Shown here: positions 1 through 64,000 of the stretch, piece by piece | Layout: every line of letters starts with the position of its first letter | Position numbering within the stretch: the stretch's first letter is position 1 | Sequence record: MW650886.1 | Length of the DNA stretch: 64,000 bases | Direction: 5' to 3' (one strand) | Origin: Escherichia phage vB_EcoM-ZQ1 | Notes under the pieces: model-generated | The model's input: only the letters and a program-made list of their open reading frames with translations | Told to the model about the DNA's origin: nothing | Database searches by the model: none | Translations under genes and position numbers: made by a program

Positions 1-13
1 TGGGGATTAGTTT

Positions 14-1909
14 TTAATCAGAGAATACTAATCCGATTCGCTCCAGAATAAGGTAGTCAGAGGTGGTGGACGATACAACCTTTATAGCCACTGTAGTAAC
101 TAAATGTGGTGGGTTCGATAAATCTGTAAAAAACCACTCAACATCGCCGCCGCCTACTTTTGTGACAGTAGTATCATACACCCTACCAGATGCGATAGTT
201 GGGTTGAAAGTGAGGGACAGGGTGGCGCTGTTACTTGAACCGTTGTTGTCGGTGAAGGCTGCTATAATCGCCTCCAGACGTACTGGTCGCCCAAAGTTTA
301 TGGTGAATTGCTCCCCTGTCTTAATTCGGATAACTCCTGCTGGGTCATTCCATGTAGCAGTTGATGCAGGGTTTAGCCAGAACACATCCCCTGCGACAAT
401 AGGCTTTGTCTGGTATTTATAGCAGTTAGCGGGCAGGGCGTTAGCCTTTCGGAATAGTGTACGTATCAACTTACAGTCTTTTATTTTACTCTTGCGGATG
501 GCAAGACTTTGTTTCACGAGATTATATATCTGGTCATCGTTTTCCAGAAAGTGCCCATTTTTATCAGCATAGAAAGCCCACATGCCAATCTTAGAAAAGT
601 TTTTACAGATGAAGTTATTAACCGCTGTAATCTGTGCGGATTTTAAAGTTGGGGCCTCGTTCTCATACCAATACGCTGTTAGTAACGGGATGATACGTCC
701 TGCCCTCATCCCCTCCTCCTCCATAGCCGACCACATAGAGGCAGCATATCGACGGATACCAACTGCATCTATGAAATGCGCGTACTGGGATGTAAATACA
801 AAATCAATATCCATATGGAGCGGTAGAGAATCCCAGTTAACTTCTGCGTTACTAGCGGCGTACAGCGGTAGGTTACTAAGTGTTTTCACTTTAGCAATAA
901 TCTCCCCCTGGCGAGTAAGAGGGTATGTAGACAAATTCGGCTCGTCGAATAGGTATAGCCCTACTACAGCGTCATGGTCAAATAAAGAAGACAGCTTAGC
1001 GAAATCTGCATCCAGGTCAGATGAATATGCACCATTTGGCACTGCCTGAAGTATGACGTCGAAACCATACAACTCAGCTAAGTCCAGAAACGCACGGTAT
1101 GTATCAACACCTGCAGTCCAGGTGTAGAACATGAATGTCCCTATCCCTAAGTTACTGGCTTTTTCAAACAGAGTAGGGTCCAAGTCCAACTTAGTCCAAA
1201 CTTCTGAAAAAGCAACAATCCCATCAGAGTTTTTCTGTCGTTTAGGTTCGGAAATAGTGAATCCTTTGCCTGTAGCATCATAAAAAGTGTGTGCATTACC
1301 ACTTCCAGGAGACCCTGTGGTGCCAGTGGCACGATAACTAACCGTTCCATATTTGAACCGCAGGAGGACGCTATTTGTTTTTATCTGCGAGACTTTAGCT
1401 GTGGCAATATTTATAGCTTCGTTGACTGGTTCTCCACCCAATTTTGAACGCAAATCGGGGTCAATTTGAAGCTTCCAGTCACCATTACCCACCGGGTTAG
1501 TCTCTGACGTAATAGTTACAGGTAGAGTTCCTAAGTAGGTGTAACCTATGCCATTATGAAACAGTAACTCATTTCGAGTATTCACCACCAAACCAGTAGC
1601 AAACGAATCAGACAGGCTTACGAACTCTCTACGTGTAGCAGCCAGTTCACCCAAATCAACTGTACCTGCTGAATGTACCAGGATTGCATGTTCGTTCAGA
1701 CTTATCGCAGTCGTTCCTGAAACAATACCTGAAGGAAGAGAATAAGCCCGTTGGGTAGACTCATCATAAATTACTTTAAATCCACTGAGGTCAATACCGA
1801 CAGTGAAATAAACGACTTCGTCTTCTTTGACACCGAAATTTCGAGCGATAGATTGTTTGTTAACTTCTATGGAAGTGGAGCCGCGTGGTTGATTGAATTG
1901 AGAAATCAT
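14..1909 (-). CDS. Tailspike / tail fibre protein with C-terminal putative glycosidase (depolymerase) domain
   Basis: 631-aa ORF; N-terminal ~95 aa module (VKEDEVVYFTVGIDLSGFKVIYDESTQRAY...) is near-identical to an internal module of the adjacent 1050-aa ORF; C-terminal half has TIM-barrel glycoside-hydrolase-like motif (LYLFDEPN); late-promoter-like motif and SD upstream. Confidence 0.55.
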   Translation of the reverse strand: MISQFNQPRGSTSIEVNKQSIARNFGVKEDEVVYFTVGIDLSGFKVIYDESTQRAYSLPSGIVSGTTAISLNEHAILVHSAGTVDLGELAATRREFVSLSDSFATGLVVNTRNELLFHNGIGYTYLGTLPVTITSETNPVGNGDWKLQIDPDLRSKLGGEPVNEAINIATAKVSQIKTNSVLLRFKYGTVSYRATGTTGSPGSGNAHTFYDATGKGFTISEPKRQKNSDGIVAFSEVWTKLDLDPTLFEKASNLGIGTFMFYTWTAGVDTYRAFLDLAELYGFDVILQAVPNGAYSSDLDADFAKLSSLFDHDAVVGLYLFDEPNLSTYPLTRQGEIIAKVKTLSNLPLYAASNAEVNWDSLPLHMDIDFVFTSQYAHFIDAVGIRRYAASMWSAMEEEGMRAGRIIPLLTAYWYENEAPTLKSAQITAVNNFICKNFSKIGMWAFYADKNGHFLENDDQIYNLVKQSLAIRKSKIKDCKLIRTLFRKANALPANCYKYQTKPIVAGDVFWLNPASTATWNDPAGVIRIKTGEQFTINFGRPVRLEAIIAAFTDNNGSSNSATLSLTFNPTIASGRVYDTTVTKVGGGDVEWFFTDLSNPPHLVTTVAIKVVSSTTSDYLILERIGLVFSD

Positions 1910-1938
1910 GATAATACCCCATAAAGGATGACCAATAT

Positions 1939-1949
1939 GGGGTATTTAG
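1939..1949 (-). promoter_or_regulatory. Late-promoter-like motif CTAAATACCCC (minus strand) about 30 nt upstream of tailspike start
   Basis: Minus-strand sequence CTAAATACCCCATATTGGTCATCCTTTATGGGGTATTATCATG; resembles T4-type late promoter TATAAATA; same motif recurs upstream of other late genes. Confidence 0.4.
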
Positions 1950-1987
1950 GCTGAACTAATAAATTTATGAACAAAGGTATAACAAGA

Positions 1988-2012
1988 ACCCCGCCGAAGC
2001 GGGGGTTTTTAT
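1988..2012. terminator. GC-rich hairpin (ACCCCGC-CGAA-GCGGGGGT) with flanking T/A runs, intrinsic terminator between the two tailspike genes
   Basis: Perfect stem-loop followed by TTTTTAT on the plus strand; on the minus strand it immediately follows the stop codon of ORF 2009..5161. Confidence 0.5.
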
Positions 2013-5000
2013 AACTTACCTAGTGCGATAGCGACGTACGGCGACGTTGTATTCCCGACAACGTTATACAGCCCAATCGGCGTTCGGTCTAATGATGGTA
2101 GCCTTGCCCCTGCAACACCACCAACACAGCCCAAAGGTAATGGGGTACTAAAGTTTAAATTAAGACGCTCAAAGATGGAGAAAGCCAGCGTTGGCACTAC
2201 CGGCACCAGTTCAATTATTTGAGGTCTTGTGCTAGCCGGAATGGAAACATTGTAAAACGATGCGAATGTTGTCCCGTCAGCCCTTTTCAATAACGGAGTC
2301 ACCGTCATGCCTGACTCCACTGGACCAATCATCAGGAACAGCCTGGTGATACCTGACAATTCAGTATTAACGCTGAAATACATATTACTGCTACTGGAGG
2401 TAGAGTTCACTCCAGAGAGCGAACCGAAACACGGAGTATCTTTTATGATACTTTGCAACCAATTAGCTTTAAAATTAGTTACCCTTTGTGTTCTGTTTTC
2501 CTGGGAGATAAAGAAATTCTGCCGGTGGATGCTGGTTACAACGTTCTCACCACTTCCGGAGTCTGGGACCTCATCAAACGATATTAACTCGTACACCCCA
2601 TCGGACACTTTCTTAGCCGACGCGTAGCAGCTGAAATAATCACCTTGATACACTATCTGTGATGTACTGAATGTGCTTAGATCGTAGGTAATGGTCAAGC
2701 TTACATTGCTGCGGTACATCGGAGTCACAGGACGTGAAGTAGTACCGGTAATTACCAGTGGGTCATCGAAGTCAGTGTACGCCTCAATTCGCGGGCCAGC
2801 GTACACATAATTGCTAACCAGTATTGACCAGCCGTTCGCCCCGGTTAGGTCATTTGTTTTACAAATAGCGATACCACCTGCGGAGCTACCAGTATTTGCT
2901 CTGATTACAGCAATCATTTGCCCGCGATAGTATCCAAGACAGGTTTCATTAATCAGGCTCCGCCCTGGAAAATCACTTATCTGAAAACTTTTAGTAACTG
3001 ACCATGTAGTACTTGCATTCAGAAGTACATCTGATGAAGTTACAAGCTGAACTTCTGTACCTGTTATACTGTAACGAGAAATAATAAGTTTGCCATCCGG
3101 TGTTGTTAATACGTTACCCCACTGATAATAATCATCCGTTGTTACGATGTCAGATTTGCTTGTAAATGCACCAGAGTTATTGAGATCTACGTACCCTACA
3201 ATAGTTTTTTTATAGGTATCTGCGGCGACGTCATGCAGCGTAAAGGCGATAATTAACTGATTACCTGGGTTGCTAACCGAAATGCTTGGCTCTTTTGCCG
3301 CTATACCCGCAGGTGGCACATATTCCCATATAACAGAAGCACTCCCGTCCTTGAGAATTTCTGCGATGCAGGCACTGTGCTTACCTGTTGCCTGATCGAT
3401 GTGTGCTGGCGATCGACGGAAACATAAAAGATTACGACCATTCCAGAATACGGTGTTACCAAATCCGTCATACTGTACCGTGGTATCTGTGTCTTTTAAT
3501 GACGTGAGGGTTGAAACGGCGGTTTTTAATGATGACATTGATTCTTTGGAAGTCACATCAACTGATGAATCCAATATAGATATTTCGTTATATATTGTAT
3601 CGATATTCTCCTGCACAGTTTTCCCATTACTGGAACCTGTAATCTGGGCACCATTATCTGATAATAAATCACTTCTTAAAGAAGCATCACCAACGCTAAC
3701 CCACGCACCAAGACCAGTACCACCAGATGCTTCAGGGGTTGAGCCAGATGGGACAGTTTTTGGAAACTCCCCTTCCCAGCGGTATTTACCTGTTGTATGG
3801 GTAAGTAATTCATTTTTAACATTAAGTGTAGCACCAGAATCAAATGTCCCGGACAATGTGACGTACTCTTCACGAGATACAGCCAATTCCCCAAGATCTA
3901 CAGAACCCGCTGAATGCACCAGTATAGCGGAAGAACTAAGACTGACAGCAGTAGTACCAGGGACAATATCAGCAGGCAAGGGATAAGCCCTTTGCGTCTC
4001 CTTGTCATAAATAACTTTATACCCACTTAACGCAGCACCAACACTAAAATAAACGACCTCTGTATCTTTAACATTGGCTACACGAGCCACTTCCCGCAAA
4101 GTATAATCAATTTGATTATAGATGTTTGGTGTTCCATTGATAATTACAACAACTTCATCCTCTGGTTCCAGTTCTTGCGCCAGAGTGATTTTACTGGTTA
4201 ATGGATCGAATGTGAATCCCAGATTTTTATACTGGCGACTTCCGTTTATATCAATGGCCGGAACATCATCAACAACGACGTCCAACGTGATTTCGGTTTC
4301 ACCACCAATCGCTGAACCCCCATTATAGACCCAAGTAATCGTAGAAGAACTAGAACCACCGCCATTACCCAATTGAATAGGAGTATATTCAATCACCTGA
4401 AGTTCTGTGTTGGCTGGCAAAGAAGGACTGAAAGTGATTACATTCCCATCTAGTGAATATTTGGATTCCGCAAGACGTTTCCCATCAGCATACACGTCCA
4501 CGATTGTTGGTGGAGTATTGAGAGCGACAGAACTTGTTTCAGACGCCAAAATTTTTGTAAAGATTTCACGACTGTAGACACGACCTTGGCCAAGACCGAC
4601 GCCGGATGTGATAACCCAACCTTGTTCAGGTCCAGACCAAGTGAACGTTGCTGATACGTTATCAGTTGTTATAGCCATGTCTTCAGTGGAGCCATACAAA
4701 TTATTTCCAGAAGGAGACACGGTCAATGGGTAAGTGGCAAATTTCCCATAAGCATCACAAATAGTAACGGAATCCCCAATACGCGTAGGGGAAGGGAGAA
4801 CCACTGTAGATGCCCCTGTGGTATTATTAATGAGATAGCCTCGCCCTTCAGTGAGCGTTGCCGTAGAGGCATGCGGAAGGACTTCCCAGCGGATACCACC
4901 GCCACCCAGCGGCAACCATCCACCATTTTCATAGAAGCCCTCAAATTCGTCGGAGTCGGCATTGTAGCGAACGGAAGACGGGAGTCCTGTGCTGGCATTA

Positions 5001-5161
5001 CCCTCGGGTAAAGTCAGGACAGCATCTGGTCCATGCTCAATCGTACCCGTGTTGAGGAGACCAGCCAAAGTAGACTGCTCTTCAGCCGCCAGACCGAGAG
5101 GGAAAACAGGCTGTGTTGGTTTATTAGCCATTTCAAATACCCCTAAATGTGTTCGTTTCAT
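2009..5161 (-). CDS. Large tailspike protein (about 1040-1050 aa); start probably the second ATG at 5131
   Basis: Long ORF with Gly/Ser/Thr-rich beta-rich composition; shares the ~95-aa module with ORF 14..1909 (residues around 350); first ATG lies inside an inverted repeat and the promoter-like motif, second ATG has SD AGGGG. Confidence 0.55.
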   Translation of the reverse strand: MKRTHLGVFEMANKPTQPVFPLGLAAEEQSTLAGLLNTGTIEHGPDAVLTLPEGNASTGLPSSVRYNADSDEFEGFYENGGWLPLGGGGIRWEVLPHASTATLTEGRGYLINNTTGASTVVLPSPTRIGDSVTICDAYGKFATYPLTVSPSGNNLYGSTEDMAITTDNVSATFTWSGPEQGWVITSGVGLGQGRVYSREIFTKILASETSSVALNTPPTIVDVYADGKRLAESKYSLDGNVITFSPSLPANTELQVIEYTPIQLGNGGGSSSSTITWVYNGGSAIGGETEITLDVVVDDVPAIDINGSRQYKNLGFTFDPLTSKITLAQELEPEDEVVVIINGTPNIYNQIDYTLREVARVANVKDTEVVYFSVGAALSGYKVIYDKETQRAYPLPADIVPGTTAVSLSSSAILVHSAGSVDLGELAVSREEYVTLSGTFDSGATLNVKNELLTHTTGKYRWEGEFPKTVPSGSTPEASGGTGLGAWVSVGDASLRSDLLSDNGAQITGSSNGKTVQENIDTIYNEISILDSSVDVTSKESMSSLKTAVSTLTSLKDTDTTVQYDGFGNTVFWNGRNLLCFRRSPAHIDQATGKHSACIAEILKDGSASVIWEYVPPAGIAAKEPSISVSNPGNQLIIAFTLHDVAADTYKKTIVGYVDLNNSGAFTSKSDIVTTDDYYQWGNVLTTPDGKLIISRYSITGTEVQLVTSSDVLLNASTTWSVTKSFQISDFPGRSLINETCLGYYRGQMIAVIRANTGSSAGGIAICKTNDLTGANGWSILVSNYVYAGPRIEAYTDFDDPLVITGTTSRPVTPMYRSNVSLTITYDLSTFSTSQIVYQGDYFSCYASAKKVSDGVYELISFDEVPDSGSGENVVTSIHRQNFFISQENRTQRVTNFKANWLQSIIKDTPCFGSLSGVNSTSSSSNMYFSVNTELSGITRLFLMIGPVESGMTVTPLLKRADGTTFASFYNVSIPASTRPQIIELVPVVPTLAFSIFERLNLNFSTPLPLGCVGGVAGARLPSLDRTPIGLYNVVGNTTSPYVAIALGKL

Positions 5162-5164
5162 CTA

Positions 5165-5175
5165 GGGGTATTTAG
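5165..5175 (-). promoter_or_regulatory. Late-promoter-like motif CTAAATACCCC (minus strand) at the start of the large tailspike gene
   Basis: Minus strand reads AAATACCCCTAGATGAAACGAACACATTTAGGGGTATTTGAAATG; motif is half of an 11-bp inverted repeat. Confidence 0.4.
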
Positions 5176-5183
5176 TTTTCACT

Positions 5184-6395
5184 TTAGAAAGAAGCGACTA
5201 GATTGTAGTCAACGGAGCACGCAGTCGTCGTGTTCGCATTTGTTATCGTCAAACGAAGTTTTGAAGACACTACAGAACCCGCGAATGTCACCGTACCGGA
5301 AGTGGACTTCTGTACCAACAGCTCAGACTTGATAGTCCCGTCACGGGTGATCGTCACGCGGTACGTATCCACGACGTTGCCTGTACCCCATTGTGCACTG
5401 ATCAACACCTGGCAAAGGTTCACCAAATCGAAGTCGGGTAACGCAGAGTTCCCAGAAGCAGAGACAGTGATACCGCTTGGGTTGGTCTTCCCGATCTTCA
5501 CACGGGCAGCAATGTCGGCGTCCAGGCTTGTCATTTTGGCGTTGTAGGTCGATGTGTTGACCTTTCCAGACAACGTGGTATTGATCGTGCCGATATCACT
5601 CTGAATGCCGCTGATGGAACCGTCCAACGCCGCCATCTTCGTGTTATACGTACTGACGTTCACTTTGTTGTTCGTCAGATCCAGTATACTGGTGTCCAGG
5701 CTAGACATCTTGGAGTTGTAAGTCGACGTGTTGACCTTCGCAGCCAGAGTGGTGTTGACAGTGTTGAACTGAGACTGGATATCCAACATATCGGCATCAT
5801 AATCAACAACCTTCAGATAAGCGTTGAAACGCGTATCATTGAAGATAGAAGCCACAAACGCAGATGTGTCGTACTTGACAGTGTCGGTTCCACTCACCAG
5901 TAACATGGTAGTTGGCACACCAGTACCAGAGTAATTGGCCAGATTTGTGCCATCGAAAGTGAGTTTGTTGTAGCCGCCAGGTAACAACTCGATTTTCAGA
6001 CCAGAGTTAACCCCGGCAGTGTCTTCACTCACGCCGTGCTTGCGCAGCATAGACAGATTGACGCCATCAGTGGAATCAACTGGCTCATCTGCGATGGTAA
6101 GTTTCTTCCCCGTAGGGATACTGACACCAGCATTGGCTCGGATTTCTGCGGCAAAAGTCTTCCGCCCGTTGATAGTTTGTTCACCACCGTCGGTACGGAT
6201 CACTTTGTTTTCCAGTGTGTCGTAGATATTATCCACAGAACGCTTCAGCTCATACGTCAAATGAGCTGAAGGAGGAAACAACGAATCATCAACAGCGAAA
6301 TCGTTGACAACATCAGTCTTGCTTATTTTATCGTCAACAGAAGAAAGGATTGCATCAATCTGCTGACCTGTGTATCGACTCAGAAAATCGGCCAT
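5184..6395 (-). CDS. Tail fibre protein with internal sequence repeats
   Basis: 403-aa ORF; repeated units VNTSTYNSKM / VNVSTYNTKM / VNTSTYNAKM typical of fibre shafts; strong SD AAGGAG upstream; located between baseplate-like and tailspike genes. Confidence 0.5.
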   Translation of the reverse strand: MADFLSRYTGQQIDAILSSVDDKISKTDVVNDFAVDDSLFPPSAHLTYELKRSVDNIYDTLENKVIRTDGGEQTINGRKTFAAEIRANAGVSIPTGKKLTIADEPVDSTDGVNLSMLRKHGVSEDTAGVNSGLKIELLPGGYNKLTFDGTNLANYSGTGVPTTMLLVSGTDTVKYDTSAFVASIFNDTRFNAYLKVVDYDADMLDIQSQFNTVNTTLAAKVNTSTYNSKMSSLDTSILDLTNNKVNVSTYNTKMAALDGSISGIQSDIGTINTTLSGKVNTSTYNAKMTSLDADIAARVKIGKTNPSGITVSASGNSALPDFDLVNLCQVLISAQWGTGNVVDTYRVTITRDGTIKSELLVQKSTSGTVTFAGSVVSSKLRLTITNANTTTACSVDYNLVASF

Positions 6396-6397
6396 TT

Positions 6398-7252
6398 TTA
6401 ACTCCTTGAACTTTCTAGGAATACAGTAAACCCAGCAGGATGGAAATGCTGACGGAAGACGCGATCAAACACACCTTCAAAATCAGATACGTTGCCAGGA
6501 ACTCTTATCACATACGTGAATTCATCATAGTAGTAATCGTCACGCATTCCTGTCGCGCCGTCACATTCAAAGTTGTCGTCCAGGCCACCAATTGCTTCCT
6601 TGGGATAATACACACTCACTGGGCAACCAAAGTAAATCCAGAAGAACAATTCAATCGCTTTCTTCGTCCCGCGAATGCGATAAATGTGTTTAAGTAACTT
6701 CAACCAGCGTACATGGTCCAGTGTCCGGCGTTCAGTTCCCTCGACATACACAGAGAGTGTGTCTCCGTCTGAAGTCACCAAACTGTCCGAACCAACTGGC
6801 ACAAACTTCCCGAACTCTAGGAAGGACTTATCAACCGTTCTCTGGAATCCAAAATCAGCATACCAATCGTCGATGCGTTCGTTCTTGTCTTCCATTGAGA
6901 TTAATGGCCGACCGTCCACGTCCAGCAAATCTTCGAAGTCTAGCGCCATCATGTTCTCAAACGTGCGCGTCAGGAACTTGTCTTCCAAGAAGTCTTTGGC
7001 CTCAGTACCTGGTGTCTTGCGCTTCTTGATGTCAATCAACTGCTCAATAGGAGACTGATCCGTATTTGGGTTCACCCAACCACCAGTGTCTGCCAGATAC
7101 GCCAAGATCTCCTCTTCGGTGAATCCCTGCTGTCGATACAACCAGTTGAAGAACGTATCCATAAACTCGATGAATACTGGGAATTCATTCTGGTAAAACA
7201 ATGGGGTTTCATATTTCACCCCATTGTGTCCGTTATTAAGATCTTTGGACAT
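6398..7252 (-). CDS. Hypothetical structural protein (baseplate or fibre-associated by context)
   Basis: 284-aa ORF overlapping the end of the upstream baseplate-like gene by 17 nt (translational coupling); no recognisable motif. Confidence 0.4.
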   Translation of the reverse strand: MSKDLNNGHNGVKYETPLFYQNEFPVFIEFMDTFFNWLYRQQGFTEEEILAYLADTGGWVNPNTDQSPIEQLIDIKKRKTPGTEAKDFLEDKFLTRTFENMMALDFEDLLDVDGRPLISMEDKNERIDDWYADFGFQRTVDKSFLEFGKFVPVGSDSLVTSDGDTLSVYVEGTERRTLDHVRWLKLLKHIYRIRGTKKAIELFFWIYFGCPVSVYYPKEAIGGLDDNFECDGATGMRDDYYYDEFTYVIRVPGNVSDFEGVFDRVFRQHFHPAGFTVFLESSRS

Positions 7253-9014
7253 AACGCACCTCCGGCTCCACAGTTACAGCACCGATGCGGAGCACCTGAT
7301 TCTGTGTGGCCTGAATGTTCTGGTCAAGACCGTCTGGAGACACAATTATTGTCACACCCTCAGTGTTGTAGTTAGATACTATGATACGCTGGAGTTCAAC
7401 AACGCCAGTCGCATAATCAACCGTTCCAACAGCTTGTACCAGATATTCCTTGGTTGTGTCTGTTGTACTCACCTTGTACATATTCAGGACACCACTGACG
7501 TCGCGTATGTAGTAAGTGAATTCGACCTCGGCCGGAAGCGGCTTAAACCCACTGATACGCACAGAACCAGACGCAATCGAGCGCCCATAATCGAATGTGA
7601 AGCTGTCCAGTACCCCATAGTCTGGCTTGAAATGGCGCTTATACTTCACAGAAGTGATGTTTGACACTATCGATCTGTCCATGTCGGTGATGGCCGACTG
7701 TAACTGCTCTTTATCGAACAGTTCGTCGAATCCTTCTAGATTCCCCAAACCCCAGTTAACAACACCGTTCTTCACGACTGTCTTCAACTGCTCTTCGGTA
7801 TAGGACGTGGAAGTCGGATCCCAGAACACGCGGGTGGTGACATCAACATAAGTCAGTTCAGCGTCGACAATCTTGGGTGTGATCGTGCCCACATTGTACT
7901 TGTCTAACGTCGCCACGATATCTGCCTTCTCAGCGTCCGAGAGCGCCTCACCAACAGAAGGTATCACAGCAATGTAAACGTATCCGGAGTCAGGCGGAGA
8001 GAGCGTGTCGCCGCCATATGCTTTGGCGCGGGAGACGTTGGAGAACAGACGCTCGGTCAACACAGCATAATCGACTTCGGCTACCGCCGCACCCTCAGCC
8101 TGATAAGCCAGCGGAGCAAGGCGCTTGATGTCCTCAATGCTCTCTGGGTCCGCACCGCCGGAAGAACGTTCTGACACCAGCTCAACATCTACAAGGTTGA
8201 ATCCCCCGATGGAAGACGCGGAGGACAAGGCAGTGATGTCATTGCCGTCTGCACCAGCTGTCTCCAGATACTGGAGGTACACGACGTTCCCGTCTTCTAC
8301 TCGCTTACAGATATACCCATCACCGAATTCGAACGTGTACATCCCGTCCAACCCCAGCTCAACGAAGTAGAGTTGCGCATACTGGCTCAAATCGAACGGG
8401 CTGACATATCGTGAGAAGGTAGACCGCACGTCAGATGTCTCAGATTCCTGCACCTGCACCACCATATGGTCGATGTCCACGGAAGAAGATGGGATCACAT
8501 AGGTAGAGATCGCGCTGCCTTCCACATCATAGGACTTGTACAGCCAGTTACCCTGTATGAGTTTGATGTTCTCGAACTTGTAAGAGCCGTCTACAAGAGA
8601 GGCACTCACAGGTTGGTCAACCGTGAAGTTATAGGATTTGCCATCCTTCACCCCAATGAACATCGCGCGGCGATCCATTACAATCGTTTCTGGAGCCGTG
8701 CTGGCGTCATATGGAGTGACTGTGACGTTTGCGTACAGGTACGCTGCCTGGTAGTTGTGAGGGGTGTAAGACAAGAACCCAGCCGCAAGACCGACATTAG
8801 AACGCTGTTGAGCAGAGTGAAGATGGCTTTCGCCATTCAGCATGTTCTGCATGAACCCGATAGAGTTGGCATCCGAGGCCAAGATACGCACGATTGCACT
8901 GAGACCAGAACCTTCAAAGTCATAATCCTTGAAAGTTGGATCAGCTTTCATGCGCTTCTTGATAAGATACTCGAAAGCCCTGACATCGAGTGAAGGGACT
9001 GTTTGCGTGGCCAT
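7236..9014 (-). CDS. Baseplate wedge protein (gp6 / baseplate J-like), assignment by size and context
   Basis: About 590-aa ORF; track start is a TTG at 9065, more likely ATG at 9014 (MATQTVPSL...); CTAAATA motif upstream; first gene of the minus-strand structural operon. Confidence 0.4.
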   Translation of the reverse strand: MATQTVPSLDVRAFEYLIKKRMKADPTFKDYDFEGSGLSAIVRILASDANSIGFMQNMLNGESHLHSAQQRSNVGLAAGFLSYTPHNYQAAYLYANVTVTPYDASTAPETIVMDRRAMFIGVKDGKSYNFTVDQPVSASLVDGSYKFENIKLIQGNWLYKSYDVEGSAISTYVIPSSSVDIDHMVVQVQESETSDVRSTFSRYVSPFDLSQYAQLYFVELGLDGMYTFEFGDGYICKRVEDGNVVYLQYLETAGADGNDITALSSASSIGGFNLVDVELVSERSSGGADPESIEDIKRLAPLAYQAEGAAVAEVDYAVLTERLFSNVSRAKAYGGDTLSPPDSGYVYIAVIPSVGEALSDAEKADIVATLDKYNVGTITPKIVDAELTYVDVTTRVFWDPTSTSYTEEQLKTVVKNGVVNWGLGNLEGFDELFDKEQLQSAITDMDRSIVSNITSVKYKRHFKPDYGVLDSFTFDYGRSIASGSVRISGFKPLPAEVEFTYYIRDVSGVLNMYKVSTTDTTKEYLVQAVGTVDYATGVVELQRIIVSNYNTEGVTIIVSPDGLDQNIQATQNQVLRIGAVTVEPEVRYVQRS

Positions 9015-9054
9015 GATAATCTCCATCACCTGAGTTTGAATATGGTGTTGAAGA

Positions 9055-9061
9055 TATTTAG
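9055..9061 (-). promoter_or_regulatory. Late-promoter-like CTAAATA motif upstream of baseplate gene
   Basis: Minus strand reads GGCTAAATATCTTCAACACC about 40 nt upstream of ATG 9014. Confidence 0.35.
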
Positions 9062-9368
9062 CCAACGGGAATCAAAACGCTCGCGCGCGTTTAATTTATT
9101 CGAATATAACTCGCGAGGGGGCTGACGCCCTCGCTCGTAACACCGCCCTGTGCGGGCAGCACCATTCCACAGCCATGGAGGCTGCTTCTCGTTGTTCGTT
9201 GACACTCACAACTCGAAGGGCACTGCGTTAGGATACAGTTTCTTGATGTTGTAGAAAAGTAGTTTTTACCTATTAATAAACCGAACTCCTATTTTGTTGG
9301 TCTTTAATTCAATAACACTTGCACGAATATAATAGCCCGGACAATCAACCGTTATCAAGGAACCTCTC

Positions 9369-9941
9369 ATGCATATCAACACTGCTGTATTAAAACACAT
9401 CATCCCTTTGTTAGAAAAATATGAAGGGAAAGTAATGTCTGAAGTGCCATTTGAGAAAATTCGCACCGAAATAAAGCACCTGACAAATAAAGATGTCAAT
9501 TACCGTCGTATCCTTTCTTCTGGGCTAGAACTTGCAAAGTCTGACTTCAAAACATCTTCGACATTCTCTTTTAATATCGATGCCACTACGACACTAATAG
9601 ATGAATTAACGCAGTCATCGCAATCTCGCCGCGACCGCTTTCGTCATTTGTGTGTTTCCAATGATTTCCCCAGCACCCGCGTTGGGATCAAATTGGAGGC
9701 GATTCGTTCTGACATTTGCTTCACGATAAATTATATTGTCGAGCCAGGCTCCCAACACATTTATTTTGCCGCAGTGATCGGTTTCTATGGCACTTCTATC
9801 AATGGGTGGGCTGAGCGCGTTGAATTAAAAGAGACACTGAACAAACACAGCACTCCTTCCACTCATTATATGTCACAGGCCGCTGCTCGTGAATATGTGT
9901 ATCTGATCGAGCGCGATGTGAAGTTAAAAGTGGTAAAATAA
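9369..9941 (+). CDS. Hypothetical protein
   Basis: 190-aa ORF with SD AAGGAACC; diverges from the minus-strand structural operon; no recognisable motif. Confidence 0.45.
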   Translation: MHINTAVLKHIIPLLEKYEGKVMSEVPFEKIRTEIKHLTNKDVNYRRILSSGLELAKSDFKTSSTFSFNIDATTTLIDELTQSSQSRRDRFRHLCVSNDFPSTRVGIKLEAIRSDICFTINYIVEPGSQHIYFAAVIGFYGTSINGWAERVELKETLNKHSTPSTHYMSQAAAREYVYLIERDVKLKVVK

Positions 9942-9998
9942 CGCTTTATTCAATAAAGAATTGCAGTAAAGTTAGTTGCATGGAAGGGAGGGAACACT

Positions 9999-10145
9999 AT
10001 GTTTTACATGATGTTACTCCTCATCCTTCTGATCGGGATTACCTTTACTCTCCTGGGTCTACCCGATCAGTCCGGTAAACAGTCGCCCACTTCGGCGCAT
10101 CCGGTTTTGTGCGAAGGTTCGTCCGCACTGCTGTGGGCAGTGTAG
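9999..10145 (+). CDS. Small hydrophobic peptide (47 aa, one predicted TM helix)
   Basis: ATG preceded by SD GGAGGG at 7 nt; MFYMMLLLILLIGITFTLLGLP...; below the 60-aa cutoff of the ORF track. Confidence 0.3.
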   Translation: MFYMMLLLILLIGITFTLLGLPDQSGKQSPTSAHPVLCEGSSALLWAV

Positions 10146-11923
10146 CTCAAAGAGGAGAGGACTTTTCAAATTAGCTGGGCTGCAGTAAAGTATTAAGCGT
10201 GAGGCGAACAACGCATCGAGTTAGGCATCTAAAGCCGACCTCGCTAATCCCAGTCTCAGGGGCATGCGTGAATAGAGGCGTGATATCCACCTTGCATGGT
10301 GTCAGTGGACGCACTTGACCGTCGGAGAACGAAACTCCCTGTTGTAGCGTGATTAGCTCAGAATCAGAGAGCACCCTGTTGGCAAGTCGACACCAACATA
10401 TAAGGGGAGGTCGGGGGCGCTAATCTCCATCACGCCGGCAACATTATGAGTCTTCCACAGAGGGTTCATAATGTTGCGTCAAAGGGCAACAAGGTTCCTG
10501 TTGGTTGAATTAACTTGATTCATAGTTCCTACTGATCTTCCCGGATTCGAAGGAGCACCAACAGGCGAGGCCGGATGCGTAAGTTCCGGTAAATCGATGG
10601 TGATACCCTCGCCAACAAAAATAAAAGGTTTTATCAATAACGGGTTACAAAGTATAGTTAACCCACTGAAGCGAAAAGCTGTTTGGGCATTAGACAAACA
10701 CTTCGATGTGAACCCAGGACATGGCGTCTTGTGCTCAAACAGGTTTTCGTTTTCGTTGTGAGTGACTTTGCGGGTTTTTAGAAACTGACCAAGCAAATAA
10801 CTGCTAATGATTCCGAAGTTCTGATGGCGGCGTAACAGCCTATAAGTCAGTGAGGTCTTCCGATTCCTCATCACCAAATTCGGCGCACTAAAATAGACGG
10901 GAGGGTGTGATTAATAATCTCCCGTCGACAATGCCGTTATATCTGACTGTCCAAAGGGGATAAGCTCCTGAGTAAGCAGAGGTGGGTTGCCTAAGTCAGA
11001 TGGGATGTAAGGTCAGCGCTGGCCAAGCATTTGGGTTCGACTCCTAAAAACGGCTCCACATCTTTGAGGATATTCTCACGAGTATCTTGAAAGATGTGAG
11101 CGAAGTCTTGCCATCAGCCCTGATCCCTGGCAGGTGAAGGGCACACAAATCGAAGTGCCTTGACAATTTATCTTAAACCCAAAGGTTGATCTACAAATTG
11201 GACGGCCAATCCGGTGGACGATAACAGCATATTGGGCTATACTGTTGAGTCAGGGCACTTCGATTTGTGAACTTGAGAGAGCGTTGGGTGAAATAGACCA
11301 TGCCTTGCAGATTGCGATGCCTACACATTCCGGACACTGGTGGGCACCAAGAAGAACTCAGTAGCAGACGAGCCATCAGGGTTAGCTACCCGGCGCGGCG
11401 AGGACTGGGAGGCCGAACTAAGGGGAAACCCGAGACAGGCGTAGTATTCTCAAGTTCACAAAATGAAGAGCATTTAAAGAGTTCGATTCTCTTTCAGGCC
11501 ATTCGTGGTGTGATGTGAGTCATGAATGTTCTTCATCTTTGGGTGATTCTATGTTGCCGGGCTATCAACCCATGCTTGCTAGAGCAACCAGCCAGCCTCG
11601 TTTGGTCCGAGCGTTAGAGGACAAGTTGCTTCTACATGGAAGCTGCGAGTTGCGACATTGGTTGCAACTTTGATGGCTCTGGATTTTATAAACCATGTCT
11701 ATGGGTGACGCGGGATCTTTAGTACCAGAGCTATCAAAGTTGTGTCCAACCCGATCTTACAAGCCCGTATCCCGGTCTGGTTAAGACTTGTAAGTGGAAA
11801 GCCCTGGAAAAATAAACGCCTGTGGCGAGGCTATGGTGCAAGCCAAAGACCCACAGAAGCGCATGCCGTGAGGCAGCACAAACAGGCATGCATGAACTGA
11901 TCATGTACAAACGGGATAAAGGG

Positions 11924-11952
11924 TTGACAGTCCTTGGTTGGTACACAATAAT
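11924..11952 (+). promoter_or_regulatory. Possible sigma70-type promoter upstream of tRNA-Met (TTGACA ... AATAAT)
   Basis: Consensus -35 TTGACA at 11924..11929; AT-rich -10-like element follows, but spacing to the tRNA 5' end is tight. Confidence 0.25.
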
Positions 11953-11954
11953 TT

Positions 11955-12031
11955 GGTCCTGTAGCTCAGTCGGTTAGAGCAGTGAACTCATAATTCATTG
12001 GTAGTTGGTTCAAATCCAACCAGGATCACCA
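11955..12031 (+). tRNA. tRNA-Met (anticodon CAT; could also be Ile-lysidine type)
   Basis: Hand-folded cloverleaf: acceptor GGTCCTG/CAGGATC, D-stem GCTC/GAGC, anticodon loop CTCATAA, T-arm GTTGG-TTCAAAT-CCAAC, encoded CCA. Confidence 0.85.
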
Positions 12032-12283
12032 TATTAAGGGGTGTGAAACATGACACTCCGACAAACACAGTAAGCGTTGCAGCCAGCTGTGTATAAAATG
12101 GGATGACTCCACATCGGAAACGATGCCCCAACTTCCAGAAATGGTCGGGCGCAAAGCCTGTAAAGTTCCAGGAGATCGAACCAGAAGGCACTGGTCGCCA
12201 GTTAACCAATCGGCGCTGAGAAGCGCGGGGAGTTGGGCTACGGCAGATCAAATGCTCAATCGGGTGTGAAGCCCGTCCAAATT

Positions 12284-12372
12284 GGAAGGTTGCCCGAGAG
12301 GTTTAAGGGACTCGACTGCTAATCGAGTGGGGCTTTTAGCCCCCGAAGGTTCGAATCCTTCACCTTCCGCCA
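12284..12372 (+). tRNA. tRNA-Ser (anticodon GCT), type II with long variable arm
   Basis: Acceptor GGAAGGT/ACCTTCC, D-stem CCC/GGG, anticodon loop CTGCTAA, variable arm TGGGGCTTTTAGCCCCC, T-arm GAAGG-TTCGAAT-CCTTC, encoded CCA. Confidence 0.85.
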
Positions 12373-12588
12373 AATTACGGTCGTGACTTCCTGAAGAGTT
12401 AGAAGATGTGCATGTCGACTCTCTCGTAATCGGGTGTTTAGGAAGTTAAGAAAATCGCGGCGAGGATAGTGAAATGCAAATAGCTTTCTCTACGTCGACG
12501 ACTTCAGGTTCGACTCCTGACGCGCTCTCCCATAGGGTAGTACCAGTGCAAGCGTGTAGTCTTTCAACCCATCCCATCGATGTGGTGT

Positions 12589-12620
12589 AGCCGGATATCC
12601 TATCCGGCTTTCTTTTTATC
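12589..12620 (+). terminator. Intrinsic terminator downstream of the tRNA cluster
   Basis: Stem AGCCGGATA / TATCCGGCT with loop TCC followed by TTCTTTTTATC. Confidence 0.6.
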
Positions 12621-12741
12621 CCTGTCTTATTATCTTCTTATCGACCCAAGCATGTCCTCCTTTATCGTAGTTTGTTCAATGATACAAAGGGGGTTTAAAA
12701 TTTAACCGTTAACCCCCTATCATAGATTTGAGGATACACTA

Positions 12742-13398
12742 ATGCGTAATGTTTCTATCTGGGAATTGAACGAAGTGATTTCCCATGACACCCCTCCAAT
12801 TGTCAGACTCTTCCGATACAAGGGTGTCAAGCGCACTCTGAATGAGTTCCTGTCGCCTGTTTACGTCTACCGTGATGGCGGGTTCTTCTGCCGCGATAAA
12901 AACATCCCGAACCTTGGTATGACGTTTGATTTGAGTATCAAAGGCCAGGTTGTATTGATGGGTTATGGTAGCCTGGAACAATCTGAGAAAGGCCAGGGCG
13001 CTCCACTTATGGTCTTCGGTTCGTTTGAACAAGCCGTGCACTGGCTGATCAGAAACGGATATGATTTCTATGGCGAAGAAAGCGCCAATTGGCGTCGTCG
13101 CAAGGTCAAGTCTGTTGATCTGGTGGATTTGAATCTGATGTACCAGGCCATGGCTCGCGAGTACGAAAAGAATCTCGTCAAGCCTGTCGCTCAGGAGAAC
13201 AATGTTGTTAACGACGCAACTGAGTCTTCTCATCATGACGTGAACATCGTTCCAGCCTGTGAAACGAAAGCGCCGACACCACCTACTCCTCCGACCAGTC
13301 GTGTTCTGAATGATCAGGGCGCTCCGGTAAAACAAAAGGTCAAGAAGCCGACTTTCATGGAAAACATGATGAAGTTCCTTCGTCTGTTCAAGAAGTAA
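12742..13398 (+). CDS. Hypothetical protein
   Basis: 218-aa ORF with SD GAGGAT; the overlapping antisense ORF 12739..13335 is judged a shadow. Confidence 0.45.
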   Translation: MRNVSIWELNEVISHDTPPIVRLFRYKGVKRTLNEFLSPVYVYRDGGFFCRDKNIPNLGMTFDLSIKGQVVLMGYGSLEQSEKGQGAPLMVFGSFEQAVHWLIRNGYDFYGEESANWRRRKVKSVDLVDLNLMYQAMAREYEKNLVKPVAQENNVVNDATESSHHDVNIVPACETKAPTPPTPPTSRVLNDQGAPVKQKVKKPTFMENMMKFLRLFKK

Positions 13399-13468
13399 TC
13401 CGAGATTCTCCTTTTCTATACTCCTGTAGATACACTATGATAAGCCAATGTCTACAGGAGAAAATAGA

Positions 13469-14662
13469 ATGAACAAGACCATCTTCGATATCCTTTCCCT
13501 CGACCGCAACCTGGTCCATTGGGAAGATTATCTCTACAAGCACACCCCGTGCGAACTTGTCGTCAACCACGAAACCAACCAGCAGGTCTGGTTCAAGCGT
13601 GAAGATTATTTTGCGCCGCTGTCCAATTATGCAAATGGCCAGCAGGGCATCAACGGCAGCAAACTCCGCCAGGCCATCTGGTTGATGGTTGAGCACCTCA
13701 AGGCCGGAGGCTCCCCTGACATCATCCATGGTACTGTCGTTGGTAGTCCGCAGTCCCCTATGGCGACGGCAGTCTCTCGGCACTTCGGCGGCAAGACAAC
13801 CACTGTACTCGGAGCGACCAAACCCACCACCTGTATGAACCATGAAATGGTGAAAATGAGCGCCTGGTTCGGTAGTGAGTTCAACTTCGTCGGCTCGGGT
13901 TACAACAGCACGATCCAGCCGCGCTGTAAGAAGTTGATCGAACAACAGAATCCAAAGGCGTATTATCTGGAGTATGGTATCACCCTCGACCATACAACCC
14001 ACTCCCCTGAGCGCATTGCTGGGTTCCATATGCTGGGTGGCGAGCAGGTTGCCAACATTCCTGATCACATTACTGACCTGATCATCCCAGCCGGATCGTG
14101 CAACTCTTGCACAAGCATCCTGACCGGGCTGGCAATGCATCCGAAGCCTAATCTGAAGCGTGTGTATCTGATTGGCATCGGTCCGAACCGCCTGGACTTC
14201 ATTGAGAGCCGTCTGCGCATCATCGGCAAACATGCCAATCTGCCGCACATTGTCGACTTCACCCGTCGTTATCACGACAACCCAGACTATGTACACGGCA
14301 AGAAGGAGCTTCAGCATGCCTCTAAGAGCGTTTCGCTGGCTGGCCTCCTAAGTGGTATCAGGCAGAAGGAAGAGCCAGAGGTCGTGCTTCCTCGCTTTGA
14401 GGTACACCATTGGGATCTTCATACCACTAATTGGGTTCGTTATAATGACCTGATGGAATATCAGTGGGGTGATATTGAGTTGCATCCTCGCTATGAAGGC
14501 AAGGTCATGACCTGGGTTCAGCAACACAAGCCCGAGTTGCTCAACGAGAACACTCTGTTCTGGATTGTGGGCAGCAAGCCGTACATTGAGCCAATGAAGG
14601 CTGCATGTCCTGAACTGGCTATCCCCGAAGCAGTACCTGTGAACGGATTCACCCCTTCCTGA
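13469..14662 (+). CDS. PLP-dependent enzyme, fold type II (ACC deaminase / D-cysteine desulfhydrase / tryptophan synthase beta-like)
   Basis: Motif GINGSKLRQAIWLM...GTVVGSPQSPMATAVSRHFGGKTTTV resembles the GGNKxRKL...QSNHxRxxAAxA signature of the family; start moved to the ATG with SD AGGAGA. Confidence 0.55.
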   Translation: MNKTIFDILSLDRNLVHWEDYLYKHTPCELVVNHETNQQVWFKREDYFAPLSNYANGQQGINGSKLRQAIWLMVEHLKAGGSPDIIHGTVVGSPQSPMATAVSRHFGGKTTTVLGATKPTTCMNHEMVKMSAWFGSEFNFVGSGYNSTIQPRCKKLIEQQNPKAYYLEYGITLDHTTHSPERIAGFHMLGGEQVANIPDHITDLIIPAGSCNSCTSILTGLAMHPKPNLKRVYLIGIGPNRLDFIESRLRIIGKHANLPHIVDFTRRYHDNPDYVHGKKELQHASKSVSLAGLLSGIRQKEEPEVVLPRFEVHHWDLHTTNWVRYNDLMEYQWGDIELHPRYEGKVMTWVQQHKPELLNENTLFWIVGSKPYIEPMKAACPELAIPEAVPVNGFTPS

Positions 14663-14768
14663 CCCTCCTGAATACCCCATACAATCCGTGTGGGGTATCT
14701 ATGAAAACCTTCCTCCAATATTTCCGGAGAGTCGTCCTGTACAAACCAGACCTCGCCAAGCGGGAAGC

Positions 14769-14779
14769 CTAAATACCCC
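14769..14779 (+). promoter_or_regulatory. Late-promoter-like motif CTAAATACCCC upstream of ORF 14809
   Basis: GCCTAAATACCCCCATATGG about 30 nt upstream of SD GAGGAA and ATG 14809. Confidence 0.4.
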
Positions 14780-14808
14780 CATATGGCTAACCCACTGAGG
14801 AACCTAAC

Positions 14809-15267
14809 ATGCCAACCTCCAAATTGTTTGAATCAGAATACACCAATGACATCCCTGTATGGACTGGTGTTCAAGACGGTATCACGATTGAGCTGTTTGA
14901 TCGTGAAGAGACAGGCGCGGAAGAGATCTATGCAGGCGTTGAAGGCACTGATGTTGTCCGCGCCGCCGTAGCACTTGCTACCTTCCTGGAAGATGCGCCG
15001 ATTGATGGCGTGCCGTTCGAGGCGCACGTAGATCCCAAGGATCCGACCTCTATCATCATTACAGTGAATGGGGTGCCATACACTTCGTACAGTATCGAGA
15101 CGGACGAAGAGGGCAGCGGAGCGCTGTATATTGCCACTGACCTGCAGCTGGAAGACGATGAGATGGATTATCTGATTCAGAACGGGGTGCTGCCACCGTT
15201 TACCGATGAAGAACTGGACACGGAACTGGCCGCCGTCGGGGACGACGAAGACTTCTGGGAAGAATAA
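14809..15267 (+). CDS. Acidic hypothetical protein
   Basis: 152-aa ORF, very acidic C-terminus (DEDFWEE); SD GAGGAA. Confidence 0.5.
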   Translation: MPTSKLFESEYTNDIPVWTGVQDGITIELFDREETGAEEIYAGVEGTDVVRAAVALATFLEDAPIDGVPFEAHVDPKDPTSIIITVNGVPYTSYSIETDEEGSGALYIATDLQLEDDEMDYLIQNGVLPPFTDEELDTELAAVGDDEDFWEE

Positions 15268-15271
15268 GAAA

Positions 15272-15297
15272 AGGGGCTTAACGCCCCTTTCTTTATT
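15272..15297. terminator. Bidirectional intrinsic terminator between convergent genes
   Basis: Hairpin AGGGGC-TTAAC-GCCCCT flanked by A-run upstream and TTTCTTTATTT downstream. Confidence 0.6.
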
Positions 15298-15898
15298 TCA
15301 CCTTGCGAGTTGGATATTGGTTAAAGAGTTTGCCTAGCTTAGACACGTTGATGATCGTTTGGGTCTTCCAGCGCTGGATCCCTTCCGGGGTAGTCACGGT
15401 CAGGATTGAATGCCCCCAAATGTGGGAACCGTCCAGCACCGCCGCGCTGTGGCTACCAATCTTATCTTCCAGTTTGCAAATGAAAGATTCATACTGATGG
15501 GCAGCGTTGCAACGGGCTTCCTTGATGAACAGACGCTGGCGCTCTGGATCGGCCTTGACGATGTTAGGCGCACCCACTTGATAAGAGCGGTTCGGCGGGT
15601 TATTGTCGGCGGTCAGGCTCATATACAAAGACTGCTTTGCCTTCATGCGTTGGTAATCGTGGTGACCCATTCTGATGCCAACAGTTGATGGCCAAGGAGC
15701 GCACTTCTGAAGATCCCAGCCGTTGGCGGCTAGATCGTCCATCACGTTCTTGATGATTTTGTTCGCGTACTGCTCGGCAGCTTCTTCGGCCTGCGACAAT
15801 AGAGGCTCAACAGCGATACGGACAGCAGTTTTTGGTATTGTCATGATATAGCCCTTCAGTTCAAAGTAAGCCCCCGGAGGGGCTTTGTAATTAGACAA
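15293..15898 (-). CDS. Hypothetical protein
   Basis: 201-aa ORF in a minus-strand island between plus-strand blocks. Confidence 0.45.
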   Translation of the reverse strand: MSNYKAPPGAYFELKGYIMTIPKTAVRIAVEPLLSQAEEAAEQYANKIIKNVMDDLAANGWDLQKCAPWPSTVGIRMGHHDYQRMKAKQSLYMSLTADNNPPNRSYQVGAPNIVKADPERQRLFIKEARCNAAHQYESFICKLEDKIGSHSAAVLDGSHIWGHSILTVTTPEGIQRWKTQTIINVSKLGKLFNQYPTRKVK

Positions 15899-16199
15899 AG
15901 ATGAATTTAGAATCTTTGAATGTCAAGCGGGAGCAAACTTCTTCAACCGCGTCAACCACCATAAAATCGTTGAATGCTTTGTGTAGGGCTTTCAGGAAGG
16001 AAGCCGGAACCAGCCCACACGCTGGGTTGTCAAACAAAGCCGAAGAGACGACAGAGTTGAAAGTTGAGTCTGGAGTACAAGACTGGGCAATCATAAGCGC
16101 TTCTGCGTTTCTCACTGCGTGGAACTTAAAGGTAGCAACAACGGTTTCTTTGTTATATTTAGCCAGTTGTGCTTCAAATTGTTCTTTTGTGATTGCCAT
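15891..16199 (-). CDS. Hypothetical protein (start placed at MAITKEQ with SD AAGGAAAT)
   Basis: Track ORF extends to 16286, but the internal ATG at 16199 has a good SD and the extension covers an AT-rich intergenic motif region. Confidence 0.4.
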   Translation of the reverse strand: MAITKEQFEAQLAKYNKETVVATFKFHAVRNAEALMIAQSCTPDSTFNSVVSSALFDNPACGLVPASFLKALHKAFNDFMVVDAVEEVCSRLTFKDSKFIFV

Positions 16200-16294
16200 G
16201 ATGTATTTCCTTCTCTTCAGATTGTTGTTTGTTCGTACTACAATTAGAAGTATACGCCAGTTATTGAAGAAGTAAACTTTATTCAATAAATATT

Positions 16295-16507
16295 TTAATA
16301 AATTTTGAACTCTGCTCCTTTATACACAGCCGACCCTCGTTCTATGAGACCGTCTGGGACAATCACCTTTGTTGGCCAACCACCATCGGGAGCCTTAACA
16401 GTCAGGCGTGTCTTGTGATCACCCAGCTGTGTTTGTTCATAGATCCTTCCGCGTACTATCGTCGCCCCGCCTTGGGTGACGAGCAATCTCTTGTTTACCA
16501 CATTCAT
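16295..16507 (-). CDS. Hypothetical small protein
   Basis: 70-aa ORF. Confidence 0.35.
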   Translation of the reverse strand: MNVVNKRLLVTQGGATIVRGRIYEQTQLGDHKTRLTVKAPDGGWPTKVIVPDGLIERGSAVYKGAEFKIY

Positions 16508-16549
16508 TCCCTAAACACCAAAAGAAAGGGGAGTTTCCTCCCCTTGAAC

Positions 16550-17140
16550 TTATTTCTTCAGATCAGGCCACGCACCAGAGGTCGCAGTAGACCCAGCTGG
16601 GGGAGCAGACTCAAGATCGGGAGAACCCGACTGAGTAACAACAGTGGGATCTTTCTGTACGACCCGAACCCCAAATTGCTTGAGAGCATCCATAGCTTGG
16701 GCTTTTCGCCTGTTGCTTTTGTAGTGGTTGTAGCCTTTGATACCGAATGATGCACTAATTGCTGTCAATAACGAATAGGTATACCATTCAGGTGCGGTAT
16801 CTAGTGCCTGAAGGCCACCGATTACTGCTTTGATGAAATCCCCTTTATGATACTCACCAGGGAACAGAATCAGTTCCACAACCGGAGCAGTCATGACGAG
16901 GATGGCGGGTATGGCCAACACGATAGTCCAGAATTCGTCTTTCCAAGACCCGCCGACTTCGGTAATCTTAGACAGCTCCCAATCTGAGGAGGACTTGATG
17001 GCCTCCAGCTTGACGTCGTGTTTGGCCTGTACAACTTCCCGCTTATATTGGATCAAATCAGTCCCGAGGTTCCAGAGTTGCTTGAGCACCCCTGGGATCA
17101 TACCAACGAGGGGGATTGCCATAATAAACTCCTTGGTCAA
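16550..17140 (-). CDS. Membrane protein (hypothetical)
   Basis: 196-aa ORF with hydrophobic segments (IPLVGMIPGV; WTIVLAIPAILVMTAPVV); minus-strand terminator hairpin AAGGGGAGGAAACTCCCCTT downstream at about 16531..16550. Confidence 0.45.
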   Translation of the reverse strand: MTKEFIMAIPLVGMIPGVLKQLWNLGTDLIQYKREVVQAKHDVKLEAIKSSSDWELSKITEVGGSWKDEFWTIVLAIPAILVMTAPVVELILFPGEYHKGDFIKAVIGGLQALDTAPEWYTYSLLTAISASFGIKGYNHYKSNRRKAQAMDALKQFGVRVVQKDPTVVTQSGSPDLESAPPAGSTATSGAWPDLKK

Positions 17141-17201
17141 TGAATGGCTCTATGGTTAAATATGCCCACGTGCTAACGGCACGGATAACCTGGAGAATTA
17201 C

Positions 17202-18619
17202 ATGACCGTTTTCTATACGAACGTTGCCCGCAGGGGTAATGACCTGTTGATTCGAATTGCAGATGACATGGGTAATCGCCGTCTGTTGAAAAAGAAATTC
17301 GAACCTACTCTCTATTTACCCACGGCTGACTATTCAAATGTTGAAAAGGTCGGTCTTCTCAATGAACCCCTGGTAGCCAAGCAGTTCCCTTCCATGCGTG
17401 ACGCTGACAACTATCTTGAAGAGTACAAGGAAGTCCAGGGTGCTGCCATTTACGGGCAGACCGATTATGCATACCAGTTCATCGCCCATAGCTTTCCTGG
17501 AAAGATTGAGCCGGATTATTCCAACATCCATATTGCTAACCTCGATATCGAAGTGTTCTCCGCCGGGTGGAAAGATGGAAAGATGACCAAAGGTCCATTC
17601 CCTCACCCAACCATTGAGCAGCAGACGTTCAAAGGGAATGAGGCGCGCATTCGCCGCTTCCATCAGCAGGTACTGGCCAACCATGACTTCATCCGTGAGC
17701 ACTTTCCCAGTTCCTTTATCAGCAACAACGTCACTGATCAGTTCCCTATCATTGACAGCAACGGCAAGATCACCCAAGACATGAATGCGGCGTTCCCCAT
17801 TACCCTGATCCAGCTTCAGGATATGGCGACCAATAAGTTCATGGTCTGGGGTATGCCCTGTGCCAAAGACCGCAATAAGTTCGCATACGACACCGAAGAC
17901 AAAGAGATCGGCGGCCTTGAGGTTGTTTATCAGGAGTTCACCACAGAACAAGATCTGCTGCGCTCGTTCCTAGACTTCTGGTCGGAGCGTCAGTTTGATG
18001 GCTGGACTGGCTGGAACATTGAGACGTTTGATAGCCCTTATCTTGTTGAGCGCATGAATCAGGTTCTGGGTGAGGCTGAAACGTCGCGCCTCAGTCCTTG
18101 GGGTATCATTAAGAAGCGTATCATTCGCGATAAGAAGGGCGATATCACGACGTATCAGTTCGTGGGTTGCCCTATGCTCGATTATATGCAGATCTACAAG
18201 AAACACACGTACACCACCCGTGAACGCTACTCTCTTGACTGGATTGCGTATTGTGAGCTGGGTGAGAAGAAGATGGACTACAGTGAGAGCAAGTCGCTCT
18301 TTGATCTGTACTTCAACGACTACTGCAAACACACCCGATATGGTATCAAAGACGTTAAGCTGGTATGGCGACTTGAACAGAAGCTGCGCCTGCTCCAACT
18401 GATGTTCGTCCTGGCCTACCGCACCAAGTCCAACTATGAAGACGGTCTGGGCACTGTGGCTCCGTGGCTGGCCATGTGCTACTATCGCCTGTACGAGAAG
18501 GGGATAGTGCCTAAGATCCAGCGTGTATACGATGGTCCGACCGACTTTGAGGGTGCATACGTCATGGATGTGACACCAGGAATCTACTTCTGGGTCTTCT
18601 CGGAAGATTTGAACTCCCT
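17202..18619 (+). CDS. DNA polymerase, family B (T4 gp43-like), exon 1 (N-terminal exonuclease half)
   Basis: Exo I motif NLDIEV; ORF terminates 5 codons after the sequence DLNSL, which is the first half of polymerase motif A. Confidence 0.75.
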
Positions 18620-19802
18620 TAAGTTAGCAGCATAGGGGCTTTGGTTGGCGACAACCATCGAATAACTCTCTTAATTGCTGGGAAGTCTCTTTAGAGATAA
18701 TCAGCAGCCAAGGTCGGCCACGAAGACCTAAATACTCTGTAACCACGGTGAAGGAGTAAGGTCATGAAGGAAATCAAGAGTCTGTTCTATCGAAATGATT
18801 TGGTAATTGAAGAATCTAAGATAGAAGAATATTTGAAGTTCTGTAAGGAACACAGTTATGATGGTGATGGATACAGTGAACGCCATCATGTACTGCCTCA
18901 GGCACATTATCCTGAGTTCTCTAAAGAAGAATGGAACATCGTAAACCTGTTGTACAAAGATCATGTGGAGGCTCATCGCCTATTGCATGAAGCATTACCA
19001 GAAGATAAATCAGCGTTCTTCGCCTACTTCATGATGAAATCCCATAACGGGGAACTAAGTGAGGAATTGAGAAGAAAGAATGTTGAAATGTTGACGGGAG
19101 AAGGGAATCCTTCGAAGAGGGAAGATGTCAGAAGAAAGATATCCAAATCTAAGAAGGGTGTTAAAAGGGCAGATATGAAGGGTAAGGCTTATTTCGGCGC
19201 TGATAAAGAAACAGCTGAAAGAATTAAAGCCAATTCCAGTCTTGTTCACAAAGGCACTGTCCCCGTAAGACTCCTGGATGGTAGTGTTATCAAAGTTTCA
19301 ACGCAAGACCCGAGATATTTGAGTGGTGAGTTGAAATGTATAATAGGTGCAAAGAAAGGTCAGGTGGGACCAAACACCGACCCAAAAGCGAAGAAGAAAT
19401 TTAAAGATTCTTTAGAGAAAAGGAAGGAAATGTTTGCCAGAATGAGTGGGGAAGAAATAACCACTCATTGCTTGACACAACAGGATTTAGGTAAGAAGAC
19501 TGTAGAGTGGGGCAAGTTGGCAAGAAACTTCAAACGACTCTTTGGTTACGCTGGGTTAAACCCAGATGATTTCCTTGAAGTAGTGGGCGACAAGGTTCAA
19601 CGACTATCGAAAGCAAGACCGACGACTAAGCGTCTGATCTGAAGCGAGTAGAGTAGGGGCAAGCGCCTCGAAATGGAGAGAATCTCTAGACAGTTCTGGA
19701 GATTGTGATATAGTCTGGCCTGTATGGTGACATACAGCAGTGTTCGGTAAACTGAATGACGAACACGGGGGATGAAATAGCGAGCATCCCTGAACACAAG
19801 CG
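18620..19802 (+). mobile_element. Putative group I intron carrying an HNH homing endonuclease, inserted in the DNA polymerase gene
   Basis: Splicing 18619 to 19803 restores the frame and yields DLNSLYPHII (motif A); exon 1 ends in U, intervening sequence ends in G; internal ORF has an HNH motif. Confidence 0.6.
18764..19642 (+). CDS. HNH homing endonuclease (intron-encoded)
   Basis: HNH motif ERHHVLPQAHYPEF...NIVNLLYKDHVEAH; NUMOD-like repeats GEGNPSKREDVRRKISKSKKG; SD AAGGAG. Confidence 0.7.
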   Translation: MKEIKSLFYRNDLVIEESKIEEYLKFCKEHSYDGDGYSERHHVLPQAHYPEFSKEEWNIVNLLYKDHVEAHRLLHEALPEDKSAFFAYFMMKSHNGELSEELRRKNVEMLTGEGNPSKREDVRRKISKSKKGVKRADMKGKAYFGADKETAERIKANSSLVHKGTVPVRLLDGSVIKVSTQDPRYLSGELKCIIGAKKGQVGPNTDPKAKKKFKDSLEKRKEMFARMSGEEITTHCLTQQDLGKKTVEWGKLARNFKRLFGYAGLNPDDFLEVVGDKVQRLSKARPTTKRLI

Positions 19803-21150
19803 ATATCCACACATCATTCAGCAGTACAACCTCGGTCCTGAGACTATCGTTGGCGACAAACACCAGCGCCGCGAGATTATTGAGGCTATGTGTGAAGAGC
19901 TGGCTGCTCAGATGAATAACATGGCAACGCCGATGCACAAACGTCGGTTGATGAAAGCCCTTCACGACAAGCTGTTGCGTGCGGTTGACGAACGCCTGCA
20001 GGTTGTTGATGAGTTGGTTGCCCTGGGTGAGTTCCACTTTGAAACCCTGCGCCGCTACAACGTGTCGTTCACGCCGAACGTTCAATTCTTCAGCAACGAG
20101 AAGATGTCGTTCCTGTCTGAAATCATGCGTGGTATCTACAGCGACCGTAAAGTAGAGAAGGCCAAGGGTCTGAAGTATGAGCAGTGGGCTGGCTGGTGTA
20201 AAGAGATGTCGAAGGGCGACTTCCATCTTGAGTCTGCCATAAAGTCTCGCTACTATGACCCAGAGTGGTATGAAGAGCACAAGAACATTGATCTTGATGC
20301 CCTGACCGAAGTGATGAAGAAGTGGGAAGATCTGGGTGTTGCTCAAGATACCCTACAGCAAGGTCTGAAGATCTTGATGAACGCAGGTTATGGCGCTATC
20401 TCGAACGTCTGGTTCAAAGAGTACTTCAACCTCAACATTGCCGAAGCCATCACCACATCCGGTCAGCTGATCAATAAGTGGAACAAGCGTTACACTGATG
20501 ACTATCTGAACAAGCTGTGTGGTACAACAGGCCAGGACTTCGTCATTGCAGGGGATACCGACTCCAACTACATCTGTATTGAGCGTCTTGTCAAGCAGTT
20601 GTGGCCTGATGTTACTGACCATCATGCTATGGTTGATAATATCGACCAATGGATCAAAGACAACTACCAGCCGAAGACCAATGAGTGGGCACAGCTTCTG
20701 TGTAACACCATGAACGGATTTGAACAGCGCATGGTGTGGGAGCGTGAGGTCATTGCGTCAGCCGCTGTCTGGCGAGCCAAGAAGATGTATGCCATGGCCG
20801 TGTACGACAGTGAGGGTATCAAGTACGAGAAGCCGAAGATCAAGTTCAAAGGTCTGGAAGCCCGCAAGTCCACCACGCCGGAATGGTGTCGTGAGCGTCT
20901 TGTTAAGTGCTATGAGAAGATCCTACTCGGCACCGAAGAGGAAGTACAGACGCTCATCTCCCAGTACAAAGAGGAGTACATGAAGCTCTCTGTAGACGAT
21001 ATCGCCAAGGCATCCGGTGTGTCCGACATAGAGAAGTGTGTGGCCGCCGACGGCTCGTTCATCTCTGGTGCTCACTATGCTGCCAAGGCTTGTGTGGGTT
21101 ACAACCGTCTGGTTGAGAAGAACGAAGACCTCGGGCCTGCCGATGATTGA
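19803..21150 (+). CDS. DNA polymerase, family B, exon 2 (polymerase half)
   Basis: Begins YPHIIQQYNLGPETIV (motif A continuation); motif B KILMNAGYGA; motif C VIAGDTDSNYI. Confidence 0.75.
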
Positions 21151-21446
21151 GTCGGGTGATAAGGTCAACATGGTACTGCTGAAGAATGGCAACCCGTTTG
21201 GCCAGAATTACTTCGCATACCTGAGTTCTTCCCCGAGGAGCTTGGTCTGGGCAAATGGGTGGATTATCAGGCGGCCTTTGAGAAGTCCTTCATTGATCCG
21301 ATTCAGTCTATCCTCGACGTGGTCGGCTGGTCACACAAGCGCCGTGTGAACCTTCTTGCCATGATGCAAAAGAAGAAAGGTTGATTCAATAAACCAAAGG
21401 GGGATATAATTCCCCCTGTTAACCCTTTGACAAACAGGTGATTGAA

Positions 21447-21788
21447 ATGAAACTCAATAAGATTCTTCTGGTGTGTGCTCTGGCTTTCTCTACCACTGCG
21501 TGTTCCACCCTTCTGGACGTTGCATCTACTGTAGACCTTGACGCGCCGACGTTCACCAATGAGCAGGCCGTGTCTAAGATGGAAGACACCATCAAAGCAC
21601 ATGCAGCACTGGACAACACTACCCCAGGTCCGCTCCAAACTGTCTGCAACTATGACGATTCCATCCAGGAAGACGAAACTTACCACTGCATCACCTACGT
21701 GAAGCAGGCCTCCGTCGTTCTGTATGCAGATTGTACCGAAGAACAGTGTGTTGCTACAGGCTACGATAAAGTTGAGGAAGACAAATGA
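21447..21788 (+). CDS. Putative lipoprotein
   Basis: Signal peptide MKLNKILLVCALAFSTTAC with Cys at the lipobox position; SD AGGTGA; track start 21438 is a GTG. Confidence 0.45.
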   Translation: MKLNKILLVCALAFSTTACSTLLDVASTVDLDAPTFTNEQAVSKMEDTIKAHAALDNTTPGPLQTVCNYDDSIQEDETYHCITYVKQASVVLYADCTEEQCVATGYDKVEEDK

Positions 21789-22561
21789 ACAACCTGGTTT
21801 GTATCTATGATATGAAATCAAAGGTCGGTGGCCTGTATCGCGTCCTCGTGGATGTTGACCTGACTTTGGTCGACAGCCTCTCCCCTTGGGTGCAGTGGTT
21901 CAACGAAGAGAATCTCAGCTTATCCAAGCATTATGACGGTCATGGACCAGCGCCGTTCCAGCCGATCACTAAAGAGTGTTATATGTCCCATGCTGGCGAC
22001 CTGGCTATTCTGATGCGTGAACGTGCGCATCCGGCGTGGCTATACCATGAAGTCCAATTGGGGCTGCACAAACAACGTGTGCCAAGCGGTAACGATCCTA
22101 TGGACTGGTGGCGTCGCCCTGACCTGTACGCCAAGATGAACCCACTTCCAGGCGCTTACGAGTTCCTGGTGAATCTGAAGAAGATTCTACTCGAAGACTT
22201 TGACAATGTTGAATTCATCGCAGTGTCCAAGTGTGAGCCGGAACACGAGCGCAGCAAGCGTCAGTTTGTCTATGACAAGTTCCCTGGTATCTTCAACGGG
22301 TTTGTCAGCACCGACGAAAAGCATCTGCTGGCTGGCGATGTCCTGATTGATGACAATCCGAAGTATGTCGAGCCATGCGGCCTGAACAACATCTTTGTCA
22401 TCTTTGTTCCTCAGGGCAATTATGAAAAACTGGATCTTTCGAATTCGGAAGACATGCTTTATATTAAACCAGTAGAAGGCCAGAATCACTTCGACTTCCT
22501 GAACCGCAATATTGTCGAAGTGGTGAACCGCCTGATTAGTCATTATCAATACGTCCGATAG
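21785..22561 (+). CDS. HAD-superfamily phosphatase (5'-deoxyribonucleotidase-like)
   Basis: HAD motif I VLVDVDLTLVDS (DxDxT) and C-terminal DD motif (VLIDDNPKY). Confidence 0.55.
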   Translation: MNNLVCIYDMKSKVGGLYRVLVDVDLTLVDSLSPWVQWFNEENLSLSKHYDGHGPAPFQPITKECYMSHAGDLAILMRERAHPAWLYHEVQLGLHKQRVPSGNDPMDWWRRPDLYAKMNPLPGAYEFLVNLKKILLEDFDNVEFIAVSKCEPEHERSKRQFVYDKFPGIFNGFVSTDEKHLLAGDVLIDDNPKYVEPCGLNNIFVIFVPQGNYEKLDLSNSEDMLYIKPVEGQNHFDFLNRNIVEVVNRLISHYQYVR

Positions 22562-22570
22562 GAGGACATC

Positions 22571-22876
22571 GTGCAAGAACAATCCAAGTTTGGGGAAACC
22601 CCAGACAAGCGTTCCGGTGATAGCGACATGGATAGCGTGATTAACCATGTGAACAACTTCATTCGTCAGCAGGAGACTCCAACTCCTATCGGTGCAGCCA
22701 AGGCTCTTCATGATATACTGGTGAAGATCGGCCAGCGCTCTGAAGCAGATGAAATCTTCTATAACTTCGACGACCAGTATAAAGTGAAGTTTGAAGAGAA
22801 TGGCCACCCACAGGTTGCTGTGTTCTGGGCACCTTGGCTGGGTGGCGTGAGCTGGCGTATTGAGGATGCTGTGTAA
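22571..22876 (+). CDS. Hypothetical protein
   Basis: 101-aa ORF. Confidence 0.4.
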   Translation: MQEQSKFGETPDKRSGDSDMDSVINHVNNFIRQQETPTPIGAAKALHDILVKIGQRSEADEIFYNFDDQYKVKFEENGHPQVAVFWAPWLGGVSWRIEDAV

Positions 22877-24474
22877 TGGCTCGCTACCATTACACATATA
22901 GGATAACTCATGTCCCAACTGGGAGATTCTACGTCGGGATTCGGTCTTGTTCATGCACCCCCGAACAAGACCCCTATATGGGTTCTGGTGTTATCATCAA
23001 AAGGTTGTTGGAATCTCACCCCGCTTCTGAATTCTTAAAGACGATAATAGAAAAGTTTGAAACCAGGTTGGAGGCGTCCGACCTGGAGTCTATTATTGTT
23101 ACGGAAGAGTTACTGTTGGACCCATTATGCCTGAACCTGAAATTGGGAGGAGACAATTCTATCATACCAAACCAATTTAAGGCGGCGTTGGCCAGGACTG
23201 GCAAGAAATACAAATCTGGTATAAATCCTTGGGATGATCCAGAATACCGGGAACGTGTAATAAAATCAATAAAGGAGAACAGGGGTAATTCTCCCTACCC
23301 ATTCATGGTTTCAAATGGTTATTGGTGGGTTTGGAAGGACGCCCGTAGGATCTATGATAGATGGGTGAACAACGGCGGTACTGTGAATCCTACCTGTATG
23401 CCAAAACGAGGATGTGGTTACAAATCTATCGGATTGTGGTATTCTAAACTACTGGACACAGAGTATCGTAATCTAAAGGGCGATGAGAGCGTCTTTCGTA
23501 ATATGATCGCCATGTTTAAAGATGGTTGGATTCCCAAAGAGGACAAACGTTTTATGACTATGATAAATTCTAGCGTGACGCCGGGTATTGTCGTTATTCG
23601 CGGGACAAGTGGAACGGGAAAGGGGACTCGTGTCGTTCAATTCCTTGAGTGGTTGAGAACCAAATATGAGCCAGAACTCATAGAATACGAATTCGACAAG
23701 AAGATGATCCAGGTTGGGTTTTGGTTCAAGGAAATCAATCTGGTGTTCATCGGCAAGTATACAGTGTCCAACAAATCAGGTCTAGCATCATGGACTTCTA
23801 TGGATTTCATACACTCCACTCTCAAGTCTTCTGAGATGGCCAATTCGTTGTTGAAGTATCTCAAAATAAAGTTCAAAGATGCAACTATCATCTTGGAGGG
23901 GGAACCTATGATGCAGAGCCATCGATGGCGTCCCGAGTTCGTACACCAGGACTTGGGGTTCAACAACATGGCATTCATCTCCTTTATTTACCAAGCGCGG
24001 GAAGATTACGACAAACGTATCATCGGTCGTTCTGGTAAGGCGGCGAAGGACACTGGCTGGGGAAGAAATGAACAATACACCAAGGATCACGTCAAGATCA
24101 TGGGTGAGTACGCTTCCATCGGATACGAACTTGAACCAGACTCTCAGAATGAGTTGTTCATTGCAAAGGCAGCGAATGAAAATGGTGTAAAGGCAGTTGG
24201 TTGGAATATACTGAAATTCTTCGATGCCCCTCTCCACTTTATTGGTAGTTTTATTATAGATTTTGTTGGATTGAGAGGGTTGTCCAAAGAAGAGTTTCAA
24301 AAATATTGCGACACCACACCAATGTTGCGCAAGATTAAGGGTAGCAACCCTTTGGCGCACAGAGTCCCTGAGAAGCCGCAGAAGGCATCCAAAACTAAAA
24401 CCAAGGCGAGCGCCCAGCCAGAAGCAACGAAGGCAGCGTCGCGCTCTCTCCTTGACCTGATGAAGAAGGGGTGA
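22876..24474 (+). CDS. P-loop kinase with GIY-YIG-like N-terminal extension (candidate 5-hydroxymethyl-dU DNA kinase-type enzyme)
   Basis: N-terminus YHYTYRITHVPTGRFYVGIRS resembles a GIY-YIG nuclease motif; Walker A GIVVIRGTSGTGKGT at about residue 235, preceded by an internal ATG. Confidence 0.5.
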   Translation: MARYHYTYRITHVPTGRFYVGIRSCSCTPEQDPYMGSGVIIKRLLESHPASEFLKTIIEKFETRLEASDLESIIVTEELLLDPLCLNLKLGGDNSIIPNQFKAALARTGKKYKSGINPWDDPEYRERVIKSIKENRGNSPYPFMVSNGYWWVWKDARRIYDRWVNNGGTVNPTCMPKRGCGYKSIGLWYSKLLDTEYRNLKGDESVFRNMIAMFKDGWIPKEDKRFMTMINSSVTPGIVVIRGTSGTGKGTRVVQFLEWLRTKYEPELIEYEFDKKMIQVGFWFKEINLVFIGKYTVSNKSGLASWTSMDFIHSTLKSSEMANSLLKYLKIKFKDATIILEGEPMMQSHRWRPEFVHQDLGFNNMAFISFIYQAREDYDKRIIGRSGKAAKDTGWGRNEQYTKDHVKIMGEYASIGYELEPDSQNELFIAKAANENGVKAVGWNILKFFDAPLHFIGSFIIDFVGLRGLSKEEFQKYCDTTPMLRKIKGSNPLAHRVPEKPQKASKTKTKASAQPEATKAASRSLLDLMKKG

Positions 24475-24476
24475 TC

Positions 24477-24674
24477 ATGAAACGGTTGTCTAATTATCTG
24501 TTGTTCATTGGTCTGGTTATGGCAGCCGTTTCAATGTGTACTGCCCTAGCCTATCATTTCACCCCTCTGGACTTAACAACCTCAGAGAAGTTAAACGTGA
24601 CTGTGATGTACTGTATTGGCGCGGTGATGTCTATCGGCGCTGCTGGTTACAAAATATTCAAGGAACCAAAATGA
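24477..24674 (+). CDS. Small membrane protein
   Basis: 65 aa, two hydrophobic helices; SD GAAGGGG; track start 24471 is a GTG. Confidence 0.4.
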   Translation: MKRLSNYLLFIGLVMAAVSMCTALAYHFTPLDLTTSEKLNVTVMYCIGAVMSIGAAGYKIFKEPK

Positions 24675-25048
24675 AAATTCAAATTCCTCGCGATGCTGTG
24701 GCTGTTGCGATCGACTACACCGGAAACGCCAAGCACATTACTGCCGTGCGCCTGATTCCTGAAAAGAACTGCGTCATCCCTCAGTTCCAACTGAATGCCA
24801 ATCCGTCATCCAAAGACTTTGGCAAGTGGTTGCAGGCTGCTCCGTTCCGTACCCAGACGAACGCTCAGATGTTCATCTCGAGTAAGACCCACACCGCAGC
24901 CCGTCTGTGGTTCGTGACCGCTGACCGTCGCTTTGTCGATATGTGGGAACGTCCGATGGGGTTCGTGAAGCCGGAAGATATTCAGCTGGCTCCTGAGCCT
25001 GAAGCTGTGGCTCCTGAAGAGGAAGCGAAAGATGCATCATTTATCTAA
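24671..25048 (+). CDS. Hypothetical protein
   Basis: 125 aa; ATG overlaps the upstream stop (ATGA); the track ORF 24536..25048 has an unlikely upstream start. Confidence 0.45.
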   Translation: MKIQIPRDAVAVAIDYTGNAKHITAVRLIPEKNCVIPQFQLNANPSSKDFGKWLQAAPFRTQTNAQMFISSKTHTAARLWFVTADRRFVDMWERPMGFVKPEDIQLAPEPEAVAPEEEAKDASFI

Positions 25049-26267
25049 AATGCCGACGGGCTATACGCCTCCGGCTGAATGGAAGTACCCGATTGACCTG
25101 GCTGTTGATTATCGCAAGCCTGAGAATCGCATGTACCTGCTCAAGGCTTGGGTGGAGGCGCTGTCCTACACAGAAGAGCACAACCAGCAGATGCGTCTGA
25201 TGGACTATGCGATCGAAGTCACTGAAGGCATCAGCCTCGAACAGAAAGTCGAGCGCAAGATCTGGATGGCATTCCTGTGGGGTTGTTGCTATAACGCCGT
25301 CGGGCCGTGGACGATCTACAGTGAGTTCCCTGTGCCGCCTCAGTCTAAGGAAGATATGCAGCGCTTCTCTGATTGGTACAACCTGAACTTTGATCGCATG
25401 CGATTCGATACCGACTGTCGCTACCGCAAGTCCAAGATGATTCCGTGTGTTCAGTCCTATATTGACTGGCTGGCTGGCCGTACTCAATATGACGCTTTCC
25501 GTGGGATGTTGGTGTGCATCGATAAGACAGAACAATTCACCCAGCTGTGGGACACGGCGATGTCCTGGAAATACTTCGGTCGCCTGAGCGCCTGGAACTT
25601 CCTGGAAGCCCTGAACATGGTATTCGGAAACGAATACACCATTGACGTCCCTGGCTTCATGTTGCGTGATCGTGATGGAAGCGAGTCCAACCGTAATGGC
25701 GCGGCGTTCTTGTCCAACCGTGACGATTGGGTGACTAAACACGGGAAGAAAAAGATCAACGGTTGTCCTATCATGGATGAAGAGTGTGACATCCTTGAGG
25801 CCGACCTTGAGCAGGCGTTCCAGGATTGTGTGGCTGAGTTCGGGCACCTGACGTTCATCAACCGCCTGAACTTTGAAACCTCCGGCGCTTGTTGGCTGAA
25901 GAAATTCTTCCGACTGAAGAATACCCGTTACATCGGGTGGGACGCAGAGCGTACTTGGGATGAGATAGACTACATGGAACGCGTCTGGCCTGAATACTCC
26001 TGCGCAGCGCTCTGGGAAGCCCGTTCGCTCTGGCTGCCAGATACCCTGTTGTGCGAAAAGGCTCCTGTAGGGCACGTTCCAGGCGTCCAGAAGTGGAAGA
26101 TGCCTGTATTCTTTGAGACTGGTGTTCCTCTGCATATCTGGCACCTGCAAAAGGGTACGCGCTGGGAACCATCCGAGGTATGTACGAACCTGAAGATGCC
26201 TGTGCGCAAGGTTGAGGACAAGTCGAAGTCCAGCAGCGTCAACCTCATGGCACTCTTGAAACGCTGA
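25032..26267 (+). CDS. Hypothetical protein (candidate DNA base-modification enzyme by context)
   Basis: 411-aa ORF directly downstream of the kinase; SD GAGGAAG; the antisense 369-aa ORF 25041..26150 is judged a shadow. Confidence 0.45.
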   Translation: MHHLSKMPTGYTPPAEWKYPIDLAVDYRKPENRMYLLKAWVEALSYTEEHNQQMRLMDYAIEVTEGISLEQKVERKIWMAFLWGCCYNAVGPWTIYSEFPVPPQSKEDMQRFSDWYNLNFDRMRFDTDCRYRKSKMIPCVQSYIDWLAGRTQYDAFRGMLVCIDKTEQFTQLWDTAMSWKYFGRLSAWNFLEALNMVFGNEYTIDVPGFMLRDRDGSESNRNGAAFLSNRDDWVTKHGKKKINGCPIMDEECDILEADLEQAFQDCVAEFGHLTFINRLNFETSGACWLKKFFRLKNTRYIGWDAERTWDEIDYMERVWPEYSCAALWEARSLWLPDTLLCEKAPVGHVPGVQKWKMPVFFETGVPLHIWHLQKGTRWEPSEVCTNLKMPVRKVEDKSKSSSVNLMALLKR

Positions 26268-26301
26268 TATAAATATCCTCGCCTATAAAGCGAGGATATT
26301 A

Positions 26302-26472
26302 TCATGTTACAAGATCTGTTGGTTTATGCGCTTCCTGGCGCGGTTGTCGGCTTCATCGCTGGTGCTCTGGTCTTCCGTAAACACGCGCAAGATGGTGAAG
26401 TGATTGTTCAGAAGGGTAAGGACATCCTGGAACAAATCGAAGCCAAGCTGGAAGAGCTGAAGAAAAAGTAAT
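26302..26472 (+). CDS. Small single-TM protein (56 aa)
   Basis: MLQDLLVYALPGAVVGFIAGALVFRK... followed by a charged tail; preceded by a hairpin containing TATAAATA. Confidence 0.35.
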
Positions 26473-26497
26473 CTGACTGGGTTGCTTCCTTCAATAA

Positions 26498-26536
26498 AGG
26501 GGAATGGGTTATTATTAGCCCGTTCCCCTTTCTTTT
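26498..26536 (+). terminator. Intrinsic terminator
   Basis: Stem GGGGAATGGG / CCCGTTCCCC followed by TTTCTTTTT; preceded by TTCAATAAA. Confidence 0.6.
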
Positions 26537-26638
26537 TGCAAGAATATACATCATGGCAATGCAACGAATTGAAGATATGTCTCTACTCAACATGGAAGCG
26601 ACTTTTGGCGCTTCCGTTATCGTCATGGGAGAATCCAA

Positions 26639-26857
26639 ATGATCAAGAATACCCGAACAATGAAGCGCGCAATCGCTCACTGTGTCCATTCAGTGGCAAC
26701 TATTATGTTCCGCCACCACATCACATTTGATGAAGCACTGGACCCACAGTACCATGAAGAGCGTTGGGATTTGTTGTTAAAGAACGGCGCCAATCCTGAG
26801 CATAAAGATCAACTCCTTGGGATGACCAAGGCGCAGCTCGTCGGTGAATCCAAATGA
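26639..26857 (+). CDS. Hypothetical small protein
   Basis: 72-aa ORF whose stop overlaps the next start. Confidence 0.4.
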   Translation: MIKNTRTMKRAIAHCVHSVATIMFRHHITFDEALDPQYHEERWDLLLKNGANPEHKDQLLGMTKAQLVGESK

Positions 26858-27966
26858 TCTACCTCCTGTTTGGTGTGCCATTGGTACTGGCTATCCTGTT
26901 TGTGACCTACCACCGCAAGACCCATGAGCCGAAAGAGACTCTGATAGCGACCGCGATTGTAGTGGTGCTATCCTGTCTGATTCAGGCGGGGACTTATGCT
27001 GCGTTCTCCCTTGGCAGTTCAGGGGATATTGAGATCCTGAACGGGTACGTCACTGCAAAGGAGCGGAATGAGGTGAGCTGTGAGCATTCATATGAATGCA
27101 ACTGTTACTACACCACATCTTGTACAGGTTCAGGAAATAACCGATCTTGTACACAAACGCGTCATTGCAGCACATGCTATGAGCACTCTTATGACGTGGA
27201 CTGGGATGTGTTGACGACTGTCGGTAATTTGACGATTGACCGCATTGATCGTCGCGGCCTTGGTCAGCCCCCGCGCTGGGCGCAAGTTCAGATCGGCGAA
27301 CCCGCAGCCCGTGAGCATTCCTACATGAACTATGTGCTGGGTAACAAGGACTCTCTGTTCTCTCGCTCGGACCAGCAGTTTGCTGAGCGCTTCAAAGACA
27401 AGATTCCGAAGTACCCTGAGGTCTATGACTACTATCGCGTCACTCGTGTACTGAATGTGTCAGGGATGGACATTCCTGTTGATTACTGGAATGACTATCT
27501 GAACAATACTCTGAAAACATTAGGTGCTTCACGCCAGGTCAATATCGTCTGGGTTGTGACATCCGGTCAGCCAGTTGAATACTTCCAGGGCTTGGTCTAT
27601 GCTTGGGATGGTGGTAAAAAGAACGACGTTATCGTCGTGACCGACATCAGCAAAGATCTGAAGATCAACTGGGGCAAGAGCACTTCGTTCGCTGATGGTA
27701 TGCACAACCGTGAACTCCATTCTCGCAATGGCATGGCTCTCACAGGCCACGACATGGGCGTCGGTGTCATGGCTGATGTTGTCGCTAACATCACCAAAGG
27801 CTACAACCGCGTTGAGATGAAGGAAATGGAGTACCTGAAGTGGCGGGAACTCAAGACCTGGGAAGTTGTGGTTGTTGTTCTGCTGGGCTGCTTACCATTC
27901 ACCGCAATTTTCATATTGCAGCGAATGGAGTACAATGGTGGCCGTCGTTATCCGTTTAATTTTTAA
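26854..27966 (+). CDS. Cys-rich membrane protein (N- and C-terminal TM helices, large extracytoplasmic domain)
   Basis: TM helices at both ends; Cys cluster CEHSYECNCYYTTSCTGSGNNRSCTQTRHCSTCYEHSY; immediately upstream of the LemA-family gene. Confidence 0.5.
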   Translation: MIYLLFGVPLVLAILFVTYHRKTHEPKETLIATAIVVVLSCLIQAGTYAAFSLGSSGDIEILNGYVTAKERNEVSCEHSYECNCYYTTSCTGSGNNRSCTQTRHCSTCYEHSYDVDWDVLTTVGNLTIDRIDRRGLGQPPRWAQVQIGEPAAREHSYMNYVLGNKDSLFSRSDQQFAERFKDKIPKYPEVYDYYRVTRVLNVSGMDIPVDYWNDYLNNTLKTLGASRQVNIVWVVTSGQPVEYFQGLVYAWDGGKKNDVIVVTDISKDLKINWGKSTSFADGMHNRELHSRNGMALTGHDMGVGVMADVVANITKGYNRVEMKEMEYLKWRELKTWEVVVVVLLGCLPFTAIFILQRMEYNGGRRYPFNF

Positions 27967-27984
27967 TCAAAAGAGGAAGTAAGA

Positions 27985-28554
27985 ATGTCTCAATCTAAGG
28001 GTATTGCAACAGGTTGGATAATTGGTTTGGCTTTGCTGGGTGTAGTGATTCTCGGCATCGGTACAGTCATCAGCTACTTCAACGACTTCAACCGCACTGA
28101 GCAGCAGGTCAAGAAGTTCAACAAAGACTCCGAGAACTACCTGAGCAACTACACGCTCAAAGTTCAGGAGACGGCGCAGATTCCTGACATGTATAAAGAC
28201 GGCCTGAAGGAAGTGATCAAAGGCACGTTCGAAGGGCGTTATGGCGCTGATGGTTCCAAGGCCGTCATGCAGTGGATCCAGGAGCAGAATATTCAGTTCG
28301 ATTCCAGCCTGTACAAAGAGATCCAGGTGGTGATCAGTTCTGGGCGTGATGAATTCCGCATCAGCCAGACCAAGAAGCTGGATATCTGCACAATATACGA
28401 AACCAAGCTGGCTCAGTTCCCTGGTTCGTTGATTGCTGGCATGTTTGGCTACCCGCGTATCGACCTTGACAAGACCTGCCAGGTGGTGAGTGATACCCGT
28501 ACCCAGGCCGCGTTCGACGCTGGTATTCAGAAACCGATTAACTTCAAAGGCTGA
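27985..28554 (+). CDS. LemA-family membrane protein
   Basis: N-terminal TM helix, then LemA-like sequence ending in the characteristic motif KLAQFPGSLIAGMFGY. Confidence 0.6.
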   Translation: MSQSKGIATGWIIGLALLGVVILGIGTVISYFNDFNRTEQQVKKFNKDSENYLSNYTLKVQETAQIPDMYKDGLKEVIKGTFEGRYGADGSKAVMQWIQEQNIQFDSSLYKEIQVVISSGRDEFRISQTKKLDICTIYETKLAQFPGSLIAGMFGYPRIDLDKTCQVVSDTRTQAAFDAGIQKPINFKG

Positions 28555-28558
28555 TGTC

Positions 28559-28972
28559 ATGAGCGTGAAACTCACTGAATCCCTGACACTGGACCAACAG
28601 CAGGCTCTGTTGGATGAAGTAGTGATCTCTGCTATCAAGCAAGGGATCATCAAAGACGACATGTTGATTGACCGCCCCGAGATGATCCATCATCTGGTGG
28701 TGTGCCTGGGTGAGGCCAGCAACCCTCGCAAGAAGATCGTGCTGTTTACTGATGGTGTGATCCTTCCGAGCGGGAAATGTGCGTTCTTGGATGTGGTTGA
28801 ACATCCGAACACGAAAGGCAAAGAGGTCAAGACTTCTGTTCCGGTGACTCCATACACCGAGGGTGTTGACCAGCTGTCTTGGTTTGAGACAATCAACACC
28901 ATTTATGTGATGACACCGGACGGTAAACCAGTTCGGGATCTACGAGGCGGCAAAGTAGAATCTGAAGACTAA
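28559..28972 (+). CDS. Hypothetical protein
   Basis: 137 aa from the ATG just after the LemA stop; the track ORF starts earlier at 28490 overlapping LemA. Confidence 0.4.
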   Translation: MSVKLTESLTLDQQQALLDEVVISAIKQGIIKDDMLIDRPEMIHHLVVCLGEASNPRKKIVLFTDGVILPSGKCAFLDVVEHPNTKGKEVKTSVPVTPYTEGVDQLSWFETINTIYVMTPDGKPVRDLRGGKVESED

Positions 28973-28988
28973 TCGTTCTTCAATAAAA

Positions 28989-29021
28989 GGGGATAGGGTA
29001 TTATTGCTCTATCCCTTTTTC
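28989..29021 (+). terminator. Intrinsic terminator
   Basis: Hairpin GGGATAGGG...CTCTATCCC followed by TTTTTCG; preceded by TTCAATAAA. Confidence 0.5.
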
Positions 29022-29034
29022 GTGGACAGGAAAC

Positions 29035-29385
29035 ATGACAGACAAGCCAAGAAAGATCGTGATTGTTGGAGCCGGACTGGGTTCTCGGTTGATCAAAGTT
29101 CTACTGGAAGAGAAGCTGCCGGGAGTTGAGGTTGTGCACATCACCCCCGATGATATCCCGAAGCGTCGGAATGAGCCTGGTGAGCGCATGATCATCTGTG
29201 ACGAGTTAGAACAGATGCCGGACACCAAGGCTCTGATTGCCAAACTTAAACAACGAGACACTGAATGTGATATGCGGGAGTTCTATGCCGACCGCCGCTA
29301 TCAAGAACCCACACGCCTGCGTGGAGCCGCTTCTCACAAACGTCAGGCCAAGAAGATGAAGAACAAACGCCGGAGCAAACGCTGA
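29035..29385 (+). CDS. Hypothetical protein with basic C-terminus
   Basis: 116 aa; N-terminus KIVIVGAGLGS is GxGxxG-like; SD GGAAAC is weak. Confidence 0.4.
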   Translation: MTDKPRKIVIVGAGLGSRLIKVLLEEKLPGVEVVHITPDDIPKRRNEPGERMIICDELEQMPDTKALIAKLKQRDTECDMREFYADRRYQEPTRLRGAASHKRQAKKMKNKRRSKR

Positions 29386-29840
29386 TGACTACCAAACCAA
29401 CTTATGAAGAACTGGCGCAGACAGTTCTGACCTTTGACAGCACCCTGAAGAATCTTTACAAGGTGCTGGGAAATAACCCGACTTCAGAGTCAGGAGAAAC
29501 AGTTAATCTTCTGTTACTGATGAACCCTCTGTGGGATATTGATACCACTGTTGCTGCCCTGAAAGATCCTGGGGCAAAGGAGCCGGAGCCAGCCCCTGTA
29601 TCCACTGGGATTCAGAAATACCTGGAGAACTTTGATGAGTACTCCTTCACCGATCTGCTCCTGCGTGATATGATCAACACAGAACGCCGTCGCCAGGGGA
29701 AGAACTGTTCTGTGGTCCAGTCTGATGAAGAAATCGAGCAGAGTGTTCGAGAAGATCTGAACAGCACCTACTCGCCGATCGATCTGGCTGTAATGATTGT
29801 TCAGGCGCTGTCCTACGCCGCCAAAGGAGAAACGAAATGA
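29385..29840 (+). CDS. Hypothetical protein
   Basis: 151 aa; start overlaps the upstream stop (ATGA). Confidence 0.45.
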   Translation: MTTKPTYEELAQTVLTFDSTLKNLYKVLGNNPTSESGETVNLLLLMNPLWDIDTTVAALKDPGAKEPEPAPVSTGIQKYLENFDEYSFTDLLLRDMINTERRRQGKNCSVVQSDEEIEQSVREDLNSTYSPIDLAVMIVQALSYAAKGETK

Positions 29841-30037
29841 AGAAATCATCTGCGGCTGTTGCTGCTATGCTAGCGCTGTCAGAAATGGAAATCGTCGCCG
29901 CGCATCGTGGTGATGATATGTGGGGGCGTCGTTACACTCAGGGTGGCACACCCGGCGAACCGGGACATGGTCGCCCGTCTGTAACCCGCAAGAAGAAGGC
30001 GAAGACTCATGGAAAGAACAAGCGCAAACGTAAGTGA
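29837..30037 (+). CDS. Small highly basic protein
   Basis: 66 aa ending RKKKAKTHGKNKRKRK. Confidence 0.35.
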   Translation: MKKSSAAVAAMLALSEMEIVAAHRGDDMWGRRYTQGGTPGEPGHGRPSVTRKKKAKTHGKNKRKRK

Positions 30038-30178
30038 GGAGTGCCTGCAGAAAGATCCTTCAGGCACTCCAAAGTTGGCTAGACCATGGGTGATGTTTGA
30101 TGACCGACGAGATAATCTTCCTTCGAGCAGAGGTCGCTCGATTAAGTAAAACCGAACCCAAAAAGTAGAGGATATGTT

Positions 30179-30526
30179 ATGAGTTCTATTGAACAGCTGA
30201 TCACCCCACAGTATGTGTACTCCAACATTGTTGAGCACCTGCGCTCACAGTTGAACGTGGGAACCCTGAACAGCACTGACCTGAAAGATCTACAAATCGT
30301 TAAAGTCGAAGTGGCGGCCTTTGGTTCTCGCTATCACTTCAATGTGGAATATACGCGTGTAGAAGAGCAGCAGTCCTCTATCATCGCGCTGGCTACTCCA
30401 GTCAACCCACGCAAAGAGCCTGTGTCGGTCACCCGCACCATCATCGGCTATCTGGAAGAGAAGTTGGAACCTGGTGCCCAGCGCCCAATATTCGACTTCC
30501 AGGCGCGATTTGCCACCGAAGATTGA
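30179..30526 (+). CDS. Hypothetical protein
   Basis: 115 aa; SD GAGGATA. Confidence 0.45.
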   Translation: MSSIEQLITPQYVYSNIVEHLRSQLNVGTLNSTDLKDLQIVKVEVAAFGSRYHFNVEYTRVEEQQSSIIALATPVNPRKEPVSVTRTIIGYLEEKLEPGAQRPIFDFQARFATED

Positions 30527-30631
30527 TCTGAACAAAGCCCTCAGCCGAGGGCTTTTCAATTGAAGACACCCACCGTATTATACCCACTCAACCAATATGT
30601 TCCCCTTTGACATTGATAGGATTTCTATACT

Positions 30632-33388
30632 ATGAAAATGCGCAAGTCCGAGCACTTTATCCGCTCGTCGTCTTCCATTCAGGGGCAGGCGTTCAACGTG
30701 AAGATGAACGATAAGATGTTTGAGACTCTGTTCTCATCATTGTATCGTTACAAAGAGGCTGCAGCCCTGCGCGAAACCGTCTGTAACGCCATCGACTCTC
30801 ATGGCATGCGTGATCGTATGCACCGTATGATAGCATCCCACTACGTGCCTCTCACTCCGCCTCCTGCCCGCCATAGCAAATACCTTGCACCGAAGGGTAA
30901 GCAGGTTGTTGTGCATCTACCTGATGACTTTGAGCCATGGCTGGAAATCCGTGATTACGGTATCGGTCTGCCACTTGAGAAGATCATTGGTGAGCCTATC
31001 CCAGCACAGGAAGATGAGGTGCTGCTGGAAGGCAATATGGTCGTGAAGGAAGACGAGATCCCTGACTCAGCTGAGGTCATCGGTGTGCCTGCGTTCTATA
31101 ATGGTGGTCTAGTGTTCCGTCGCGAAGATGGTGAAATCATTCGTACGCCTGGGTTGTATACCACTCTCTTCCACAGTACGAAGGAAGAAGATGATGATCA
31201 GATTGGGGCATTCGGTCTTGGCTCCAAATCACCATTTGCGGTATCGGATTCGTTCACTGTGGAAAGCCGCATGGACGGTAAACTCCATCGCTTCCTGATG
31301 TACCTGAATGCCAAGCGCATCCCGACTGTTGATCTGATCACCAAAGATCTTGAAACCCGTGATCCTAAGCCGGAAGACACCGATGAGTTCAACGGCATGA
31401 CGGTGAAGATCCCGGTGAAGAACGCTCGCTTCTCCGCATTCTCTGATGAGCTGGTTCGCCTTGGTCGTGTTATGCGCCCTGAACAACGTCCAATTGTTGA
31501 GAACGCTTCATACCGCTTCAGCTGGGAAGATATCAGTTATGATTTTAAGGTCAACAACACGTACATCCAGCCGAAAGGCCAGGGGAACACCCATTATGCT
31601 GTAATGGGTGGCGTGTCGTACCCGATTGACCTGAATCAGCTCGACCCAGACACTTCCTCTATCATGAGTAAGTTTCCATCGTCCTACACGTTCTTCGAAC
31701 TTGGCTCGCTGAACGTACCACCGTCGCGTGAAGACCTTTCATATGACGAATTCACGCGTGAGACGCTCTCTGAGGAGTTTAAAGAGACCGCCAATGCAAT
31801 CTTGAAAGAAAAGATGCGTGACCTGGAGCTGGCGTGTAAGCGCGGTCCTCTTGCCCTGTATATGGAGAAGGTAAAACTGAGTGAAATGTTCGGCAGTGGG
31901 TTCCGCAAGATGGTTGAAAAGGAATACCCGGCAGACAAGCGCTTTCATGATTCATATTACCGTTACCCGCTGCCTGTTGAGATTGATCGCGATTATGACC
32001 ATACCGCGCCGTTCAATGAATTGTCATCGCCGTTCTCTATGGAGATCTTCTATGACTGGGGTGAGTCCAGTAATTTGACCATTTCAGAAATCCAGAAGTG
32101 GATTGATCGCGGCCAGCATGTTACTGTGGTGATCGAAGATAGTGTTCGTGCTCGTAACCTGAAGATCAAGCAGCTGAAAGATACAGGGACGATAGTCATC
32201 GTGGCCAAGCCGAACACATCCTATGTCACCAAGCGCAACCAATCTAAGGACAACCCTGCGTTCAAGAATTCTCAGGCTCTCTATGATTTCTTTGAAACTT
32301 GGATTGGTAAAGAAGAAACGACGGTTGATTATCTGTGCTTCGCTGACAAGTTCGTCGATTGGCTGAGTGCGGTGCTGGAGCCTGCCGAAGTCAAGTTCAT
32401 GAACGAACTGACGTATGTCACACCCCCGGTCACCAAAGACCCTGGCCTATTTCCGTTCACGCGCAGCAACTTCGACATATACCAGTCTGAAGAACTGACG
32501 GGCGACCAGATCTCAGATATCATCAACAAGGGCGAGCGCATCGTCTATATTGAGGTGTCTGGTTATGAGTGTATCCATCAGGTGATGGGCAGAACGTTGA
32601 CCGCAGCTGCGGCGCGAGGCATCCGCGAGTCTCTCTACAAACATGCCGTTCACGCGGATGAAGATGGCAAGCCGGTGTATATCAGCGATATGTTGAACGT
32701 TCACAACCGAATCTTCTTGGCTCGCCGTAAATCCGTGCCAATGATGAAGAAGTTCCCAGAGGTCTTCATACCGATTGATGAGATTCTGAAGATTATGTTG
32801 GAGAATGCCAGGCCGATGCTGGAACGCCACAACGCGATACGGTTGCTGAAATCTCATCAGAGGCTTCACCTTGGTTCTAATCGCCTGAAATACGGGTGTC
32901 ATCTGGTAAAACAGGCGTTCGGTGAAGGGGAAGACGGGCGTTATAATCAGCTGGTTAATCGGTATAACCAAATGCTGGATTATGTTGACGATATCTTGGA
33001 CGAACAAACTATCCGCCATTATCAGGCGATGTCGAAGCGTAATGTTTCTCTTCATGAGGTTCGCCGCTTCAAACATTTCCAGGATACGATCAGCACTCTG
33101 AATCTGAATCTGTATACCAATGAGCGGGATGAAAGGGTGTTCCGCGCAGAACAACGCATGTTGCAAATCTTCAGTCACGCATCGGAAGTTCTGAGGATTC
33201 ATGGATTCGTGCCGTTTGATTTACTGAAGACGCCAACACGGAACGCGAAAAAGGCGAACCGCATGACCGTAGAACGTCATCGTGTTGTCCGGTTCTTGAA
33301 AGAGAATTACAAACCAAGCGCCCTGAACCCGATTGAAAATTCTTCGGATTACTTGGACGTTATTTCAAATTCCATCATCAGGGCATAA
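30632..33388 (+). CDS. rIIA: rIIA protein (GHKL-type ATPase domain)
   Basis: N-terminal motifs SLYRYKEAAALRETVCNAIDSH and IGAFGLGSKSPFAVSDSFTV match the rIIA / GHKL ATPase signature. Confidence 0.75.
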   Translation: MKMRKSEHFIRSSSSIQGQAFNVKMNDKMFETLFSSLYRYKEAAALRETVCNAIDSHGMRDRMHRMIASHYVPLTPPPARHSKYLAPKGKQVVVHLPDDFEPWLEIRDYGIGLPLEKIIGEPIPAQEDEVLLEGNMVVKEDEIPDSAEVIGVPAFYNGGLVFRREDGEIIRTPGLYTTLFHSTKEEDDDQIGAFGLGSKSPFAVSDSFTVESRMDGKLHRFLMYLNAKRIPTVDLITKDLETRDPKPEDTDEFNGMTVKIPVKNARFSAFSDELVRLGRVMRPEQRPIVENASYRFSWEDISYDFKVNNTYIQPKGQGNTHYAVMGGVSYPIDLNQLDPDTSSIMSKFPSSYTFFELGSLNVPPSREDLSYDEFTRETLSEEFKETANAILKEKMRDLELACKRGPLALYMEKVKLSEMFGSGFRKMVEKEYPADKRFHDSYYRYPLPVEIDRDYDHTAPFNELSSPFSMEIFYDWGESSNLTISEIQKWIDRGQHVTVVIEDSVRARNLKIKQLKDTGTIVIVAKPNTSYVTKRNQSKDNPAFKNSQALYDFFETWIGKEETTVDYLCFADKFVDWLSAVLEPAEVKFMNELTYVTPPVTKDPGLFPFTRSNFDIYQSEELTGDQISDIINKGERIVYIEVSGYECIHQVMGRTLTAAAARGIRESLYKHAVHADEDGKPVYISDMLNVHNRIFLARRKSVPMMKKFPEVFIPIDEILKIMLENARPMLERHNAIRLLKSHQRLHLGSNRLKYGCHLVKQAFGEGEDGRYNQLVNRYNQMLDYVDDILDEQTIRHYQAMSKRNVSLHEVRRFKHFQDTISTLNLNLYTNERDERVFRAEQRMLQIFSHASEVLRIHGFVPFDLLKTPTRNAKKANRMTVERHRVVRFLKENYKPSALNPIENSSDYLDVISNSIIRA

Positions 33389-33419
33389 TAGTCCTGTTAA
33401 CCAACGTGGGAACTACAAG

Positions 33420-34985
33420 ATGAACAAGATTGACGAAAAGATCCTGAAGCATTTGAAGGAAGGCAAAAGCCAGAGCGCAATTGCTACTCTGTTGGGCATA
33501 CCCCGCTCGACTGTACAACGTGTTTCCGACAAGGAAATCGGTGTTGACCCTACTTCGCTGAAATCTCTGACAACAGATCAGATCGCCAATATCCAAAGGG
33601 ATTCGGCGGCAGGTAATGTCAGCAATGCATTCTTGGCCAAGGTGTACGGTGTGTCCGCCAAGACCATTGCTCGCGCTCTGTTGGTCCGCATTACCGAGGA
33701 GGAAAACAAGGTAACTGTGATCTCTCCTATCAAGCCGGAAGAGCAGGAAGTATTCGAGGTCCAACCGGGCGGCACGGCCAAAGACAAAGATGGCACAGAA
33801 TGGTATGTTGGGGCATATCTGCCGAACCACAACAAGTATCTGTGTCTCACTAACGACGACAATTTCAAAGGGGCTTTCTTTGAAAAGTCTGAATTGACTC
33901 CTGTGGAAGGTGATAGTCGTGCTTTCGATGTTGAAGATATCGGCAAGATGGCAGAAATTTCTGTGGCGCTGTCAGAAGGTGCGGACAAAGTCCCGGGCAA
34001 CGTTGAAATCAGCGTTGTGGTTGACGGGGAAACCTATCCTATCCGTGGATCCTTGGATGCCCGTCGCCGTGTTGGTTACTTTGATGGCATCCTCGGTCGC
34101 ACCCTGCGCCTGGCTCTGTCTTCTGTAGAATTCGCCGTCGCTGTCAAAGACGTTGAAGAAGTGGCTGATGATAAGAAGACCAAGCAGGACTTCGGCGCGA
34201 AAGACCTGGACGTGTTCCTGAACGAACACCAGATCCTGATTCTTCCTGACAGCGTTGTTATCGCGATTGACGGCAAGCCGGAAACGATCACCACTTCACA
34301 CCCGGCCTATGACCGCATCGTACAGGCGATCAAAGACAAAGACGTGAAACTGGCATACTCGCTGATGCGCCCCCGTGAAGCCATCGCGAAGTACGCTGCT
34401 GGTCTAGTAGACGTGTCTGACAACCGTGTCCGCTGGTCCGGTCATGACATCACAGGCACATCCATCGCCAAGCGTGTACTGGCGCTGATGCTGAAGGGTG
34501 ACTTCCACAACCTGGACCGCATGGCGAAGTTTATGGACAAAATGTTCCAGAACCCGTCAGCTTCTCTGGTTCAGTCTGGGCGCATCTATGAGTTCATGGC
34601 GTACTCTGACATCGAAATTGACGACGACGGTGACATCATCCTCTACAAATCGGTGCGCGGCAACTACATGGACAAGCACAGCAACACGATCAGCAACGCC
34701 CCAGGCACTATCGTGCGGATGGCTCGCTCATTCGTGAACGACAACAACTCTGAACTGTGTTCATACGGTTTGCACGTTTGCTCCCTGGCCTATCTGAAAC
34801 AGTGCTTCGGTTCTGTTGGCCAGCGTGTCGTTCGCTGTAAGCTGAACCCGCGTGACATCGTGTCGGTCACCGATGATTTTGGTTCAAGCAAAATCCGCTG
34901 CTGTGAATACCTGGTGTTGGATGACTACACCGCTGAGTACAACCGCCAGCACAAGTCTATTGACGTGACAGGTCTGTACAAGTAA
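33420..34985 (+). CDS. rIIB: rIIB protein
   Basis: C-terminal region YKSVRGNYMDKHSNTISNAPG...CSYGLHVCSLAYLKQCFGSVGQRVVRCKLNPRDIVSV closely matches the conserved rIIB C-terminus; N-terminal HTH-like segment. Confidence 0.75.
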   Translation: MNKIDEKILKHLKEGKSQSAIATLLGIPRSTVQRVSDKEIGVDPTSLKSLTTDQIANIQRDSAAGNVSNAFLAKVYGVSAKTIARALLVRITEEENKVTVISPIKPEEQEVFEVQPGGTAKDKDGTEWYVGAYLPNHNKYLCLTNDDNFKGAFFEKSELTPVEGDSRAFDVEDIGKMAEISVALSEGADKVPGNVEISVVVDGETYPIRGSLDARRRVGYFDGILGRTLRLALSSVEFAVAVKDVEEVADDKKTKQDFGAKDLDVFLNEHQILILPDSVVIAIDGKPETITTSHPAYDRIVQAIKDKDVKLAYSLMRPREAIAKYAAGLVDVSDNRVRWSGHDITGTSIAKRVLALMLKGDFHNLDRMAKFMDKMFQNPSASLVQSGRIYEFMAYSDIEIDDDGDIILYKSVRGNYMDKHSNTISNAPGTIVRMARSFVNDNNSELCSYGLHVCSLAYLKQCFGSVGQRVVRCKLNPRDIVSVTDDFGSSKIRCCEYLVLDDYTAEYNRQHKSIDVTGLYK

Positions 34986-35209
34986 CCAAACCCCATCCAC
35001 CAAGGAGGCTTCGGCCTCCTTTCAGTTCGAAGGCGAGACCAGGGAATACTCCCACAAGAACTTTCCTCCCCGTGATGTTCATGACCAACAGTTCGTGAAA
35101 TTGTTCTGTCGCTGTGGTGGTTGCGACTTCACAGACGAAGGATACGCGATGCACGTATACTGCTGCAATTGCTGTGGTAAATACGTAACAGTCTATAGGA
35201 GAACCAAAC

Positions 35210-35635
35210 ATGGCGAAGAAACCTGAAGTCAAGAAAGTTGAAATTAAAACCGAAGCCCCAGTCGATGACATCCAGGCGAAGGAGGAAGGTGTGTTGCCTA
35301 CCTACCTACAACGCGCCATCGATAACATCCCTCCAGGGGGAGACGGAGGCGTCGTCTACGCTGGCGGGTACGGTTGGGTGTGCGAATACCAAGACGGCAC
35401 GAAGGAACTCCTCCAGGAGCTTCCAGGGCTGGCTGCGACCCTCAAGCGTTATGGTCGCGACAAGTTCGGCAAGCCGTTTGAAACCGGGGCTGTGATTGAA
35501 ACCAACATCACAGTCGAGACTCTGAACCTGCTGGGTGAAGATGATCTCAAGTTGTTGGCTGCGCCGCTGGGTATCACAGAAGAAGATCGCATTCAGCTGA
35601 TTGCGAAGCTGATCGAAAAATTGCAGATTAAATAA
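35210..35635 (+). CDS. Hypothetical protein
   Basis: 141 aa; SD AGGAGAA. Confidence 0.45.
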   Translation: MAKKPEVKKVEIKTEAPVDDIQAKEEGVLPTYLQRAIDNIPPGGDGGVVYAGGYGWVCEYQDGTKELLQELPGLAATLKRYGRDKFGKPFETGAVIETNITVETLNLLGEDDLKLLAAPLGITEEDRIQLIAKLIEKLQIK

Positions 35636-35665
35636 GCCGGTGTACAACAGCTGAACTTATTCAAT

Positions 35666-36058
35666 ATGCCTATCGTTGACGAAAGCAACTTGATGGATTA
35701 TGCACTGAGGCATTATATTGTAGATTCTGTCTCGTGGGATGAACTGCTGGTAGACATTCAGCGGATTTCGCTAATTAATCAATCATTGAAGAGATTTGTC
35801 CCTGGTAAGAGTCCTCGGTTGATTCTCAATCAATTGATTACTGTCTTCAATACGTTCGAAACAGAGGCTGCTTGTCGCATGCTCGTTTTGAAGGTGGATA
35901 AGCCCCAGTTGCCACGCCTCAAGGCTGCTTTGTTGACATTAGGCGTATGGCGCGATGATTTATGTTCCGGTTCATACGAACCAGATAATGAGCTGATGAT
36001 GGCTCTGAACAACGATTTGGATGAGTGGAGGAAACCATGCCAACGATCACTGTATTAG
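35666..36058 (+). CDS. Hypothetical protein
   Basis: 130-aa ORF. Confidence 0.4.
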   Translation: MPIVDESNLMDYALRHYIVDSVSWDELLVDIQRISLINQSLKRFVPGKSPRLILNQLITVFNTFETEAACRMLVLKVDKPQLPRLKAALLTLGVWRDDLCSGSYEPDNELMMALNNDLDEWRKPCQRSLY

Positions 36059-36846
36059 TAGCACCGGAAGTTGTTCGCAACAAACCGGAAACTGAGCGTC
36101 TTCACACTGTAACAGGTACTGCTCGGGGTTGGGAAAAGACCAGTCTTAACCAAGACCCAGACGAGATCCTGACTGAGTGTAAAGGTCTGGATGCACTGCT
36201 GACCAAGAGCAATTTGCAGGCCGATGGCGTCACCAAAGTGGATCCAACCAAGCCCGTTGGCTTCCAGCTGTCTTATGAAATCCACGACCCAAGCGCTGTG
36301 CTGACCACTGGCCTGACCATCACCCCTGAAACTGCTAATGGTGAAGTCGGTCAGGTTGTTGAACTGAAGGCGGTCGTCGCTCCGGAGAACGCGACCTACC
36401 AGGGTGTCAACTGGTACTCTGGCGATCTGACCAAAGCTGTGCATATCGGTGGTGGTAAATTCAAGCTGCTGGCGCCGGGTTCAGTGACTGTTTACGGTGT
36501 AACCATCGAAGGTGACCACACTGACTCTACCGTCATCACAGTGGCTGGCGCTCTGTCTCTGTCTACCGATCTGGCTGCTTCTCAGGATGTAACAACAGGT
36601 GAATCCGCAACCTTCACCATCGCTGCTACAGGCGGCACTACCCCATACACACATACTTGGTACTTCTCTGATGTCCCTGGTGGTGAAGGTGAGGTGATCG
36701 ATGCTGGCACTAACCCCACTGCTGCAACTGCGAGCCTGGTTATCACCACAGTTGCTGCCGAAAACGAGGGTGAGTACTGGTGTGTTGTTGAAGACGCTGA
36801 CGGCCACTCTGTGACCTCTACTCGTTGCGAAATGGCTGCGGTCTAA
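36037..36846 (+). CDS. Ig-like domain protein (Big_2 / I-set-like; possible virion decoration protein)
   Basis: Big_2-like segment (ITPETANGEVGQVVELKAVVAPENATYQGVNWYS) and Ig-like segment ending GEYWCVVEDADG; start at ATG with SD GGAGGA. Confidence 0.5.
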   Translation: MPTITVLVAPEVVRNKPETERLHTVTGTARGWEKTSLNQDPDEILTECKGLDALLTKSNLQADGVTKVDPTKPVGFQLSYEIHDPSAVLTTGLTITPETANGEVGQVVELKAVVAPENATYQGVNWYSGDLTKAVHIGGGKFKLLAPGSVTVYGVTIEGDHTDSTVITVAGALSLSTDLAASQDVTTGESATFTIAATGGTTPYTHTWYFSDVPGGEGEVIDAGTNPTAATASLVITTVAAENEGEYWCVVEDADGHSVTSTRCEMAAV

Positions 36847-36848
36847 TC

Positions 36849-37082
36849 ATGAAAGGCTTCCAGGACTTCCTTGAAGACTCGGCAGCCCCCGGAACCACGA
36901 CCGCCGATGTGGGGAAACCCGAAGGCGGTATGGTGAAAGAGCCTGTCAAGAAGCCCAAGGATCTTGAGGAAGAACAAGAGCAGACCTCCTTCCAAAAGAT
37001 CTTTGGAAACATCTTCAAAGACCTCGACCTGAAGAATGCGCGAAAGTGGAACTTCAGGACAGGCAAATATGAAGAGGAATGA
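36849..37082 (+). CDS. Hypothetical small protein
   Basis: 77 aa from ATG 36849. Confidence 0.35.
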   Translation: MKGFQDFLEDSAAPGTTTADVGKPEGGMVKEPVKKPKDLEEEQEQTSFQKIFGNIFKDLDLKNARKWNFRTGKYEEE

Positions 37083-37111
37083 GCCATGAACGCGATGATC
37101 ATGGGTTAACA

Positions 37112-37136
37112 AAAGAGGCTCCGGCCTCTTTTTCAT
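37112..37136 (+). terminator. Intrinsic terminator
   Basis: Hairpin AGAGGC-TCCG-GCCTCT followed by TTTTTCATTT. Confidence 0.6.
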
Positions 37137-37200
37137 TTCCAGCATTTAGTGTATAATGGACCCGTTCCCCATGAGCGGAACCTAACTGAGGATACACCAA

Positions 37201-37701
37201 ATGAAATCCATGGTCAAACGTAAAGTTGAAATCTCCCTGACTGCCCATATTGAAATGGTCCAACAACTTATCCTGGATGCGTATGAAATCCAGAAAGATC
37301 GCCAATCGAGGGGAGGTGTGACGGACCCCACCTGTCCTGGAAACATACTGTACTATCGCATGCTGCGCCAGACTGGGCACACCGCCGCGCTGAAGAAGAT
37401 TCTGTCCTATGATTTCCAGACAGAGAACAACCTCAACATCATGGGCGTCTTCCATAGCGTTAGTGAACGCGATTCTTTCTTCCGCTCCCGAGCAGGCGCG
37501 GATGTATCATTGCCCGATGTAGACAAGAAACAGCACACGACAACCATCTCCCATTACATGGGCACGGATATCGATAAAGCAAACATCATCGTGTTCTCTG
37601 ATACGTTGCATGACCCCAAGCGCCTTGCATCTGCGCATGAAATGCTGCGGGAAGGTCGCAGCACCCTCACTAATTTGACTTTAGTAGTGTTTCTGGGCTA
37701 G
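37201..37701 (+). CDS. Hypothetical protein
   Basis: 166-aa ORF. Confidence 0.45.
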   Translation: MKSMVKRKVEISLTAHIEMVQQLILDAYEIQKDRQSRGGVTDPTCPGNILYYRMLRQTGHTAALKKILSYDFQTENNLNIMGVFHSVSERDSFFRSRAGADVSLPDVDKKQHTTTISHYMGTDIDKANIIVFSDTLHDPKRLASAHEMLREGRSTLTNLTLVVFLG

Positions 37702-37746
37702 ATAGTTACAGGGGAGGAAACTCCCCGCTTCAACCAGGAGGCGCAT

Positions 37747-37944
37747 ATGTTCAGGTTCAAGATCTACAAAGAACGAAACTCGTTCAAATTCGGTGTCGTC
37801 GCTGGGGTGTGTTTCTTCCTGACGATCGAAAACGTGATCGGGCTGCTCACAATACCACAAATGCAGATAACCCGATTTGTCCTTGCTATCGTATTCGCCG
37901 CTATCGGCTTGGCCTGTAGTTATATGGGCTGCATGAAGAAGTAA
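37747..37944 (+). CDS. Small membrane protein
   Basis: 65 aa with two hydrophobic helices; SD AGGAGG. Confidence 0.45.
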   Translation: MFRFKIYKERNSFKFGVVAGVCFFLTIENVIGLLTIPQMQITRFVLAIVFAAIGLACSYMGCMKK

Positions 37945-37986
37945 TTTCACTACACACAGCAATACTTTGATTTGAGAAACTACATC

Positions 37987-38475
37987 ATGATGCTGTTAAT
38001 GAGCGTTCCACAGAACAAGATGACCCCTGCAACAGAGGGCAAGAATCACTTCAACATCTACAGCCGGAGCCAGACGGAACTCGGGCGCTTCCTCTCGCAT
38101 TTTACCCATCATCCAATGACTACCCATGAACATGGTGTGTTTAACTCCATGGAGGGGTACTGGTATTGGCTGAAGTATAGGGATGACAACCTGCGCCTGC
38201 TCGACGGTTATGAGGCCAAGCAATATGGACAGGGATTGGCGGCTTCCCGCGTCATTGTCCTGGACCCGTCTACCGAAGAATTCAAGCGCGATATCCTATT
38301 TGCAACTAGCATGAAACTCCAGACAATGCCTGAACGTCTGAAGATCAGATTGGCGTACAGTCGCCTACCCCTGATCCATGCATATGTTCAGAACGGGAAA
38401 TACAGTTTTCAAAACTCTATGGACTATATCATTGCCCACATTAATCGTCTCCGCATACAAGGAACTTTGAAATGA
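37987..38475 (+). CDS. Hypothetical protein
   Basis: Track start 37972 is a TTG; first ATG is at 37987. Confidence 0.4.
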   Translation: MMLLMSVPQNKMTPATEGKNHFNIYSRSQTELGRFLSHFTHHPMTTHEHGVFNSMEGYWYWLKYRDDNLRLLDGYEAKQYGQGLAASRVIVLDPSTEEFKRDILFATSMKLQTMPERLKIRLAYSRLPLIHAYVQNGKYSFQNSMDYIIAHINRLRIQGTLK

Positions 38476-39053
38476 AATTTCTACACACTATCGTCGACAC
38501 TTCTTATGACTGCACTGCTCATACCCCAGACCGTTCGCCTGTGTTTGTTCTGAACAAACTAGGTGAAGAGATCTGTGAACTGTCTGATGTGTTTCATGGC
38601 ATAGTATCTTCCGAGCCGTTGAATGGCGAAGTTGCTGATGTCATTATCTCTGCTATTGACCTTCTGTACGTCATGGATTATGACGACGTCCAATTGCGCG
38701 GCTCTCTGAACAAGGCCGAAATGATCGACTCTGTCATCAACCACATGGCGACAGTGAACGATATTTCTTCTAATCTGTTGGAAGAAGACTGGTTCCGTCT
38801 GATTGATCGTGATCCTCAAAAGCATCTGAATCTTATCCATCATTATCATGGCCGGATTATCCGATTGTGCAACCAGCCTTATCGCAGTCAAGACAGATTG
38901 GATCAACTCGTCAATGACCTAATCAAGCATGTTGCGCGCATGGGGTGTGGGGAAGGGGCGATACGTGGATCCTCTTTGATGGCCACTCGCATTAAAGTGG
39001 AGCACGCTATTGAACACAAGGTTGAAAAGTGGCGTACTGAATTTGGCTTATGA
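38472..39053 (+). CDS. MazG-like nucleotide pyrophosphohydrolase (putative)
   Basis: All-alpha NTP-PPase-like motifs LGEEICELSDVF and EVADVIISAIDLLYV. Confidence 0.4.
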   Translation: MKFLHTIVDTSYDCTAHTPDRSPVFVLNKLGEEICELSDVFHGIVSSEPLNGEVADVIISAIDLLYVMDYDDVQLRGSLNKAEMIDSVINHMATVNDISSNLLEEDWFRLIDRDPQKHLNLIHHYHGRIIRLCNQPYRSQDRLDQLVNDLIKHVARMGCGEGAIRGSSLMATRIKVEHAIEHKVEKWRTEFGL

Positions 39054-39319
39054 ATAACATACAACCTTGGGAACACCCGACTGTCGTAAAGACGGGTAAA
39101 TCCCGACAATGGCTCTTGGCTGGTGAATTCTTTGAATGGTGGTATAGTAACGGTGAAGACAAAGTGAAGAACCGTTATTGTTTAATGTTGAAAGAAACCG
39201 GGTTAAGCTCTGTGTGTTCTAAGGCCACAGCACAAACTTGTATATCTAAATTTCAGAAAGGTTGGATACCAAAAGAAGATTCCGCCTGGTTGAAATTTTA
39301 CGGAGATAATAATGGTTGA
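39050..39319 (+). CDS. Hypothetical protein
   Basis: 89-aa ORF. Confidence 0.4.
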   Translation: MNNIQPWEHPTVVKTGKSRQWLLAGEFFEWWYSNGEDKVKNRYCLMLKETGLSSVCSKATAQTCISKFQKGWIPKEDSAWLKFYGDNNG

Positions 39320-41210
39320 TGTAAACAGAAAATACAAAAAGCTCTCACACATCGAGCATATACTCCTTCGCCCAGAGCGCCATCTAGGGAGTATCCGTTC
39401 TTCTGTCGGGATGGCTTGGGTATATGATCTCAGCAAAGACAAAGTTGTGTTTAAAGACAATTTTGAATATAACCCCGCTCTTATCAAACAGTTTGATGAA
39501 ATCATCACCAACTGTGTTGACCACAGCAAGACCCCTGAGGGCAAATCCCTGACGGAAATCACCGTCACAGTTTCCCCGATGAACGGTCAAATCATCGTTG
39601 CTGACAACGGGGGTATCCCTGTGGTCAAGCATGAATCTGGTATGTGGTTGCCAGAAATGTTATTTTCAGAATTGTTTGCTGGATCGAACTTCAACGACGA
39701 AGACGAAGAGTACAACAACCAGAAGTCCGGTGGTCAGAATGGCGAAGGGGCGTCCCTCGTCAACGTGTTCTCCAAATGGTTCCGCGTCACGACTAATGAC
39801 GGCAAGAAGTCTTATACTCAGACGTTTGAAGACAACATGAGCAAGAAATCTAACCCAGTCATCAGCAACGTGAACAGTCCTGGCACATCCATCGCCTGGA
39901 TCCCTGACTATGCTCGTCTGGGCGTCAAAGGACTTGACCAGAACAACCTGCTGATGATCTATCGCCGCGCGTTTGAAGTGGCTGCGTGTAACCCGCGCCT
40001 GAAGATTGTTCTCAACGGGAAGCAAATCCGGATTGACCGCTTTGGCCATTTCGTTGATTACTTCCATGCTGGCTCGGCTGTTGACGAAACCGGGGATTGG
40101 TCTGTTGCTGTAGCCCCTTCATCCGGTACGTTCATGCACGCATCATACGTGAACTCTATTGCCACCCACATCGGTGGTCCTCACGTTGATTATGTTGCCG
40201 ACCAGATCGTGGCAGCGATTCGTCCCCAGCTGGTGAAGAAGTTCAAGACCGAGCTGAAGCCAGCAATGATCAAGAACCACATGTCCTTGTTCATCGCTGC
40301 CGACATCAACAACCCGCGCTTTGACAGCCAGACCAAGGAGCGCATGACCACTCCTGTCAGCCAGTTCGGTACGTCGTACAAGCCCAGCGATAAACTGATC
40401 CGCAAGGCGCTTGAGTTCGTTACGGCTGGTCTGAGCAAAGAACTGGCTTCCCTACGCAATGAGCAGGATGATGCTGAGTTTGAAAAGGCCAAGAAGGATA
40501 TCAGCAAGCGGGATTATCGTGAGATTGAGAAGTATTACCCGGCGACCGCCCGTGGTGACCGCAGCGGATGCTCCTTGCTGCTGACCGAGGGTGATAGTGC
40601 ATCCAACCCTATCCTGAACGCCCGTGACACCAAGAAGATCGGGTTGTTCCCGCTTCGTGGTAAGTTCATCAACTGCCTGAACGCCCCGCGCTCAAAGGTG
40701 ATGAACAATGAAGAGTTCAAGAACCTGTGTACGATCCACGGCGGCGCAGTGCCAGGCCAGCCCCTTGATATCACCCGTTACCCACAGACTGTTGTGGCTA
40801 CCGATGCGGACGATGACGGCATCCACATCCGTGGGTTGTTGATCACCCTGTATTGCACCTACTGGCCGGAGTACGTCCGTCAGGGCAGGCTGAAGCTCCT
40901 GCGCACCCCTTACATGCGTGTGTGGTGTGGTAAGGTGATGCATGAGTTCATGAACAACGCCGAGTATGAGGAGTTCCTGAAGACTCCCGATGCCAAGAAG
41001 ATCACGAAGAAGAAATATCTGAAAGGTCTGGGTGGTAACAGCACTGAAGACTTCAAACGTATTCTAAACAACCTGGATGCGTATACTACGACAGTCACGC
41101 TGGACGATGGCTACCAACAGTCACTGAAGAATGGCTTCGGTGATGAGGCCGCCGATTACCGCAAAACCTGGTTTAGCGATGTTTGTCTATTTGAGACTGA
41201 GGATGAATAA
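39312..41210 (+). CDS. DNA topoisomerase II large subunit (GyrB-like; T4 gp39/gp60 equivalent)
   Basis: GHKL ATPase region plus Toprim motifs LLLTEGDSASNP and DADDDGIHIRGLLITL. Confidence 0.8.
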   Translation: MVDVNRKYKKLSHIEHILLRPERHLGSIRSSVGMAWVYDLSKDKVVFKDNFEYNPALIKQFDEIITNCVDHSKTPEGKSLTEITVTVSPMNGQIIVADNGGIPVVKHESGMWLPEMLFSELFAGSNFNDEDEEYNNQKSGGQNGEGASLVNVFSKWFRVTTNDGKKSYTQTFEDNMSKKSNPVISNVNSPGTSIAWIPDYARLGVKGLDQNNLLMIYRRAFEVAACNPRLKIVLNGKQIRIDRFGHFVDYFHAGSAVDETGDWSVAVAPSSGTFMHASYVNSIATHIGGPHVDYVADQIVAAIRPQLVKKFKTELKPAMIKNHMSLFIAADINNPRFDSQTKERMTTPVSQFGTSYKPSDKLIRKALEFVTAGLSKELASLRNEQDDAEFEKAKKDISKRDYREIEKYYPATARGDRSGCSLLLTEGDSASNPILNARDTKKIGLFPLRGKFINCLNAPRSKVMNNEEFKNLCTIHGGAVPGQPLDITRYPQTVVATDADDDGIHIRGLLITLYCTYWPEYVRQGRLKLLRTPYMRVWCGKVMHEFMNNAEYEEFLKTPDAKKITKKKYLKGLGGNSTEDFKRILNNLDAYTTTVTLDDGYQQSLKNGFGDEAADYRKTWFSDVCLFETEDE

Positions 41211-41211
41211 T

Positions 41212-42543
41212 ATGGTTGCCAAGAGCATTACTGTAACGGACTTTGTCAACACTGACCATAAACAGTTTTCTGTGGTCAACAGCATCCGTCAAATCCCTCA
41301 GCTGATTGACAGTCTCAAGCCAAGCCAGCGCAAGATCCTTTTCGCTGCTCTTGAGTACAACAAGGAGGAGATTGTTGACCGCCTTGGTATGTTCGCCGCC
41401 GCTCGGACCAACTACAAGTCTGGTGGGGAGAACATGAGCGGCACTATCGTGAACATGGCCCAGGGGTTCCCAGGTACGAACAACATCCCGTACTTTGACC
41501 GCGATGGCCAGTTTGGTTCTATCATGGGGCGTGATGCTTCATCTGCCCGATACATATCCGTCGCTGTATCTGACGTTATCCGCAAGATCTTCCGCAAGGA
41601 GGATGAGGGTATCTTGGAATACAACTACCTTGGTGAAGAAAGGCTGGAGCCGAAGTTCTTTCTACCCATCCTGCCCATGTTCCTGGTGAATGGGATCAAT
41701 GGTATCGGCACCGGATATTCCACCGACACCCCGTGTCATTGCGTTAAGTCCGTGCTGAATGCCCTGAGAGCGCTTCTCCGTGGCGAAGACCCGAAAGACT
41801 TAAAACCGTACTGGAACGGCTTCAAAGGAGAGACAGGCTATACTGAGGAAGGAAGAGCATACAGTCGCGGCATCTTCCGTCGCGTCAATGCCACCACCCT
41901 GCATATCACCGAAGTCCCAGTGGGCTGGTTTGCCAAAACCTATGAGACCAAGGTGTTGCTGCCTCTGTACAAGGCAGGTATCCTCACCGAGTACGCCAAC
42001 GACACGACGGAAGATGGCTGGGATATCACGGTTGTGTTTAAGCGCGGCGAACTCTCTAAGCTGAGTGACGAGCAGGTTGAGCAGATGTTCAAACTGTATT
42101 CAGCTACCAAGCCTGTGTGGACAGCATGGGATGAAGACGGTGTTATTCATCGTTATTCTGGTTGGCGGGACATGTTGCTACCGTTCTTCAATTATCGCCT
42201 ATCACGGTACGAAGACCGTCGCCAGTATCTGTTGAAGGACATGGCAGACAGGATCCGCAAGCTGGGTGACCGGGCGGTGTTCATTGAATGGGCGACGCGT
42301 GTTGATCTCCGCCAAAAGATTGACGTGCTGAAGTCTCTGTTCATGCAGGACTACCCGGACTTTGGTGGTGATCTTGACGAGTTGTTCAAGATGCCTCTGT
42401 CGTCTATTACTCTGGACGCCCGTGAGCGCCTACTCAAGCAGATTGAGAACCTTGAAGCACAACATAAGGAATTAAGTAAGAAAGAGGACATCGATCTTTA
42501 CACTGAAGACCTTGATGACCTTGAAAAGGCTCTTGGCCTATAA
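41212..42543 (+). CDS. DNA topoisomerase II medium subunit (GyrA-like; T4 gp52 equivalent)
   Basis: Directly follows the large subunit; GyrA/ParC-like N-terminal breakage-reunion region; start placed at the ATG after the upstream stop. Confidence 0.7.
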   Translation: MVAKSITVTDFVNTDHKQFSVVNSIRQIPQLIDSLKPSQRKILFAALEYNKEEIVDRLGMFAAARTNYKSGGENMSGTIVNMAQGFPGTNNIPYFDRDGQFGSIMGRDASSARYISVAVSDVIRKIFRKEDEGILEYNYLGEERLEPKFFLPILPMFLVNGINGIGTGYSTDTPCHCVKSVLNALRALLRGEDPKDLKPYWNGFKGETGYTEEGRAYSRGIFRRVNATTLHITEVPVGWFAKTYETKVLLPLYKAGILTEYANDTTEDGWDITVVFKRGELSKLSDEQVEQMFKLYSATKPVWTAWDEDGVIHRYSGWRDMLLPFFNYRLSRYEDRRQYLLKDMADRIRKLGDRAVFIEWATRVDLRQKIDVLKSLFMQDYPDFGGDLDELFKMPLSSITLDARERLLKQIENLEAQHKELSKKEDIDLYTEDLDDLEKALGL

Positions 42544-42584
42544 CATCGGAGGGGTTCGCCCCTCCTCACCCGGAGGGTTGCGCT

Positions 42585-42872
42585 ATGTTCTATCTCCGTT
42601 CTGCAGCACCTGTGGTATTCATCATTTCCCTATTTGATTTCTTGGTTCCTCGCTTTATCAAAGAAGAGGTAGCGTTTGGTCTCTATGGTGAGACGGAAGA
42701 CCCAGAGGTCGATGAATATTACCCAATGTGCGCCCTGAAAGATATCGAGGAAGGGGAAGATGTTGCAATGGTCGGCACCATGCGTTCTTTCAATCTGTTT
42801 GGGCTTGCACTCTTTCCGAAACTGGTTGGTGAACTGCGCCCCTACGATCCTGAAGCCACTGTAGATGGTTAA
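42585..42872 (+). CDS. Hypothetical protein
   Basis: 95-aa ORF. Confidence 0.4.
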   Translation: MFYLRSAAPVVFIISLFDFLVPRFIKEEVAFGLYGETEDPEVDEYYPMCALKDIEEGEDVAMVGTMRSFNLFGLALFPKLVGELRPYDPEATVDG

Positions 42873-42919
42873 TCATAACATAGCTTCTGAGCCCTAAACT
42901 TCTGTCTACGGATGATTCC

Positions 42920-43129
42920 TTGTATTTTCATTGTCCTGGGTGTGGTATACTTCATCTATATCGCATTAAGGGCGAAACCCAAGGTCCGATGTGGATGTGG
43001 AACAACAATGTTATTGAGCCTACGTTCACACCGAGCCTGCTGGTGAATGCAACTGATCCAGCATTATTTTGCCATCTGTTCCTGACCGACGGCAAATACA
43101 ATTCCTCGGAGACTGTTTCCATGATCTGA
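42920..43129 (+). CDS. Small zinc-ribbon-like protein
   Basis: 69 aa with N-terminal CPGCG motif. Confidence 0.35.
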   Translation: MYFHCPGCGILHLYRIKGETQGPMWMWNNNVIEPTFTPSLLVNATDPALFCHLFLTDGKYNSSETVSMI

Positions 43130-43188
43130 AGAACCAGACAGTGGATATGGTCGACATCTCTGAACCTGAAATTTGGATTGAATAGATT

Positions 43189-43599
43189 ATGAAATTACTG
43201 GGATATTTTCGTGAACTCCCAACGGGAACTGAAGGCAAGTTGTTCTCACAGGTGAAGGGGGATGACATTGGTGATACGATGATTCCCCTGTACACTCGTG
43301 AACTTCCTGTCGAAGGTGCCTGGGAGCGCCGTGTGGTCGCTGCCGCCAACAAATATGGTGATGTAATCGTCGTTGCTGACCGTCACCACAGCCGATTCAT
43401 GAACAGCCAGCTCAAGATCCTGAAAGAAGCAGGCGTCATTAAATCCACCCATACCCGCGAACAGGGCTTCATCGACAACCAGGGCAACTTCCTCACTCGT
43501 GAAGAGGCGTGCATCGTAGCCCGTGAAGCTGGACAGATCAATCAGGTGCGCCTGAAGACAACCCCTTTCCGCGAACTCTTTTCCGAAGACCTCTATTGA
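43189..43599 (+). CDS. Hypothetical protein
   Basis: 136-aa ORF. Confidence 0.45.
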   Translation: MKLLGYFRELPTGTEGKLFSQVKGDDIGDTMIPLYTRELPVEGAWERRVVAAANKYGDVIVVADRHHSRFMNSQLKILKEAGVIKSTHTREQGFIDNQGNFLTREEACIVAREAGQINQVRLKTTPFRELFSEDLY

Positions 43600-43649
43600 A
43601 GAAAAAGGCGGTATTATTACCGCCTCGACCCCTTGTTTGGTAACATCAA

Positions 43650-43892
43650 ATGAGCCCAGAATTTGAAAATCTGTTCGAGCGATGCTTCGAACCAGGTTCT
43701 GTGTCCGGTTACATGGACCGCCTTTGCACTGCCATTGTAATACGCCTTGCTGCCAAGGGTATCGTTGTCAACACCATTATCAACAATGGGAACAACTTTA
43801 TCATGCAGATGACTGATTATCACCACCGCACAGGCATCATCCAGGTGTCATGTGTTGACAACAGCATTATTGAATGGAGACAGTACGCATGA
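43650..43892 (+). CDS. Hypothetical small protein
   Basis: 80-aa ORF. Confidence 0.4.
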   Translation: MSPEFENLFERCFEPGSVSGYMDRLCTAIVIRLAAKGIVVNTIINNGNNFIMQMTDYHHRTGIIQVSCVDNSIIEWRQYA

Positions 43893-44488
43893 CAACTTAT
43901 GTAATCAATGGTGGTGATCTACTGAAAGCCGCCTGTAGCTTCAATCTGATCGACATCTTTGCCCACGGTGCCAACTGTTGGTCTACCATGGGCGCGGGCA
44001 TTGCTCTGCACATCGGTAACAACTTCCCAGCCCTGCGTGAAGTCGATGCGAACGACCCTCGTGGTCCAGAGCAACGCCTGGGTGGCATGTCCTATGCATT
44101 TGACCACAGCACTGGTGTCTGGGGCGCGAACCTCTACACTCAGTTTTATCCAGGTCCGAACGCTCGCATGCCGTCTGTCATCAGTTCTGTTCAGATGTTG
44201 TTTGAGCAGGTTCACGAAATTGTGGAAGCAACTAAAGACGAAACCGTCTATGTCGGCCTGCCTGCTATCGGTTGTGGTATTGGTGGTCTGAACCTCTACA
44301 GTGTAGTGCGCCATATCAATCGAATCTCTGAAAGCGTGTATGAAGAGACCCGCCGTCGTGTCGTCCCAGTCTTCTATATCAGGGAAGGAGACGGATTCGA
44401 TGATGATCTGATGGAACTTTCTCATCTGGACACAGAAGGTATCATGATTGTCGAAGATGAGCAAGAAATCATCGACGAGGAGGCGTAA
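43874..44488 (+). CDS. Macro-domain protein (ADP-ribose binding / hydrolase fold)
   Basis: Macro-domain signature IFAHGANCWSTMGAGIA and second glycine-rich loop GLPAIGCGIGGL. Confidence 0.6.
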   Translation: METVRMTTYVINGGDLLKAACSFNLIDIFAHGANCWSTMGAGIALHIGNNFPALREVDANDPRGPEQRLGGMSYAFDHSTGVWGANLYTQFYPGPNARMPSVISSVQMLFEQVHEIVEATKDETVYVGLPAIGCGIGGLNLYSVVRHINRISESVYEETRRRVVPVFYIREGDGFDDDLMELSHLDTEGIMIVEDEQEIIDEEA

Positions 44489-45121
44489 ATGTACAAGTCT
44501 AATTTCCTTGCAGTTGCCGACAGCGAAACCCTGGGGCGCTGGGATGATGCAGTCATGCTGTCTTGGGCACACACCATCGCCGACCTGACCAAGCGTTATA
44601 CTCTTCAGCAGCTGGTTGAGGAGCGCACGACGTTCATTAAGCTGAATGTCAAAGAGCAGATCGAACTCGGTCGCGTGAAGGACCAGGGGACGGTAGAATG
44701 GTGGTTGGGGACGGGTAAACGTAACCCGTGTGATGCGGCTCGCGCCGTCAGTCTGTACCCCAAGGAAGATGACATCTCTATCTTCCAGCTGGCCGATGAA
44801 ATCCGCAAGGGTTGTCATCGTCTTGGGGTAGACCCGCGCTCGGTTGACTGGTGTGATCGCAACCTGTTTGATCTGCGCAAGGCTCAGCACATCATTGAGG
44901 TGACATGTAAGCAGGACTCCAACGAGCCTTGGGATTACCACCACACCTTCGACATCGTGAGCTGGCTGAAGGGTGTTGGGCAGCAGGATCGGTATGCTGG
45001 CATCAAGGCATGGGAACTGGAAGGTATGGTCTATCATGACCCTCGTTATGACGCTGCGCTTGACTGGCTGCGTATTCAGAAGACCATGGAAGATCTGATG
45101 GGTCTGGAGGTTGTGGGATGA
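44489..45121 (+). CDS. Putative DEDDh-type 3'-5' exonuclease (DexA-like)
   Basis: N-terminal FLAVADSETLG (DxE) and later YHHTFDIVSW (H-x4-D) resemble DnaQ-like exonuclease motifs. Confidence 0.4.
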   Translation: MYKSNFLAVADSETLGRWDDAVMLSWAHTIADLTKRYTLQQLVEERTTFIKLNVKEQIELGRVKDQGTVEWWLGTGKRNPCDAARAVSLYPKEDDISIFQLADEIRKGCHRLGVDPRSVDWCDRNLFDLRKAQHIIEVTCKQDSNEPWDYHHTFDIVSWLKGVGQQDRYAGIKAWELEGMVYHDPRYDAALDWLRIQKTMEDLMGLEVVG

Positions 45122-45420
45122 TTGTATTCACTGTCATCGGTGTGATCGTAACAGCTGGGGTGTTCACAGCCATATTGGGCTACCTGTACTTCATGTTCCT
45201 TCATCCGTTATTTCAGGCGTTCAGTCTCACGAATTGGTACTTGGCCTGCCTAAAGGCCGACGGCGGCGTGAACATGGCCTCTCTTCCTTACTGGCGGCTG
45301 GTAGCGCATTACTACTCGGTCGGTGGCTGGCCTGGGGAAAGGACATGGAACTCTATCGGTGAGTGGTATGGAATAGGTCGATGGCGTATATTCCCTGATG
45401 AAGACGATCAAGCCCCGTGA
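45118..45420 (+). CDS. Small membrane protein
   Basis: 100 aa with N-terminal TM helix; terminator hairpin overlaps its stop. Confidence 0.4.
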   Translation: MIVFTVIGVIVTAGVFTAILGYLYFMFLHPLFQAFSLTNWYLACLKADGGVNMASLPYWRLVAHYYSVGGWPGERTWNSIGEWYGIGRWRIFPDEDDQAP

Positions 45421-45431
45421 GGGGCTTTTCT
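45411..45431 (+). terminator. Intrinsic terminator
   Basis: Hairpin AGCCCC-GTGA-GGGGCT followed by TTTC. Confidence 0.5.
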
Positions 45432-45484
45432 ATATCCTGGATAGAGTATCATTGGTTCACCAACGAATCCTCGGGAGAGGTGAT

Positions 45485-45826
45485 ATGAAACGTTCGGTTG
45501 TTGTAAATGACATCACGAGATTGATAAACCTTGTCAAAGATGTGTTTCCACAACAGGTGGATGTCGAGTACGTGGGGAAGAACGGGAAGTGCTATCAGGT
45601 TGCTCTACTTCTGAAGCACGTGTATCCCCAAGCAGAGATACATTACAGTCAGACCGAAGGTCATGTGTATACTCTGATTGATGGGCATTACTACGACATC
45701 GACGGCATCCACTTCAGTGTCCCACCGGATACGTGTTTGCTCGAACACAACAGAGGCCATAAACCCCATCGCTGGCATAAAGGGTTTGTGAACGTACCGA
45801 TTTTAGAATGGTTGAGGAGACCATAA
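45485..45826 (+). CDS. Hypothetical protein
   Basis: Start moved to the ATG with SD GGGAGAGGTGA, downstream of the terminator hairpin; track start 45398 lies inside the hairpin. Confidence 0.4.
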
Positions 45827-46386
45827 TGGCAGGAATTGTGAAGTATCTGGGAGACACCCACCTTGGGCACAAGAAGATCTTCAAGCCCCGTGGGTTCGAT
45901 ACCCAAGAGGCGCATGATGCTGCAGTTATCGACAGTATCTTTCAGGGGCTGAAGTCTCGAGACGTCCTTGAACTTGCAGGCGACATCTGCTTCATCGGGG
46001 CTGAGGGGTTCATTCGCCTGATGCGCGAGGGTGCCAAGCGGAATATTGATGAGTTCAAGCGCCGCCCGGTTCCCGATGACTGGCGACCGAACTTTATCAT
46101 CAGGGTGGCGCAAGGCAACCATGACAGATTCAAGATGTTGATGCAGCTGTATCAAGAGGGATGGATTAGCTCCTTTGGTGCGATGTATGAGCGTGATACC
46201 CCGGTTGGTTGTGTGCTGACCACTCACGTTCCTTATCAATTAGGCCGCTGGGCTTATAATATCCATGGTCATCTTCACAGTAAAATGCGTGAAGAACGTG
46301 AATACCTGAACTGCAGCTGGGAACAATTCAAGCGCCCTGTGACATTGGCCGAGCTGCTCTACACCAATCTGGGGATTGAAATATGA
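45826..46386 (+). CDS. Calcineurin-like metallophosphoesterase (Ser/Thr phosphatase-like)
   Basis: Motifs GDTHLGH, GNHD and HGHLH; start at the ATG overlapping the upstream stop (TAATG) with SD GAGGAG. Confidence 0.6.
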
Positions 46387-46700
46387 AAATTTATTTTCCT
46401 GGCCAAAAGGTGCCTTCTGAAGTGCAGAAGGTCACAATCACAGGCTACCGGAAAGGGGATCCATATCTGCGCTTCTCCTCTCCATGTATCGTGAAGCAAA
46501 CTAAAACGGGTTATTATATCAGGCCGATTGTGTTGATGGGCTGTGTAATGACATTCAGAGCTTCCTGTGAACACGTTCTTATACAAGGAAGTCCGAACAT
46601 CGAAGGTGGAGAAACCCACATGAACTGCAAGCCGATTATCCCGACATGGTTGATTATTGGTGTGCTTTCCGTTTTAGCTCTGAAAGGAGTATTGTCATGA
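46383..46700 (+). CDS. Hypothetical protein with C-terminal TM helix
   Basis: 105-aa ORF. Confidence 0.4.
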
Positions 46701-47035
46701 AAAAGCCGCGTATTACAGGACACCAACTCTTGGTTCTCTACGGGATGGAGAACTTTGAGAAAGGTCATTGCCGTTATGGTGAATGGTACTTGCATCCCAA
46801 ATCCTGGACCAATGACAAGGGCAACACCGTCTGGACGTTCCAGGTATGCCCGAACACTGGTGGTTTCACCTCCGTCAAAGGCGACCCATGGGACACCCGC
46901 ACAGGGGCTTCCCTGCTAGCCAAGGGGTTGATCGAACCAGCTGGCTCAATGGTTCATGACGGTTCTTACGTGAACTGGCCGAACACTGAGGTGACGTTCT
47001 ATCGCCTGACTGAACTCGGTAAATCTTATCTCTGA
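46698..47035 (+). CDS. Hypothetical protein
   Basis: 112 aa from ATG 46698 with SD GGAG. Confidence 0.4.
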
Positions 47036-47057
47036 ATAAAGATTCAGCGGTTATTGA

Positions 47058-47090
47058 AGAAGGGGGAGTATATACTTCCCCTTAGTTTAT
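47058..47090 (+). terminator. Intrinsic terminator
   Basis: Hairpin AAGGGGGAGTA-TATA-TACTTCCCCTT followed by AGTTTATT. Confidence 0.5.
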
Positions 47091-47105
47091 TAAGAGGAAC
47101 CGGAA

Positions 47106-47420
47106 ATGACCCCATTAAAAGAAATGTATGAGCGTCTGGCTGAACTACAGGCGAAGGAAAAGCGCTTCTCAGAAGAAGAGTCTGAAATCGCCGAGCTGAA
47201 CAACCTGATTGCCACTCGTGAGAAGTACCTGCATCGCTACATTAATCACCCGCCGCGCATGGTAGACCGCGTCAGCACTATCATGGACCTGGATGAAGTT
47301 ACTCCTGGCAAAGAAATCATTGTCAGGGAAGTCCACCAGATGGTCGCCATGGGTCAGATCTTTGGTCGTGCAGACCAAGACGACATGATCTTCCTCCTTG
47401 AAAAGAAACTGGTGATGTGA
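47106..47420 (+). CDS. Hypothetical protein
   Basis: 104 aa; SD GAGGAA. Confidence 0.45.
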   Translation: MTPLKEMYERLAELQAKEKRFSEEESEIAELNNLIATREKYLHRYINHPPRMVDRVSTIMDLDEVTPGKEIIVREVHQMVAMGQIFGRADQDDMIFLLEKKLVM

Positions 47421-47926
47421 TGGCTATCAAACCCCGTATGTTATTTGCGCATATGCGCTCGGCTCATGCATACGCTCTGTCCAGCTATGCCCAGCGCCTG
47501 AAGGTCGGCTGTGTTATCGTTGACCCGCGTGTTGACCAGCCCCTGTCTATCGGTTGGAACGGGACTGCTCCTGGCGCTCCTAATGTCTGTGAGAAGGAAG
47601 TAGACGGTCAACTGGTATCGGTGGGTGTTATCCACGCCGAGGAGAATGCTCTGAGCAAACTCCCCCAGCACACTGAAGACTGTTGTGGCCTGGTGATGTT
47701 TGTCACTCATAGTCCATGCCCAGAGTGCACCCGTCGTATTATCGGCAGTGGCAAGATCGCTAAAGTATTCTATGACCGACCATATCGTATCATAGACGGC
47801 ATTATTGAAATGCTGGCTGCTGGGATTGAAGTGTATCGCATGGTCGATCAGATTGTTGTAGTCCAGCATTCTGTGAAGAACGGCGAACTGGTATCCACCC
47901 CTGTTTTAGTGAACCCTGACAAATAA
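47417..47926 (+). CDS. dCMP (deoxycytidylate) deaminase
   Basis: Zinc-binding deaminase motifs HAEENAL and PCPECTRRI. Confidence 0.7.
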   Translation: MMAIKPRMLFAHMRSAHAYALSSYAQRLKVGCVIVDPRVDQPLSIGWNGTAPGAPNVCEKEVDGQLVSVGVIHAEENALSKLPQHTEDCCGLVMFVTHSPCPECTRRIIGSGKIAKVFYDRPYRIIDGIIEMLAAGIEVYRMVDQIVVVQHSVKNGELVSTPVLVNPDK

Positions 47927-47936
47927 GGAATTTATC

Positions 47937-48344
47937 ATGCGTTATGTAGATCGTATGCTCGGCAAAGACGAGCACGTTATTGCCTTCACCCGCCCGACTT
48001 GGTGGAGCGGTTTTTGGATTTACGTTCTGGTTATTTTAACGTTTATCCCAACATTTGGATTCAGCTTGTTATTTCTGATACCAACAATTTTAAATGTATT
48101 GACAACTGAATTCGCTGTGACTAACAAGCGTGTCATCGTCAAACGTGGTTTCATCCGTCGTGATGCTGATGAGTTGCGCATCGGTAAGGTGGAGACAGTG
48201 AAGGTTGATCAGTCCATCACAGGCCGCATCTTGGGCTTCTCAACAATCAGCGTGATCGGTACGGGCGGCACCCGCCTGCTGGCCAAGGGTTGTGCTGGTG
48301 GTAATGCGTTCCGTCAGAAGATCTACGATCACCTAGAAGACTGA
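47937..48344 (+). CDS. Membrane protein with bacterial PH-like (YdbT-type) domain
   Basis: Two TM helices followed by a soluble domain (EFAVTNKRVIVKRGFIRRDADELRIGKV). Confidence 0.45.
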   Translation: MRYVDRMLGKDEHVIAFTRPTWWSGFWIYVLVILTFIPTFGFSLLFLIPTILNVLTTEFAVTNKRVIVKRGFIRRDADELRIGKVETVKVDQSITGRILGFSTISVIGTGGTRLLAKGCAGGNAFRQKIYDHLED

Positions 48345-48346
48345 TT

Positions 48347-48559
48347 ATGATCACTTCAGGTTACACCATCGATCTTTATTGTGAATGCTCAGATTGCAAG
48401 GCATGCAGTTGGGCTTGGGAAGAGCATCACACCAAGCGCGGGTTCAAACAATACACTGGTGAGACTTGGGGTGATTGTGTCAGGCAGGCTCGGGCTGATG
48501 GTTGGCAAATCGGGCGCGACAGACATACCTGTTACGCCCCTGGTCACAAGAGAAGTTAA
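48347..48559 (+). CDS. Hypothetical small Cys-containing protein
   Basis: 70-aa ORF. Confidence 0.4.
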   Translation: MITSGYTIDLYCECSDCKACSWAWEEHHTKRGFKQYTGETWGDCVRQARADGWQIGRDRHTCYAPGHKRS

Positions 48560-49170
48560 GGTAAGAGCAGTCCATCATCCCGCTCCGTTGGGGCGGGTTT
48601 AATCTCCTTCCGCATCTGTTCCTTCAGCACCCTGACACGCTCAGCATGGCGACGGTCTTGCATCTCCATATCCCGTTTCTTTTTCGACTTCAGCTCAAAC
48701 TGTTTACGAACATCCGGATCTTCACCCGGAACAAGATGCTCTTCGGTCCATATAATGAACTTCCAGTTCTTCTTGGCACACAGTTCGCGGGTGGCCTCCC
48801 ACTTGGCAGAGTTGACCAACCAGGTTCGCATCGCATTGTTGAATGTCGACTCCTTCATGTTCGGAGTCTTCTTCGGCTGCTTGATCTGGTCTTTGGGCTT
48901 GATCTCAATGAGGGTGACCTGTAGTTCCTCTTGCCCTTCACGGCGCGTCCAGACCTTGAGGTCCATGAAGTAACGATGGGTGCGCCCGTCGACTGGGGAA
49001 ATGTAAGGGATTACGGTCTCCTCACTAGACCACTTTACTATCGCGGAGTTCATATCACAGAACTTGAAAGCCACCAACTCCAGCGAAGAGCGGAAGATGA
49101 TGTTATTCACATTCCCCTGATACTTCTTGGGATTAACTGGGGTGTACTTCCCCTGAAGATAGTTGCTCAT
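48556..49170 (-). CDS. Head completion protein-like (T4 gp4-like), tentative
   Basis: N-terminus MSNYLQGKYTPVNPKKYQGNVNNIIFRSSLELVAFKF resembles the head-completion family as recalled; divergent from the downstream structural block as in T4. Confidence 0.4.
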   Translation of the reverse strand: MSNYLQGKYTPVNPKKYQGNVNNIIFRSSLELVAFKFCDMNSAIVKWSSEETVIPYISPVDGRTHRYFMDLKVWTRREGQEELQVTLIEIKPKDQIKQPKKTPNMKESTFNNAMRTWLVNSAKWEATRELCAKKNWKFIIWTEEHLVPGEDPDVRKQFELKSKKKRDMEMQDRRHAERVRVLKEQMRKEIKPAPTERDDGLLLP

Positions 49171-49179
49171 AATCTAGTC

Positions 49180-49186
49180 CTAAATA
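49180..49186 (+). promoter_or_regulatory. Late-promoter-like CTAAATA motif upstream of structural gene 49221
   Basis: TCCTAAATAGCTATAAC about 35 nt upstream of the ATG. Confidence 0.35.
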
Positions 49187-49220
49187 GCTATAACACTCTA
49201 TCTATTTAAGGGCTGAGACC

Positions 49221-50189
49221 ATGGCCGACTTCAAGAAGACAATCGATAAGATCAAGGTTCTGAACACGAAGGGATTGTCCCAGGCTCAGAAGCAATTGTC
49301 TTATCCCCTAGACGTTACTGGGGGTAAGACCTTGGGACACTATGTCCTATTCAACATCAACCGTATCTCCGGTTCATCTTATGGCAACACGGCTACTCAG
49401 ACTATCGAGAACCCAATACAGAACCCTCTGGGGAATACTCCTGTGGTCTATGGGTCCAAGTCTGGTTCCATCACCAAATATGCATGGGCGCGTCACGTTC
49501 GTTCAAACGAGTCTATCGTACTTTGTATGCCTGAGTCCATTACAACCAACTATGGTGTTGGCTGGAACGGTAGCGAGCTGGGGCTGGCTGGTATGGGGGC
49601 ACAGTTCCTTTCCCGCGCCGCCCAAGACATGACTCAGTTTAAACTGGGTGATGCGCTCAACGTCGGGAAGGAGATGGGGCGATTCGCTGCCACCAAGGCT
49701 ATCCAATCTGCGTCGGAGGCTATTCCATTCCTGCCGAGCATTAACGCTCATGACACCCTTGAGTTGTTCACAGGCACCATGACCAACCCATATGTGGAGA
49801 TGATCTTCCAGGGTGTTCGCAACCGTGAGATTCCATTTACATTCAAATTCACGCCGCGATCTCAGAAGGAAGCCAAGATGGTCCGTGAGATCATCCGCAT
49901 GTTCAAGATGCACATGTACCCAGAGTACAAGTACAACAAGAATTCCAGCGCGTTTTACTTGCATCCTTCAACATTCGACATTACGTTCATGGTCAATGGG
50001 GAGCGTAACCAGTGGCTGCACCGCATCTCCACTTGTGTGCTTTCCAACATGTTCGTCAACGAGACGCCGGACAGTTCATACGCGGTTCACAAAGATGATG
50101 GTATCGTGTCCACGCAGGTTGACATGACCTTCATCGAACTGGAGCCTCTGCATAAAGGGCGCTTTGAAACCGAAGGCGATAGCTTCTAA
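49221..50189 (+). CDS. Putative baseplate / tail-tube-initiator-like structural protein
   Basis: 322-aa ORF, first gene of a plus-strand late block; assignment by context and size only. Confidence 0.35.
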   Translation: MADFKKTIDKIKVLNTKGLSQAQKQLSYPLDVTGGKTLGHYVLFNINRISGSSYGNTATQTIENPIQNPLGNTPVVYGSKSGSITKYAWARHVRSNESIVLCMPESITTNYGVGWNGSELGLAGMGAQFLSRAAQDMTQFKLGDALNVGKEMGRFAATKAIQSASEAIPFLPSINAHDTLELFTGTMTNPYVEMIFQGVRNREIPFTFKFTPRSQKEAKMVREIIRMFKMHMYPEYKYNKNSSAFYLHPSTFDITFMVNGERNQWLHRISTCVLSNMFVNETPDSSYAVHKDDGIVSTQVDMTFIELEPLHKGRFETEGDSF

Positions 50190-50200
50190 GAGAGGATGCC

Positions 50201-50755
50201 ATGAAATATTTTGAGAAGTTTCCACTTGTTTGGCATCAATTGCAAGATGTCCAAGAGAATGATCAGGTGCTGTTACAGAACTTAACGCGCCGGGTGATGA
50301 TCTTACAGAAAATTAAGGACATCGAAGGGCTTCTCCTGCCGTATACGATCCAAGATGGGGAAACCCCAAGGTCTTTCGCAGAACGCGTTTACGGATCCTT
50401 CGAGTTGTTTTGGATACCTTGTCTGATAAACGGCATCATGGACATCAATAAGGACTGGCCGAAACCGGAACGCCGTATTGTTGAAGAACTGACTGCAGAT
50501 TATGGCATCGATGGTATGTGGGATACAGCCTATTATGTCGACCAGTTCAACAATGTGACCGACGCCCGTGCTATCAAATTTGCATATAACCTAGACCTGG
50601 ATGAGCCGTCCATAATTGCTAACTATGGTCTGACGGCAGTTTCATACCATGATGATGCAATCAGTAAGAATGAAGCCAAACGGAACATCCAAGTACTCGA
50701 CCCAGATTATGTGTCTTCGTTTGTCAATCAGCTGGAGCAGGAGTTGGCGAAATGA
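50201..50755 (+). CDS. Hypothetical structural protein
   Basis: 184-aa ORF within the late block. Confidence 0.35.
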   Translation: MKYFEKFPLVWHQLQDVQENDQVLLQNLTRRVMILQKIKDIEGLLLPYTIQDGETPRSFAERVYGSFELFWIPCLINGIMDINKDWPKPERRIVEELTADYGIDGMWDTAYYVDQFNNVTDARAIKFAYNLDLDEPSIIANYGLTAVSYHDDAISKNEAKRNIQVLDPDYVSSFVNQLEQELAK

Positions 50756-52140
50756 TCGAAAACAGAGAGACCCAAGACGGTATTGTAACACCGTCAACAA
50801 CATTTGACCTGAAGTATATGGCGATACTCCCTCATACACCCCAGGGCGGATCACCAACGCCATATGACCTGACGGCGTTGTTTGAGGAGTTCAACGTCTT
50901 CCAGGATCTGGGTCTTGAAGGGAAGTCATCTCCATCACTTACAGCCAATGTCTTGATAAAAGAGGGGTGGGACATTCTTGACACAATGCCTATCTTGGGT
51001 GGTGAAGAAGTTGTGGTGTCATTCAAGAGTCCGGCGGCCTCGGAATACACCACTCTCTCCCTGCGCGTAGCGCGTGTTGGGCGCGTAGCTGATGAGTCCA
51101 ACAGCTCGTCCAAGAAAGCATTCTGGTTGCACATGGTGACCACCGATGCCTATAAGGACAGCATGATCCGATGCTCCCTCGGTCTTGACGGTTCGTATTC
51201 TGACATGGCGAAGACAATCTTCAATCAGCTGGAGTCGCGCACCAAGTTCGAAGACATCGACCCGTCATATGGAATTCAAGAGCGGTTCGCCACCCCGCTC
51301 TGGCCTGTGCTGCGATCTATTGATTATATGGCGAGCCGTTCTTATGACGAATTGTTCATGCCATTCGTGTTCTATGAAGACTTCAATGGCTATCACTTCA
51401 AGAGCCTGACGACGTTGTTCAACCAGGGTAGCCAGTCATTGACAGCAGAAGAGAAGCAGGAACTAGCTCAGCAGAACAAGTTGTTCCGTGATCCTCAGGA
51501 CGCGCCGCTCATGCAGGATAACAACTTCAACTCTGAGCGCTTTATGCGCACGATCATCAAGGCAGAGAAGAAGCTGGCGCGTGACCAGTTCATGGCAAAC
51601 TACCGCGATGTCCTGGCAGTGAACGAGCGCGTCTACGACTTTGAGACCAAGACAGTCACCCCAACACAGCGCATCTATACTGAGTGGTTTGCAGAGACGG
51701 CTCACCTTGATCCGTTCCCGATGTTCTCAGATGAATTCAATCGTCAGAACGTCCGTTACATTGAAGCCCAGCCGGATGGAGCGGAGCAGATTGATTATGC
51801 TCGTCGTGTTATCAACTTCAGTCTTGCCAGCACTGTGATGCGCGTGTTGCTCGTTGGTGATAACCGCCTGAACGTCGGTCAGGTGTTCTACGTCGAAGAC
51901 CAGTCCAACCGTCCTAAGAAGAACGAAAACCTGGCAGAGTTAAGTAAGCTATCGACAGGCCACTATATCGTGACCAAAGTGCGTCACAAGATTTCCCGCC
52001 TGACCAAAGATTATCAGTGCATCGCTGAGATTGCCAAGGACAGTTTGCTGGAGCAGGTGCTTCCACCTCAGACCAATCAGACAACTGCTTCCACCACTAC
52101 TCCTCAGGCGATTGAGAAAGGCCAAGCACAGAAGGTTTAA
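50752..52140 (+). CDS. Putative baseplate hub protein (gp27 / gpD-like), tentative
   Basis: 462-aa ORF immediately upstream of the tape-measure-like gene. Confidence 0.3.
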   Translation: MIENRETQDGIVTPSTTFDLKYMAILPHTPQGGSPTPYDLTALFEEFNVFQDLGLEGKSSPSLTANVLIKEGWDILDTMPILGGEEVVVSFKSPAASEYTTLSLRVARVGRVADESNSSSKKAFWLHMVTTDAYKDSMIRCSLGLDGSYSDMAKTIFNQLESRTKFEDIDPSYGIQERFATPLWPVLRSIDYMASRSYDELFMPFVFYEDFNGYHFKSLTTLFNQGSQSLTAEEKQELAQQNKLFRDPQDAPLMQDNNFNSERFMRTIIKAEKKLARDQFMANYRDVLAVNERVYDFETKTVTPTQRIYTEWFAETAHLDPFPMFSDEFNRQNVRYIEAQPDGAEQIDYARRVINFSLASTVMRVLLVGDNRLNVGQVFYVEDQSNRPKKNENLAELSKLSTGHYIVTKVRHKISRLTKDYQCIAEIAKDSLLEQVLPPQTNQTTASTTTPQAIEKGQAQKV

Positions 52141-52151
52141 CGAGGTGACCC

Positions 52152-54098
52152 ATGGCACAGGAAGCAACGAACAATGATGTTGTCAAAGTTCTAGACAAGA
52201 TCAAGGCGGAGATGATGCAGCGCAAACAACTCCGCGCTCAGAATGAAACCAACAAACAGCTTGACCGGATGAACAAGAATCTGGCCAAGCTGGAATCTGC
52301 CACTAAACAGGGCACCAAGGCCGAGTCCAAGCCATTTGAAATCCGTATCCCGACAGTCAATGAGATCGTCATGGGATTCGCTCGCATGTCTCCGATCTTC
52401 ACCCGCGACTTCAGCGTATGGATGAAGGATACTGTCGATGTGGGTAACGAAGGCAATCGGGAACTGGAGAATATTGCAGGCAAGATTGACCGCCTCGGTG
52501 AGATCACCCGCATGCCAACAGATGACACGTCCCTGGAGTATCTTAACCTGATCTCAGACCAGCTGAAGTCTGCCAATGATGACACCCTCAAGCGCATGGA
52601 CGAGCAGAGTGTGTCTCTGGTCCGCGTGGGATCATTCTTGAACATGATCGACGGAGTGATGATCGAGGTTCGTGACGATGTTGCTGAACTGAAAAAGAAC
52701 TCCGATGACACCCTTACTCGATTGTCTAGCATTGAAAACAAGATTGGGCGCACGGGCGGTCATATCGTTGGAGTGCTGACACGCATCTTTGATGAAGACC
52801 AGAAGTGGCGTGAGAAGGACGAGATGCGCCGTGGGGAAACCGACAAAGAAACGGGTGGTCATCCTCAGGCGGGTTCTGTTATACCCAAAGACGATGACCA
52901 GAAAGACGATTCCTCCGGTATCGGGGCTGCTGTGGCGGCCATGCTTGGCCTGAATGCACTGAAGGGCTTCTTGCTCAAGCCGTTCAAGATCATCGGTGGT
53001 GTTGTCGGGACTTTCCTCGGCATGTTCTCCAAGCTGGGAGAAGGTATCACCAAACTTCTGGGTCCATTTGGGAAGGTGTTTAAGTTCCTGAAAGTCGGCC
53101 CACTGGCTCTCCTGTCTATGATCTGGGACTTCGGTAAAGGCTTCATTGATGCGAAGGAGATCCTGGGTAAAGGTGCTGTCACGATAGTTGACCGAGTACG
53201 GGCGGGGATATCAGAACTGGTTGGTGGATTTGGTGATCTATTTGACTGGGTGTCCAAGATCTTTGGCTTCGATACCAAGGCGGGAGAAACCCTGCGCAAA
53301 TACACCCTCATGATCACTGAGGCTCCCGCTCGTTGGCTGAATGGTATTATCGACTGGATTAGCAACGACTTGTTTGCAGGGATCGGGAGAGACACGTCTC
53401 TTACGGATATCCCTGGCAAGTTAGCAGACAACCTACAGTCCGAGTTGATGAAGCTGGTAGACTGGATCACAGGGGGTATCAGTAGTGTGATCGACGAGGG
53501 CATGGGTGTGGCCAACAAGGTCATTGACGATATCAAGAAGGGATTTGCCGAAAATGTGAAGAAACCTTTCTTCAACATGCTGAACACAATCACCAATGCG
53601 ATGTTCGATATCGTTGACAAGTTCGTCAGCATCATCCCTGACGCTCTGGGTGGACAGGCTGCGAAGCAGAAGATGGATGAGGCTCGCCAGTCTATGCTGA
53701 TTGACACTGATGAGAATCCATCTCCTAATGTGACAGAGACCCAGCAGCCACAGACGCCAGCACAACCGAACATCGATCCACAAACGCTGACTCCAATACC
53801 TTCTGGTGCGTCTTCGGATGACAAGAATATGACTAATGACCGCACCTCTCAGCTGAAAGCTGCGTATGGTTCTATCGGGGGTGGTACTCTGGGCGGGGCC
53901 ATGCCATCACAAGGGAGGGCGCTGTCTAATATTGAGCAAGTACAAGGCGGCTATTCACCGCCTCCAGCCAGCGTCGTGATGCCAGTACAGCAGAATGTGG
54001 ATGCTTCTAAGAGGATCAACACGACCAATAACTTCAACAGCTCATATCTTGAGCCTGAGAACAAAACAGATAATTCCCGCATCCTGTGGGAATGGTAA
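52152..54098 (+). CDS. Putative tail tape measure / hub protein
   Basis: 648 aa; N-terminal coiled-coil-like region and central Gly-rich hydrophobic region (GIGAAVAAMLGLNALKGFLL). Confidence 0.4.
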   Translation: MAQEATNNDVVKVLDKIKAEMMQRKQLRAQNETNKQLDRMNKNLAKLESATKQGTKAESKPFEIRIPTVNEIVMGFARMSPIFTRDFSVWMKDTVDVGNEGNRELENIAGKIDRLGEITRMPTDDTSLEYLNLISDQLKSANDDTLKRMDEQSVSLVRVGSFLNMIDGVMIEVRDDVAELKKNSDDTLTRLSSIENKIGRTGGHIVGVLTRIFDEDQKWREKDEMRRGETDKETGGHPQAGSVIPKDDDQKDDSSGIGAAVAAMLGLNALKGFLLKPFKIIGGVVGTFLGMFSKLGEGITKLLGPFGKVFKFLKVGPLALLSMIWDFGKGFIDAKEILGKGAVTIVDRVRAGISELVGGFGDLFDWVSKIFGFDTKAGETLRKYTLMITEAPARWLNGIIDWISNDLFAGIGRDTSLTDIPGKLADNLQSELMKLVDWITGGISSVIDEGMGVANKVIDDIKKGFAENVKKPFFNMLNTITNAMFDIVDKFVSIIPDALGGQAAKQKMDEARQSMLIDTDENPSPNVTETQQPQTPAQPNIDPQTLTPIPSGASSDDKNMTNDRTSQLKAAYGSIGGGTLGGAMPSQGRALSNIEQVQGGYSPPPASVVMPVQQNVDASKRINTTNNFNSSYLEPENKTDNSRILWEW

Positions 54099-54758
54099 TC
54101 AGACTCCGTGGGCTTGTATTAGCTCACGGAGTCTCTGTTTTGAATATGTGGTATCCTCATCCGGAACCACAGCATTCGTCTTCCTGAGCAAGAACGCCTC
54201 TGAGTTCCAGTAGATGTCATCACGCAGAATCGTATCGTATAGATGAATGAAACCAACGATCTTGTTCAGACCGACAAGGAACCAAATCGGGAACTTCTTG
54301 ATGATGATGTCTGTCAGCAACGGTGGATGACCTGTACCCGTCCCCTTGATGTACTCAATGAAGGTGCAGTTGCGCTCCCTTATGGCAGGGATCATCTCCC
54401 GCTCGAACTCCTCAAGGAAGTTATATGTAAAGTTCTCGTACAGCTTACGGTATTCATCATAATTGGCCTGAGCCTGGCGTGTAAGCAATGTCGTCACCCA
54501 GGTCTTGGGTGATTTGATGAAGTTGGCAATGATGTAGTTCTCTACCACTTCACCCTGTGATGACTCGAACCGACGGGCAAGGCGAGCAAACTGTTTGCAC
54601 ACGGCCTCCTTCGCCAAGAACGTCTCGAACTTGTAATTCATCGGTCCATACAAGCTGTAATCGAAGTCCTTAGTGGTGAAGTGCAGCTTGATCGCCATGA
54701 AGACACAGTAAACGTTGAACGCCCGCTCGAACTCCATCTTCTGCCACTCTGTTAGCAT
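54099..54758 (-). CDS. Hypothetical protein
   Basis: 219-aa ORF. Confidence 0.45.
   Translation of the reverse strand: MLTEWQKMEFERAFNVYCVFMAIKLHFTTKDFDYSLYGPMNYKFETFLAKEAVCKQFARLARRFESSQGEVVENYIIANFIKSPKTWVTTLLTRQAQANYDEYRKLYENFTYNFLEEFEREMIPAIRERNCTFIEYIKGTGTGHPPLLTDIIIKKFPIWFLVGLNKIVGFIHLYDTILRDDIYWNSEAFLLRKTNAVVPDEDTTYSKQRLRELIQAHGV
54101..54141 (+). terminator. Intrinsic terminator after the late block
   Basis: 10-bp stem AGACTCCGTG / CACGGAGTCT followed by CTGTTTTG; overlaps the 3' end of the convergent minus-strand ORF. Confidence 0.55.
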
Positions 54759-55006
54759 TTGCGTTCCTCTTCTTTAATAAATTGCAATAACTCTTCCATC
54801 AGCCCTTTCTTCTTGATGAACTGTAACACCAGGATGAAGCGACGGAAGGAGCGGGGGACAACACGATAACCCTTCGCCCAGTAGTTCACAACATTAGAAC
54901 AATCCAATAAACGAGCCAGCCCAGATTGTGACACCCCGAGGCTCAGCAGAACCTTGTACATGTACTTCTTGTCATTTACCGGAAGCTCTTTCATTCTTAA
55001 ACTCAT
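54752..55006 (-). CDS. Small HTH (XRE-like) DNA-binding protein, putative
   Basis: Segment LGVSQSGLARLLDCSNVVNYWAKG resembles a helix-turn-helix. Confidence 0.4.
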   Translation of the reverse strand: MSLRMKELPVNDKKYMYKVLLSLGVSQSGLARLLDCSNVVNYWAKGYRVVPRSFRRFILVLQFIKKKGLMEELLQFIKEEERKC

Positions 55007-55229
55007 GATATTTGTCCGCTAATGTCTTATAATATTTGTTAGGATTATACTCCTGTTTGGAATAGTGAAGAGTAAGGGAAGCACTCAGACCTAGGATAAT
55101 CACGACAACGAGCGCCTTGTGGTTATTGATCTCGGGAATAGCTATCCACACCAGCAACAACACAAGCGAGCTGATAATCAAGGACAGCAAGAACGTTAAT
55201 GCAATCACCAATGCGAATAGCTCGTCCAT
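54972..55229 (-). CDS. Small membrane protein
   Basis: 85 aa with two TM helices. Confidence 0.35.
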   Translation of the reverse strand: MDELFALVIALTFLLSLIISSLVLLLVWIAIPEINNHKALVVVIILGLSASLTLHYSKQEYNPNKYYKTLADKYHEFKNERASGK

Positions 55230-55459
55230 CAGATCACACCTCTTTGTGATTCTTCATCTTGCGGACAGTGCCCACAAACCCAAGATCCTTCCCGCAATGG
55301 GTGCAGATAGCATGGCAAGCATGGTTCTCACGATAGGTGCTGTGTTTGCAGCGCCATTGCTTGAACGCCGAACGGGCAACTGGGATCAAGGCGATCAAGA
55401 AGACGATGCCGGACATCTGAAGTTCAACCAAGAACTTCGCCCACCAGAAACTCATATAC

Positions 55460-56890
55460 TCACCCATTACCCTTCTCCAACAGGAATGCGATGTTTTCAA
55501 TGTACGCTTTCTGTATCGCATAGACTTCATCCAGTGTGTTGGCCACTTTCTTGTCAATGCGGACTTCTACAAGGCGAGGTAGGAACAAAGACTTCATCGC
55601 ATCATCTGTCTTATCCTGTACGCCATTGGAGAGCACTGCGGCGATTTTGCCAATGTAGTCGCCCTGGTTCTCCCACATATGGCGTCTCAGCTCATCTGAG
55701 ATCCCTGATACGCCAACAACAAGCAGGCTGTCGGAAGTTTTACAAATCAGTGAGCCAAAAGTCTTGGCGTGTTTGCCTTTCTTGTCGGCCTCGTTGAATC
55801 CCACGATTTCAAGGTCACACTCAACCTCCATCTTCAGCTTCAGACCTTCAGAAGAAGTACCATCTTCCCACGGCATGTCTGCGGCCTTACATATCGTGCC
55901 TTCTTCTTTGCGAGCCAGCGCGTCTTTGAAGTGGTCGACGGCTTCGGCAAATGAGTGAACAACACGAGTTTCTTGAACCTGAACCAGACCGTCGTCTTCA
56001 TCAAACAGTTGCTGGATGATATCGAAGCGGCGCTCATACGGGGTATCCACGCGTTGGGCGTTGAACCATTGTTCATACGGCACAACATCCCACACCCGGT
56101 AGATCACCCGATAACGATCTTCTAGGGGTTCTCCTGTCTGAATCACGCTGTTGAGTTTACCGTTACCGACAGCACGAGGCAGGATGGTATTCGACTTGAG
56201 GTCAACAACGAGAAGTTCACCATGGAACACACTCTCACCAATCCCCGTATCGTAGATCAGGTCTTTGAACACCAGTGAAAGGTTATCAACAGAACCACCT
56301 GCGATAAGGGAACCGGAGCGAGAGCGAATCTCAGGCTCTTTATTGTACCGACATATGATGTTGGCGAACATACCGTCTGACTTCAGCTGGCTGTAGACGC
56401 CACGCTTGAAGTCCATCTTCTTCAGCAGGTCAATTGTCATGTTGTCATAACGATGATACGGAAGAATGTTGATCAGGCGTCCAGTGCCTCCGGCGGCGTT
56501 GAATGCAGCGTTGATACCCTTCTCAGCGATACCCGCCTTGATATCACGGTCTAGGATCATCTGAATGAGTTCGTGGTATTGGGGATCCATCTTCAGGGCG
56601 ACAGAGGCCAACAGGGCATCAGCCTTTTGGCCACTGACAAGGCGCTGTGCCATCTGGTCGAGGACGTCATAGACTTCGCTGATGTCATCAGTCTTCTCAC
56701 GGACGAGCATGCGAGGGTACGCGCTGAGCTTCAACTCAGTCCGATAGAACGACGTCATTGGGTCATAGACATACTGCAGGAAGTCTGCCAAGTCTGGGTT
56801 GTTCTTGAATGCTTCGGTCAGCACGGCTTTCTTCGCATTGCTGCCTTTGGTTTCGCGAAGTCGGTGGACTGTTTCAAGGATAGGGATCAT
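55460..56890 (-). CDS. ATP-dependent DNA ligase (T4 gp30-like)
   Basis: Adenylation motif KSDGMFA (KxDG) and ligase-like C-terminal region; 476 aa. Confidence 0.75.
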   Translation of the reverse strand: MIPILETVHRLRETKGSNAKKAVLTEAFKNNPDLADFLQYVYDPMTSFYRTELKLSAYPRMLVREKTDDISEVYDVLDQMAQRLVSGQKADALLASVALKMDPQYHELIQMILDRDIKAGIAEKGINAAFNAAGGTGRLINILPYHRYDNMTIDLLKKMDFKRGVYSQLKSDGMFANIICRYNKEPEIRSRSGSLIAGGSVDNLSLVFKDLIYDTGIGESVFHGELLVVDLKSNTILPRAVGNGKLNSVIQTGEPLEDRYRVIYRVWDVVPYEQWFNAQRVDTPYERRFDIIQQLFDEDDGLVQVQETRVVHSFAEAVDHFKDALARKEEGTICKAADMPWEDGTSSEGLKLKMEVECDLEIVGFNEADKKGKHAKTFGSLICKTSDSLLVVGVSGISDELRRHMWENQGDYIGKIAAVLSNGVQDKTDDAMKSLFLPRLVEVRIDKKVANTLDEVYAIQKAYIENIAFLLEKGNG

Positions 56891-57004
56891 GTGGTGTCTC
56901 CAGGGTTATATGTGCTGCTATTATAACCCTGGGGACTTCAATAGATTATTGGTGGGTGTGGGATCTTGCTTAGCCGATAATGACCGCAAATGTTTCTGTA
57001 TCCA

Positions 57005-57565
57005 TCATGAACCCTCCGCCCAGACAAAGCCGTATTTGTTCAGTAGATCCACGGTTTCACCACGAGCGCGAGCCACGATAGATTCTACTGATTCTTCCAC
57101 CTCGAGTGGTGGGCAACCAGCCTTTTCGTACGTGTTAAGCAAGAGAGCAAGTTCTTTTACGAACTCTTCTTGTTCCTCTCCTCCAAAGAACCACATCCGC
57201 AGATCGTCGCGTTCCCCGTGCTTGTTCAGAGAAGCCATATTCACGTACACGTAATCGTTTTTCTGAACAACGTCATTTATCTCCGGCCAATGCAACCCAG
57301 TCATCGCATAATTGAAGAATTCCGAAGGGGTGACTTCATCCGACAAATAATACAAACGGAAGTCACCGCTGGGGCCATGTTTGCAAGTTCTATCCAGCAT
57401 TATTTTGTGGATGTCAACACGGTCTCGCTTCAAGACTTCCCGTTTCTTCAGTCGACCTCTCAGCCAGGCACTGCCAATACACAAAAGAACGAAAGCAGTA
57501 GCACCAGTGAGTATGTTGAAAGAATCAATAATGTTCATAAGATCCCCGAAGTGATAAAGGGGCAT
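57005..57565 (-). CDS. Membrane-anchored hypothetical protein
   Basis: 186 aa with N-terminal TM helix (ILTGATAFVLLCIGSAWL). Confidence 0.45.
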   Translation of the reverse strand: MPLYHFGDLMNIIDSFNILTGATAFVLLCIGSAWLRGRLKKREVLKRDRVDIHKIMLDRTCKHGPSGDFRLYYLSDEVTPSEFFNYAMTGLHWPEINDVVQKNDYVYVNMASLNKHGERDDLRMWFFGGEEQEEFVKELALLLNTYEKAGCPPLEVEESVESIVARARGETVDLLNKYGFVWAEGS

Positions 57566-57579
57566 AAGCCCCTCCGATG

Positions 57580-58188
57580 TTATTTGCTCAGGCTGGCGAG
57601 GTAGTTGTCGGCTTCGATAGACGACGGGCTGTTGGCGGAGTAGCTCGAATCAGCGATTTCGGTTTCGCGCAGGATGGCATCGATATCGATGGTGGTCATA
57701 CCAGCGGCATAATCGATATCTTCAGGGAGCACCAGACCCAGGTCGTTCGTCTCTTTCTGAACACGAACCAGCTCGAGATTGGACTTGACTTCGTCCAGTT
57801 TGTCACCCAGCTGGATGATCGCACCGTTCAGTTTGTCGCTGCTTGCTTCGATGTCCTTCACCTGAGCCAACAGGGCTTCACCGATACGGCGGCGATGCAG
57901 AATAATCAGGGCGTCGGCGCGGGTTGGTGTGACACCACGAGCGATGGCGTCCTTCAGAACTTCTTCGCGCTTGGCGGCTTCACTCAGGTTCTGTTCTGCG
58001 GTCTTCTTCAGTTTGACGCCGTTGCGGACGTTGGTGACACGGGCTTCCTCCAGGCGACGGATTTCGTCAGACAGCTTGCGAGCAGCCAGGTTCAGGCGCT
58101 TTTCGGTGTCGGTCAGTTTATCCAGACCTGCGGTGACGTTGGCTTCAACAGTGGTGAAGATGCGTTTCAGTAAGTTTTTCAGTGACAT
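57580..58188 (-). CDS. PspA / IM30-family (ESCRT-III-like) coiled-coil protein
   Basis: N-terminus LKRIFTTVEANVTAGLDKLTDTEKRLNLAARKLSDEI parallels the PspA N-terminal helix; heptad-rich throughout; 202 aa. Confidence 0.5.
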   Translation of the reverse strand: MSLKNLLKRIFTTVEANVTAGLDKLTDTEKRLNLAARKLSDEIRRLEEARVTNVRNGVKLKKTAEQNLSEAAKREEVLKDAIARGVTPTRADALIILHRRRIGEALLAQVKDIEASSDKLNGAIIQLGDKLDEVKSNLELVRVQKETNDLGLVLPEDIDYAAGMTTIDIDAILRETEIADSSYSANSPSSIEADNYLASLSK

Positions 58189-58205
58189 CAGTGTGTAGTC
58201 CTCAG

Positions 58206-58547
58206 TTATTTCTTCGGGGGTTCAATTGAGGTGAAAGAATCCTTCCAACTCTTGAATTTTTCAACTAGGGCTTCTTCACCCAGCTCGTCATTTGACACGC
58301 TGTGAATATAGGCGAATGCTCCATAGCCGGATCCTGGCATAGCCTTGCAGATGCGCAGACTGACCAAAGAATCTCCTACGGAAACAAGATAGTGGTCACG
58401 ACGATTGTTCAGGGCATAGTGGTTGTCATGAAACTTGTCGATAACAACACAGTTCTGAGGTTCGACGTCAATCGGTAGCCCGTTGGCTTCGGATCCACCG
58501 CGCCCAAGCACGCAGCCTGGGAATAATGTTTCTACGAGTGTGGTCAT
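58206..58547 (-). CDS. Hypothetical protein
   Basis: 113-aa ORF. Confidence 0.45.
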   Translation of the reverse strand: MTTLVETLFPGCVLGRGGSEANGLPIDVEPQNCVVIDKFHDNHYALNNRRDHYLVSVGDSLVSLRICKAMPGSGYGAFAYIHSVSNDELGEEALVEKFKSWKDSFTSIEPPKK

Positions 58548-58776
58548 GGTCTGTTCCTTCTGTAAGTTCCCATGTATTATATGGGTGAATCGTTTAATGA
58601 ATTATTTGTTATGGAAACCCAGAGCCTTGTAGACTTCTTCACGATTTTAATTTCGGCCTGAGCCTCTGTGTGATTAATCCGGCGCTTGTGTTGTCGGGCG
58701 TCAATGGCATCGATTAGACAACGGATCTCAGCGCATCAGGGGCTTACCCAACAGCCAGTTGAAATACTCGCGCATG

Positions 58777-58989
58777 TCACTTCCTCATCAGTGAGAGCAG
58801 ATTGACCGTAGCCGGGCGCGCATCAGGGGCGTAGAAGACGTCCTGAGAGTGCCTCTTACAGCACGGGCAATCCTTCGTGGCGATTACACAGGGAGCCTTG
58901 CTTACGGCAAATCCGGCGGCTTCGGCTTCCTTCACAGTGGTGAATGGCATGTAAGCACTTGTGCCCTGCCCTCCGCATGAACATTCCAT
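58777..58989 (-). CDS. Small Cys-rich protein
   Basis: 70 aa with CSCGG and CPCC motifs. Confidence 0.35.
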   Translation of the reverse strand: MECSCGGQGTSAYMPFTTVKEAEAAGFAVSKAPCVIATKDCPCCKRHSQDVFYAPDARPATVNLLSLMRK

Positions 58990-59101
58990 CAGCGTTTCCT
59001 CTTAAAGGGGATGACCAGGGCTATGATGAGAAGCATAGCTGTAATCATCCCACATGCTATCAGACCAAAGGCGAACGACTTCAGAACAAACTCAATCAAA
59101 T

Positions 59102-60328
59102 TCATAACTTCCTCAATTTGGCTCTGGTGACCTGAGTTTGTTTAACGCCGTTGTACTCAGTCAGTTCTTTGACACGACCACGGATGATCATATCGCCCTG
59201 CAAGAACTCTGTATCCATATAAGAGGTCTTCCAGGTAATTGTATTGCCTTCTGCTGTTTTGAAAGTAAACAGGTAGCTATCACCATATTCATTGGAGAAG
59301 AGGAAGGTGCGCTTGTCGAACCTGACTTGCACTTCCAGCATTTCACCGACTTCTCCCACCCATTTGTTCTCCGCCTTGCGGTCAGTACGAGGACGATGGA
59401 TGTAATCGTAATACTTCTTGGCACCCCAGCGGACTGTGTTGTTATCCTTGATGAGGTGATAGCCGGGTTCACACATGCGTTTCAGGCGAACATTGAACTC
59501 ATTAGATTCGGACAGCGCACTGATGAAGAGCTTCATATGGTACATTTCCGACTCGGCGTCTTCACGGTATTCGTGTGCCTTGTTTACGAAATACTCTTCA
59601 TCGGAACCTGCTTTTGGTTTCTGGTGAGACCGGACATAGCCCAGTACTTTGTCAAACAGTTCAGACTTGATATCCACGCCTGCCAGCATCACCTGGAAGC
59701 ATGCGCGCAGGTAACTGTGGGTGTCGGTGAAGCGCTCATTTTGGACGCGATATATACCCTCTGGGTCGTCCTCGTCTGGCATGAAGAACTCTTGGATTTC
59801 CAGATAGTAAGACATAATCGCGTCAAGGGACTTCTGATGAGGCACATAATGATGCATACAGGTGCTACCAATCAGCATCTGGGTATGCGTTTCCTCATTT
59901 TCAATCACATACGTGTTCTTGCGACGGATGGCTAGATTGCAATGCTGACACCAAGAGACGTTCTCTGTCTCGAAGCGACGGATGAAGTCAGGATTGATGT
60001 TGTCGGACAGGCGGTTAAGAATAACCTTTGGATATTCGTGATTGAACTGACCGATGATCTTCCAGCCACCATAAGAGATGGGGCGGTCAATGCCTTCGCC
60101 TTCGAGAGTGACAGGTTTCCACCAGTGAGTAAGGATCTCACCAGTGAAGTCGCGGGTGTGGGTTTTGAAGGGTTCACCATAAGTCACAGTCGGAAACGGA
60201 ACACCCAACCTTTCGGCAGTGCGCTCGAGCTTCTTCAGTCGCTCAACTACCAACCCTTCATTGTCGATCGGAATATTGAATGTTTTGACGTTCATTTCCA
60301 GCCTCATGATGTAGTTGTAACTCTTCAA
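59102..60328 (-). CDS. Hypothetical protein (in the gene-order position of a T4-type primase, but no Toprim motif seen)
   Basis: 408 aa; CQHC...CMHH zinc-binding-like cluster. Confidence 0.45.
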   Translation of the reverse strand: MKSYNYIMRLEMNVKTFNIPIDNEGLVVERLKKLERTAERLGVPFPTVTYGEPFKTHTRDFTGEILTHWWKPVTLEGEGIDRPISYGGWKIIGQFNHEYPKVILNRLSDNINPDFIRRFETENVSWCQHCNLAIRRKNTYVIENEETHTQMLIGSTCMHHYVPHQKSLDAIMSYYLEIQEFFMPDEDDPEGIYRVQNERFTDTHSYLRACFQVMLAGVDIKSELFDKVLGYVRSHQKPKAGSDEEYFVNKAHEYREDAESEMYHMKLFISALSESNEFNVRLKRMCEPGYHLIKDNNTVRWGAKKYYDYIHRPRTDRKAENKWVGEVGEMLEVQVRFDKRTFLFSNEYGDSYLFTFKTAEGNTITWKTSYMDTEFLQGDMIIRGRVKELTEYNGVKQTQVTRAKLRKL

Positions 60329-60374
60329 TACAGATTAAATATTAGGCGATTATTTCTTGAAAGTAAAGTTATTG

Positions 60375-60404
60375 AAGTAAAAAGCCCAGTACTTGACTGG
60401 GCTT
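60375..60404 (-). terminator. Intrinsic terminator (minus strand)
   Basis: 9-bp stem AAGCCCAGT / ACTGGGCTT with 5-nt loop, followed on the minus strand by TTTTTAC. Confidence 0.55.
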
Positions 60405-60421
60405 CTTGGTGTTCGATTGGC

Positions 60422-60736
60422 TTATTCGCCACTGACATTCGGATCTCGATCGGGCTTGGCGTTCGGGAACAGGGACTCGTAGAGATCCTGATACTTCTCG
60501 CTCGTTTCGATCGTCTTATGGTAAGTTCCATTGGCGCGGTCGGATACAACCTTGCGCAAGTCGCTGGCCTTGATACCCGTATCTTTCGCCAGCTCGGCCA
60601 GAGTCTCAGTAATGAAAGTCTGTTCCGACTTGATGCGGACCTGGGCGGCACGACAGTTTTCAATCGCACCTATCAGCTTGCGACGGGATTCAGGATCAGA
60701 TGGTAGTACATAAAAGCCGATTTGTTCTACAGACAT
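60422..60736 (-). CDS. Hypothetical protein
   Basis: 104-aa ORF. Confidence 0.45.
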   Translation of the reverse strand: MSVEQIGFYVLPSDPESRRKLIGAIENCRAAQVRIKSEQTFITETLAELAKDTGIKASDLRKVVSDRANGTYHKTIETSEKYQDLYESLFPNAKPDRDPNVSGE

Positions 60737-60751
60737 TTGGTGTTCCTCTTG

Positions 60752-61087
60752 TTAAGATCTCATACCTTGTGGGATCAGATTAGTCCCGCAACGGCGTAAA
60801 AAGAAGTTTACGATTGAGTGATACTGGAACTTCGGGATGATCTCTACACCATCTTCCGTCGTATACCATTCCACTGTGTTGGTGCGCACTGGAAGGGGGA
60901 ATGACGGCAGATCCAGCTGTACGAGTTCACCCTCTTGGCATATCATACCAATTCCATATTCCTCCCAGATTTTACGATTGCTGAAGAACTCCAGAGTCTG
61001 CTCCGGACTCAGCTCAATCGCTTGTTTGGTGTGGCACACCTGTTTGGCGGCCTGCACCAGGCCAGCCATAAAATCATTGTGTGACAT
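60752..61087 (-). CDS. Hypothetical protein
   Basis: 111-aa ORF. Confidence 0.45.
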   Translation of the reverse strand: MSHNDFMAGLVQAAKQVCHTKQAIELSPEQTLEFFSNRKIWEEYGIGMICQEGELVQLDLPSFPLPVRTNTVEWYTTEDGVEIIPKFQYHSIVNFFLRRCGTNLIPQGMRS

Positions 61088-61151
61088 GATGTGCTCCTGG
61101 TTTATATTCAGATCATAAAATTATACCCTATGACCCGCTTTATTGAATTAC

Positions 61152-62576
61152 CTAGAATTTCCAATTATTGACTGTTTGGGCTTTCTGCTCATCGCTGGCA
61201 GCAGCTCCGGACTTGTTGAGGTCATGTTTGATGTGTACGTTTTCGACATATTTGGCCTCAGCCTCAGTCAGGTCCTTCTTAACTTCATTCCAGTCCAGGT
61301 CAAACAGGATCTGTTTGTCTTGGTCCATACCAAACAGGAATGATTTCAGCTTCTGCTTGTTGGCATAACGGTTCTTGAGTATTGAGGCTCGGGCTTTCTT
61401 GACCGCCGCCAGTTCGTCGGGAGCATAGAATGCCATGATGAAGTCGGCCACCTTCGGAATACCGATAGCATCTGCCAAATCACTGATTCCACCATCAGTG
61501 CTATTCTGATTCTCACGATTGAACTGCATACCAGTCCATACAGGGACATCAAACTCAAATCCCAGCGCACGAAACTCACGAGCCACAGACGTGTAATAGA
61601 CGTTCGTGTTCTGCATCAGGTGGGCAGGCAGGCGCGAGGAAGCAGCTTCGCCAAGATAGTCAATAACGATAACATCAGGAGCACGACCAGTTGCCTGGAT
61701 GTACTCAAGGATATCGCGGCGGAATAAACCCGTGTGTCCAGCACCGGAAGGATATTCCTTGATGACGATATCACCCTTGGGCGCACCATCTTGGCGACTG
61801 CGGAGCTTCTCTATCGTTGCAATATACTCGTGCCTTGTGAGTTTCTCTAAAGACTCAAAGTCGCGACGCATGATACGGGCATCAAGACGGTGTCGCCAGA
61901 CGTTCTCGGCCACTTCAAGGGTGAAGACAAAGACGTTCAGCCCCTGCTCCGAGTACCCTGCGGTCAGGTCAATCAGCGTTGTGGTCTTACCTGCGTTGAT
62001 CGCGCCTGTTACGATGTTCAGTGTCTTCTTACCAACGCCACCACGTGTCGCCTTATTGAATATCTCAACTGCGAACGGGATCTTGGCCTCGTTGGAGTTC
62101 ATGTGGTCATACTGCTCTGCCGCCATCTCCCAATAGATGTGACCGAGGTATGAATCAAACCGGATCGCCAGGGCTTCCTGCAACATGGTCGGGATGTTGT
62201 TCATCTCGTCCTTGCGCTTCTCGTCACCGTAGATGTTGACGGCAGTCTTGATTGCGTTGTGTACGGCCTTTTGCCGCGCCCAAGCCTCGGTTTCCTTCGC
62301 CAGCCACTCTTCATTGAAGGTGTTGTCGTTGATGTTCTCCAGGGCAGATACCGCCTGGTCAAACACATATTCGTTCAGCTTTGTCCGTTCAAGAATTATA
62401 GATAGTGCTTCGACAGACGGGCGGGCATTGTACTCTGAGGTATAACTGTCAATCAGACCAAAGATGACCTTTTCGCCTTCGTTGTCAAAATAATCGGCTT
62501 TCAGGTACGGCAGGATCTTTCTTTGGTAATCTTCATTGTAAATCAACTGTGAAAGCACGACAGATTCGAGTAACAT
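61152..62576 (-). CDS. Replicative DNA helicase (DnaB-like; T4 gp41 equivalent)
   Basis: Walker A TGAINAGKTT; DnaB-type N-terminal domain; 474 aa. Confidence 0.8.
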   Translation of the reverse strand: MLLESVVLSQLIYNEDYQRKILPYLKADYFDNEGEKVIFGLIDSYTSEYNARPSVEALSIILERTKLNEYVFDQAVSALENINDNTFNEEWLAKETEAWARQKAVHNAIKTAVNIYGDEKRKDEMNNIPTMLQEALAIRFDSYLGHIYWEMAAEQYDHMNSNEAKIPFAVEIFNKATRGGVGKKTLNIVTGAINAGKTTTLIDLTAGYSEQGLNVFVFTLEVAENVWRHRLDARIMRRDFESLEKLTRHEYIATIEKLRSRQDGAPKGDIVIKEYPSGAGHTGLFRRDILEYIQATGRAPDVIVIDYLGEAASSRLPAHLMQNTNVYYTSVAREFRALGFEFDVPVWTGMQFNRENQNSTDGGISDLADAIGIPKVADFIMAFYAPDELAAVKKARASILKNRYANKQKLKSFLFGMDQDKQILFDLDWNEVKKDLTEAEAKYVENVHIKHDLNKSGAAASDEQKAQTVNNWKF

Positions 62577-62582
62577 TGGCCA

Positions 62583-62912
62583 CTACCCCACCAAAAATTT
62601 ATTATATTCCTGAGCATTACGCTGCATGAGGTCTACAAGGATATCCCCTGACACCTCAGTGAACAAGTCATTTTCTTTCAAATTCACAAACATCAGACGC
62701 AATGGTTTCTTCAATATATCAGTCACGAAAGACAGGCGGGGTTCGCCGTCCACTTCGTTGATGGCCACCTTGCCGAACCTGAATTGAACACCACGGAATT
62801 TGCCAGAAGTGATCTTGATGATCGCCAGCTGATCAGCACCAGGGTCGATGATTGTGTAGTTATTGGGGGAGTCTCCTCCCCCTCCACTGTTATTCGCTTG
62901 TGTTAATAACAT
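62583..62912 (-). CDS. Hypothetical protein (in the position of T4 gene 40 between uvsX and the helicase gene)
   Basis: 109 aa from the internal ATG; track ORF extends into uvsX. Confidence 0.35.
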   Translation of the reverse strand: MLLTQANNSGGGGDSPNNYTIIDPGADQLAIIKITSGKFRGVQFRFGKVAINEVDGEPRLSFVTDILKKPLRLMFVNLKENDLFTEVSGDILVDLMQRNAQEYNKFLVG

Positions 62913-63975
62913 GGTCCATTTGCTCCAGCATGTTAGCAGGCATAACAGTACCGTTAGAAACACCGAACATTTTCTTCACGTCATCGGCGAAGTTGACATT
63001 CTCCAGCAGCGGATACCAGAAATCATCATCCATCTGACGCTTCTGATATTTCTTTTCCTTCTCAGGATCGAAACCACCCTTGGTTGTACGCACATACCAA
63101 CCGGAAGACGGCATATCAACATAACCCAGAGCACGAGCGATCTCAAGCAGGCCGCTCCAGCGATCAATACCGCCGTTGTACAGTACCGTCACAGGGAGCT
63201 TGGCTTTCTCTTTGACATGGCGACCTTTCATGATGCTTATGTTGAAGTTCCAGCCCAGCAGATCTTTGTCTTCCTTCACCTGAGAACGGGTGATAAACCA
63301 GATCAAGTTGGAGGATAAGAAGCCCTGCTTGCCGCCTTTGATGTTAGGCTCGGCATATTGGTTGCCGATCTCATCGTAATAGGAGTTGATCCAAACACAC
63401 ACGAGATTTTTGCTATTGATTTCAGGAGTCATGACACGCCAGAAGCTGTTGAGGGCACGGGCGCGGGTCATGTCTTGAGTGTCGTTCCCTTTGATCGCAT
63501 CTTCAACTTCCTTGGTGGAGGGAAGTTGGCTGATAGAGTCGATGAAGATTATAACATGGTCGCCTTTCTTGACTTCCTGTAGGATCTGCAGCAAGCGGAT
63601 CTTGGTCTGTTCAACGTTGTCGATCGGTACGTACAGGACGCGGTCCATGTCAATGCCCATAGAGGTCCAGTAATCAGCGTTGGCACCCTTTTCCGAGTCA
63701 GCAAATACACAGATAGCATCAGGGAACTTGTCCATATAAGCCTTGACATCGACCAGGCCGAACATCGTTTTGAAGGTACGGGAATCACCCACCATCATCT
63801 TGATACCGGAGATCAGGCCGCCGTCAATACGCCCAGACCATGCGATATCGATCAGGGGAATACCAGTAGAACAGATGATAGACGGTTCCAGAGCGTCGGA
63901 TTTGGACAGCACTGAAGCCTGGTCATCGTGTTTCTTAGCAACCTTCAGCATGCGATCCATTAATGAACTGGCCAT
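62890..63975 (-). CDS. uvsX: UvsX recombinase (RecA-like)
   Basis: RecA-fold P-loop region MMVGDSRTFKTMFGL and conserved blocks HVIIFIDSISQL, DMTRARALNSFWRVMTP, GGIDRWSGLLEIARALGYV matching T4 UvsX. Confidence 0.8.
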   Translation of the reverse strand: MASSLMDRMLKVAKKHDDQASVLSKSDALEPSIICSTGIPLIDIAWSGRIDGGLISGIKMMVGDSRTFKTMFGLVDVKAYMDKFPDAICVFADSEKGANADYWTSMGIDMDRVLYVPIDNVEQTKIRLLQILQEVKKGDHVIIFIDSISQLPSTKEVEDAIKGNDTQDMTRARALNSFWRVMTPEINSKNLVCVWINSYYDEIGNQYAEPNIKGGKQGFLSSNLIWFITRSQVKEDKDLLGWNFNISIMKGRHVKEKAKLPVTVLYNGGIDRWSGLLEIARALGYVDMPSSGWYVRTTKGGFDPEKEKKYQKRQMDDDFWYPLLENVNFADDVKKMFGVSNGTVMPANMLEQMDHVINTSE

Positions 63976-64000
63976 TTCACTTCCTCTTTGTTGTTAATCG

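Follow-up and report, generated by a model that had tools for sequence, protein, structure and literature searches.

Predicted post-replicative half of a ViI-type thymidine hypermodification pathway, with an endonuclease-kinase fusion, in Escherichia phage vB_EcoM-ZQ1

The genes examined here in Escherichia phage vB_EcoM-ZQ1 (MW650886.1) appear to encode the post-replicative half of a ViI-type thymidine hypermodification pathway, a reading to which we assign a probability of about 0.88. The product expected from orthology would be 5-NeOmdU. Within the window, meaning the whole 64,000-nucleotide stretch analysed, a 411-aa amino acid:DNA transferase (ADDT) is 89% identical to ViI gp247 across all 411 aa, a 532-aa ORF carries an HMUD2 kinase domain, and a PLP enzyme is 91% identical to ViI gp226 over 395 aa. 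Since these three are orthologous to ViI enzymes, the suggestion of post-replicative thymidine hypermodification made in the first-pass annotation appears to be right. The cluster is not an unknown system, as had been supposed, because it has already been published (Lee et al. 2018, 2021), with LIMEstone among the carriers; the pathway is ordinary for this phage family. The features are as follows.

13448..14662, plus strand: predicted PLP-dependent decarboxylase, ViI gp226 ortholog (start may be 13469)
17202..21384, plus strand: family B DNA polymerase, 87% identical to the ViI polymerase in two blocks
18620..19802: polymerase intron with an HNH endonuclease gene (18764..19642)
21438..21788: lipoprotein-like 116-aa ORF (DUF7292), between polymerase and HAD gene
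21785..22561, plus strand: NT5C/HAD 5'(3')-deoxyribonucleotidase homolog, 258 aa
22571..22876, plus strand: DUF7254 protein, 101 aa, GTG start behind AGGAGGA
22876..24474, plus strand: kinase ORF, two domains, 532 aa
22876..23553, plus strand: predicted Seg-like GIY-YIG homing-endonuclease module (catalytic domain and DNA-binding tail), aa 1-226 of the 532-aa ORF
23554..24474, plus strand: predicted 5-hmdU DNA kinase, clade 2 (HMUD2), C-terminal part of the 532-aa ORF
24471..24674, plus strand: 67-aa protein with two hydrophobic segments (predicted two-TM), phrog_4514 (E 1.5e-34)
24671..25048, plus strand: 125-aa protein, phrog_4163 as its only family
25032..26267, plus strand: predicted ADDT/aGPT-Pplase2, ortholog of the ViI gp247 serine:DNA transferase, 411 aa
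26304..26471: 55-aa ORF before the terminator
26496..26531, plus strand: predicted intrinsic terminator, 16-bp stem with 7 GC pairs followed by a T-run
47417..47926, plus strand: dCMP deaminase (Pfam dCMP_cyt_deam_1, E 9e-16)

The window belongs to an Aglimvirinae phage (ViI-like, Ackermannviridae). Over this region, identity is 98.7% to Enterobacter phage fGh-Ecl02 and 97.3% to Escherichia phage PC3, and the gene order follows, gene for gene, orf236-orf248 of Salmonella phage ViI. The five ORFs named at the outset (258, 101, 532, 125, and 411 aa) are all present on the plus strand; the conserved 67-aa ORF, 33% identical to ViI orf244, had been left out of that gene list. Profile searches assigned a PHROG or Pfam family to every cluster ORF, and dN/dS values against LIMEstone1 were between 0.05 and 0.18 across them. 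All of these ORFs are under purifying selection and are therefore conserved genes rather than chance ORFs. The cluster does not lie directly downstream of the DNA polymerase, as first described, because the 116-aa ORF intervenes before the HAD gene. By analogy, the polymerase would have to incorporate 5-hmdUTP. The polymerase intron is absent in fGh-Ecl02 and occurs as an ORF-less version in PC3.

The 411-aa ORF had been described as having no nameable motif, and a profile search against glycosylase- and pyrophosphorylase-like families had been proposed. That search returned Pfam PF18724 (ADDT, formerly named alpha-glutamyl/putrescinyl thymine pyrophosphorylase clade 2) with an E value of 3.2e-59 and 200.9 bits against a cut-off of 26.2 bits, covering profile positions 2-228 of 232. 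The ViI gp247 enzyme, for which an essential Cys and a Glu near it have been reported, transfers serine onto 5-phosphomethyl-dU in DNA in vitro (PMC8989533). All 21 homologs compared, which include gp247 and go down to 39% identity, have E282, T283, and C287, and the motif reads N-x-E-T-x-x-x-C-W-x-K-K; for PUGT, Cys247 has been reported. The AF2 model of the protein (pLDDT 87.4) was compared with the PDB using Foldseek, and the top three matches were PaMx11 gp46/PUGT (8z2m/8z2n), with a probability of 1.0 and modest TM scores of 0.57-0.61, while the AGOG glycosylase ranked 7th. The link between ADDT and PUGT was given by the fold search alone and was not found by sequence searches of the PDB. 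From these comparisons we infer that the 411-aa ORF encodes a serine:DNA transferase acting on 5-PmdU in DNA.

The same kinase and transferase chemistry might instead lead to another 5-hmdU-derived product, with a different amino acid or with O-seryl-thymidine left without decarboxylation. ADDT donors are known to vary, being glycine in M6 and PaMx11, putrescine in PhiW-14, and serine in ViI (PMC8989533). The 11% divergence from gp247 could in principle alter the amino-acid donor. With the ViI enzyme that was tested, the kinase allele shares just 47% identity, and no chemistry for Aglimvirinae was found in the literature searched. We nevertheless consider a different product unlikely, since the identities of the transferase and the decarboxylase to the ViI enzymes extend over their whole length and the glycine and putrescine transferases are far more distant, not being detectable by phmmer from the ADDT. 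In addition, no tailoring enzymes (rSAM, FAD, and acetyltransferase) lie nearby, and the prediction of Lee et al. for ViI-like phages as a whole is 5-NeOmdU (PMC5889632).

The presence of a PLP enzyme and a dCMP deaminase elsewhere in the window, noted earlier, was confirmed by profile or orthology. ViI gp226 is the O-seryl-thymidine decarboxylase whose product is 5-NeOmdU (PMC8989533). The predicted PLP-binding Lys, K72, aligns with K92 of gp226, and the match to Pfam PALP (E 8e-8, 32.4 bits) falls just below the 35-bit cut-off. The dCMP deaminase is syntenic with the ViI dCMP deaminase orf33. The thymidylate-synthase homolog, the dUTPase, the gp67-type first kinase, and the gp160-type aGPT-Pplase1 fall outside the window and were seen in relatives only. 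There, the thymidylate-synthase homolog, the dUTPase, a dNMP-kinase-like gene, and the first kinase lie immediately past the position of the window's right end; in PC3, the genes directly past this point are an ACT-like gene, dUTPase, a kinase-like gene, the thymidylate-synthase homolog, and HMUDK_HMUD1.

The designation of the 532-aa ORF as a P-loop kinase holds for its C-terminal part only, and the N-terminal endonuclease half had been overlooked. Amino acids 236-531 match Pfam HMUD2 PF18747 with an E value of 3.8e-156 over profile positions 2-298 of 298, the Walker A motif is intact (GTSGTGKGT), and the domain is 47% identical over 305 aa to ViI gp243. This ViI protein is a 5-hmdU DNA kinase that transfers 32P to DNA and not to nucleotides (PMC8989533). 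The 532-aa ORF thus appears to carry a clade-2 5-hmdU DNA kinase related to gp243, although its neighbours resemble their ViI counterparts far more closely than this domain resembles the tested enzyme, which leaves room for a different specificity. Many GenBank records label the kinase as guanylate kinase or thymidylate kinase, its fold search returned P-loop NMP kinases, and free dNMPs are the substrate of NT5C enzymes. On this basis, the genes could be read as ordinary nucleotide-pool enzymes (guanylate/dNMP kinase and 5'-nucleotidase) acting on free nucleotides, with no DNA-modification cluster. We regard this as highly implausible given the DNA substrate of gp243 and the fact that all genomes examined place the kinase next to ADDT, unrelated marine phages with a ParB-Tet/JBP-kinase-ADDT arrangement among them. 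Here and in L007, L008, L011, and L012, the two genes are within 600 bp of each other. The predicted DNA-glycosylase-like fold of the ADDT model, which matches a DNA-bound crystal structure, also argues for action on DNA.

The stand-alone architecture of about 300 aa that is typical of characterised HMUD2 members is absent here, and the fused architecture occurs in only two of the 50%-identity clusters listed. A stand-alone kinase could still arise from a possible internal start (ATG 23554/23560) behind the candidate Shine-Dalgarno sequence AAAGAGGA at 23536..23543. The N-terminal module matches phrog_314 (homing endonuclease) with an E value of 2.9e-24 over aa 1-227, and tblastn matched it to T4 SegB and other annotated Seg-like genes. 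Identity to free-standing Seg-like proteins is at most 57%, and one of these, P0236 (246 aa), aligns with aa 3-228; the module and its free-standing homologs share the pattern Y-x-Y...Y-V-G...Y-x-G-S-G...E...N-L-x-x-G-G. The module did not match Pfam GIY-YIG PF01541, and the SegE_GIY-YIG profile gave E values of 0.077 for the module and 2.8e-4 for the L011 homolog. The AF2 N-terminal domain has a strand-strand-helix-strand-helix topology with a pLDDT of about 90, and dN/dS of the module against LIMEstone1 is 0.18. The module starts where the ViI kinase begins, in the same start context. These matches indicate that a complete Seg-like GIY-YIG homing endonuclease is probably fused in frame to the kinase.

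It might be argued that the ORF is a purely selfish homing endonuclease, as its GenBank name F-LimXI implies, with the kinase half a dispensable remnant and phosphorylation carried out by a gp67-type kinase. In the LIMEstone paper, the ORF was classed among free-standing SegB-like endonucleases, and ViI has two paralogous kinases that both phosphorylate 5-hmdU DNA in vitro (PMC8989533, PMC5889632), so one may be redundant. This explanation is very improbable because the kinase domain has a dN/dS of 0.048 against LIMEstone1, the strongest constraint in the cluster, retains the HMUD2 profile end to end with its Walker A motif, and is kept in every fused lineage with identity down to 38%.

The locus also bears marks of allele exchange. 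Identity to ViI dips locally, with 75% for NT5C (ViI orf239), 73% for DUF7254, 47% for the kinase, 33% for the 67-aa ORF, and 58% for the 125-aa ORF (ViI orf245), compared to 85-92% further out. Coodle and LIMEstone1 are 99% identical in the right flank, but at the same site Coodle has a different GIY-YIG gene and a ViI-type kinase. The fused allele is also found at 63-65% identity in more distant phages, whose polymerases are 67-69% identical, and its distribution disagrees with the genome phylogeny. The endonuclease and kinase allele thus appears to be exchanged as a cassette among related phages; the allele replacement between Coodle and LIMEstone1 and the phylogeny-discordant distribution are indirect support for the predicted site-specific cleavage and mobility. 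We further consider, as a speculative and rather doubtful proposal, that the fusion is a selected bifunctional protein coupling a nuclease or DNA-binding module to the kinase that starts hypermodification. If so, co-infecting Ackermannviridae might have their rival kinase allele, or DNA that is too little modified, cleaved by the endonuclease, whose own allele would be resistant, or the DNA-binding tail could help to choose 5-hmdU sites for phosphorylation. In either version, competing endonuclease-kinase cassettes would displace one another at a contested kinase locus. The fusion is of modest novelty, and public records name it only "homing endonuclease".

The first gene of the cluster was correctly called a HAD-type phosphatase: Pfam NT5C matches above the curated cut-off (E 2.8e-8, 34.3 bits versus 24.8 bits), although the aligned part spans only aa 108-197, and the DxDxT motif (DVDLT, aa 23-27) and a DD pair (aa 189-190) are present. 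In the distant contigs L007 and L008, an NT5C gene is located likewise, and L011 also has one, but the ParB-Tet/JBP-type ADDT loci examined have none. Co-location in Ackermannviridae is the sole support for a role in the modification pathway, and our guess is that the phosphatase may shape the pyrimidine dNMP pool, for example by dTMP removal. The 101-aa ORF matches Pfam DUF7254 (E 1.4e-51, dN/dS 0.14), a family found in ViI, LIMEstone1, L007, and L008 and always between NT5C and kinase in Ackermannviridae. For the 125-aa ORF, there was no Pfam or NCBIfam match, and no homolog was found in the two distant syntenic contigs L007 and L008, so nothing marks it as the enzyme it had been taken for. 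No role can be assigned to the 101-, 67-, and 125-aa ORFs. The cluster was also described as ending in a terminator after the 411-aa ORF, but none was found right after 26267, where a T4-type late-promoter-like TATAAATA lies at 26268..26275. The strong terminator is instead at 26496..26531, where it would close the transcription unit after one more small ORF (55 aa); LIMEstone1 has a terminator annotated at the same place.

In the proposed pathway, dCMP deaminase and dUTPase would supply dUMP, the thymidylate-synthase homolog would convert dUMP to 5-hmdUMP, and after conversion to the triphosphate, the B-family polymerase would place 5-hmdU into DNA, as is assumed for the family. The NT5C-type phosphatase would probably trim the competing dTMP pool. 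The HMUD2 domain would then phosphorylate the 5-hydroxymethyl group with the gamma-phosphate of ATP to yield 5-PmdU, as shown for the ViI orthologs. In the ADDT, the putative catalytic C287 may attack C6 with E282 as the acid, so that phosphate leaves and an exocyclic methylene forms, to which the hydroxyl of free L-serine would add. The resulting O-seryl-thymidine would be decarboxylated by the PLP enzyme to 5-(2-aminoethoxy)methyl-dU (5-NeOmdU), with both of these products shown for the ViI orthologs. In ViI, 5-NeOmdU replaces approximately 40% of T and blocks many restriction enzymes. A 301-Da nucleoside replacing part of dT was measured in ViI, CBA120, CBA6, and 1.255.O only, and the report that describes the 5-NeOmdU structure places LIMEstone among the ViI-like 5-HMUDK phages "likely" containing it (PMC5889632). 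Modification of this type shields Ackermannviridae DNA from a large share of restriction enzymes, and about 60% of commercial ones are reported to be unable to cut it, as cited in PMC11721090.

Hypermodification of the 5-NeOmdU type bears on phage therapy, biocontrol, host range, sequencing, and phage engineering. The practical value of the present analysis is corrected annotation, with a 411-aa unknown becoming a predicted serine:DNA transferase. The label "homing endonuclease F-LimXI" hides a second predicted 5-hmdU DNA kinase, and at least one stand-alone kinase (Coodle) has been mislabelled as a homing endonuclease through annotation transfer. The fused cassette provides a small natural experiment for studying how selfish endonucleases reshuffle DNA-modification genes.

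The closest known system is the ViI 5-NeOmdU pathway, made up of gp243 and gp67 (5-HMUDK), gp247, and gp226 (Lee et al. 2018 PNAS; Lee et al. 2021 NAR). Both phages share the order polymerase, DUF7292, NT5C, DUF7254, kinase, two small ORFs, and ADDT, with the PLP enzyme upstream and dCMP deaminase downstream; the ADDT, PLP enzyme, and NT5C are 89, 91, and 75% identical. In contrast to ViI, the 47%-identical kinase allele here has a 226-aa N-terminal Seg-like GIY-YIG module, and the polymerase has an intron and an HNH gene. Dickeya phage LIMEstone1 (ORF184-ORF190; Limestonevirus; Adriaenssens et al. 2012), fGh-Ecl02, and Escherichia phages PC3 and PH4 have the same cluster, the same terminator, and the same fused 531-532-aa ORF (94-100% identical), called only "homing endonuclease F-LimXI" or "hypothetical" in their records. 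LIMEstone is a 5-HMUDK-encoding ViI-like phage in the list of Lee et al. 2018, and the kinase half of the fused ORF goes unmentioned in the LIMEstone paper. The 5-PmdU glycinyltransferase PaMx11 gp46/PUGT (8z2m, 8z2n) and M6 gp51 share the helical DNA-glycosylase-like fold predicted for the ADDT, as well as the mechanism proposed, in which Cys bonds covalently to C6 and phosphate is eliminated. However, sequence identity to PUGT is only 13-15%, PUGT is about 120 residues shorter, and its donor is glycine through an N-C bond, whereas the ADDT would join serine by way of an O-C bond. A further parallel is with the T4 Seg-type free-standing GIY-YIG endonucleases (SegB and others): Seg-like proteins can be aligned with the first 226 aa in both the catalytic and DNA-binding parts, and in the flanking genes there is local divergence and allele replacement of the kind that endonuclease-driven co-conversion would produce, as in Seg marker exclusion. 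Unlike the T4 Seg proteins, the predicted endonuclease is translationally fused to the product of the neighbouring gene, an architecture that is kept down to 38-42% identity.

The candidate modification genes belong to a tight row of open reading frames (ORFs) on the plus strand, from 21438 to 26531:

21438..21788, plus strand, DUF7292 protein, lipoprotein-like, 116 aa
21785..22561, plus strand, Pfam NT5C protein of the HAD superfamily, 258 aa
22571..22876, plus strand, DUF7254 protein, 101 aa
22876..24474, plus strand, Seg-like endonuclease joined to a kinase of 5-hmdU DNA kinase clade 2 (HMUD2), 532 aa
24471..24674, plus strand, protein with two hydrophobic segments, 67 aa
24671..25048, plus strand, protein with no assignment, 125 aa
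25032..26267, plus strand, amino acid:DNA transferase (ADDT), 411 aa
26304..26471, plus strand, ORF with one transmembrane segment, 55 aa
26496..26531, plus strand, terminator closing the row, 16-bp stem

The ORFs that the first-pass annotation listed for the cluster are present at the coordinates given there and are genuine genes, as every one of them belongs to a Pfam or PHROG family and shows a dN/dS of 0.05 to 0.18 against Dickeya phage LIMEstone1 (dS, 0.17 to 0.58). NCBIfam has a model for none of the cluster proteins. The first-pass annotation overlooked the 116-aa and 67-aa ORFs, and its terminator was one gene early. The T4-type late-promoter-like consensus TATAAATA, with just three copies across the window, occurs at 26268..26275, where it abuts the ADDT stop 29 nt ahead of the 55-aa membrane ORF. 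Between the polymerase gene and DUF7292, a perfect hairpin, GGGGGATATAATTCCCCC, with an internal TATAAT is found at 21399..21416, its single occurrence in the window. About 60 nt around it are nearly invariant among Salmonella phage ViI, LIMEstone1, Escherichia phage PC3, and the window, whereas the adjoining coding DNA differs by 10 to 25%. The hairpin is probably a regulatory element, either a promoter or a terminator.

Comparison with pyrophosphorylase-like family profiles, as the first-pass annotation had suggested, assigned the 411-aa protein to Pfam PF18724, 'Amino acid:DNA transferase' (formerly aGPT-Pplase clade 2; E = 3e-59). Across its entire length, the protein shares 89% identity with ViI gp247, which joins L-serine via the side-chain oxygen to the 5-phosphomethyl-dU (5-PmdU) made by kinases (Lee et al., PMC8989533) and which requires a conserved Cys with a Glu close by (PMC8989533). 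Among 21 ADDT homologs, with identities as low as 39%, E282, T283, and C287 never vary, and neither do the DTDCRYRK and GSESNRNG blocks. The AlphaFold model is all-helical (pLDDT 87.4), and its three best PDB matches were crystal structures of PaMx11 gp46, the 5-PmdU glycinyltransferase PUGT (probability 1.0, TM 0.57 to 0.61), with 8-oxoguanine glycosylase ranking lower. This link to PUGT comes from the fold search only, as neither phmmer nor a 21-sequence profile gave a PDB sequence match at E<=1. Residues 236-531 of the 532-aa ORF align end to end with Pfam HMUD2 ('5-hmdU DNA kinase 2'; E = 4e-156) and are 47% identical to ViI gp243, which with gp67 phosphorylates 5-hmdU within DNA (Lee et al., PMC8989533). 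The kinase read from this ORF at first pass is therefore present, but the two-part make-up of the ORF had gone unnoticed. The PLP enzyme (13448..14662) is 91% identical to ViI gp226, which decarboxylates O-seryl-thymidine to 5-(2-aminoethoxy)methyl-dU (5-NeOmdU) (PMC8989533), and keeps the proposed PLP-binding lysine. The ORF-poor stretch upstream of it carries tRNA genes Met-CAT and Ser-GCT (11955..12031 and 12284..12372).

The earlier proposal of post-replicative thymidine hypermodification is thus supported by orthologs 89 to 91% identical to ViI enzymes on which direct biochemistry has established the mechanism, and by a more distant kinase homolog at 47%. The modified nucleoside expected for this phage lineage is 5-NeOmdU. 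LIMEstone has been counted among the ViI-like 5-HMUDK phages, a group that 'likely' contains 5-NeOmdU (Lee et al. 2018, PMC5889632), and the hypermodification cluster as a finding is already known.

A megablast search with 21785..26267 matched 277 phage records, all but two with enterobacterial host names and all Ackermannviridae wherever checked. The top match was Enterobacter phage fGh-Ecl02 (98.7%), followed by Salmonella phage vB_CECAV_050 (97.8%) and Escherichia phages YX22, PC3, and PH4 (97.3%); the Limestonevirus group matched at about 90%. The gene order corresponds one for one to ViI orf236 to orf248, and the PLP gene lies upstream of the cluster in both phages (orf226 in ViI). For the pre-replicative half of the pathway, the genes are expected directly outside the window, since PC3 and ViI carry them there. 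The window ends in the neighborhood of uvsX (62890..63975, minus strand), and just past the matching point PC3, a 97.3% relative, encodes an ACT-like gene, a dUTPase, a small kinase-like gene, a thymidylate-synthase homolog, and an HMUDK_HMUD1 kinase, the same arrangement as in ViI orf62-orf67. The dCMP deaminase reported earlier at 47417..47926 was confirmed.

The HAD protein (21785..22561) scores above the NT5C threshold, and its DVDLT nucleophile motif is visible. Its gene keeps its position in the distant syntenic contigs L007 and L008 and is also present in L011, a Pseudomonas-phage-like contig, but it is absent from the phage loci of two marine metagenome contigs. These loci (L009 5860..9077 and L010 5757..9179) encode, in a row, ParB, a Tet/JBP dioxygenase, a small P-loop kinase, and a distant ADDT homolog (~42% identical). 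The row corresponds to the route, recently described for phage T-dioxygenases (PMC13229309), in which 5-hmU arises through oxidation of T at the DNA level, so that such phages would have no need to adjust their dTMP pool. Because NT5C is absent where T is oxidized in DNA and is kept in L007, L008, and L011, a role in shaping the pool, for example as a dTMP phosphatase, is plausible from these very few cases. In Ackermannviridae, NT5C and the kinase are invariably separated by DUF7254. The 125-aa and 67-aa proteins diverge fast from ViI (58% and 33% identity, respectively), and no counterpart of either was detected in L007/L008. There is no basis for regarding the 125-aa protein as a pathway enzyme, as was done at first pass, since its sole family is a PHROG of unknown function and it was undetected in those contigs.

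The polymerase gene is split by a 1,183-nt insert (18620..19802), a group-I-like intron with an HNH homing endonuclease gene (18764..19642). The last base of exon 1 is U (18619), that of the insert is G (19802), and joining of the exons brings back the codons S-L-Y-P-H. The insert is missing from fGh-Ecl02 and ViI, is a 466-nt ORF-less form with identical ends in PC3, and carries the HNH gene in the window and LIMEstone1. Rfam reported no intron in the polymerase at the gathering threshold, and Intron_gpI matched 19477..19737 only below it (28 bits, E = 8.6e-5). An intein was rejected, as the insert length of 1,183 nt is not divisible by 3 and the N-terminal frame runs into a stop 5 codons in. 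Toward its 3' end, the gene carries one inserted base (+1, within 21124..21141) and lacks another (-1, within 21212..21225), and neither indel occurs in PC3, LIMEstone1, ViI, or fGh-Ecl02. The normal frame has stops from 21148, and between the indels the conserved peptide can be read in the +1 frame. The pair is either an error of sequencing or a sign that the polymerase C terminus is truncated or recoded.

Residues 1-227 of the 532-aa ORF matched PHROG 314 'homing endonuclease' (E = 3e-24) and, by tblastn, T4 SegB and other annotated Seg-like genes. In an exhaustive search, their identity to free-standing Seg-like proteins (150-350 aa) reached 57%. Because the alignment to one of these, P0236 (246 aa), spans aa 3-228 and includes the C-terminal 'FK-x-GW-x-P-x-ED' end, the module is predicted to be a complete endonuclease, with catalytic domain and DNA-binding tail, and not a fragment. 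Its AF2 model has a strand-strand-helix-strand-helix core (pLDDT ~90). A phmmer search of the module against PDB gave noise only, and the Foldseek hits of the full 532-aa model, all of them NMP kinases, bear on the kinase part only. The ORF shares its start context, '...attgaggatgctg..taATGGC', with the ViI kinase, and both proteins open with 'MA'. At the fusion junction, all four fused lineages have a purine-rich Shine-Dalgarno-like motif 9-11 nt ahead of a Met codon, while the amino acids around it differ between lineages. In the window and LIMEstone1, two Met codons lie close together and the Met in question is the first of them; in the other lineages it is the Met that all lineages conserve. 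Since motif and Met recur at the junction, the ORF could yield a fusion protein as well as a kinase that is initiated on its own.

All kinases more than 51% identical to that of the window are fused forms (495-532 aa). In the L007/L008 fused genes, the Seg module is 64-65% and the kinase 63-64% identical to those of the window, with the polymerase at only 67-69%; the L011 fused gene (537 aa), directly upstream of ADDT, is 38% identical over its full length. The Seg half has a dN/dS of 0.18 against LIMEstone1. A recent accident or sequencing artifact was rejected, as the fusion occurs in 28 phage records and, with identity as low as 38%, in three additional lineages, and is under purifying selection. 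Comparative evidence indicates that the fusion is old and selected. It is also rare: about 28 of 488 phage records carry it, and among the matches listed from 1.84 billion representatives searched, only two 50%-identity clusters have this architecture. L011 (6385..11054) encodes the Seg::HMUD2 fusion, ADDT, a 196-aa ORF, and a 402-aa protein with a Pfam HMUDK_hel domain, which suggests that the same fused kinase is also the core of a second and distinct hypermodification cluster.

We found no published description of the fusion within the limited literature searched. The words 'homing' and 'fused' are missing from the main text of PMC8989533, and the LIMEstone paper describes the ORF as a free-standing SegB-like endonuclease, F-LimXI, leaving the kinase unmentioned. 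Because of this naming, public records wrongly label the stand-alone kinase of Dickeya phage Coodle (MH807820.1) 'homing endonuclease F-LimXI'. The fusion merits an annotation fix and, together with cassette exchange, is a modest and apparently undescribed variant.

Three observations support the view that endonuclease and kinase may act as a mobile cassette. First, identity to ViI falls into a trough around the endonuclease (NT5C, 75%; DUF7254, 73%; kinase, 47%; 67-aa ORF, 33%; 125-aa ORF, 58%), compared with 85-92% on either side. Second, the alleles are discordant with the genome tree: ViI, with an 87% identical polymerase, has the stand-alone form, whereas phages with more distant polymerases have the fusion. 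Third, Coodle and LIMEstone1 show a direct swap. They share 99.06% identity from a point 125 nt ahead of the kinase stop onward, and 88% in the sequence that precedes the endonuclease gene. At the kinase locus between these flanks (4322..5930 in Coodle, compared with 7092..8687 in LIMEstone1), Coodle has a different GIY-YIG gene, I-TevI-like and encoded separately (228 aa, Pfam PF01541), next to a ViI-type kinase 72% identical to gp243, in contrast to the Seg::kinase fusion of LIMEstone1 and the window. Two unrelated GIY-YIG endonucleases, each with its own kinase allele, therefore occupy one site. Marker exclusion driven by the endonuclease is established for the T4 Seg endonucleases, and the pattern at the kinase locus is consistent with what such exclusion would be expected to leave.

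Follow-up and report, generated by a model that had tools for sequence, protein, structure and literature searches.

A Seg-like GIY-YIG endonuclease gene fused in frame to a candidate 5-hydroxymethyl-dU DNA kinase gene, and its proposed spread as one mobile cassette among phages

A homing endonuclease gene that stands free is expected to degenerate after fixation, and its persistence in phage genomes is a standing puzzle. Among the closest described systems are the Seg endonucleases of phage T4, for which intronless homing with co-conversion has been described (Edgell, Gibb & Belfort 2010, PMC2988022). Mobile endonucleases can also restructure a host enzyme gene without destroying it. Examples are mobE in nrdA of Aeh1, mobA in the topoisomerase gene of T4 and seg43 in gene 43 of phage 25, all of which leave the host gene split into two polypeptides. 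The in-frame endonucleases of inteins and group I introns likewise change the architecture of a host gene that survives, but in those cases the insert is removed by protein or RNA splicing. As for the thymidine-hypermodification enzymes, gp243 of phage ViI (YP_004327565), a stand-alone 304-aa kinase of the 5-NeOmdU pathway, has been shown to phosphorylate 5-hydroxymethyl-dU (5-hmdU) in DNA, and an activity has also been given for gp247 (Lee et al. 2021, PMC8989533). Finally, phage LIMEstone1 carries ORF186, 'F-LimXI', which Adriaenssens et al. (2012, PMC3296691) took for a SegB-like GIY-YIG endonuclease; it was treated there as an ordinary free-standing endonuclease with ORF187 downstream, and its C-terminal 300-aa kinase went unrecognised.

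We analysed a 64,000-nucleotide stretch, hereafter the window, of the Ackermannviridae phage vB_EcoM-ZQ1 (MW650886.1). The initial annotation had proposed that a single ORF at 22876-24474 (+ strand, as for all features marked + below) joins a nuclease-like N-terminus to a P-loop kinase. The ORF was borne out as one uninterrupted frame of 532 aa, and the two-module reading holds, with matches to Seg-like families in the first part and a match to the full Pfam HMUD2 profile in the second. This is the same gene as F-LimXI of LIMEstone1 (94% aa identity, same locus, same 532-aa architecture) and a member of phrog_15209. We found no description of F-LimXI as a fusion, although the gene has been deposited since 2012; databases have annotated it since then as either a nuclease or a kinase, and some records label it only 'P-loop nucleotide kinase 2'. 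Several ordinary 5-hmdU DNA kinases of other phages are mislabelled 'homing endonuclease F-LimXI' or 'GIY-YIG protein' because the fusion seeded wrong annotations. Like T4 SegB, SegD, SegF and SegG, the gene encodes a GIY-YIG nuclease followed by a separate C-terminal domain and is inserted between conserved genes, with presence/absence polymorphism, co-conversion of flanking sequence and replacement of the neighbouring allele. Unlike the T4 seg genes, which have their own stop codon, its frame continues into the neighbouring gene to give one polypeptide, and its cargo kinase allele is never found without the nuclease. It also differs from the split genes of Aeh1, T4 and phage 25 in being a permanent N-terminal fusion. 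Nor does the protein look like an endonuclease borne by an intein or intron: the Pfam search gave no intein or Hint-type match, and the nuclease lies N-terminal to the entire kinase rather than inside it.

The nuclease domain occupies aa 1-95 (22876-23160, +) and was modelled by AF2 with a pLDDT of 93-98. Its key residues are Y8, Y19, G21, R23, D32, Y34, G36-S37-G38, E71, N87 and G91-G92, and the invariant ones are kept. The motif YTYRITHVPTGRFYVGIRS at aa 6-24 fits the GIY...YIG signature of a large Seg-like family, with Y6-T-Y8 and Y19-V-G21 standing for the two half-motifs, spaced by about 10 residues as on the N-terminal beta-hairpin that defines the family. No variation is seen at Y8, Y19 or G21, either among 101 aligned family members or in any fusion. 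The position of R23 is R or H across the Seg-like family, while neither E71 nor N87 varies in the family or in nine fusions; we take R23, E71 and N87 to be the equivalents of the I-TevI catalytic residues R27, E75 and N90. The nine fusions also retain Y8, Y19, G21, Y34, G36, G91 and G92, and every family-invariant catalytic residue of the nuclease half is kept in fusions down to 38% identity. The N-terminal half had been suspected to be nuclease-like, and its homologues place it in a nuclease family rather than a non-nuclease one: an exhaustive HMMER search returned 6259 representative homologues, most of them free-standing GIY-YIG proteins 150-350 aa long, with T4 SegB/C/D-like matches reaching E values of 1e-8 to 1e-13. 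A word-indexed protein search with this half alone as query returned nothing, which reflects the sensitivity limit of that method, since the exhaustive search found those homologues; a PDB sequence search with the same half gave chance matches only. Because the fold search with the whole model was dominated by the kinase domain, it was uninformative on the nuclease, and the N-terminal half was therefore modelled separately. The best PDB match of the aa 1-95 model was the I-TevI catalytic domain 1ln0 (TM 0.60 on the target, 98 columns), a match that is not statistically significant (Foldseek E 1.1).

A linker of low confidence (aa 96-138, 23161-23289, +; AF2 pLDDT 31-65) leads into an endonuclease-type C-terminal domain at aa ~139-226 (23290-23553, +), presumed to bind DNA. 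Residues ~139-227 align with the C-terminal portions of four PHROG homing-endonuclease families, 25551, 26163, 7504 and 655 (E 9e-5 to 7e-3), and an 89-aa endonuclease-domain ORF at 39050-39319 of the window is a paralogue of this domain. It ends with the motif GDESVFRNM..MFKDGWIPKED and is as conserved as the kinase, with 33 of 95 columns invariant across the fusions. The GIY-YIG-like N-terminus of the initial annotation stands by motif and family. Its 'homing-endonuclease-like repeats' were not confirmed: a Pfam search of the 532-aa protein gave no NUMOD or other repeat match, and that region instead holds this single domain. The nuclease half evolves under purifying selection (dN/dS 0.10-0.16, dS up to 1.8). 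By its sequence, this half (aa 1-~227) is a complete Seg-like GIY-YIG homing endonuclease, with predicted cleavage at a target site.

The C-terminal half matches Pfam PF18747 (HMUD2) from aa 236 to 531 (23581-24468, +) with 519 bits (cutoff 25) and an E value of 3.8e-156, and the match runs end to end over profile positions 2-298 of 298. The P-loop kinase that had been placed at about aa 230-532 is thereby confirmed. The Walker A box GTSGTGKGT lies at aa 243-251 (23602-23628), and the kinase motifs GTSGTGKGTR, SNKS..SWTSMD, EGEP, WRP, YD.R and GRSGK are all kept. Among 96 columns that are near-invariant in stand-alone kinases, 61 are unchanged in all fusions, including those of the P-loop, SNKS..SWTSMD, EGEP and GRSGK, while the other 35 carry lineage-specific substitutions in the fusion subclade. 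The predicted fold matches P-loop NMP kinases, and dN/dS of this half is about 0.05. Its likeness to 5-hmdU DNA kinases also extends to ViI gp243, an HMUD2 member like itself, whose genomic position it occupies and to which it is 47% identical over the whole kinase. The window shares with ViI the order DNA polymerase, small ORF, NT5C, DUF7254, kinase, two small ORFs and ADDT/gp247. Unlike gp243, the window kinase falls in a separate subclade and carries the N-terminal endonuclease. A hypermodification-type context, as anticipated, was found in the neighbourhood: the counterpart of gp247, an amino-acid:DNA transferase (ADDT, aGPT-Pplase2), which would catalyse the next enzymatic step of the pathway, is encoded at 25032-26267 (+), and a PLP enzyme (13448-14662) and NT5C (21785-22561) belong to the same thymidine-hypermodification context, in the gene order seen in ViI for gp226...gp243...gp247. 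By Pfam membership and genomic position, the C-terminal half is a 5-hmdU DNA kinase, presumably active as such.

We next consider how widely the two halves occur together. The same unbroken ORF is present in 28 GenBank/RefSeq phage records, representing 25 distinct phages, and in seven metagenomic protein clusters, a recurrence well past what chance would give. The metagenomic relatives reach down to 38% identity, and the junction is homologous throughout; no member of either set has a stop codon at the nuclease-kinase boundary. All kinases at least 64% identical to the window kinase are fused, all stand-alone kinases are at most 51% identical to it, and the fused kinases of 64-100% identity form a clade of their own in a neighbour-joining tree. 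A search of 5.8 billion proteins turned up no unfused member of this clade. The exclusive linkage of the kinase clade to the nuclease is directly observed, as are the domain identities, the conservation, the purifying selection, the cassette boundaries and the horizontal spread. Two fusions at 38% identity (P0006 and P0007) branch apart from the main fused clade, beside the stand-alone kinase P0064, in a tree that is unbootstrapped and midpoint-rooted and does not itself demonstrate a single fusion event. Repeated independent fusion seems unlikely, since all fusions share a homologous junction motif and a homologous middle domain, although the tree does not decide between the two. The junction motif, GDE[ST]VF.NM..MFK.GW.P..D....M[ILV]..SV, is conserved down to 38% identity and in phages with different gene order. 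An IMG/VR scan for relatives of P0006 found none, and one with a profile of the junction and middle domain found three loci only, two of them in already known phages; the wider distribution of the family is therefore poorly sampled. The fusion is an old and conserved family.

Comparison of close relatives revealed the unit that moves. The window differs from the otherwise 98-100% identical phage LHE287 by a segment at 22881-24348 (+), which comprises the endonuclease half and about 90% of a divergent kinase allele. The boundaries of this cassette are identical and sharp in three backbones (window versus LHE287, LIMEstone1 versus XF4, KpS110 versus Menlow). In the first and third pairs the flanks are 98-100% identical; in the second the near flanks are 82-97% identical and lie within a wider recombinant tract. 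The site is empty in LHE287, FrontPhageNews and ViI, and it holds an unrelated SegD-like endonuclease gene in the sister phages RPN242, XF4 and SilasIsHot. The three pairs of carriers and non-carriers thus display presence/absence polymorphism at a fixed site with co-conversion of the flanks, and in all three phage backbones the resident kinase gene has been replaced by the cassette. Between LIMEstone1 and PMBT18 the cassette is 97.8% identical and its flanks 80-81%, and between the window and pSal-SNUABM-02 the figures are 97.3% and 88-89%. The cassette is younger than its flanks and has recently moved between genera.

Candidate signals for translation lie at both ends of the nuclease half. 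Directly upstream is the DUF7254 gene (22571-22876, +; 'thioredoxin' in other records), whose stop overlaps the fusion start, the ATG sharing bases with the TAA (TAATG). The 3' end of this gene is both the left homology arm of the cassette and the carrier of a Shine-Dalgarno-like GAGGA (22862-22866, +) 9 nt upstream of the 5' ATG of the fusion; in phages with an empty site the same element serves the stand-alone kinase. The overlap is enclosed by a perfect 10-bp RNA hairpin (22870-22896, +), conserved in window-type phages and in pSal-SNUABM-02 and weaker elsewhere, which may attenuate translation of the full-length product. A further strong hairpin (23063-23086, +; dG -18.9 kcal/mol, z -3.8) lies within the nuclease domain and spans the codons for TRLEASDLE, including catalytic E71; the same place yields a top-ranked hairpin in several lineages. 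The initial annotation had pointed to an internal ATG just before the Walker A box, and there are two candidates, ATG-227 (23554) and ATG-229 (23560) (23554-23562, +); counted to the Walker A glycine G243, they lie 16 and 14 codons upstream. All fusion homologues keep Met229, and M227 is additional in the window, where an internal GAGGA (23539-23543, +) stands 10 nt upstream of ATG-227. The idea that the kinase is also made alone gains indirect support from this conserved Met and from a GAGG that every fusion lineage carries 9-11 nt ahead of an internal Met, in lineages that are homologous and hence not fully independent; at comparable spacing, GAGG precedes 2.2% of internal ATGs and 28% of gene starts. 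Synonymous-site conservation peaks at codons 216-231. Together these sequence features suggest that a kinase-only product is additionally made from the internal Met. No internal promoter for a kinase-only transcript emerged, sigma-70-like matches in 21000-26600 being at chance level (9 found, 6.8 expected) and the T4-type late-promoter motif TATAAATA being absent inside the fusion ORF.

We consider it probable, at roughly 70%, that a Seg-type GIY-YIG endonuclease gene has been welded in frame to a gp243-type kinase gene and that the two form one mobile cassette. The endonuclease gene would have inserted at the 5' end of the kinase gene and, long ago, become joined to it in frame; today the endonuclease and its private divergent kinase allele (22881-24348) would move together. 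For this movement we propose a mechanism after the intronless homing model of T4. During mixed infection, the endonuclease would cut the locus of a phage with an ordinary stand-alone kinase allele, and the donor cassette would be copied by double-strand-break repair. Because the kinase alleles are just ~50% identical, recombination would resolve only within the DUF7254 gene to the left and, to the right, within the final 126 nt of the kinase gene, which are conserved, so that the resident kinase gene would be replaced whole. The mRNA would probably give two products, the 532-aa fusion, from a 5' start that is coupled to the stop codon of DUF7254 and partly sequestered by a hairpin, and a kinase of ~305 aa from internal Met227/229 with its own GAGG. 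The kinase half would phosphorylate 5-hmdU in replicated DNA, and the neighbouring ADDT would then act on the product. In this explanation both halves are functional proteins; we infer cleavage and its target, the two products and the kinase activity. That the junction lacks a stop says little about whether the fusion itself is selected, because only a handful of codons there tolerate a stop without harm to either module. Selection on the kinase allele, rather than action of the endonuclease, could be what drives the cassette's spread.

Other readings of the locus were weighed against these data. The possibility that two adjacent genes only look like one, through a frameshift error in sequencing or assembly or through wrong ORF calling, can practically be dismissed: nothing was found in its support beyond database entries that begin the ORF at Met35 or annotate one function only, whereas the frame is identical in 25 independently sequenced phages and seven metagenomic clusters, and hundreds of substitutions among the fusion ORFs have produced no frame break. 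More serious, yet improbable in our judgement, is a frozen accident in which the endonuclease gene lost its stop codon, the read-through protein is a by-product, the phage relies on the internally started kinase and the nuclease is an inert or decaying passenger. The preservation of Met229 and its upstream GAGG in all lineages fits such a history, as does the 5' start: half of the lineages begin with GTG, and in the window type a hairpin buries the start. Moreover, very few mutations could place a harmless stop at the junction, so the fusion could persist with little selection. A passenger, however, should not show purifying selection at a dS above 1, retain all family-invariant catalytic residues down to 38% identity or have a middle domain conserved like the kinase, and the recent movement of the cassette between genera requires an active agent or strong selection.

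The converse reading makes the protein a domesticated two-domain enzyme and no selfish homing element, the endonuclease module having been recruited to work with the kinase, for example by tethering it to DNA or to particular sequences, or as a weapon that the kinase, by recognising 5-hmdU DNA, directs at competitor or host DNA. Several observations would suit such an enzyme: fusion and junction motif are both conserved across very deeply diverged lineages and different phage types, no unfused clade member appeared among the 5.8 billion proteins searched, both halves are under purifying selection, and the junction is predicted as a helix (aa 224-232) that runs into the first strand of the kinase. 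We nevertheless regard it as unlikely, given that the sharp-edged presence/absence polymorphism, the rival SegD-like gene at the site and the young cassette are a classic signature of homing, that most Ackermannviridae, ViI included, do well with a stand-alone kinase, and that the low-confidence prediction of aa 96-230 supports no interdomain interface. Returning to the mobile cassette, we hold only tentatively, as an outside chance, that its weld is functional rather than incidental, a gene-drive nuclease permanently tied to a hypermodification enzyme with halves that possibly cooperate. Loss of such a drive would be difficult, since a nonsense or frameshift mutation that disabled the nuclease would stop translation of the kinase as well, and the affinity of the kinase for fresh 5-hmdU DNA might bring the nuclease to competitor DNA before hypermodification hides its target.

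The locus holds an endonuclease gene that, across deep divergence, has remained intact and subject to purifying selection, joined to its own allele of a DNA-modification enzyme and moving together with it. It offers a natural, testable example of a gene-replacement cassette made of nuclease and cargo, and indicates that thymidine-hypermodification genes are exchanged between phage genera by means of such elements. Were the weld itself functional, it would represent a new persistence strategy for a selfish element and a new mode of phage competition.

The window derives from an Ackermannviridae (Aglimvirinae-like) phage, and across 22000-25500 it shares 98-99% identity with Enterobacter phage fGh-Ecl02, Escherichia phages PC3, PH4 and YX22, and Salmonella phage vB_CECAV_050. 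At 22876-24474 (+) lies one unbroken frame of 532 codons, whose ATG and the stop codon (TAA) of the upstream DUF7254 gene overlap as TAATG; GAGGA lies 9 nt 5' of this ATG. The sequence elements quoted in the initial annotation were all located in this frame: a GIY-YIG-like motif, YTYRITHVPTGRFYVGIRS, at aa 6-24, a P-loop (Walker A), GTSGTGKGT, at aa 243-251, and, before the latter, in-frame ATGs at 23554 (M227) and 23560 (M229). The observation was thereby confirmed and its two-module interpretation is supported; our analysis extended the finding to a conserved, mobile endonuclease-kinase cassette.

The proposed likeness of the C-terminal half to hmdU kinases was borne out by a match of aa 236-531 to Pfam PF18747 (HMUD2, '5-hmdU DNA kinase 2') across the whole profile (519 bits, cutoff 25), and the gene occupies exactly the position of gp243 in Salmonella phage ViI. 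Both phages have the order DNA polymerase, small ORF, NT5C, DUF7254, kinase, two small ORFs and gp247/ADDT (amino-acid:DNA transferase), and gp243 is 47% identical to the fusion's kinase half. Phosphorylation of 5-hmdU in DNA by gp243, followed by serine transfer by gp247, was demonstrated by Lee et al. (PMC8989533). When ten fused sequences were compared at the 96 columns with at least 95% conservation among 53 stand-alone kinases, 61 were unchanged in all ten, among them the P-loop, SNKS..SWTSMD, EGEP, WRP and GRSGK motifs. The kinase half has a dN/dS of ~0.05; AlphaFold models it with confidence across aa 235-500, and the predicted fold is similar to that of P-loop NMP kinases. Further downstream, a T4-type late-promoter motif, TATAAATA, at 26268-26275 directly 3' of the ADDT stop codon and a 16-bp terminator-like hairpin at 26496-26531, after the small ORF next to ADDT, bracket the end of the kinase-ADDT operon.

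The claim that the N-terminal half is nuclease-like also held. Searched exhaustively with HMMER, a set of 1.84 billion representative proteins yielded 6259 homologues (721 at E <= 1e-10); the best 150 listed were nearly all 150-350 aa long and aligned to aa 1-~100/140. T4 SegB, SegC and Seg-like endonucleases matched at ~35% identity by tblastn. Nine fusion proteins keep every family-invariant residue (Y8, Y19, G21, Y34, G36, E71, N87, G91 and G92), and likewise R/H23, D32, S37 and G38. The model of aa 1-95 has pLDDT 93-98; its best PDB match was the I-TevI catalytic domain, at a TM of 0.60 on the target and a non-significant E of 1.1. Four PHROG homing-endonuclease families match residues ~139-227 through their C-terminal portions, and only a few residues separate the end of this domain from the first strand of the kinase. 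Since nuclease, linker and C-terminal domain are all present, the N-terminal half constitutes a complete endonuclease; the homing-endonuclease-like repeats also ascribed to it were not detected. Its dN/dS of 0.10-0.16, from comparisons with dS up to 1.8, indicates that it is maintained as protein.

Two further features touch this half. A strong hairpin at 23063-23086 (+; 10 bp, -18.9 kcal/mol, z -3.8) covers the TRLEASDLE codons, including catalytic Glu71. A hairpin at the same place ranked top in LIMEstone1, CAU_YEP3 and KpS110, and the site falls on the same codons in loci L001 (LIMEstone1), L008, L010, L013 and L015. Among other fusions, a hairpin was also present at these codons in P0005 (an unrelated 14-bp stem) and P0007 and absent from P0004 and P0006; it may represent a processing site or an attenuator, or have arisen by chance. 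Elsewhere, an 89-aa ORF at 39050-39319 (+) encodes a stand-alone homing-endonuclease C-terminal domain (phrog_25551, E 2e-34) homologous to fusion aa ~139-227, with GWIPKED in common. This ORF and the beginning of the topoisomerase II large-subunit gene (39312) overlap. It probably represents what is left of an endonuclease gene that has decayed; in LIMEstone1 an endonuclease gene precedes topoisomerase II.

The fusion frame was intact in 28 phage records, representing 25 distinct phages: the window's own group, the Dickeya Limestonevirus group, pSal-SNUABM-02 (Agtrevirus), Salmonella phages PMBT18 and UTK0004, Yersinia phage CAU_YEP3 and, at 81% identity, Klebsiella Taipeivirus KpS110. A collection of 5.8 billion proteins yielded further fusions at 80, 78, 64, 64, 39 and 38% identity. 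The junction is homologous in every one, with the motif GDE[ST]VF.NM..MFK.GW.P..D....M[ILV]..SV, and 33 of 95 aligned middle-domain and junction residues are invariant. Kinases at least 64% identical to the window's are all fused, and stand-alone kinases all lie at or below 51%. In an unbootstrapped, midpoint-rooted neighbour-joining tree, fused kinases of 64-100% identity form one clade separate from all stand-alone Ackermannviridae kinases, and the two 38% fusions branch separately and basally, beside the stand-alone kinase P0064. The gene order around these two (topoisomerase, NT5C, ALC, fusion, ADDT, one ORF, HMUDK_hel) differs from that of the window. By these comparisons, the fusion is a conserved family rather than a single occurrence. 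In the same two phages an HMUDK_hel (PF18723) protein is encoded two genes 3' of ADDT (L012 9462-10670; L013 9584-10771), which sets their hypermodification cluster apart from the ViI type.

Mobility was apparent at the kinase locus itself. On both sides of it, phage LHE287 matches the window at 98-100% identity, yet the kinase of LHE287 is an ordinary one of 305 aa. Divergence starts right after ATGGC (22880/22881) and ends at 24349, 126 nt 5' of the stop, inside the conserved ...PLAHRVPEK tail. LIMEstone1/XF4, which are one species, and KpS110/Menlow are divided at the same two boundaries. Similarity between phages is higher in the cassette than in its flanks: LIMEstone1 and PMBT18 share 97.8% versus 80-81%, and the window and pSal-SNUABM-02 97.3% versus 88-89%. 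The site is empty in ViI, FrontPhageNews and LHE287; in RPN242, XF4 and SilasIsHot it is occupied by an unrelated SegD-like GIY-YIG gene (27% identity to the fusion, nuclease domain only), a separate ORF overlapping the start of a stand-alone-type kinase. By analogy, this pattern matches the intronless homing, with co-conversion and competition between endonucleases, of T4 phages (PMC2988022). Because the two kinase alleles are only ~50% identical at the nucleotide level, repair would resolve only in DUF7254 and the conserved kinase tail, so that the entire resident kinase gene would be swapped out.

The neighbouring region contains other endonucleases. In the window, the family B DNA polymerase is encoded in two parts, the exonuclease domain at 17202-18635 and the polymerase domain at 19756-21150, with a 292-aa HNH endonuclease ORF on the same strand between them (18764-19642; phrog_12434, E 2e-159); intron endonucleases are annotated in the LIMEstone1 polymerase gene. 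LIMEstone1 and XF4 are 100% identical for ~3 kb downstream of L001:5950, but upstream of that point identity drops to 80-98% for at least 4.8 kb (L001 ~1100-5950), including the 3' part of the polymerase gene. This stretch is a large recombinant tract with the endonuclease-rich polymerase-kinase region at its centre.

We also considered whether the kinase is made alone. Met229 is kept in every fusion, with Met227 additional in the window lineage. The P0004, P0005, P0006 and P0007 lineages have GAGG 9-11 nt 5' of Met229, and the window type has GAGGA 10 nt 5' of Met227, which reproduces the element at the authentic 5' start with almost identical spacing. Among the window's genes, a GAGG so placed precedes 8 of 369 internal in-frame ATGs (2.2%) versus 17 of 61 gene starts. 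Synonymous-codon conservation is maximal at codons 216-231 (0.59-0.68, versus ~0.40 elsewhere), and in three of six phage lineages the fusion begins with GTG. A perfect 10-bp hairpin at 22870-22896 (+; GUGUAAUGG...CCAUUACAC), recalling the hairpins that sequester the RBS of T4 endonuclease genes, encloses the DUF7254/fusion stop/start overlap; it is present in the window type and pSal-SNUABM-02, weaker in other lineages and absent from the empty-site allele. Together, Met229 and its GAGG, the synonymous conservation, the GTG starts and the hairpin suggest a low-level 532-aa fusion and a separately made ~305-aa kinase. An internal promoter for the kinase was not supported by a promoter search around the ORF.

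Taken together, we favour, with a probability of about 0.7, a homing endonuclease joined in frame to its own private allele of the 5-hmdU DNA kinase, spreading by replacement of the resident kinase, with both domains functional. A sequencing artefact is excluded by the dozens of independent sequences that carry the fusion. A frozen accident joining the kinase to an inert nuclease is contradicted by the intact catalytic residues and by purifying selection on the nuclease half. A domesticated two-domain enzyme would predict the deep conservation of the weld and the kinase clade without unfused members that we saw; polymorphism of this kind, however, is what a selfish element typically shows, and we consider domestication unlikely. 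Functional synergy between the fused nuclease and kinase is about equally unlikely. Very few junction codons would tolerate a stop without damage to either module, and persistence of the open frame alone therefore says little about a need for the full-length protein.

The gene has been public since 2012 as LIMEstone1 ORF186, 'F-LimXI', described as a free-standing SegB-like endonuclease with the kinase unnoticed (PMC3296691), and other records name it as a kinase only. Full-text searches of an incompletely covered literature found no description of the fusion. One side effect of the fusion is annotation errors on plain kinases: the stand-alone HMUD2 kinases of XF4 (L009 3492-4421), FrontPhageNews (gp28, L004 2492-3406), SilasIsHot (gp184, L007 2492-3397), GR28A (GR28A_00154, L005 2450-3253) and Coodle (P0033) are labelled 'putative homing endonuclease (F-LimXI)' or 'GIY-YIG domain-containing protein', evidently carried over from the fusion protein, and the plain kinase of Gloob is likewise named as a homing endonuclease or GIY-YIG protein. 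Seg endonucleases have their own stop codon, whereas the window's runs into the kinase; endonuclease insertions in Aeh1 nrdA and T4 topoisomerase split the host gene, and intein and intron endonucleases are spliced out. What is new relative to these systems is a 'free-standing' endonuclease permanently fused, N-terminally, to its cargo enzyme.

Follow-up and report, generated by a model that had tools for sequence, protein, structure and literature searches.

Our analysis suggested that the gene of a small inner-membrane protein (55 aa) in this phage is probably controlled by a translational gate of the T4 gene e/soc/49/I-TevI type. The gene lies between the last gene of an operon and the operon terminator, and all transcripts begun upstream would consequently cross it. 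On such long RNA, the sequence just past the upstream stop codon would pair with both the Shine-Dalgarno (SD) sequence and the AUG, so that initiation by the ribosome would be blocked. The 5' strand of this helix contains a putative gp55-type box (TATAAATA, core TAAATA); an RNA begun approximately 6 nt past the box (~26281) would lack the 5' arm, its ribosome site would be open, and it would terminate approximately 250 nt further on at a strong terminator. The protein would then be produced solely from this short late transcript. What could be shown is the sequence anatomy of the locus, its calculated folding, its conservation and the repeated use of the design at other genes, in a window of 64 kb (the whole stretch of DNA that was analyzed) and in the genomes of relatives.

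Locus anatomy and occlusion of the ribosome site

The features of the locus, together with two further instances of the design in the window, are collected in Table 1. The upstream 411-aa ORF codes for an amino-acid:DNA transferase (ADDT), whose role is thymidine hypermodification and which is named aGPT-Pplase clade 2 in one relative. This gene is the final one of a + strand block whose first gene, at 17202, is that of the DNA polymerase. The terminator scan detected no strong + strand terminator between 17202 and 26496, and the terminator behind the small ORF, with a 16-bp stem including 7 GC pairs, a 4-nt loop and a CTTTTT tail (z = -5.5), closes both the small-gene cassette and the upstream operon. 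We infer that RNA reading through from the upstream genes into the cassette exists.

Direct reading bore out the first-pass annotation in placing an octamer box at the 5' edge of a hairpin after the stop of the 411-aa ORF, and the strong terminator that it reported after the small ORF is the 16-bp stem with CTTTTT just described. The hairpin is real, but it lies one base to the right of 26272..26298, where it had been put; likewise, the small ORF is real, but it extends over 26304..26471 and codes for 55 aa rather than occupying 26302..26472 with 56 aa. The stem at 26273..26299 is a perfect one of 10 bp, or of 11 bp when the pair A26272-T26300 is included. The MFE structure of the read-through RNA adds the pairs 26265-69/26300-04, 26260-63/26305-08 and 26255-58/26310-13, and the AUG of the 55-aa gene is paired too within this extended helix. 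One point absent from the first-pass annotation is that the 3' arm of the hairpin holds the SD, an arrangement that would mask the ribosome site.

Table 1. Coordinates of the features at the 55-aa locus and of the two tail-spike instances in the window.
Feature	Position	Strand	Basis or remark
Upstream 411-aa ORF, amino-acid:DNA transferase	25032..26267	+	Pfam PF18724 ADDT, E=3e-59
Stop TGA of 411-aa ORF	26265-26267	+	Direct reading
TATAAATA, T4 late-promoter octamer	26268-26275	+	Exact match; directly after TGA
TAAATA, family-conserved core of octamer	26270-26275	+	Sequence, relatives
Hairpin 5' arm ATATCCTCGC	26273-26282	+	Direct reading
Hairpin loop CTATAAA	26283-26289	+	Direct reading
Hairpin 3' arm GCGAGGATAT	26290-26299	+	Direct reading
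Shine-Dalgarno GAGGA	26292-26296	+	Inside 3' arm, 7 nt before ATG
Extended helix of read-through RNA	26255..26313	+	MFE fold; ~23 bp, with internal loops
Predicted late transcription start	26281 (about +/-2 nt)	+	Inferred, T4 geometry
ATG of 55-aa ORF	26304	+	Direct reading
55-aa ORF (plus stop)	26304..26471	+	ORF reading
Intrinsic terminator	26496..26538	+	Stem 26496-26531, then T-run
TAAATA 5174-5169 opening 16-bp stem 5174-5159/5149-5134	5129..5174	-	2 nt before ATG 5131
TAAATA 1948-1943 overlapping 11-bp stem 1946-1936/1923-1913	1907..1948	-	3 nt before ATG 1909

The RNA spanning 26255-26320 folded at -24.3 kcal/mol with z = -6.15, a value equalled by none of 200 shuffles, and the 101-nt read-through context reached -35.7 kcal/mol (z = -5.2). 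A chance palindrome was ruled out by the former z score together with the invariance of the hairpin across genera. The late box of T4 spans -13 to -6 (Geiduschek & Kassavetis 2010, PMC2988020), and for this reason +1 is predicted at ~26281; a transcript from this G would retain at most 2 nt of the hairpin 5' arm, and the RNA folded from 26281 had no significant structure (z = +0.55). Specifically, the mean unpaired probability of the ribosome site (-13..+3) was 0.01 on the read-through RNA versus 0.52 on the predicted late RNA, taken here as the RNA begun 6 nt after the box. When the 82 candidate starts in the 64-kb window were ranked by unpaired probability over positions -14..+3, the start of the 55-aa gene was the most occluded (0.02). 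These folds suggest that the helix would mask the ribosome site of the 55-aa gene on read-through RNA. Rfam returned nothing relevant, the sole match being a sub-threshold P31 sRNA on the terminator.

Conservation of the locus among relatives

A 2-kb stretch at the locus is 98.7% identical to Escherichia phage LHE287 and shares 80-98% identity with about 280 Ackermannviridae records, comprising Agtrevirus-like phages, Dickeya Limestonevirus and Salmonella/E. coli Kuttervirus. Genes in relatives are ordered from the DNA polymerase through small ORFs, the 411-aa gene and a 55-aa "putative membrane protein" to further ORFs and rIIA. The TGA-TATAAATA-hairpin-ATG arrangement is kept in 18 relatives, in all of which the octamer is invariant. 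The orthologous locus of LIMEstone1 (88% nucleotide identity) has the same box, ORF and terminator, and its record HE600015 carries a minus_10_signal called "putative late promoter" at 147905-147910, followed by ORF191 and then a terminator (Adriaenssens et al. 2012, PMC3296691).

Among 8 distinct relatives, 98.7% of the cells of the core stem were paired, and only two stem positions vary, both from C to U opposite G. Such changes give G-U pairs in the + strand RNA only, and A-C mismatches on the other strand. These variants bear on the possibility that the inverted repeat acts as DNA, either as an operator for a dimeric regulator at the late promoter or as a cruciform. The perfect 10-bp palindrome with its 7-bp spacer overlaps the promoter box, as would suit such a function, but the C-to-T variants preserve pairing only in the + strand RNA, and we regard action at the DNA level as hardly probable. 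Compensatory double changes in the stem were absent from the 12-sequence leader alignment because the aligned sequences are too similar. Since there is no covariation, support for the hairpin comes from thermodynamics, recurrence and conservation relative to synonymous sites; the leader showed a divergence of 0.09 per site versus a pS of 0.31 in the adjacent ORF, and is thus approximately three times more conserved.

Klebsiella-type relatives do not have the 55-aa ORF, and their terminator stands directly after the ADDT stop, which suggests that the cassette is an insertion between the last gene of the operon and its terminator; upstream transcripts would therefore cross it. Serratia phage phiMAM1 has a different upstream gene and keeps TAAATA at the same 28-nt distance to the ATG. 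Its hairpin at the 55-aa homologue is weak (z = -0.9), so that strong masking is not obligatory for this gene. In addition, Erwinia phage FBB1, a true T4-like phage, codes for a homologue that is distant (BLASTP, 40% identity over 52 aa), with a canonical TATAAATA 25 nt before the ATG and an 8-bp SD-covering hairpin (z = -4.4) whose sequence is unrelated to that of the hairpin at the 55-aa gene. Reciprocal tblastn with the FBB1 homologue gave the self-match only, and the FBB1 link depends on the forward match (E = 3e-5) plus the pairwise BLASTP. The proposal of the first-pass annotation that the box, ORF and terminator form a compact late transcription unit thus gained support at the level of sequence, from the LIMEstone1 annotation, the TAAATA spacing in phiMAM1 and the TATAAATA of FBB1.

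TAAATA boxes and recurrence of the box-in-hairpin design

The count of the T4 octamer by itself is no excess over chance: 3 copies were present in 64 kb where 0.83 were expected, and 4 of 100 shuffles reached 3. The position of the hexamer TAAATA is far from random. Ten of its 21 copies in the window were located 20-50 nt upstream of SD+ATG starts (0.4 expected; P=2e-12), and 28 of 54 copies in LIMEstone1 lay in the same 20-50 nt interval before gene starts (P=8e-33), with the hexamer under-represented genome-wide. The gene starts were an SD+ATG list that includes some false starts, by which these contrasts are diluted and not inflated. Most genes behind TAAATA are virion genes (gp48, gp4, gp2, gp26, gp5, gp6, gp18, gp22, gp14, the tail spikes and nine structural ORFs confirmed by proteomics), and the box is borne by the endolysin, RuvC, UvsW and homing endonuclease genes as well. 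At box-associated starts the gap from box to ATG is 24-42 nt, and the Ackermannviridae consensus reads c-TAAATA-y-C-y-y-a-a-a. Conservation does not extend to the two 5' bases of the T4 octamer, which in the family are most often C, and the perfect octamer at 26268-26275 is for this reason partly coincidence.

Homologues of gp55, gp33 and gp45 are annotated in LIMEstone1 and have been reported for CBA120, ViI and AG3; these genes fall outside the 64-kb window, so that the evidence on this point is that of relatives. These data support the reading of TAAATA as a putative late promoter in Ackermannviridae. A TAAATA box that precedes the DNA polymerase gene is an awkward case, and transcripts from upstream may therefore not be exclusively early. 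No Ackermannviridae transcriptomes, translation data or mapped late promoters were found in the literature searched; the CBA120 paper describes the late-promoter sequence of the family as "not yet identified," and the late-promoter sites of AG3 and LIMEstone1 were predicted through similarity to T4.

The box was also found repeatedly to overlap a hairpin that reaches the translation initiation region (TIR). This design was present at 4 of 10 box-associated starts in the window versus 2 of 72 other starts (Fisher p=0.0016), and at 10 of 28 box-associated starts in LIMEstone1 versus 8 of 179 other starts (Fisher p=9e-6); the other starts were counted when any stem of at least 8 bp ends at the TIR. 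The control hexamers AAATAT and ATAAAT are partly confounded, as they fall on the same sites, and we relied on the start-anchored Fisher test. Two instances in the window precede tail-spike genes, one of 1040 aa (5129..5174; fold -22.2 kcal/mol, z = -6.9) and one of 631 aa (1907..1948; fold -20.5 kcal/mol, z = -4.6), both on the - strand. The LIMEstone1 instances include the genes for the endolysin (13 bp), RuvC (15 bp) and the intron endonuclease I-LimII (9 bp), as well as ORF063, ORF129, ORF173 and two tail spikes, with an imperfect case at UvsW. Limestonevirus, an Agtrevirus-like phage, Kuttervirus and Taipeivirus all keep the hairpin at the endolysin gene, and the changes within it are compatible with wobble pairing. 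Stem sequences are unrelated between instances; the arms share the box and the SD complement only, and the loops vary from 5 to 15 nt, which argues against a common protein site.

The recurrence also bears on two other readings of the hairpin at the RNA level. First, the interrupted helix of ~23 bp could be a processing site for RNase III or another enzyme, as between T7 genes. The helix at 26255-26313 is indeed RNase III-like in its length and its internal loops, but the other instances are stems of 9-16 bp that have no extended helix, and the helix geometry tracks the box and the SD instead of a shared length; processing as the main role is accordingly very improbable in our estimate. Second, the hairpin might mainly be a 3'-end element of the upstream mRNA, that is, a partial terminator or a barrier to exonucleases, in which the AAATA/UAUUU flanks would be A- and U-tracts that merely overlap a re-initiation promoter. 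The hairpins at the endolysin gene and ORF129 are followed by U-rich tracts (UAUUUUCUU) and were called terminators by three annotation teams. Moreover, some instances separate late genes, and a temporal gate would be senseless there. At the 55-aa locus, however, the hairpin is followed by UAUUAUCAUGUU, a tail that did not pass the terminator scan; the scan yielded only the terminator at 26496, and this strong terminator 200 nt downstream is the end of the operon in relatives that have no 55-aa ORF. The poor tail and the real terminator 200 nt later are the reasons why the terminator reading was ranked lower at this locus. Furthermore, at 18 of the 28 box-associated starts in LIMEstone1 no hairpin of 8 bp or more overlaps the box, and yet TAAATA, which is invariant there by definition, is constrained in its spacing to the ATG (24-42 nt); any read-through RNA would be translationally masked anyway. 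On balance we consider a primary 3'-end function unlikely, and we continue to favor the translational gate.

A gate at the tail spikes cannot be temporal because these instances separate consecutive late genes. There the gate may allow the translation of promoter-proximal RNA only; alternatively, the hairpin may be a 3'-end element too.

The 55-aa protein, its possible role in lysis and comparison with T4

The 55-aa ORF is a real gene as judged from its pattern of substitution, with strong purifying selection (pN/pS=0.084, pS=0.31), and its product (MLQDLLVYALPGAVVGFIAGALVFRKHAQDGEVIVQKGKDILEQIEAKLEELKKK) was found in 226 phage records, 90-98% identical across genera. Its only TM is N-terminal, covers about residues 4-24 and has a conserved GxxxG; R25/K26 and a charged helix come next, the C-terminal 30 aa being charged. 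The single TM of the first-pass annotation is supported by the Kyte-Doolittle profile, in which the 19-residue mean has its maximum, about 1.8, at residues 4-22. By the positive-inside rule, R25/K26 after the TM suggest an inner-membrane protein with N-out/C-in topology. The protein matched phrog_3879 over its full length (E=1.2e-31; residues 2-55 versus profile 1-54 of 54), a family labelled unknown function, whose profile matched 129 cluster representatives, mostly of 40-90 aa, with the motif VVGF(I/V)AGALVFR(K/N). No functional homologue was obtained via Pfam, PHROGs, a word search of 5.8 billion proteins or an HMM search of 1.84 billion representatives. Pfam gave sub-threshold glycine-zipper matches only, and a resemblance to the anchors at the N-termini of ZapG/YhcB and RNase Y was likewise sub-threshold. 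Distant members of phrog_3879 lie near a major head gene or a DarB-like gene, and no lysis genes were seen beside them in three contexts and a PHROG scan of the neighbours. Where the family occurs in unrelated phage contigs, its genes are free of masking hairpins, and the gate would hence be a property of T4-like late-promoter systems rather than of the protein family.

The first-pass annotation had guessed at a holin, an antiholin or a spanin, and one could read the locus as a plain late unit for such a lysis protein, with the hairpin incidental. Several properties fit this reading: the protein is small with a single TM, a conserved GxxxG and a charged C-terminus, and its gene stands behind a late-type promoter; no holin has yet been identified in Ackermannviridae, and CBA120 shows lysis inhibition; the endolysin gene of relatives has the same promoter-in-hairpin gate, from which co-regulation could follow; and no other TIR in the window is masked as tightly, as expected of a toxic product. 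Several others do not. Only phrog_3879 was matched, with no holin, antiholin or spanin homology in Pfam or PHROGs and no holin label in any of the 226 phage records. The lysis genes are not linked to it: the LIMEstone1 map places the endolysin at 53-54 kb and the spanin at 72-73 kb, with the 55-aa ORF at 148 kb, so that the endolysin is ~55 kb away from the 55-aa gene on the circular map. In addition, distant family members lie near a major head or a DarB-like gene, and at least six other, functionally unassigned small membrane proteins are equally open candidates. A plain lysis unit is on these grounds an improbable explanation of the locus, and the guess found no backing in family homology, gene position or topology.

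A spanin role is unlikely for further reasons. The C-in topology predicted from R25/K26 is the opposite of that of an i-spanin; the protein has no Cys/lipobox; no lipoprotein ORF is embedded or adjacent; and an Rz-like spanin (phrog_3843) is located elsewhere. The protein does have holin-like traits (small size, at least one TMD, a charged C-terminus), and a role as holin or antiholin is possible, though unsupported and of low probability. More specifically, it is doubtful whether the 55-aa protein is the Ackermannviridae holin or a partner in lysis timing, kept silent until late through the same gate as the endolysin. If this were true, the cassette would make up half of a lysis system whose parts are gated alike but physically unlinked. 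The tightly gated protein may for the moment be taken as a reasonable first candidate for the missing holin of the family.

The LIMEstone1 record already calls the site itself a putative late promoter, and the mechanism belongs to classical T4 biology. That annotation derives from similarity to the T4 -10 box only, and the hairpin and the SD masking are absent from the record. What our analysis adds is that the gate appears recurrent and statistically supported in Ackermannviridae, on the same gene classes as in T4. Late promoters and post-transcriptional control are essentially uncharacterised in this family (ViI, CBA120, LIMEstone and Agtrevirus), whose phages are widely proposed for biocontrol. 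The results offer a testable rule, in which TAAATA would be the late box and a masking hairpin would confine translation to promoter-proximal late transcripts. In addition, "terminator" hairpins right before start codons in Ackermannviridae genomes deserve re-reading.

Known systems provide a close precedent. The T4 genes e, soc, 49 and I-TevI, as well as mobE of Aeh1, have the SD and/or the AUG in a helix on long transcripts (Uzan & Miller 2010, PMC3014915); in the T4 cases a TATAAATA late promoter is located in the 5' strand of the helix, and the late transcripts do not contain this strand and are translated (PMC3014915). At the level of sequence and fold, the anatomy of the present locus appears identical to that of the T4 gene e type. 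Some differences should be noted. The octamer exactly matches the T4 late promoter, which depends on gp55, gp33 and gp45, whereas the family conserves TAAATA only, and promoter activity here is predicted; TAAATA is followed by a C/T-rich segment where T4 has an AT-rich one. The gated 55-aa gene has no T4 counterpart of known function. Unlike T4, which belongs to Straboviridae, the present phage is a member of Ackermannviridae (Vi1-like), and it uses the design between late tail-spike genes as well. The relatives, in turn, would gate the endolysin, RuvC, intron endonuclease and structural genes, the counterparts of T4 e, 49, I-TevI and soc, respectively, and the logic of T4 genes e, 49 and I-TevI would thus reach past Straboviridae, on functionally equivalent genes.

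The 55-aa cassette and its surroundings

In the Klebsiella-type relatives (L017-L020 and L024), the stop codon of the amino-acid:DNA transferase gene (ADDT) is followed by the conserved terminator, and the whole 55-aa cassette, including box, hairpin and membrane-protein ORF, is missing between them, so the cassette behaves as an indel. Rfam returned a sub-threshold match of the Pseudomonas sRNA P31 on the terminator (window 26450-26528, + strand; 30.1 bits vs a gathering score of 40), which we put down to chance resemblance with a stem of terminator type. The genes of phrog_2087 and phrog_1383 are neighbours downstream of the cassette.

Behind a tRNA cluster, the T4-like phage FBB1 encodes an 84-aa protein homologous to the 55-aa one, and its gene carries a canonical TATAAATA together with a hairpin masking the Shine-Dalgarno sequence (SD). 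The protein family thus spans phage families, with the regulatory design alongside.

Features of the window and of related phages
Feature	Sequence	Position	Strand	Remarks
TAAATA + hairpin module	window	1907-1948	-	immediately before start codon of tail-spike gene 1909..14
TAAATA + hairpin module	window	5129-5174	-	immediately before start codon of tail-spike gene 5131..2009
TAAATA box	window	17157-17204	+	39 nt 5' of DNA polymerase gene start
TAAATA box + SD-masking stem	window	18729-18766	+	upstream of 292-aa intron-type homing endonuclease
Counterpart of window 18729-18766 (box + SD-masking stem)	LIMEstone1	139325-139362
532-aa ORF	window	22876..24474	+	GIY-YIG homing-endonuclease N-terminus fused to P-loop protein
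370-aa Cys-rich protein, terminal TM segments	window	26854..27966	+	phrog_2087, unknown function
LemA-like 189-aa membrane protein	window	27985..28554	+	phrog_1383, labelled 'virion structural protein'
Two divergent TAAATA boxes	window	49181 / 49208	+ / -	together an inverted repeat
Endolysin-gene hairpin	LIMEstone1	54246-54282	-	also in L031, L032, L033
84-aa homologue of 55-aa protein	L030	1471-1758		Erwinia phage FBB1, Tevenvirinae

Tail-spike junctions and divergent boxes

Two consecutive tail-spike genes each lie behind their own module, and because both junctions are late-to-late, the role of the gate (box and masked SD in one hairpin) cannot be purely temporal there. In addition, the divergent boxes lie between a gp48-like gene (ATG 49221, +) and the gp4/homing-endonuclease unit (ATG 49170, -), and this region looks like a putative bidirectional late promoter region.

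Homing endonucleases, endolysin leaders and their T4 counterparts

A late box was not expected before the DNA polymerase gene; this one may have arisen by chance, or the operon may be expressed again late. The 292-aa endonuclease sits within the polymerase gene, which is split, and its SD-masking stem measures 6 bp vs 9 bp in LIMEstone1. In LHE287 and AV101 the P-loop protein has a 305-aa CDS of its own, in the window it is part of the 532-aa ORF, and a 531-aa 'F-LimXI' is annotated at the matching position of LIMEstone1.

The endolysin hairpin (13-14 bp), present in four Ackermannviridae genera, has its 5' arm made by TAAATA and holds a GGAGG Shine-Dalgarno in its 3' arm. Existing annotation labels it 'terminator'; despite this label, it is the nearest counterpart to the leader of T4 gene e, and the box and SD-masking stem before the 292-aa homing endonuclease are arranged identically to those of T4 I-TevI.
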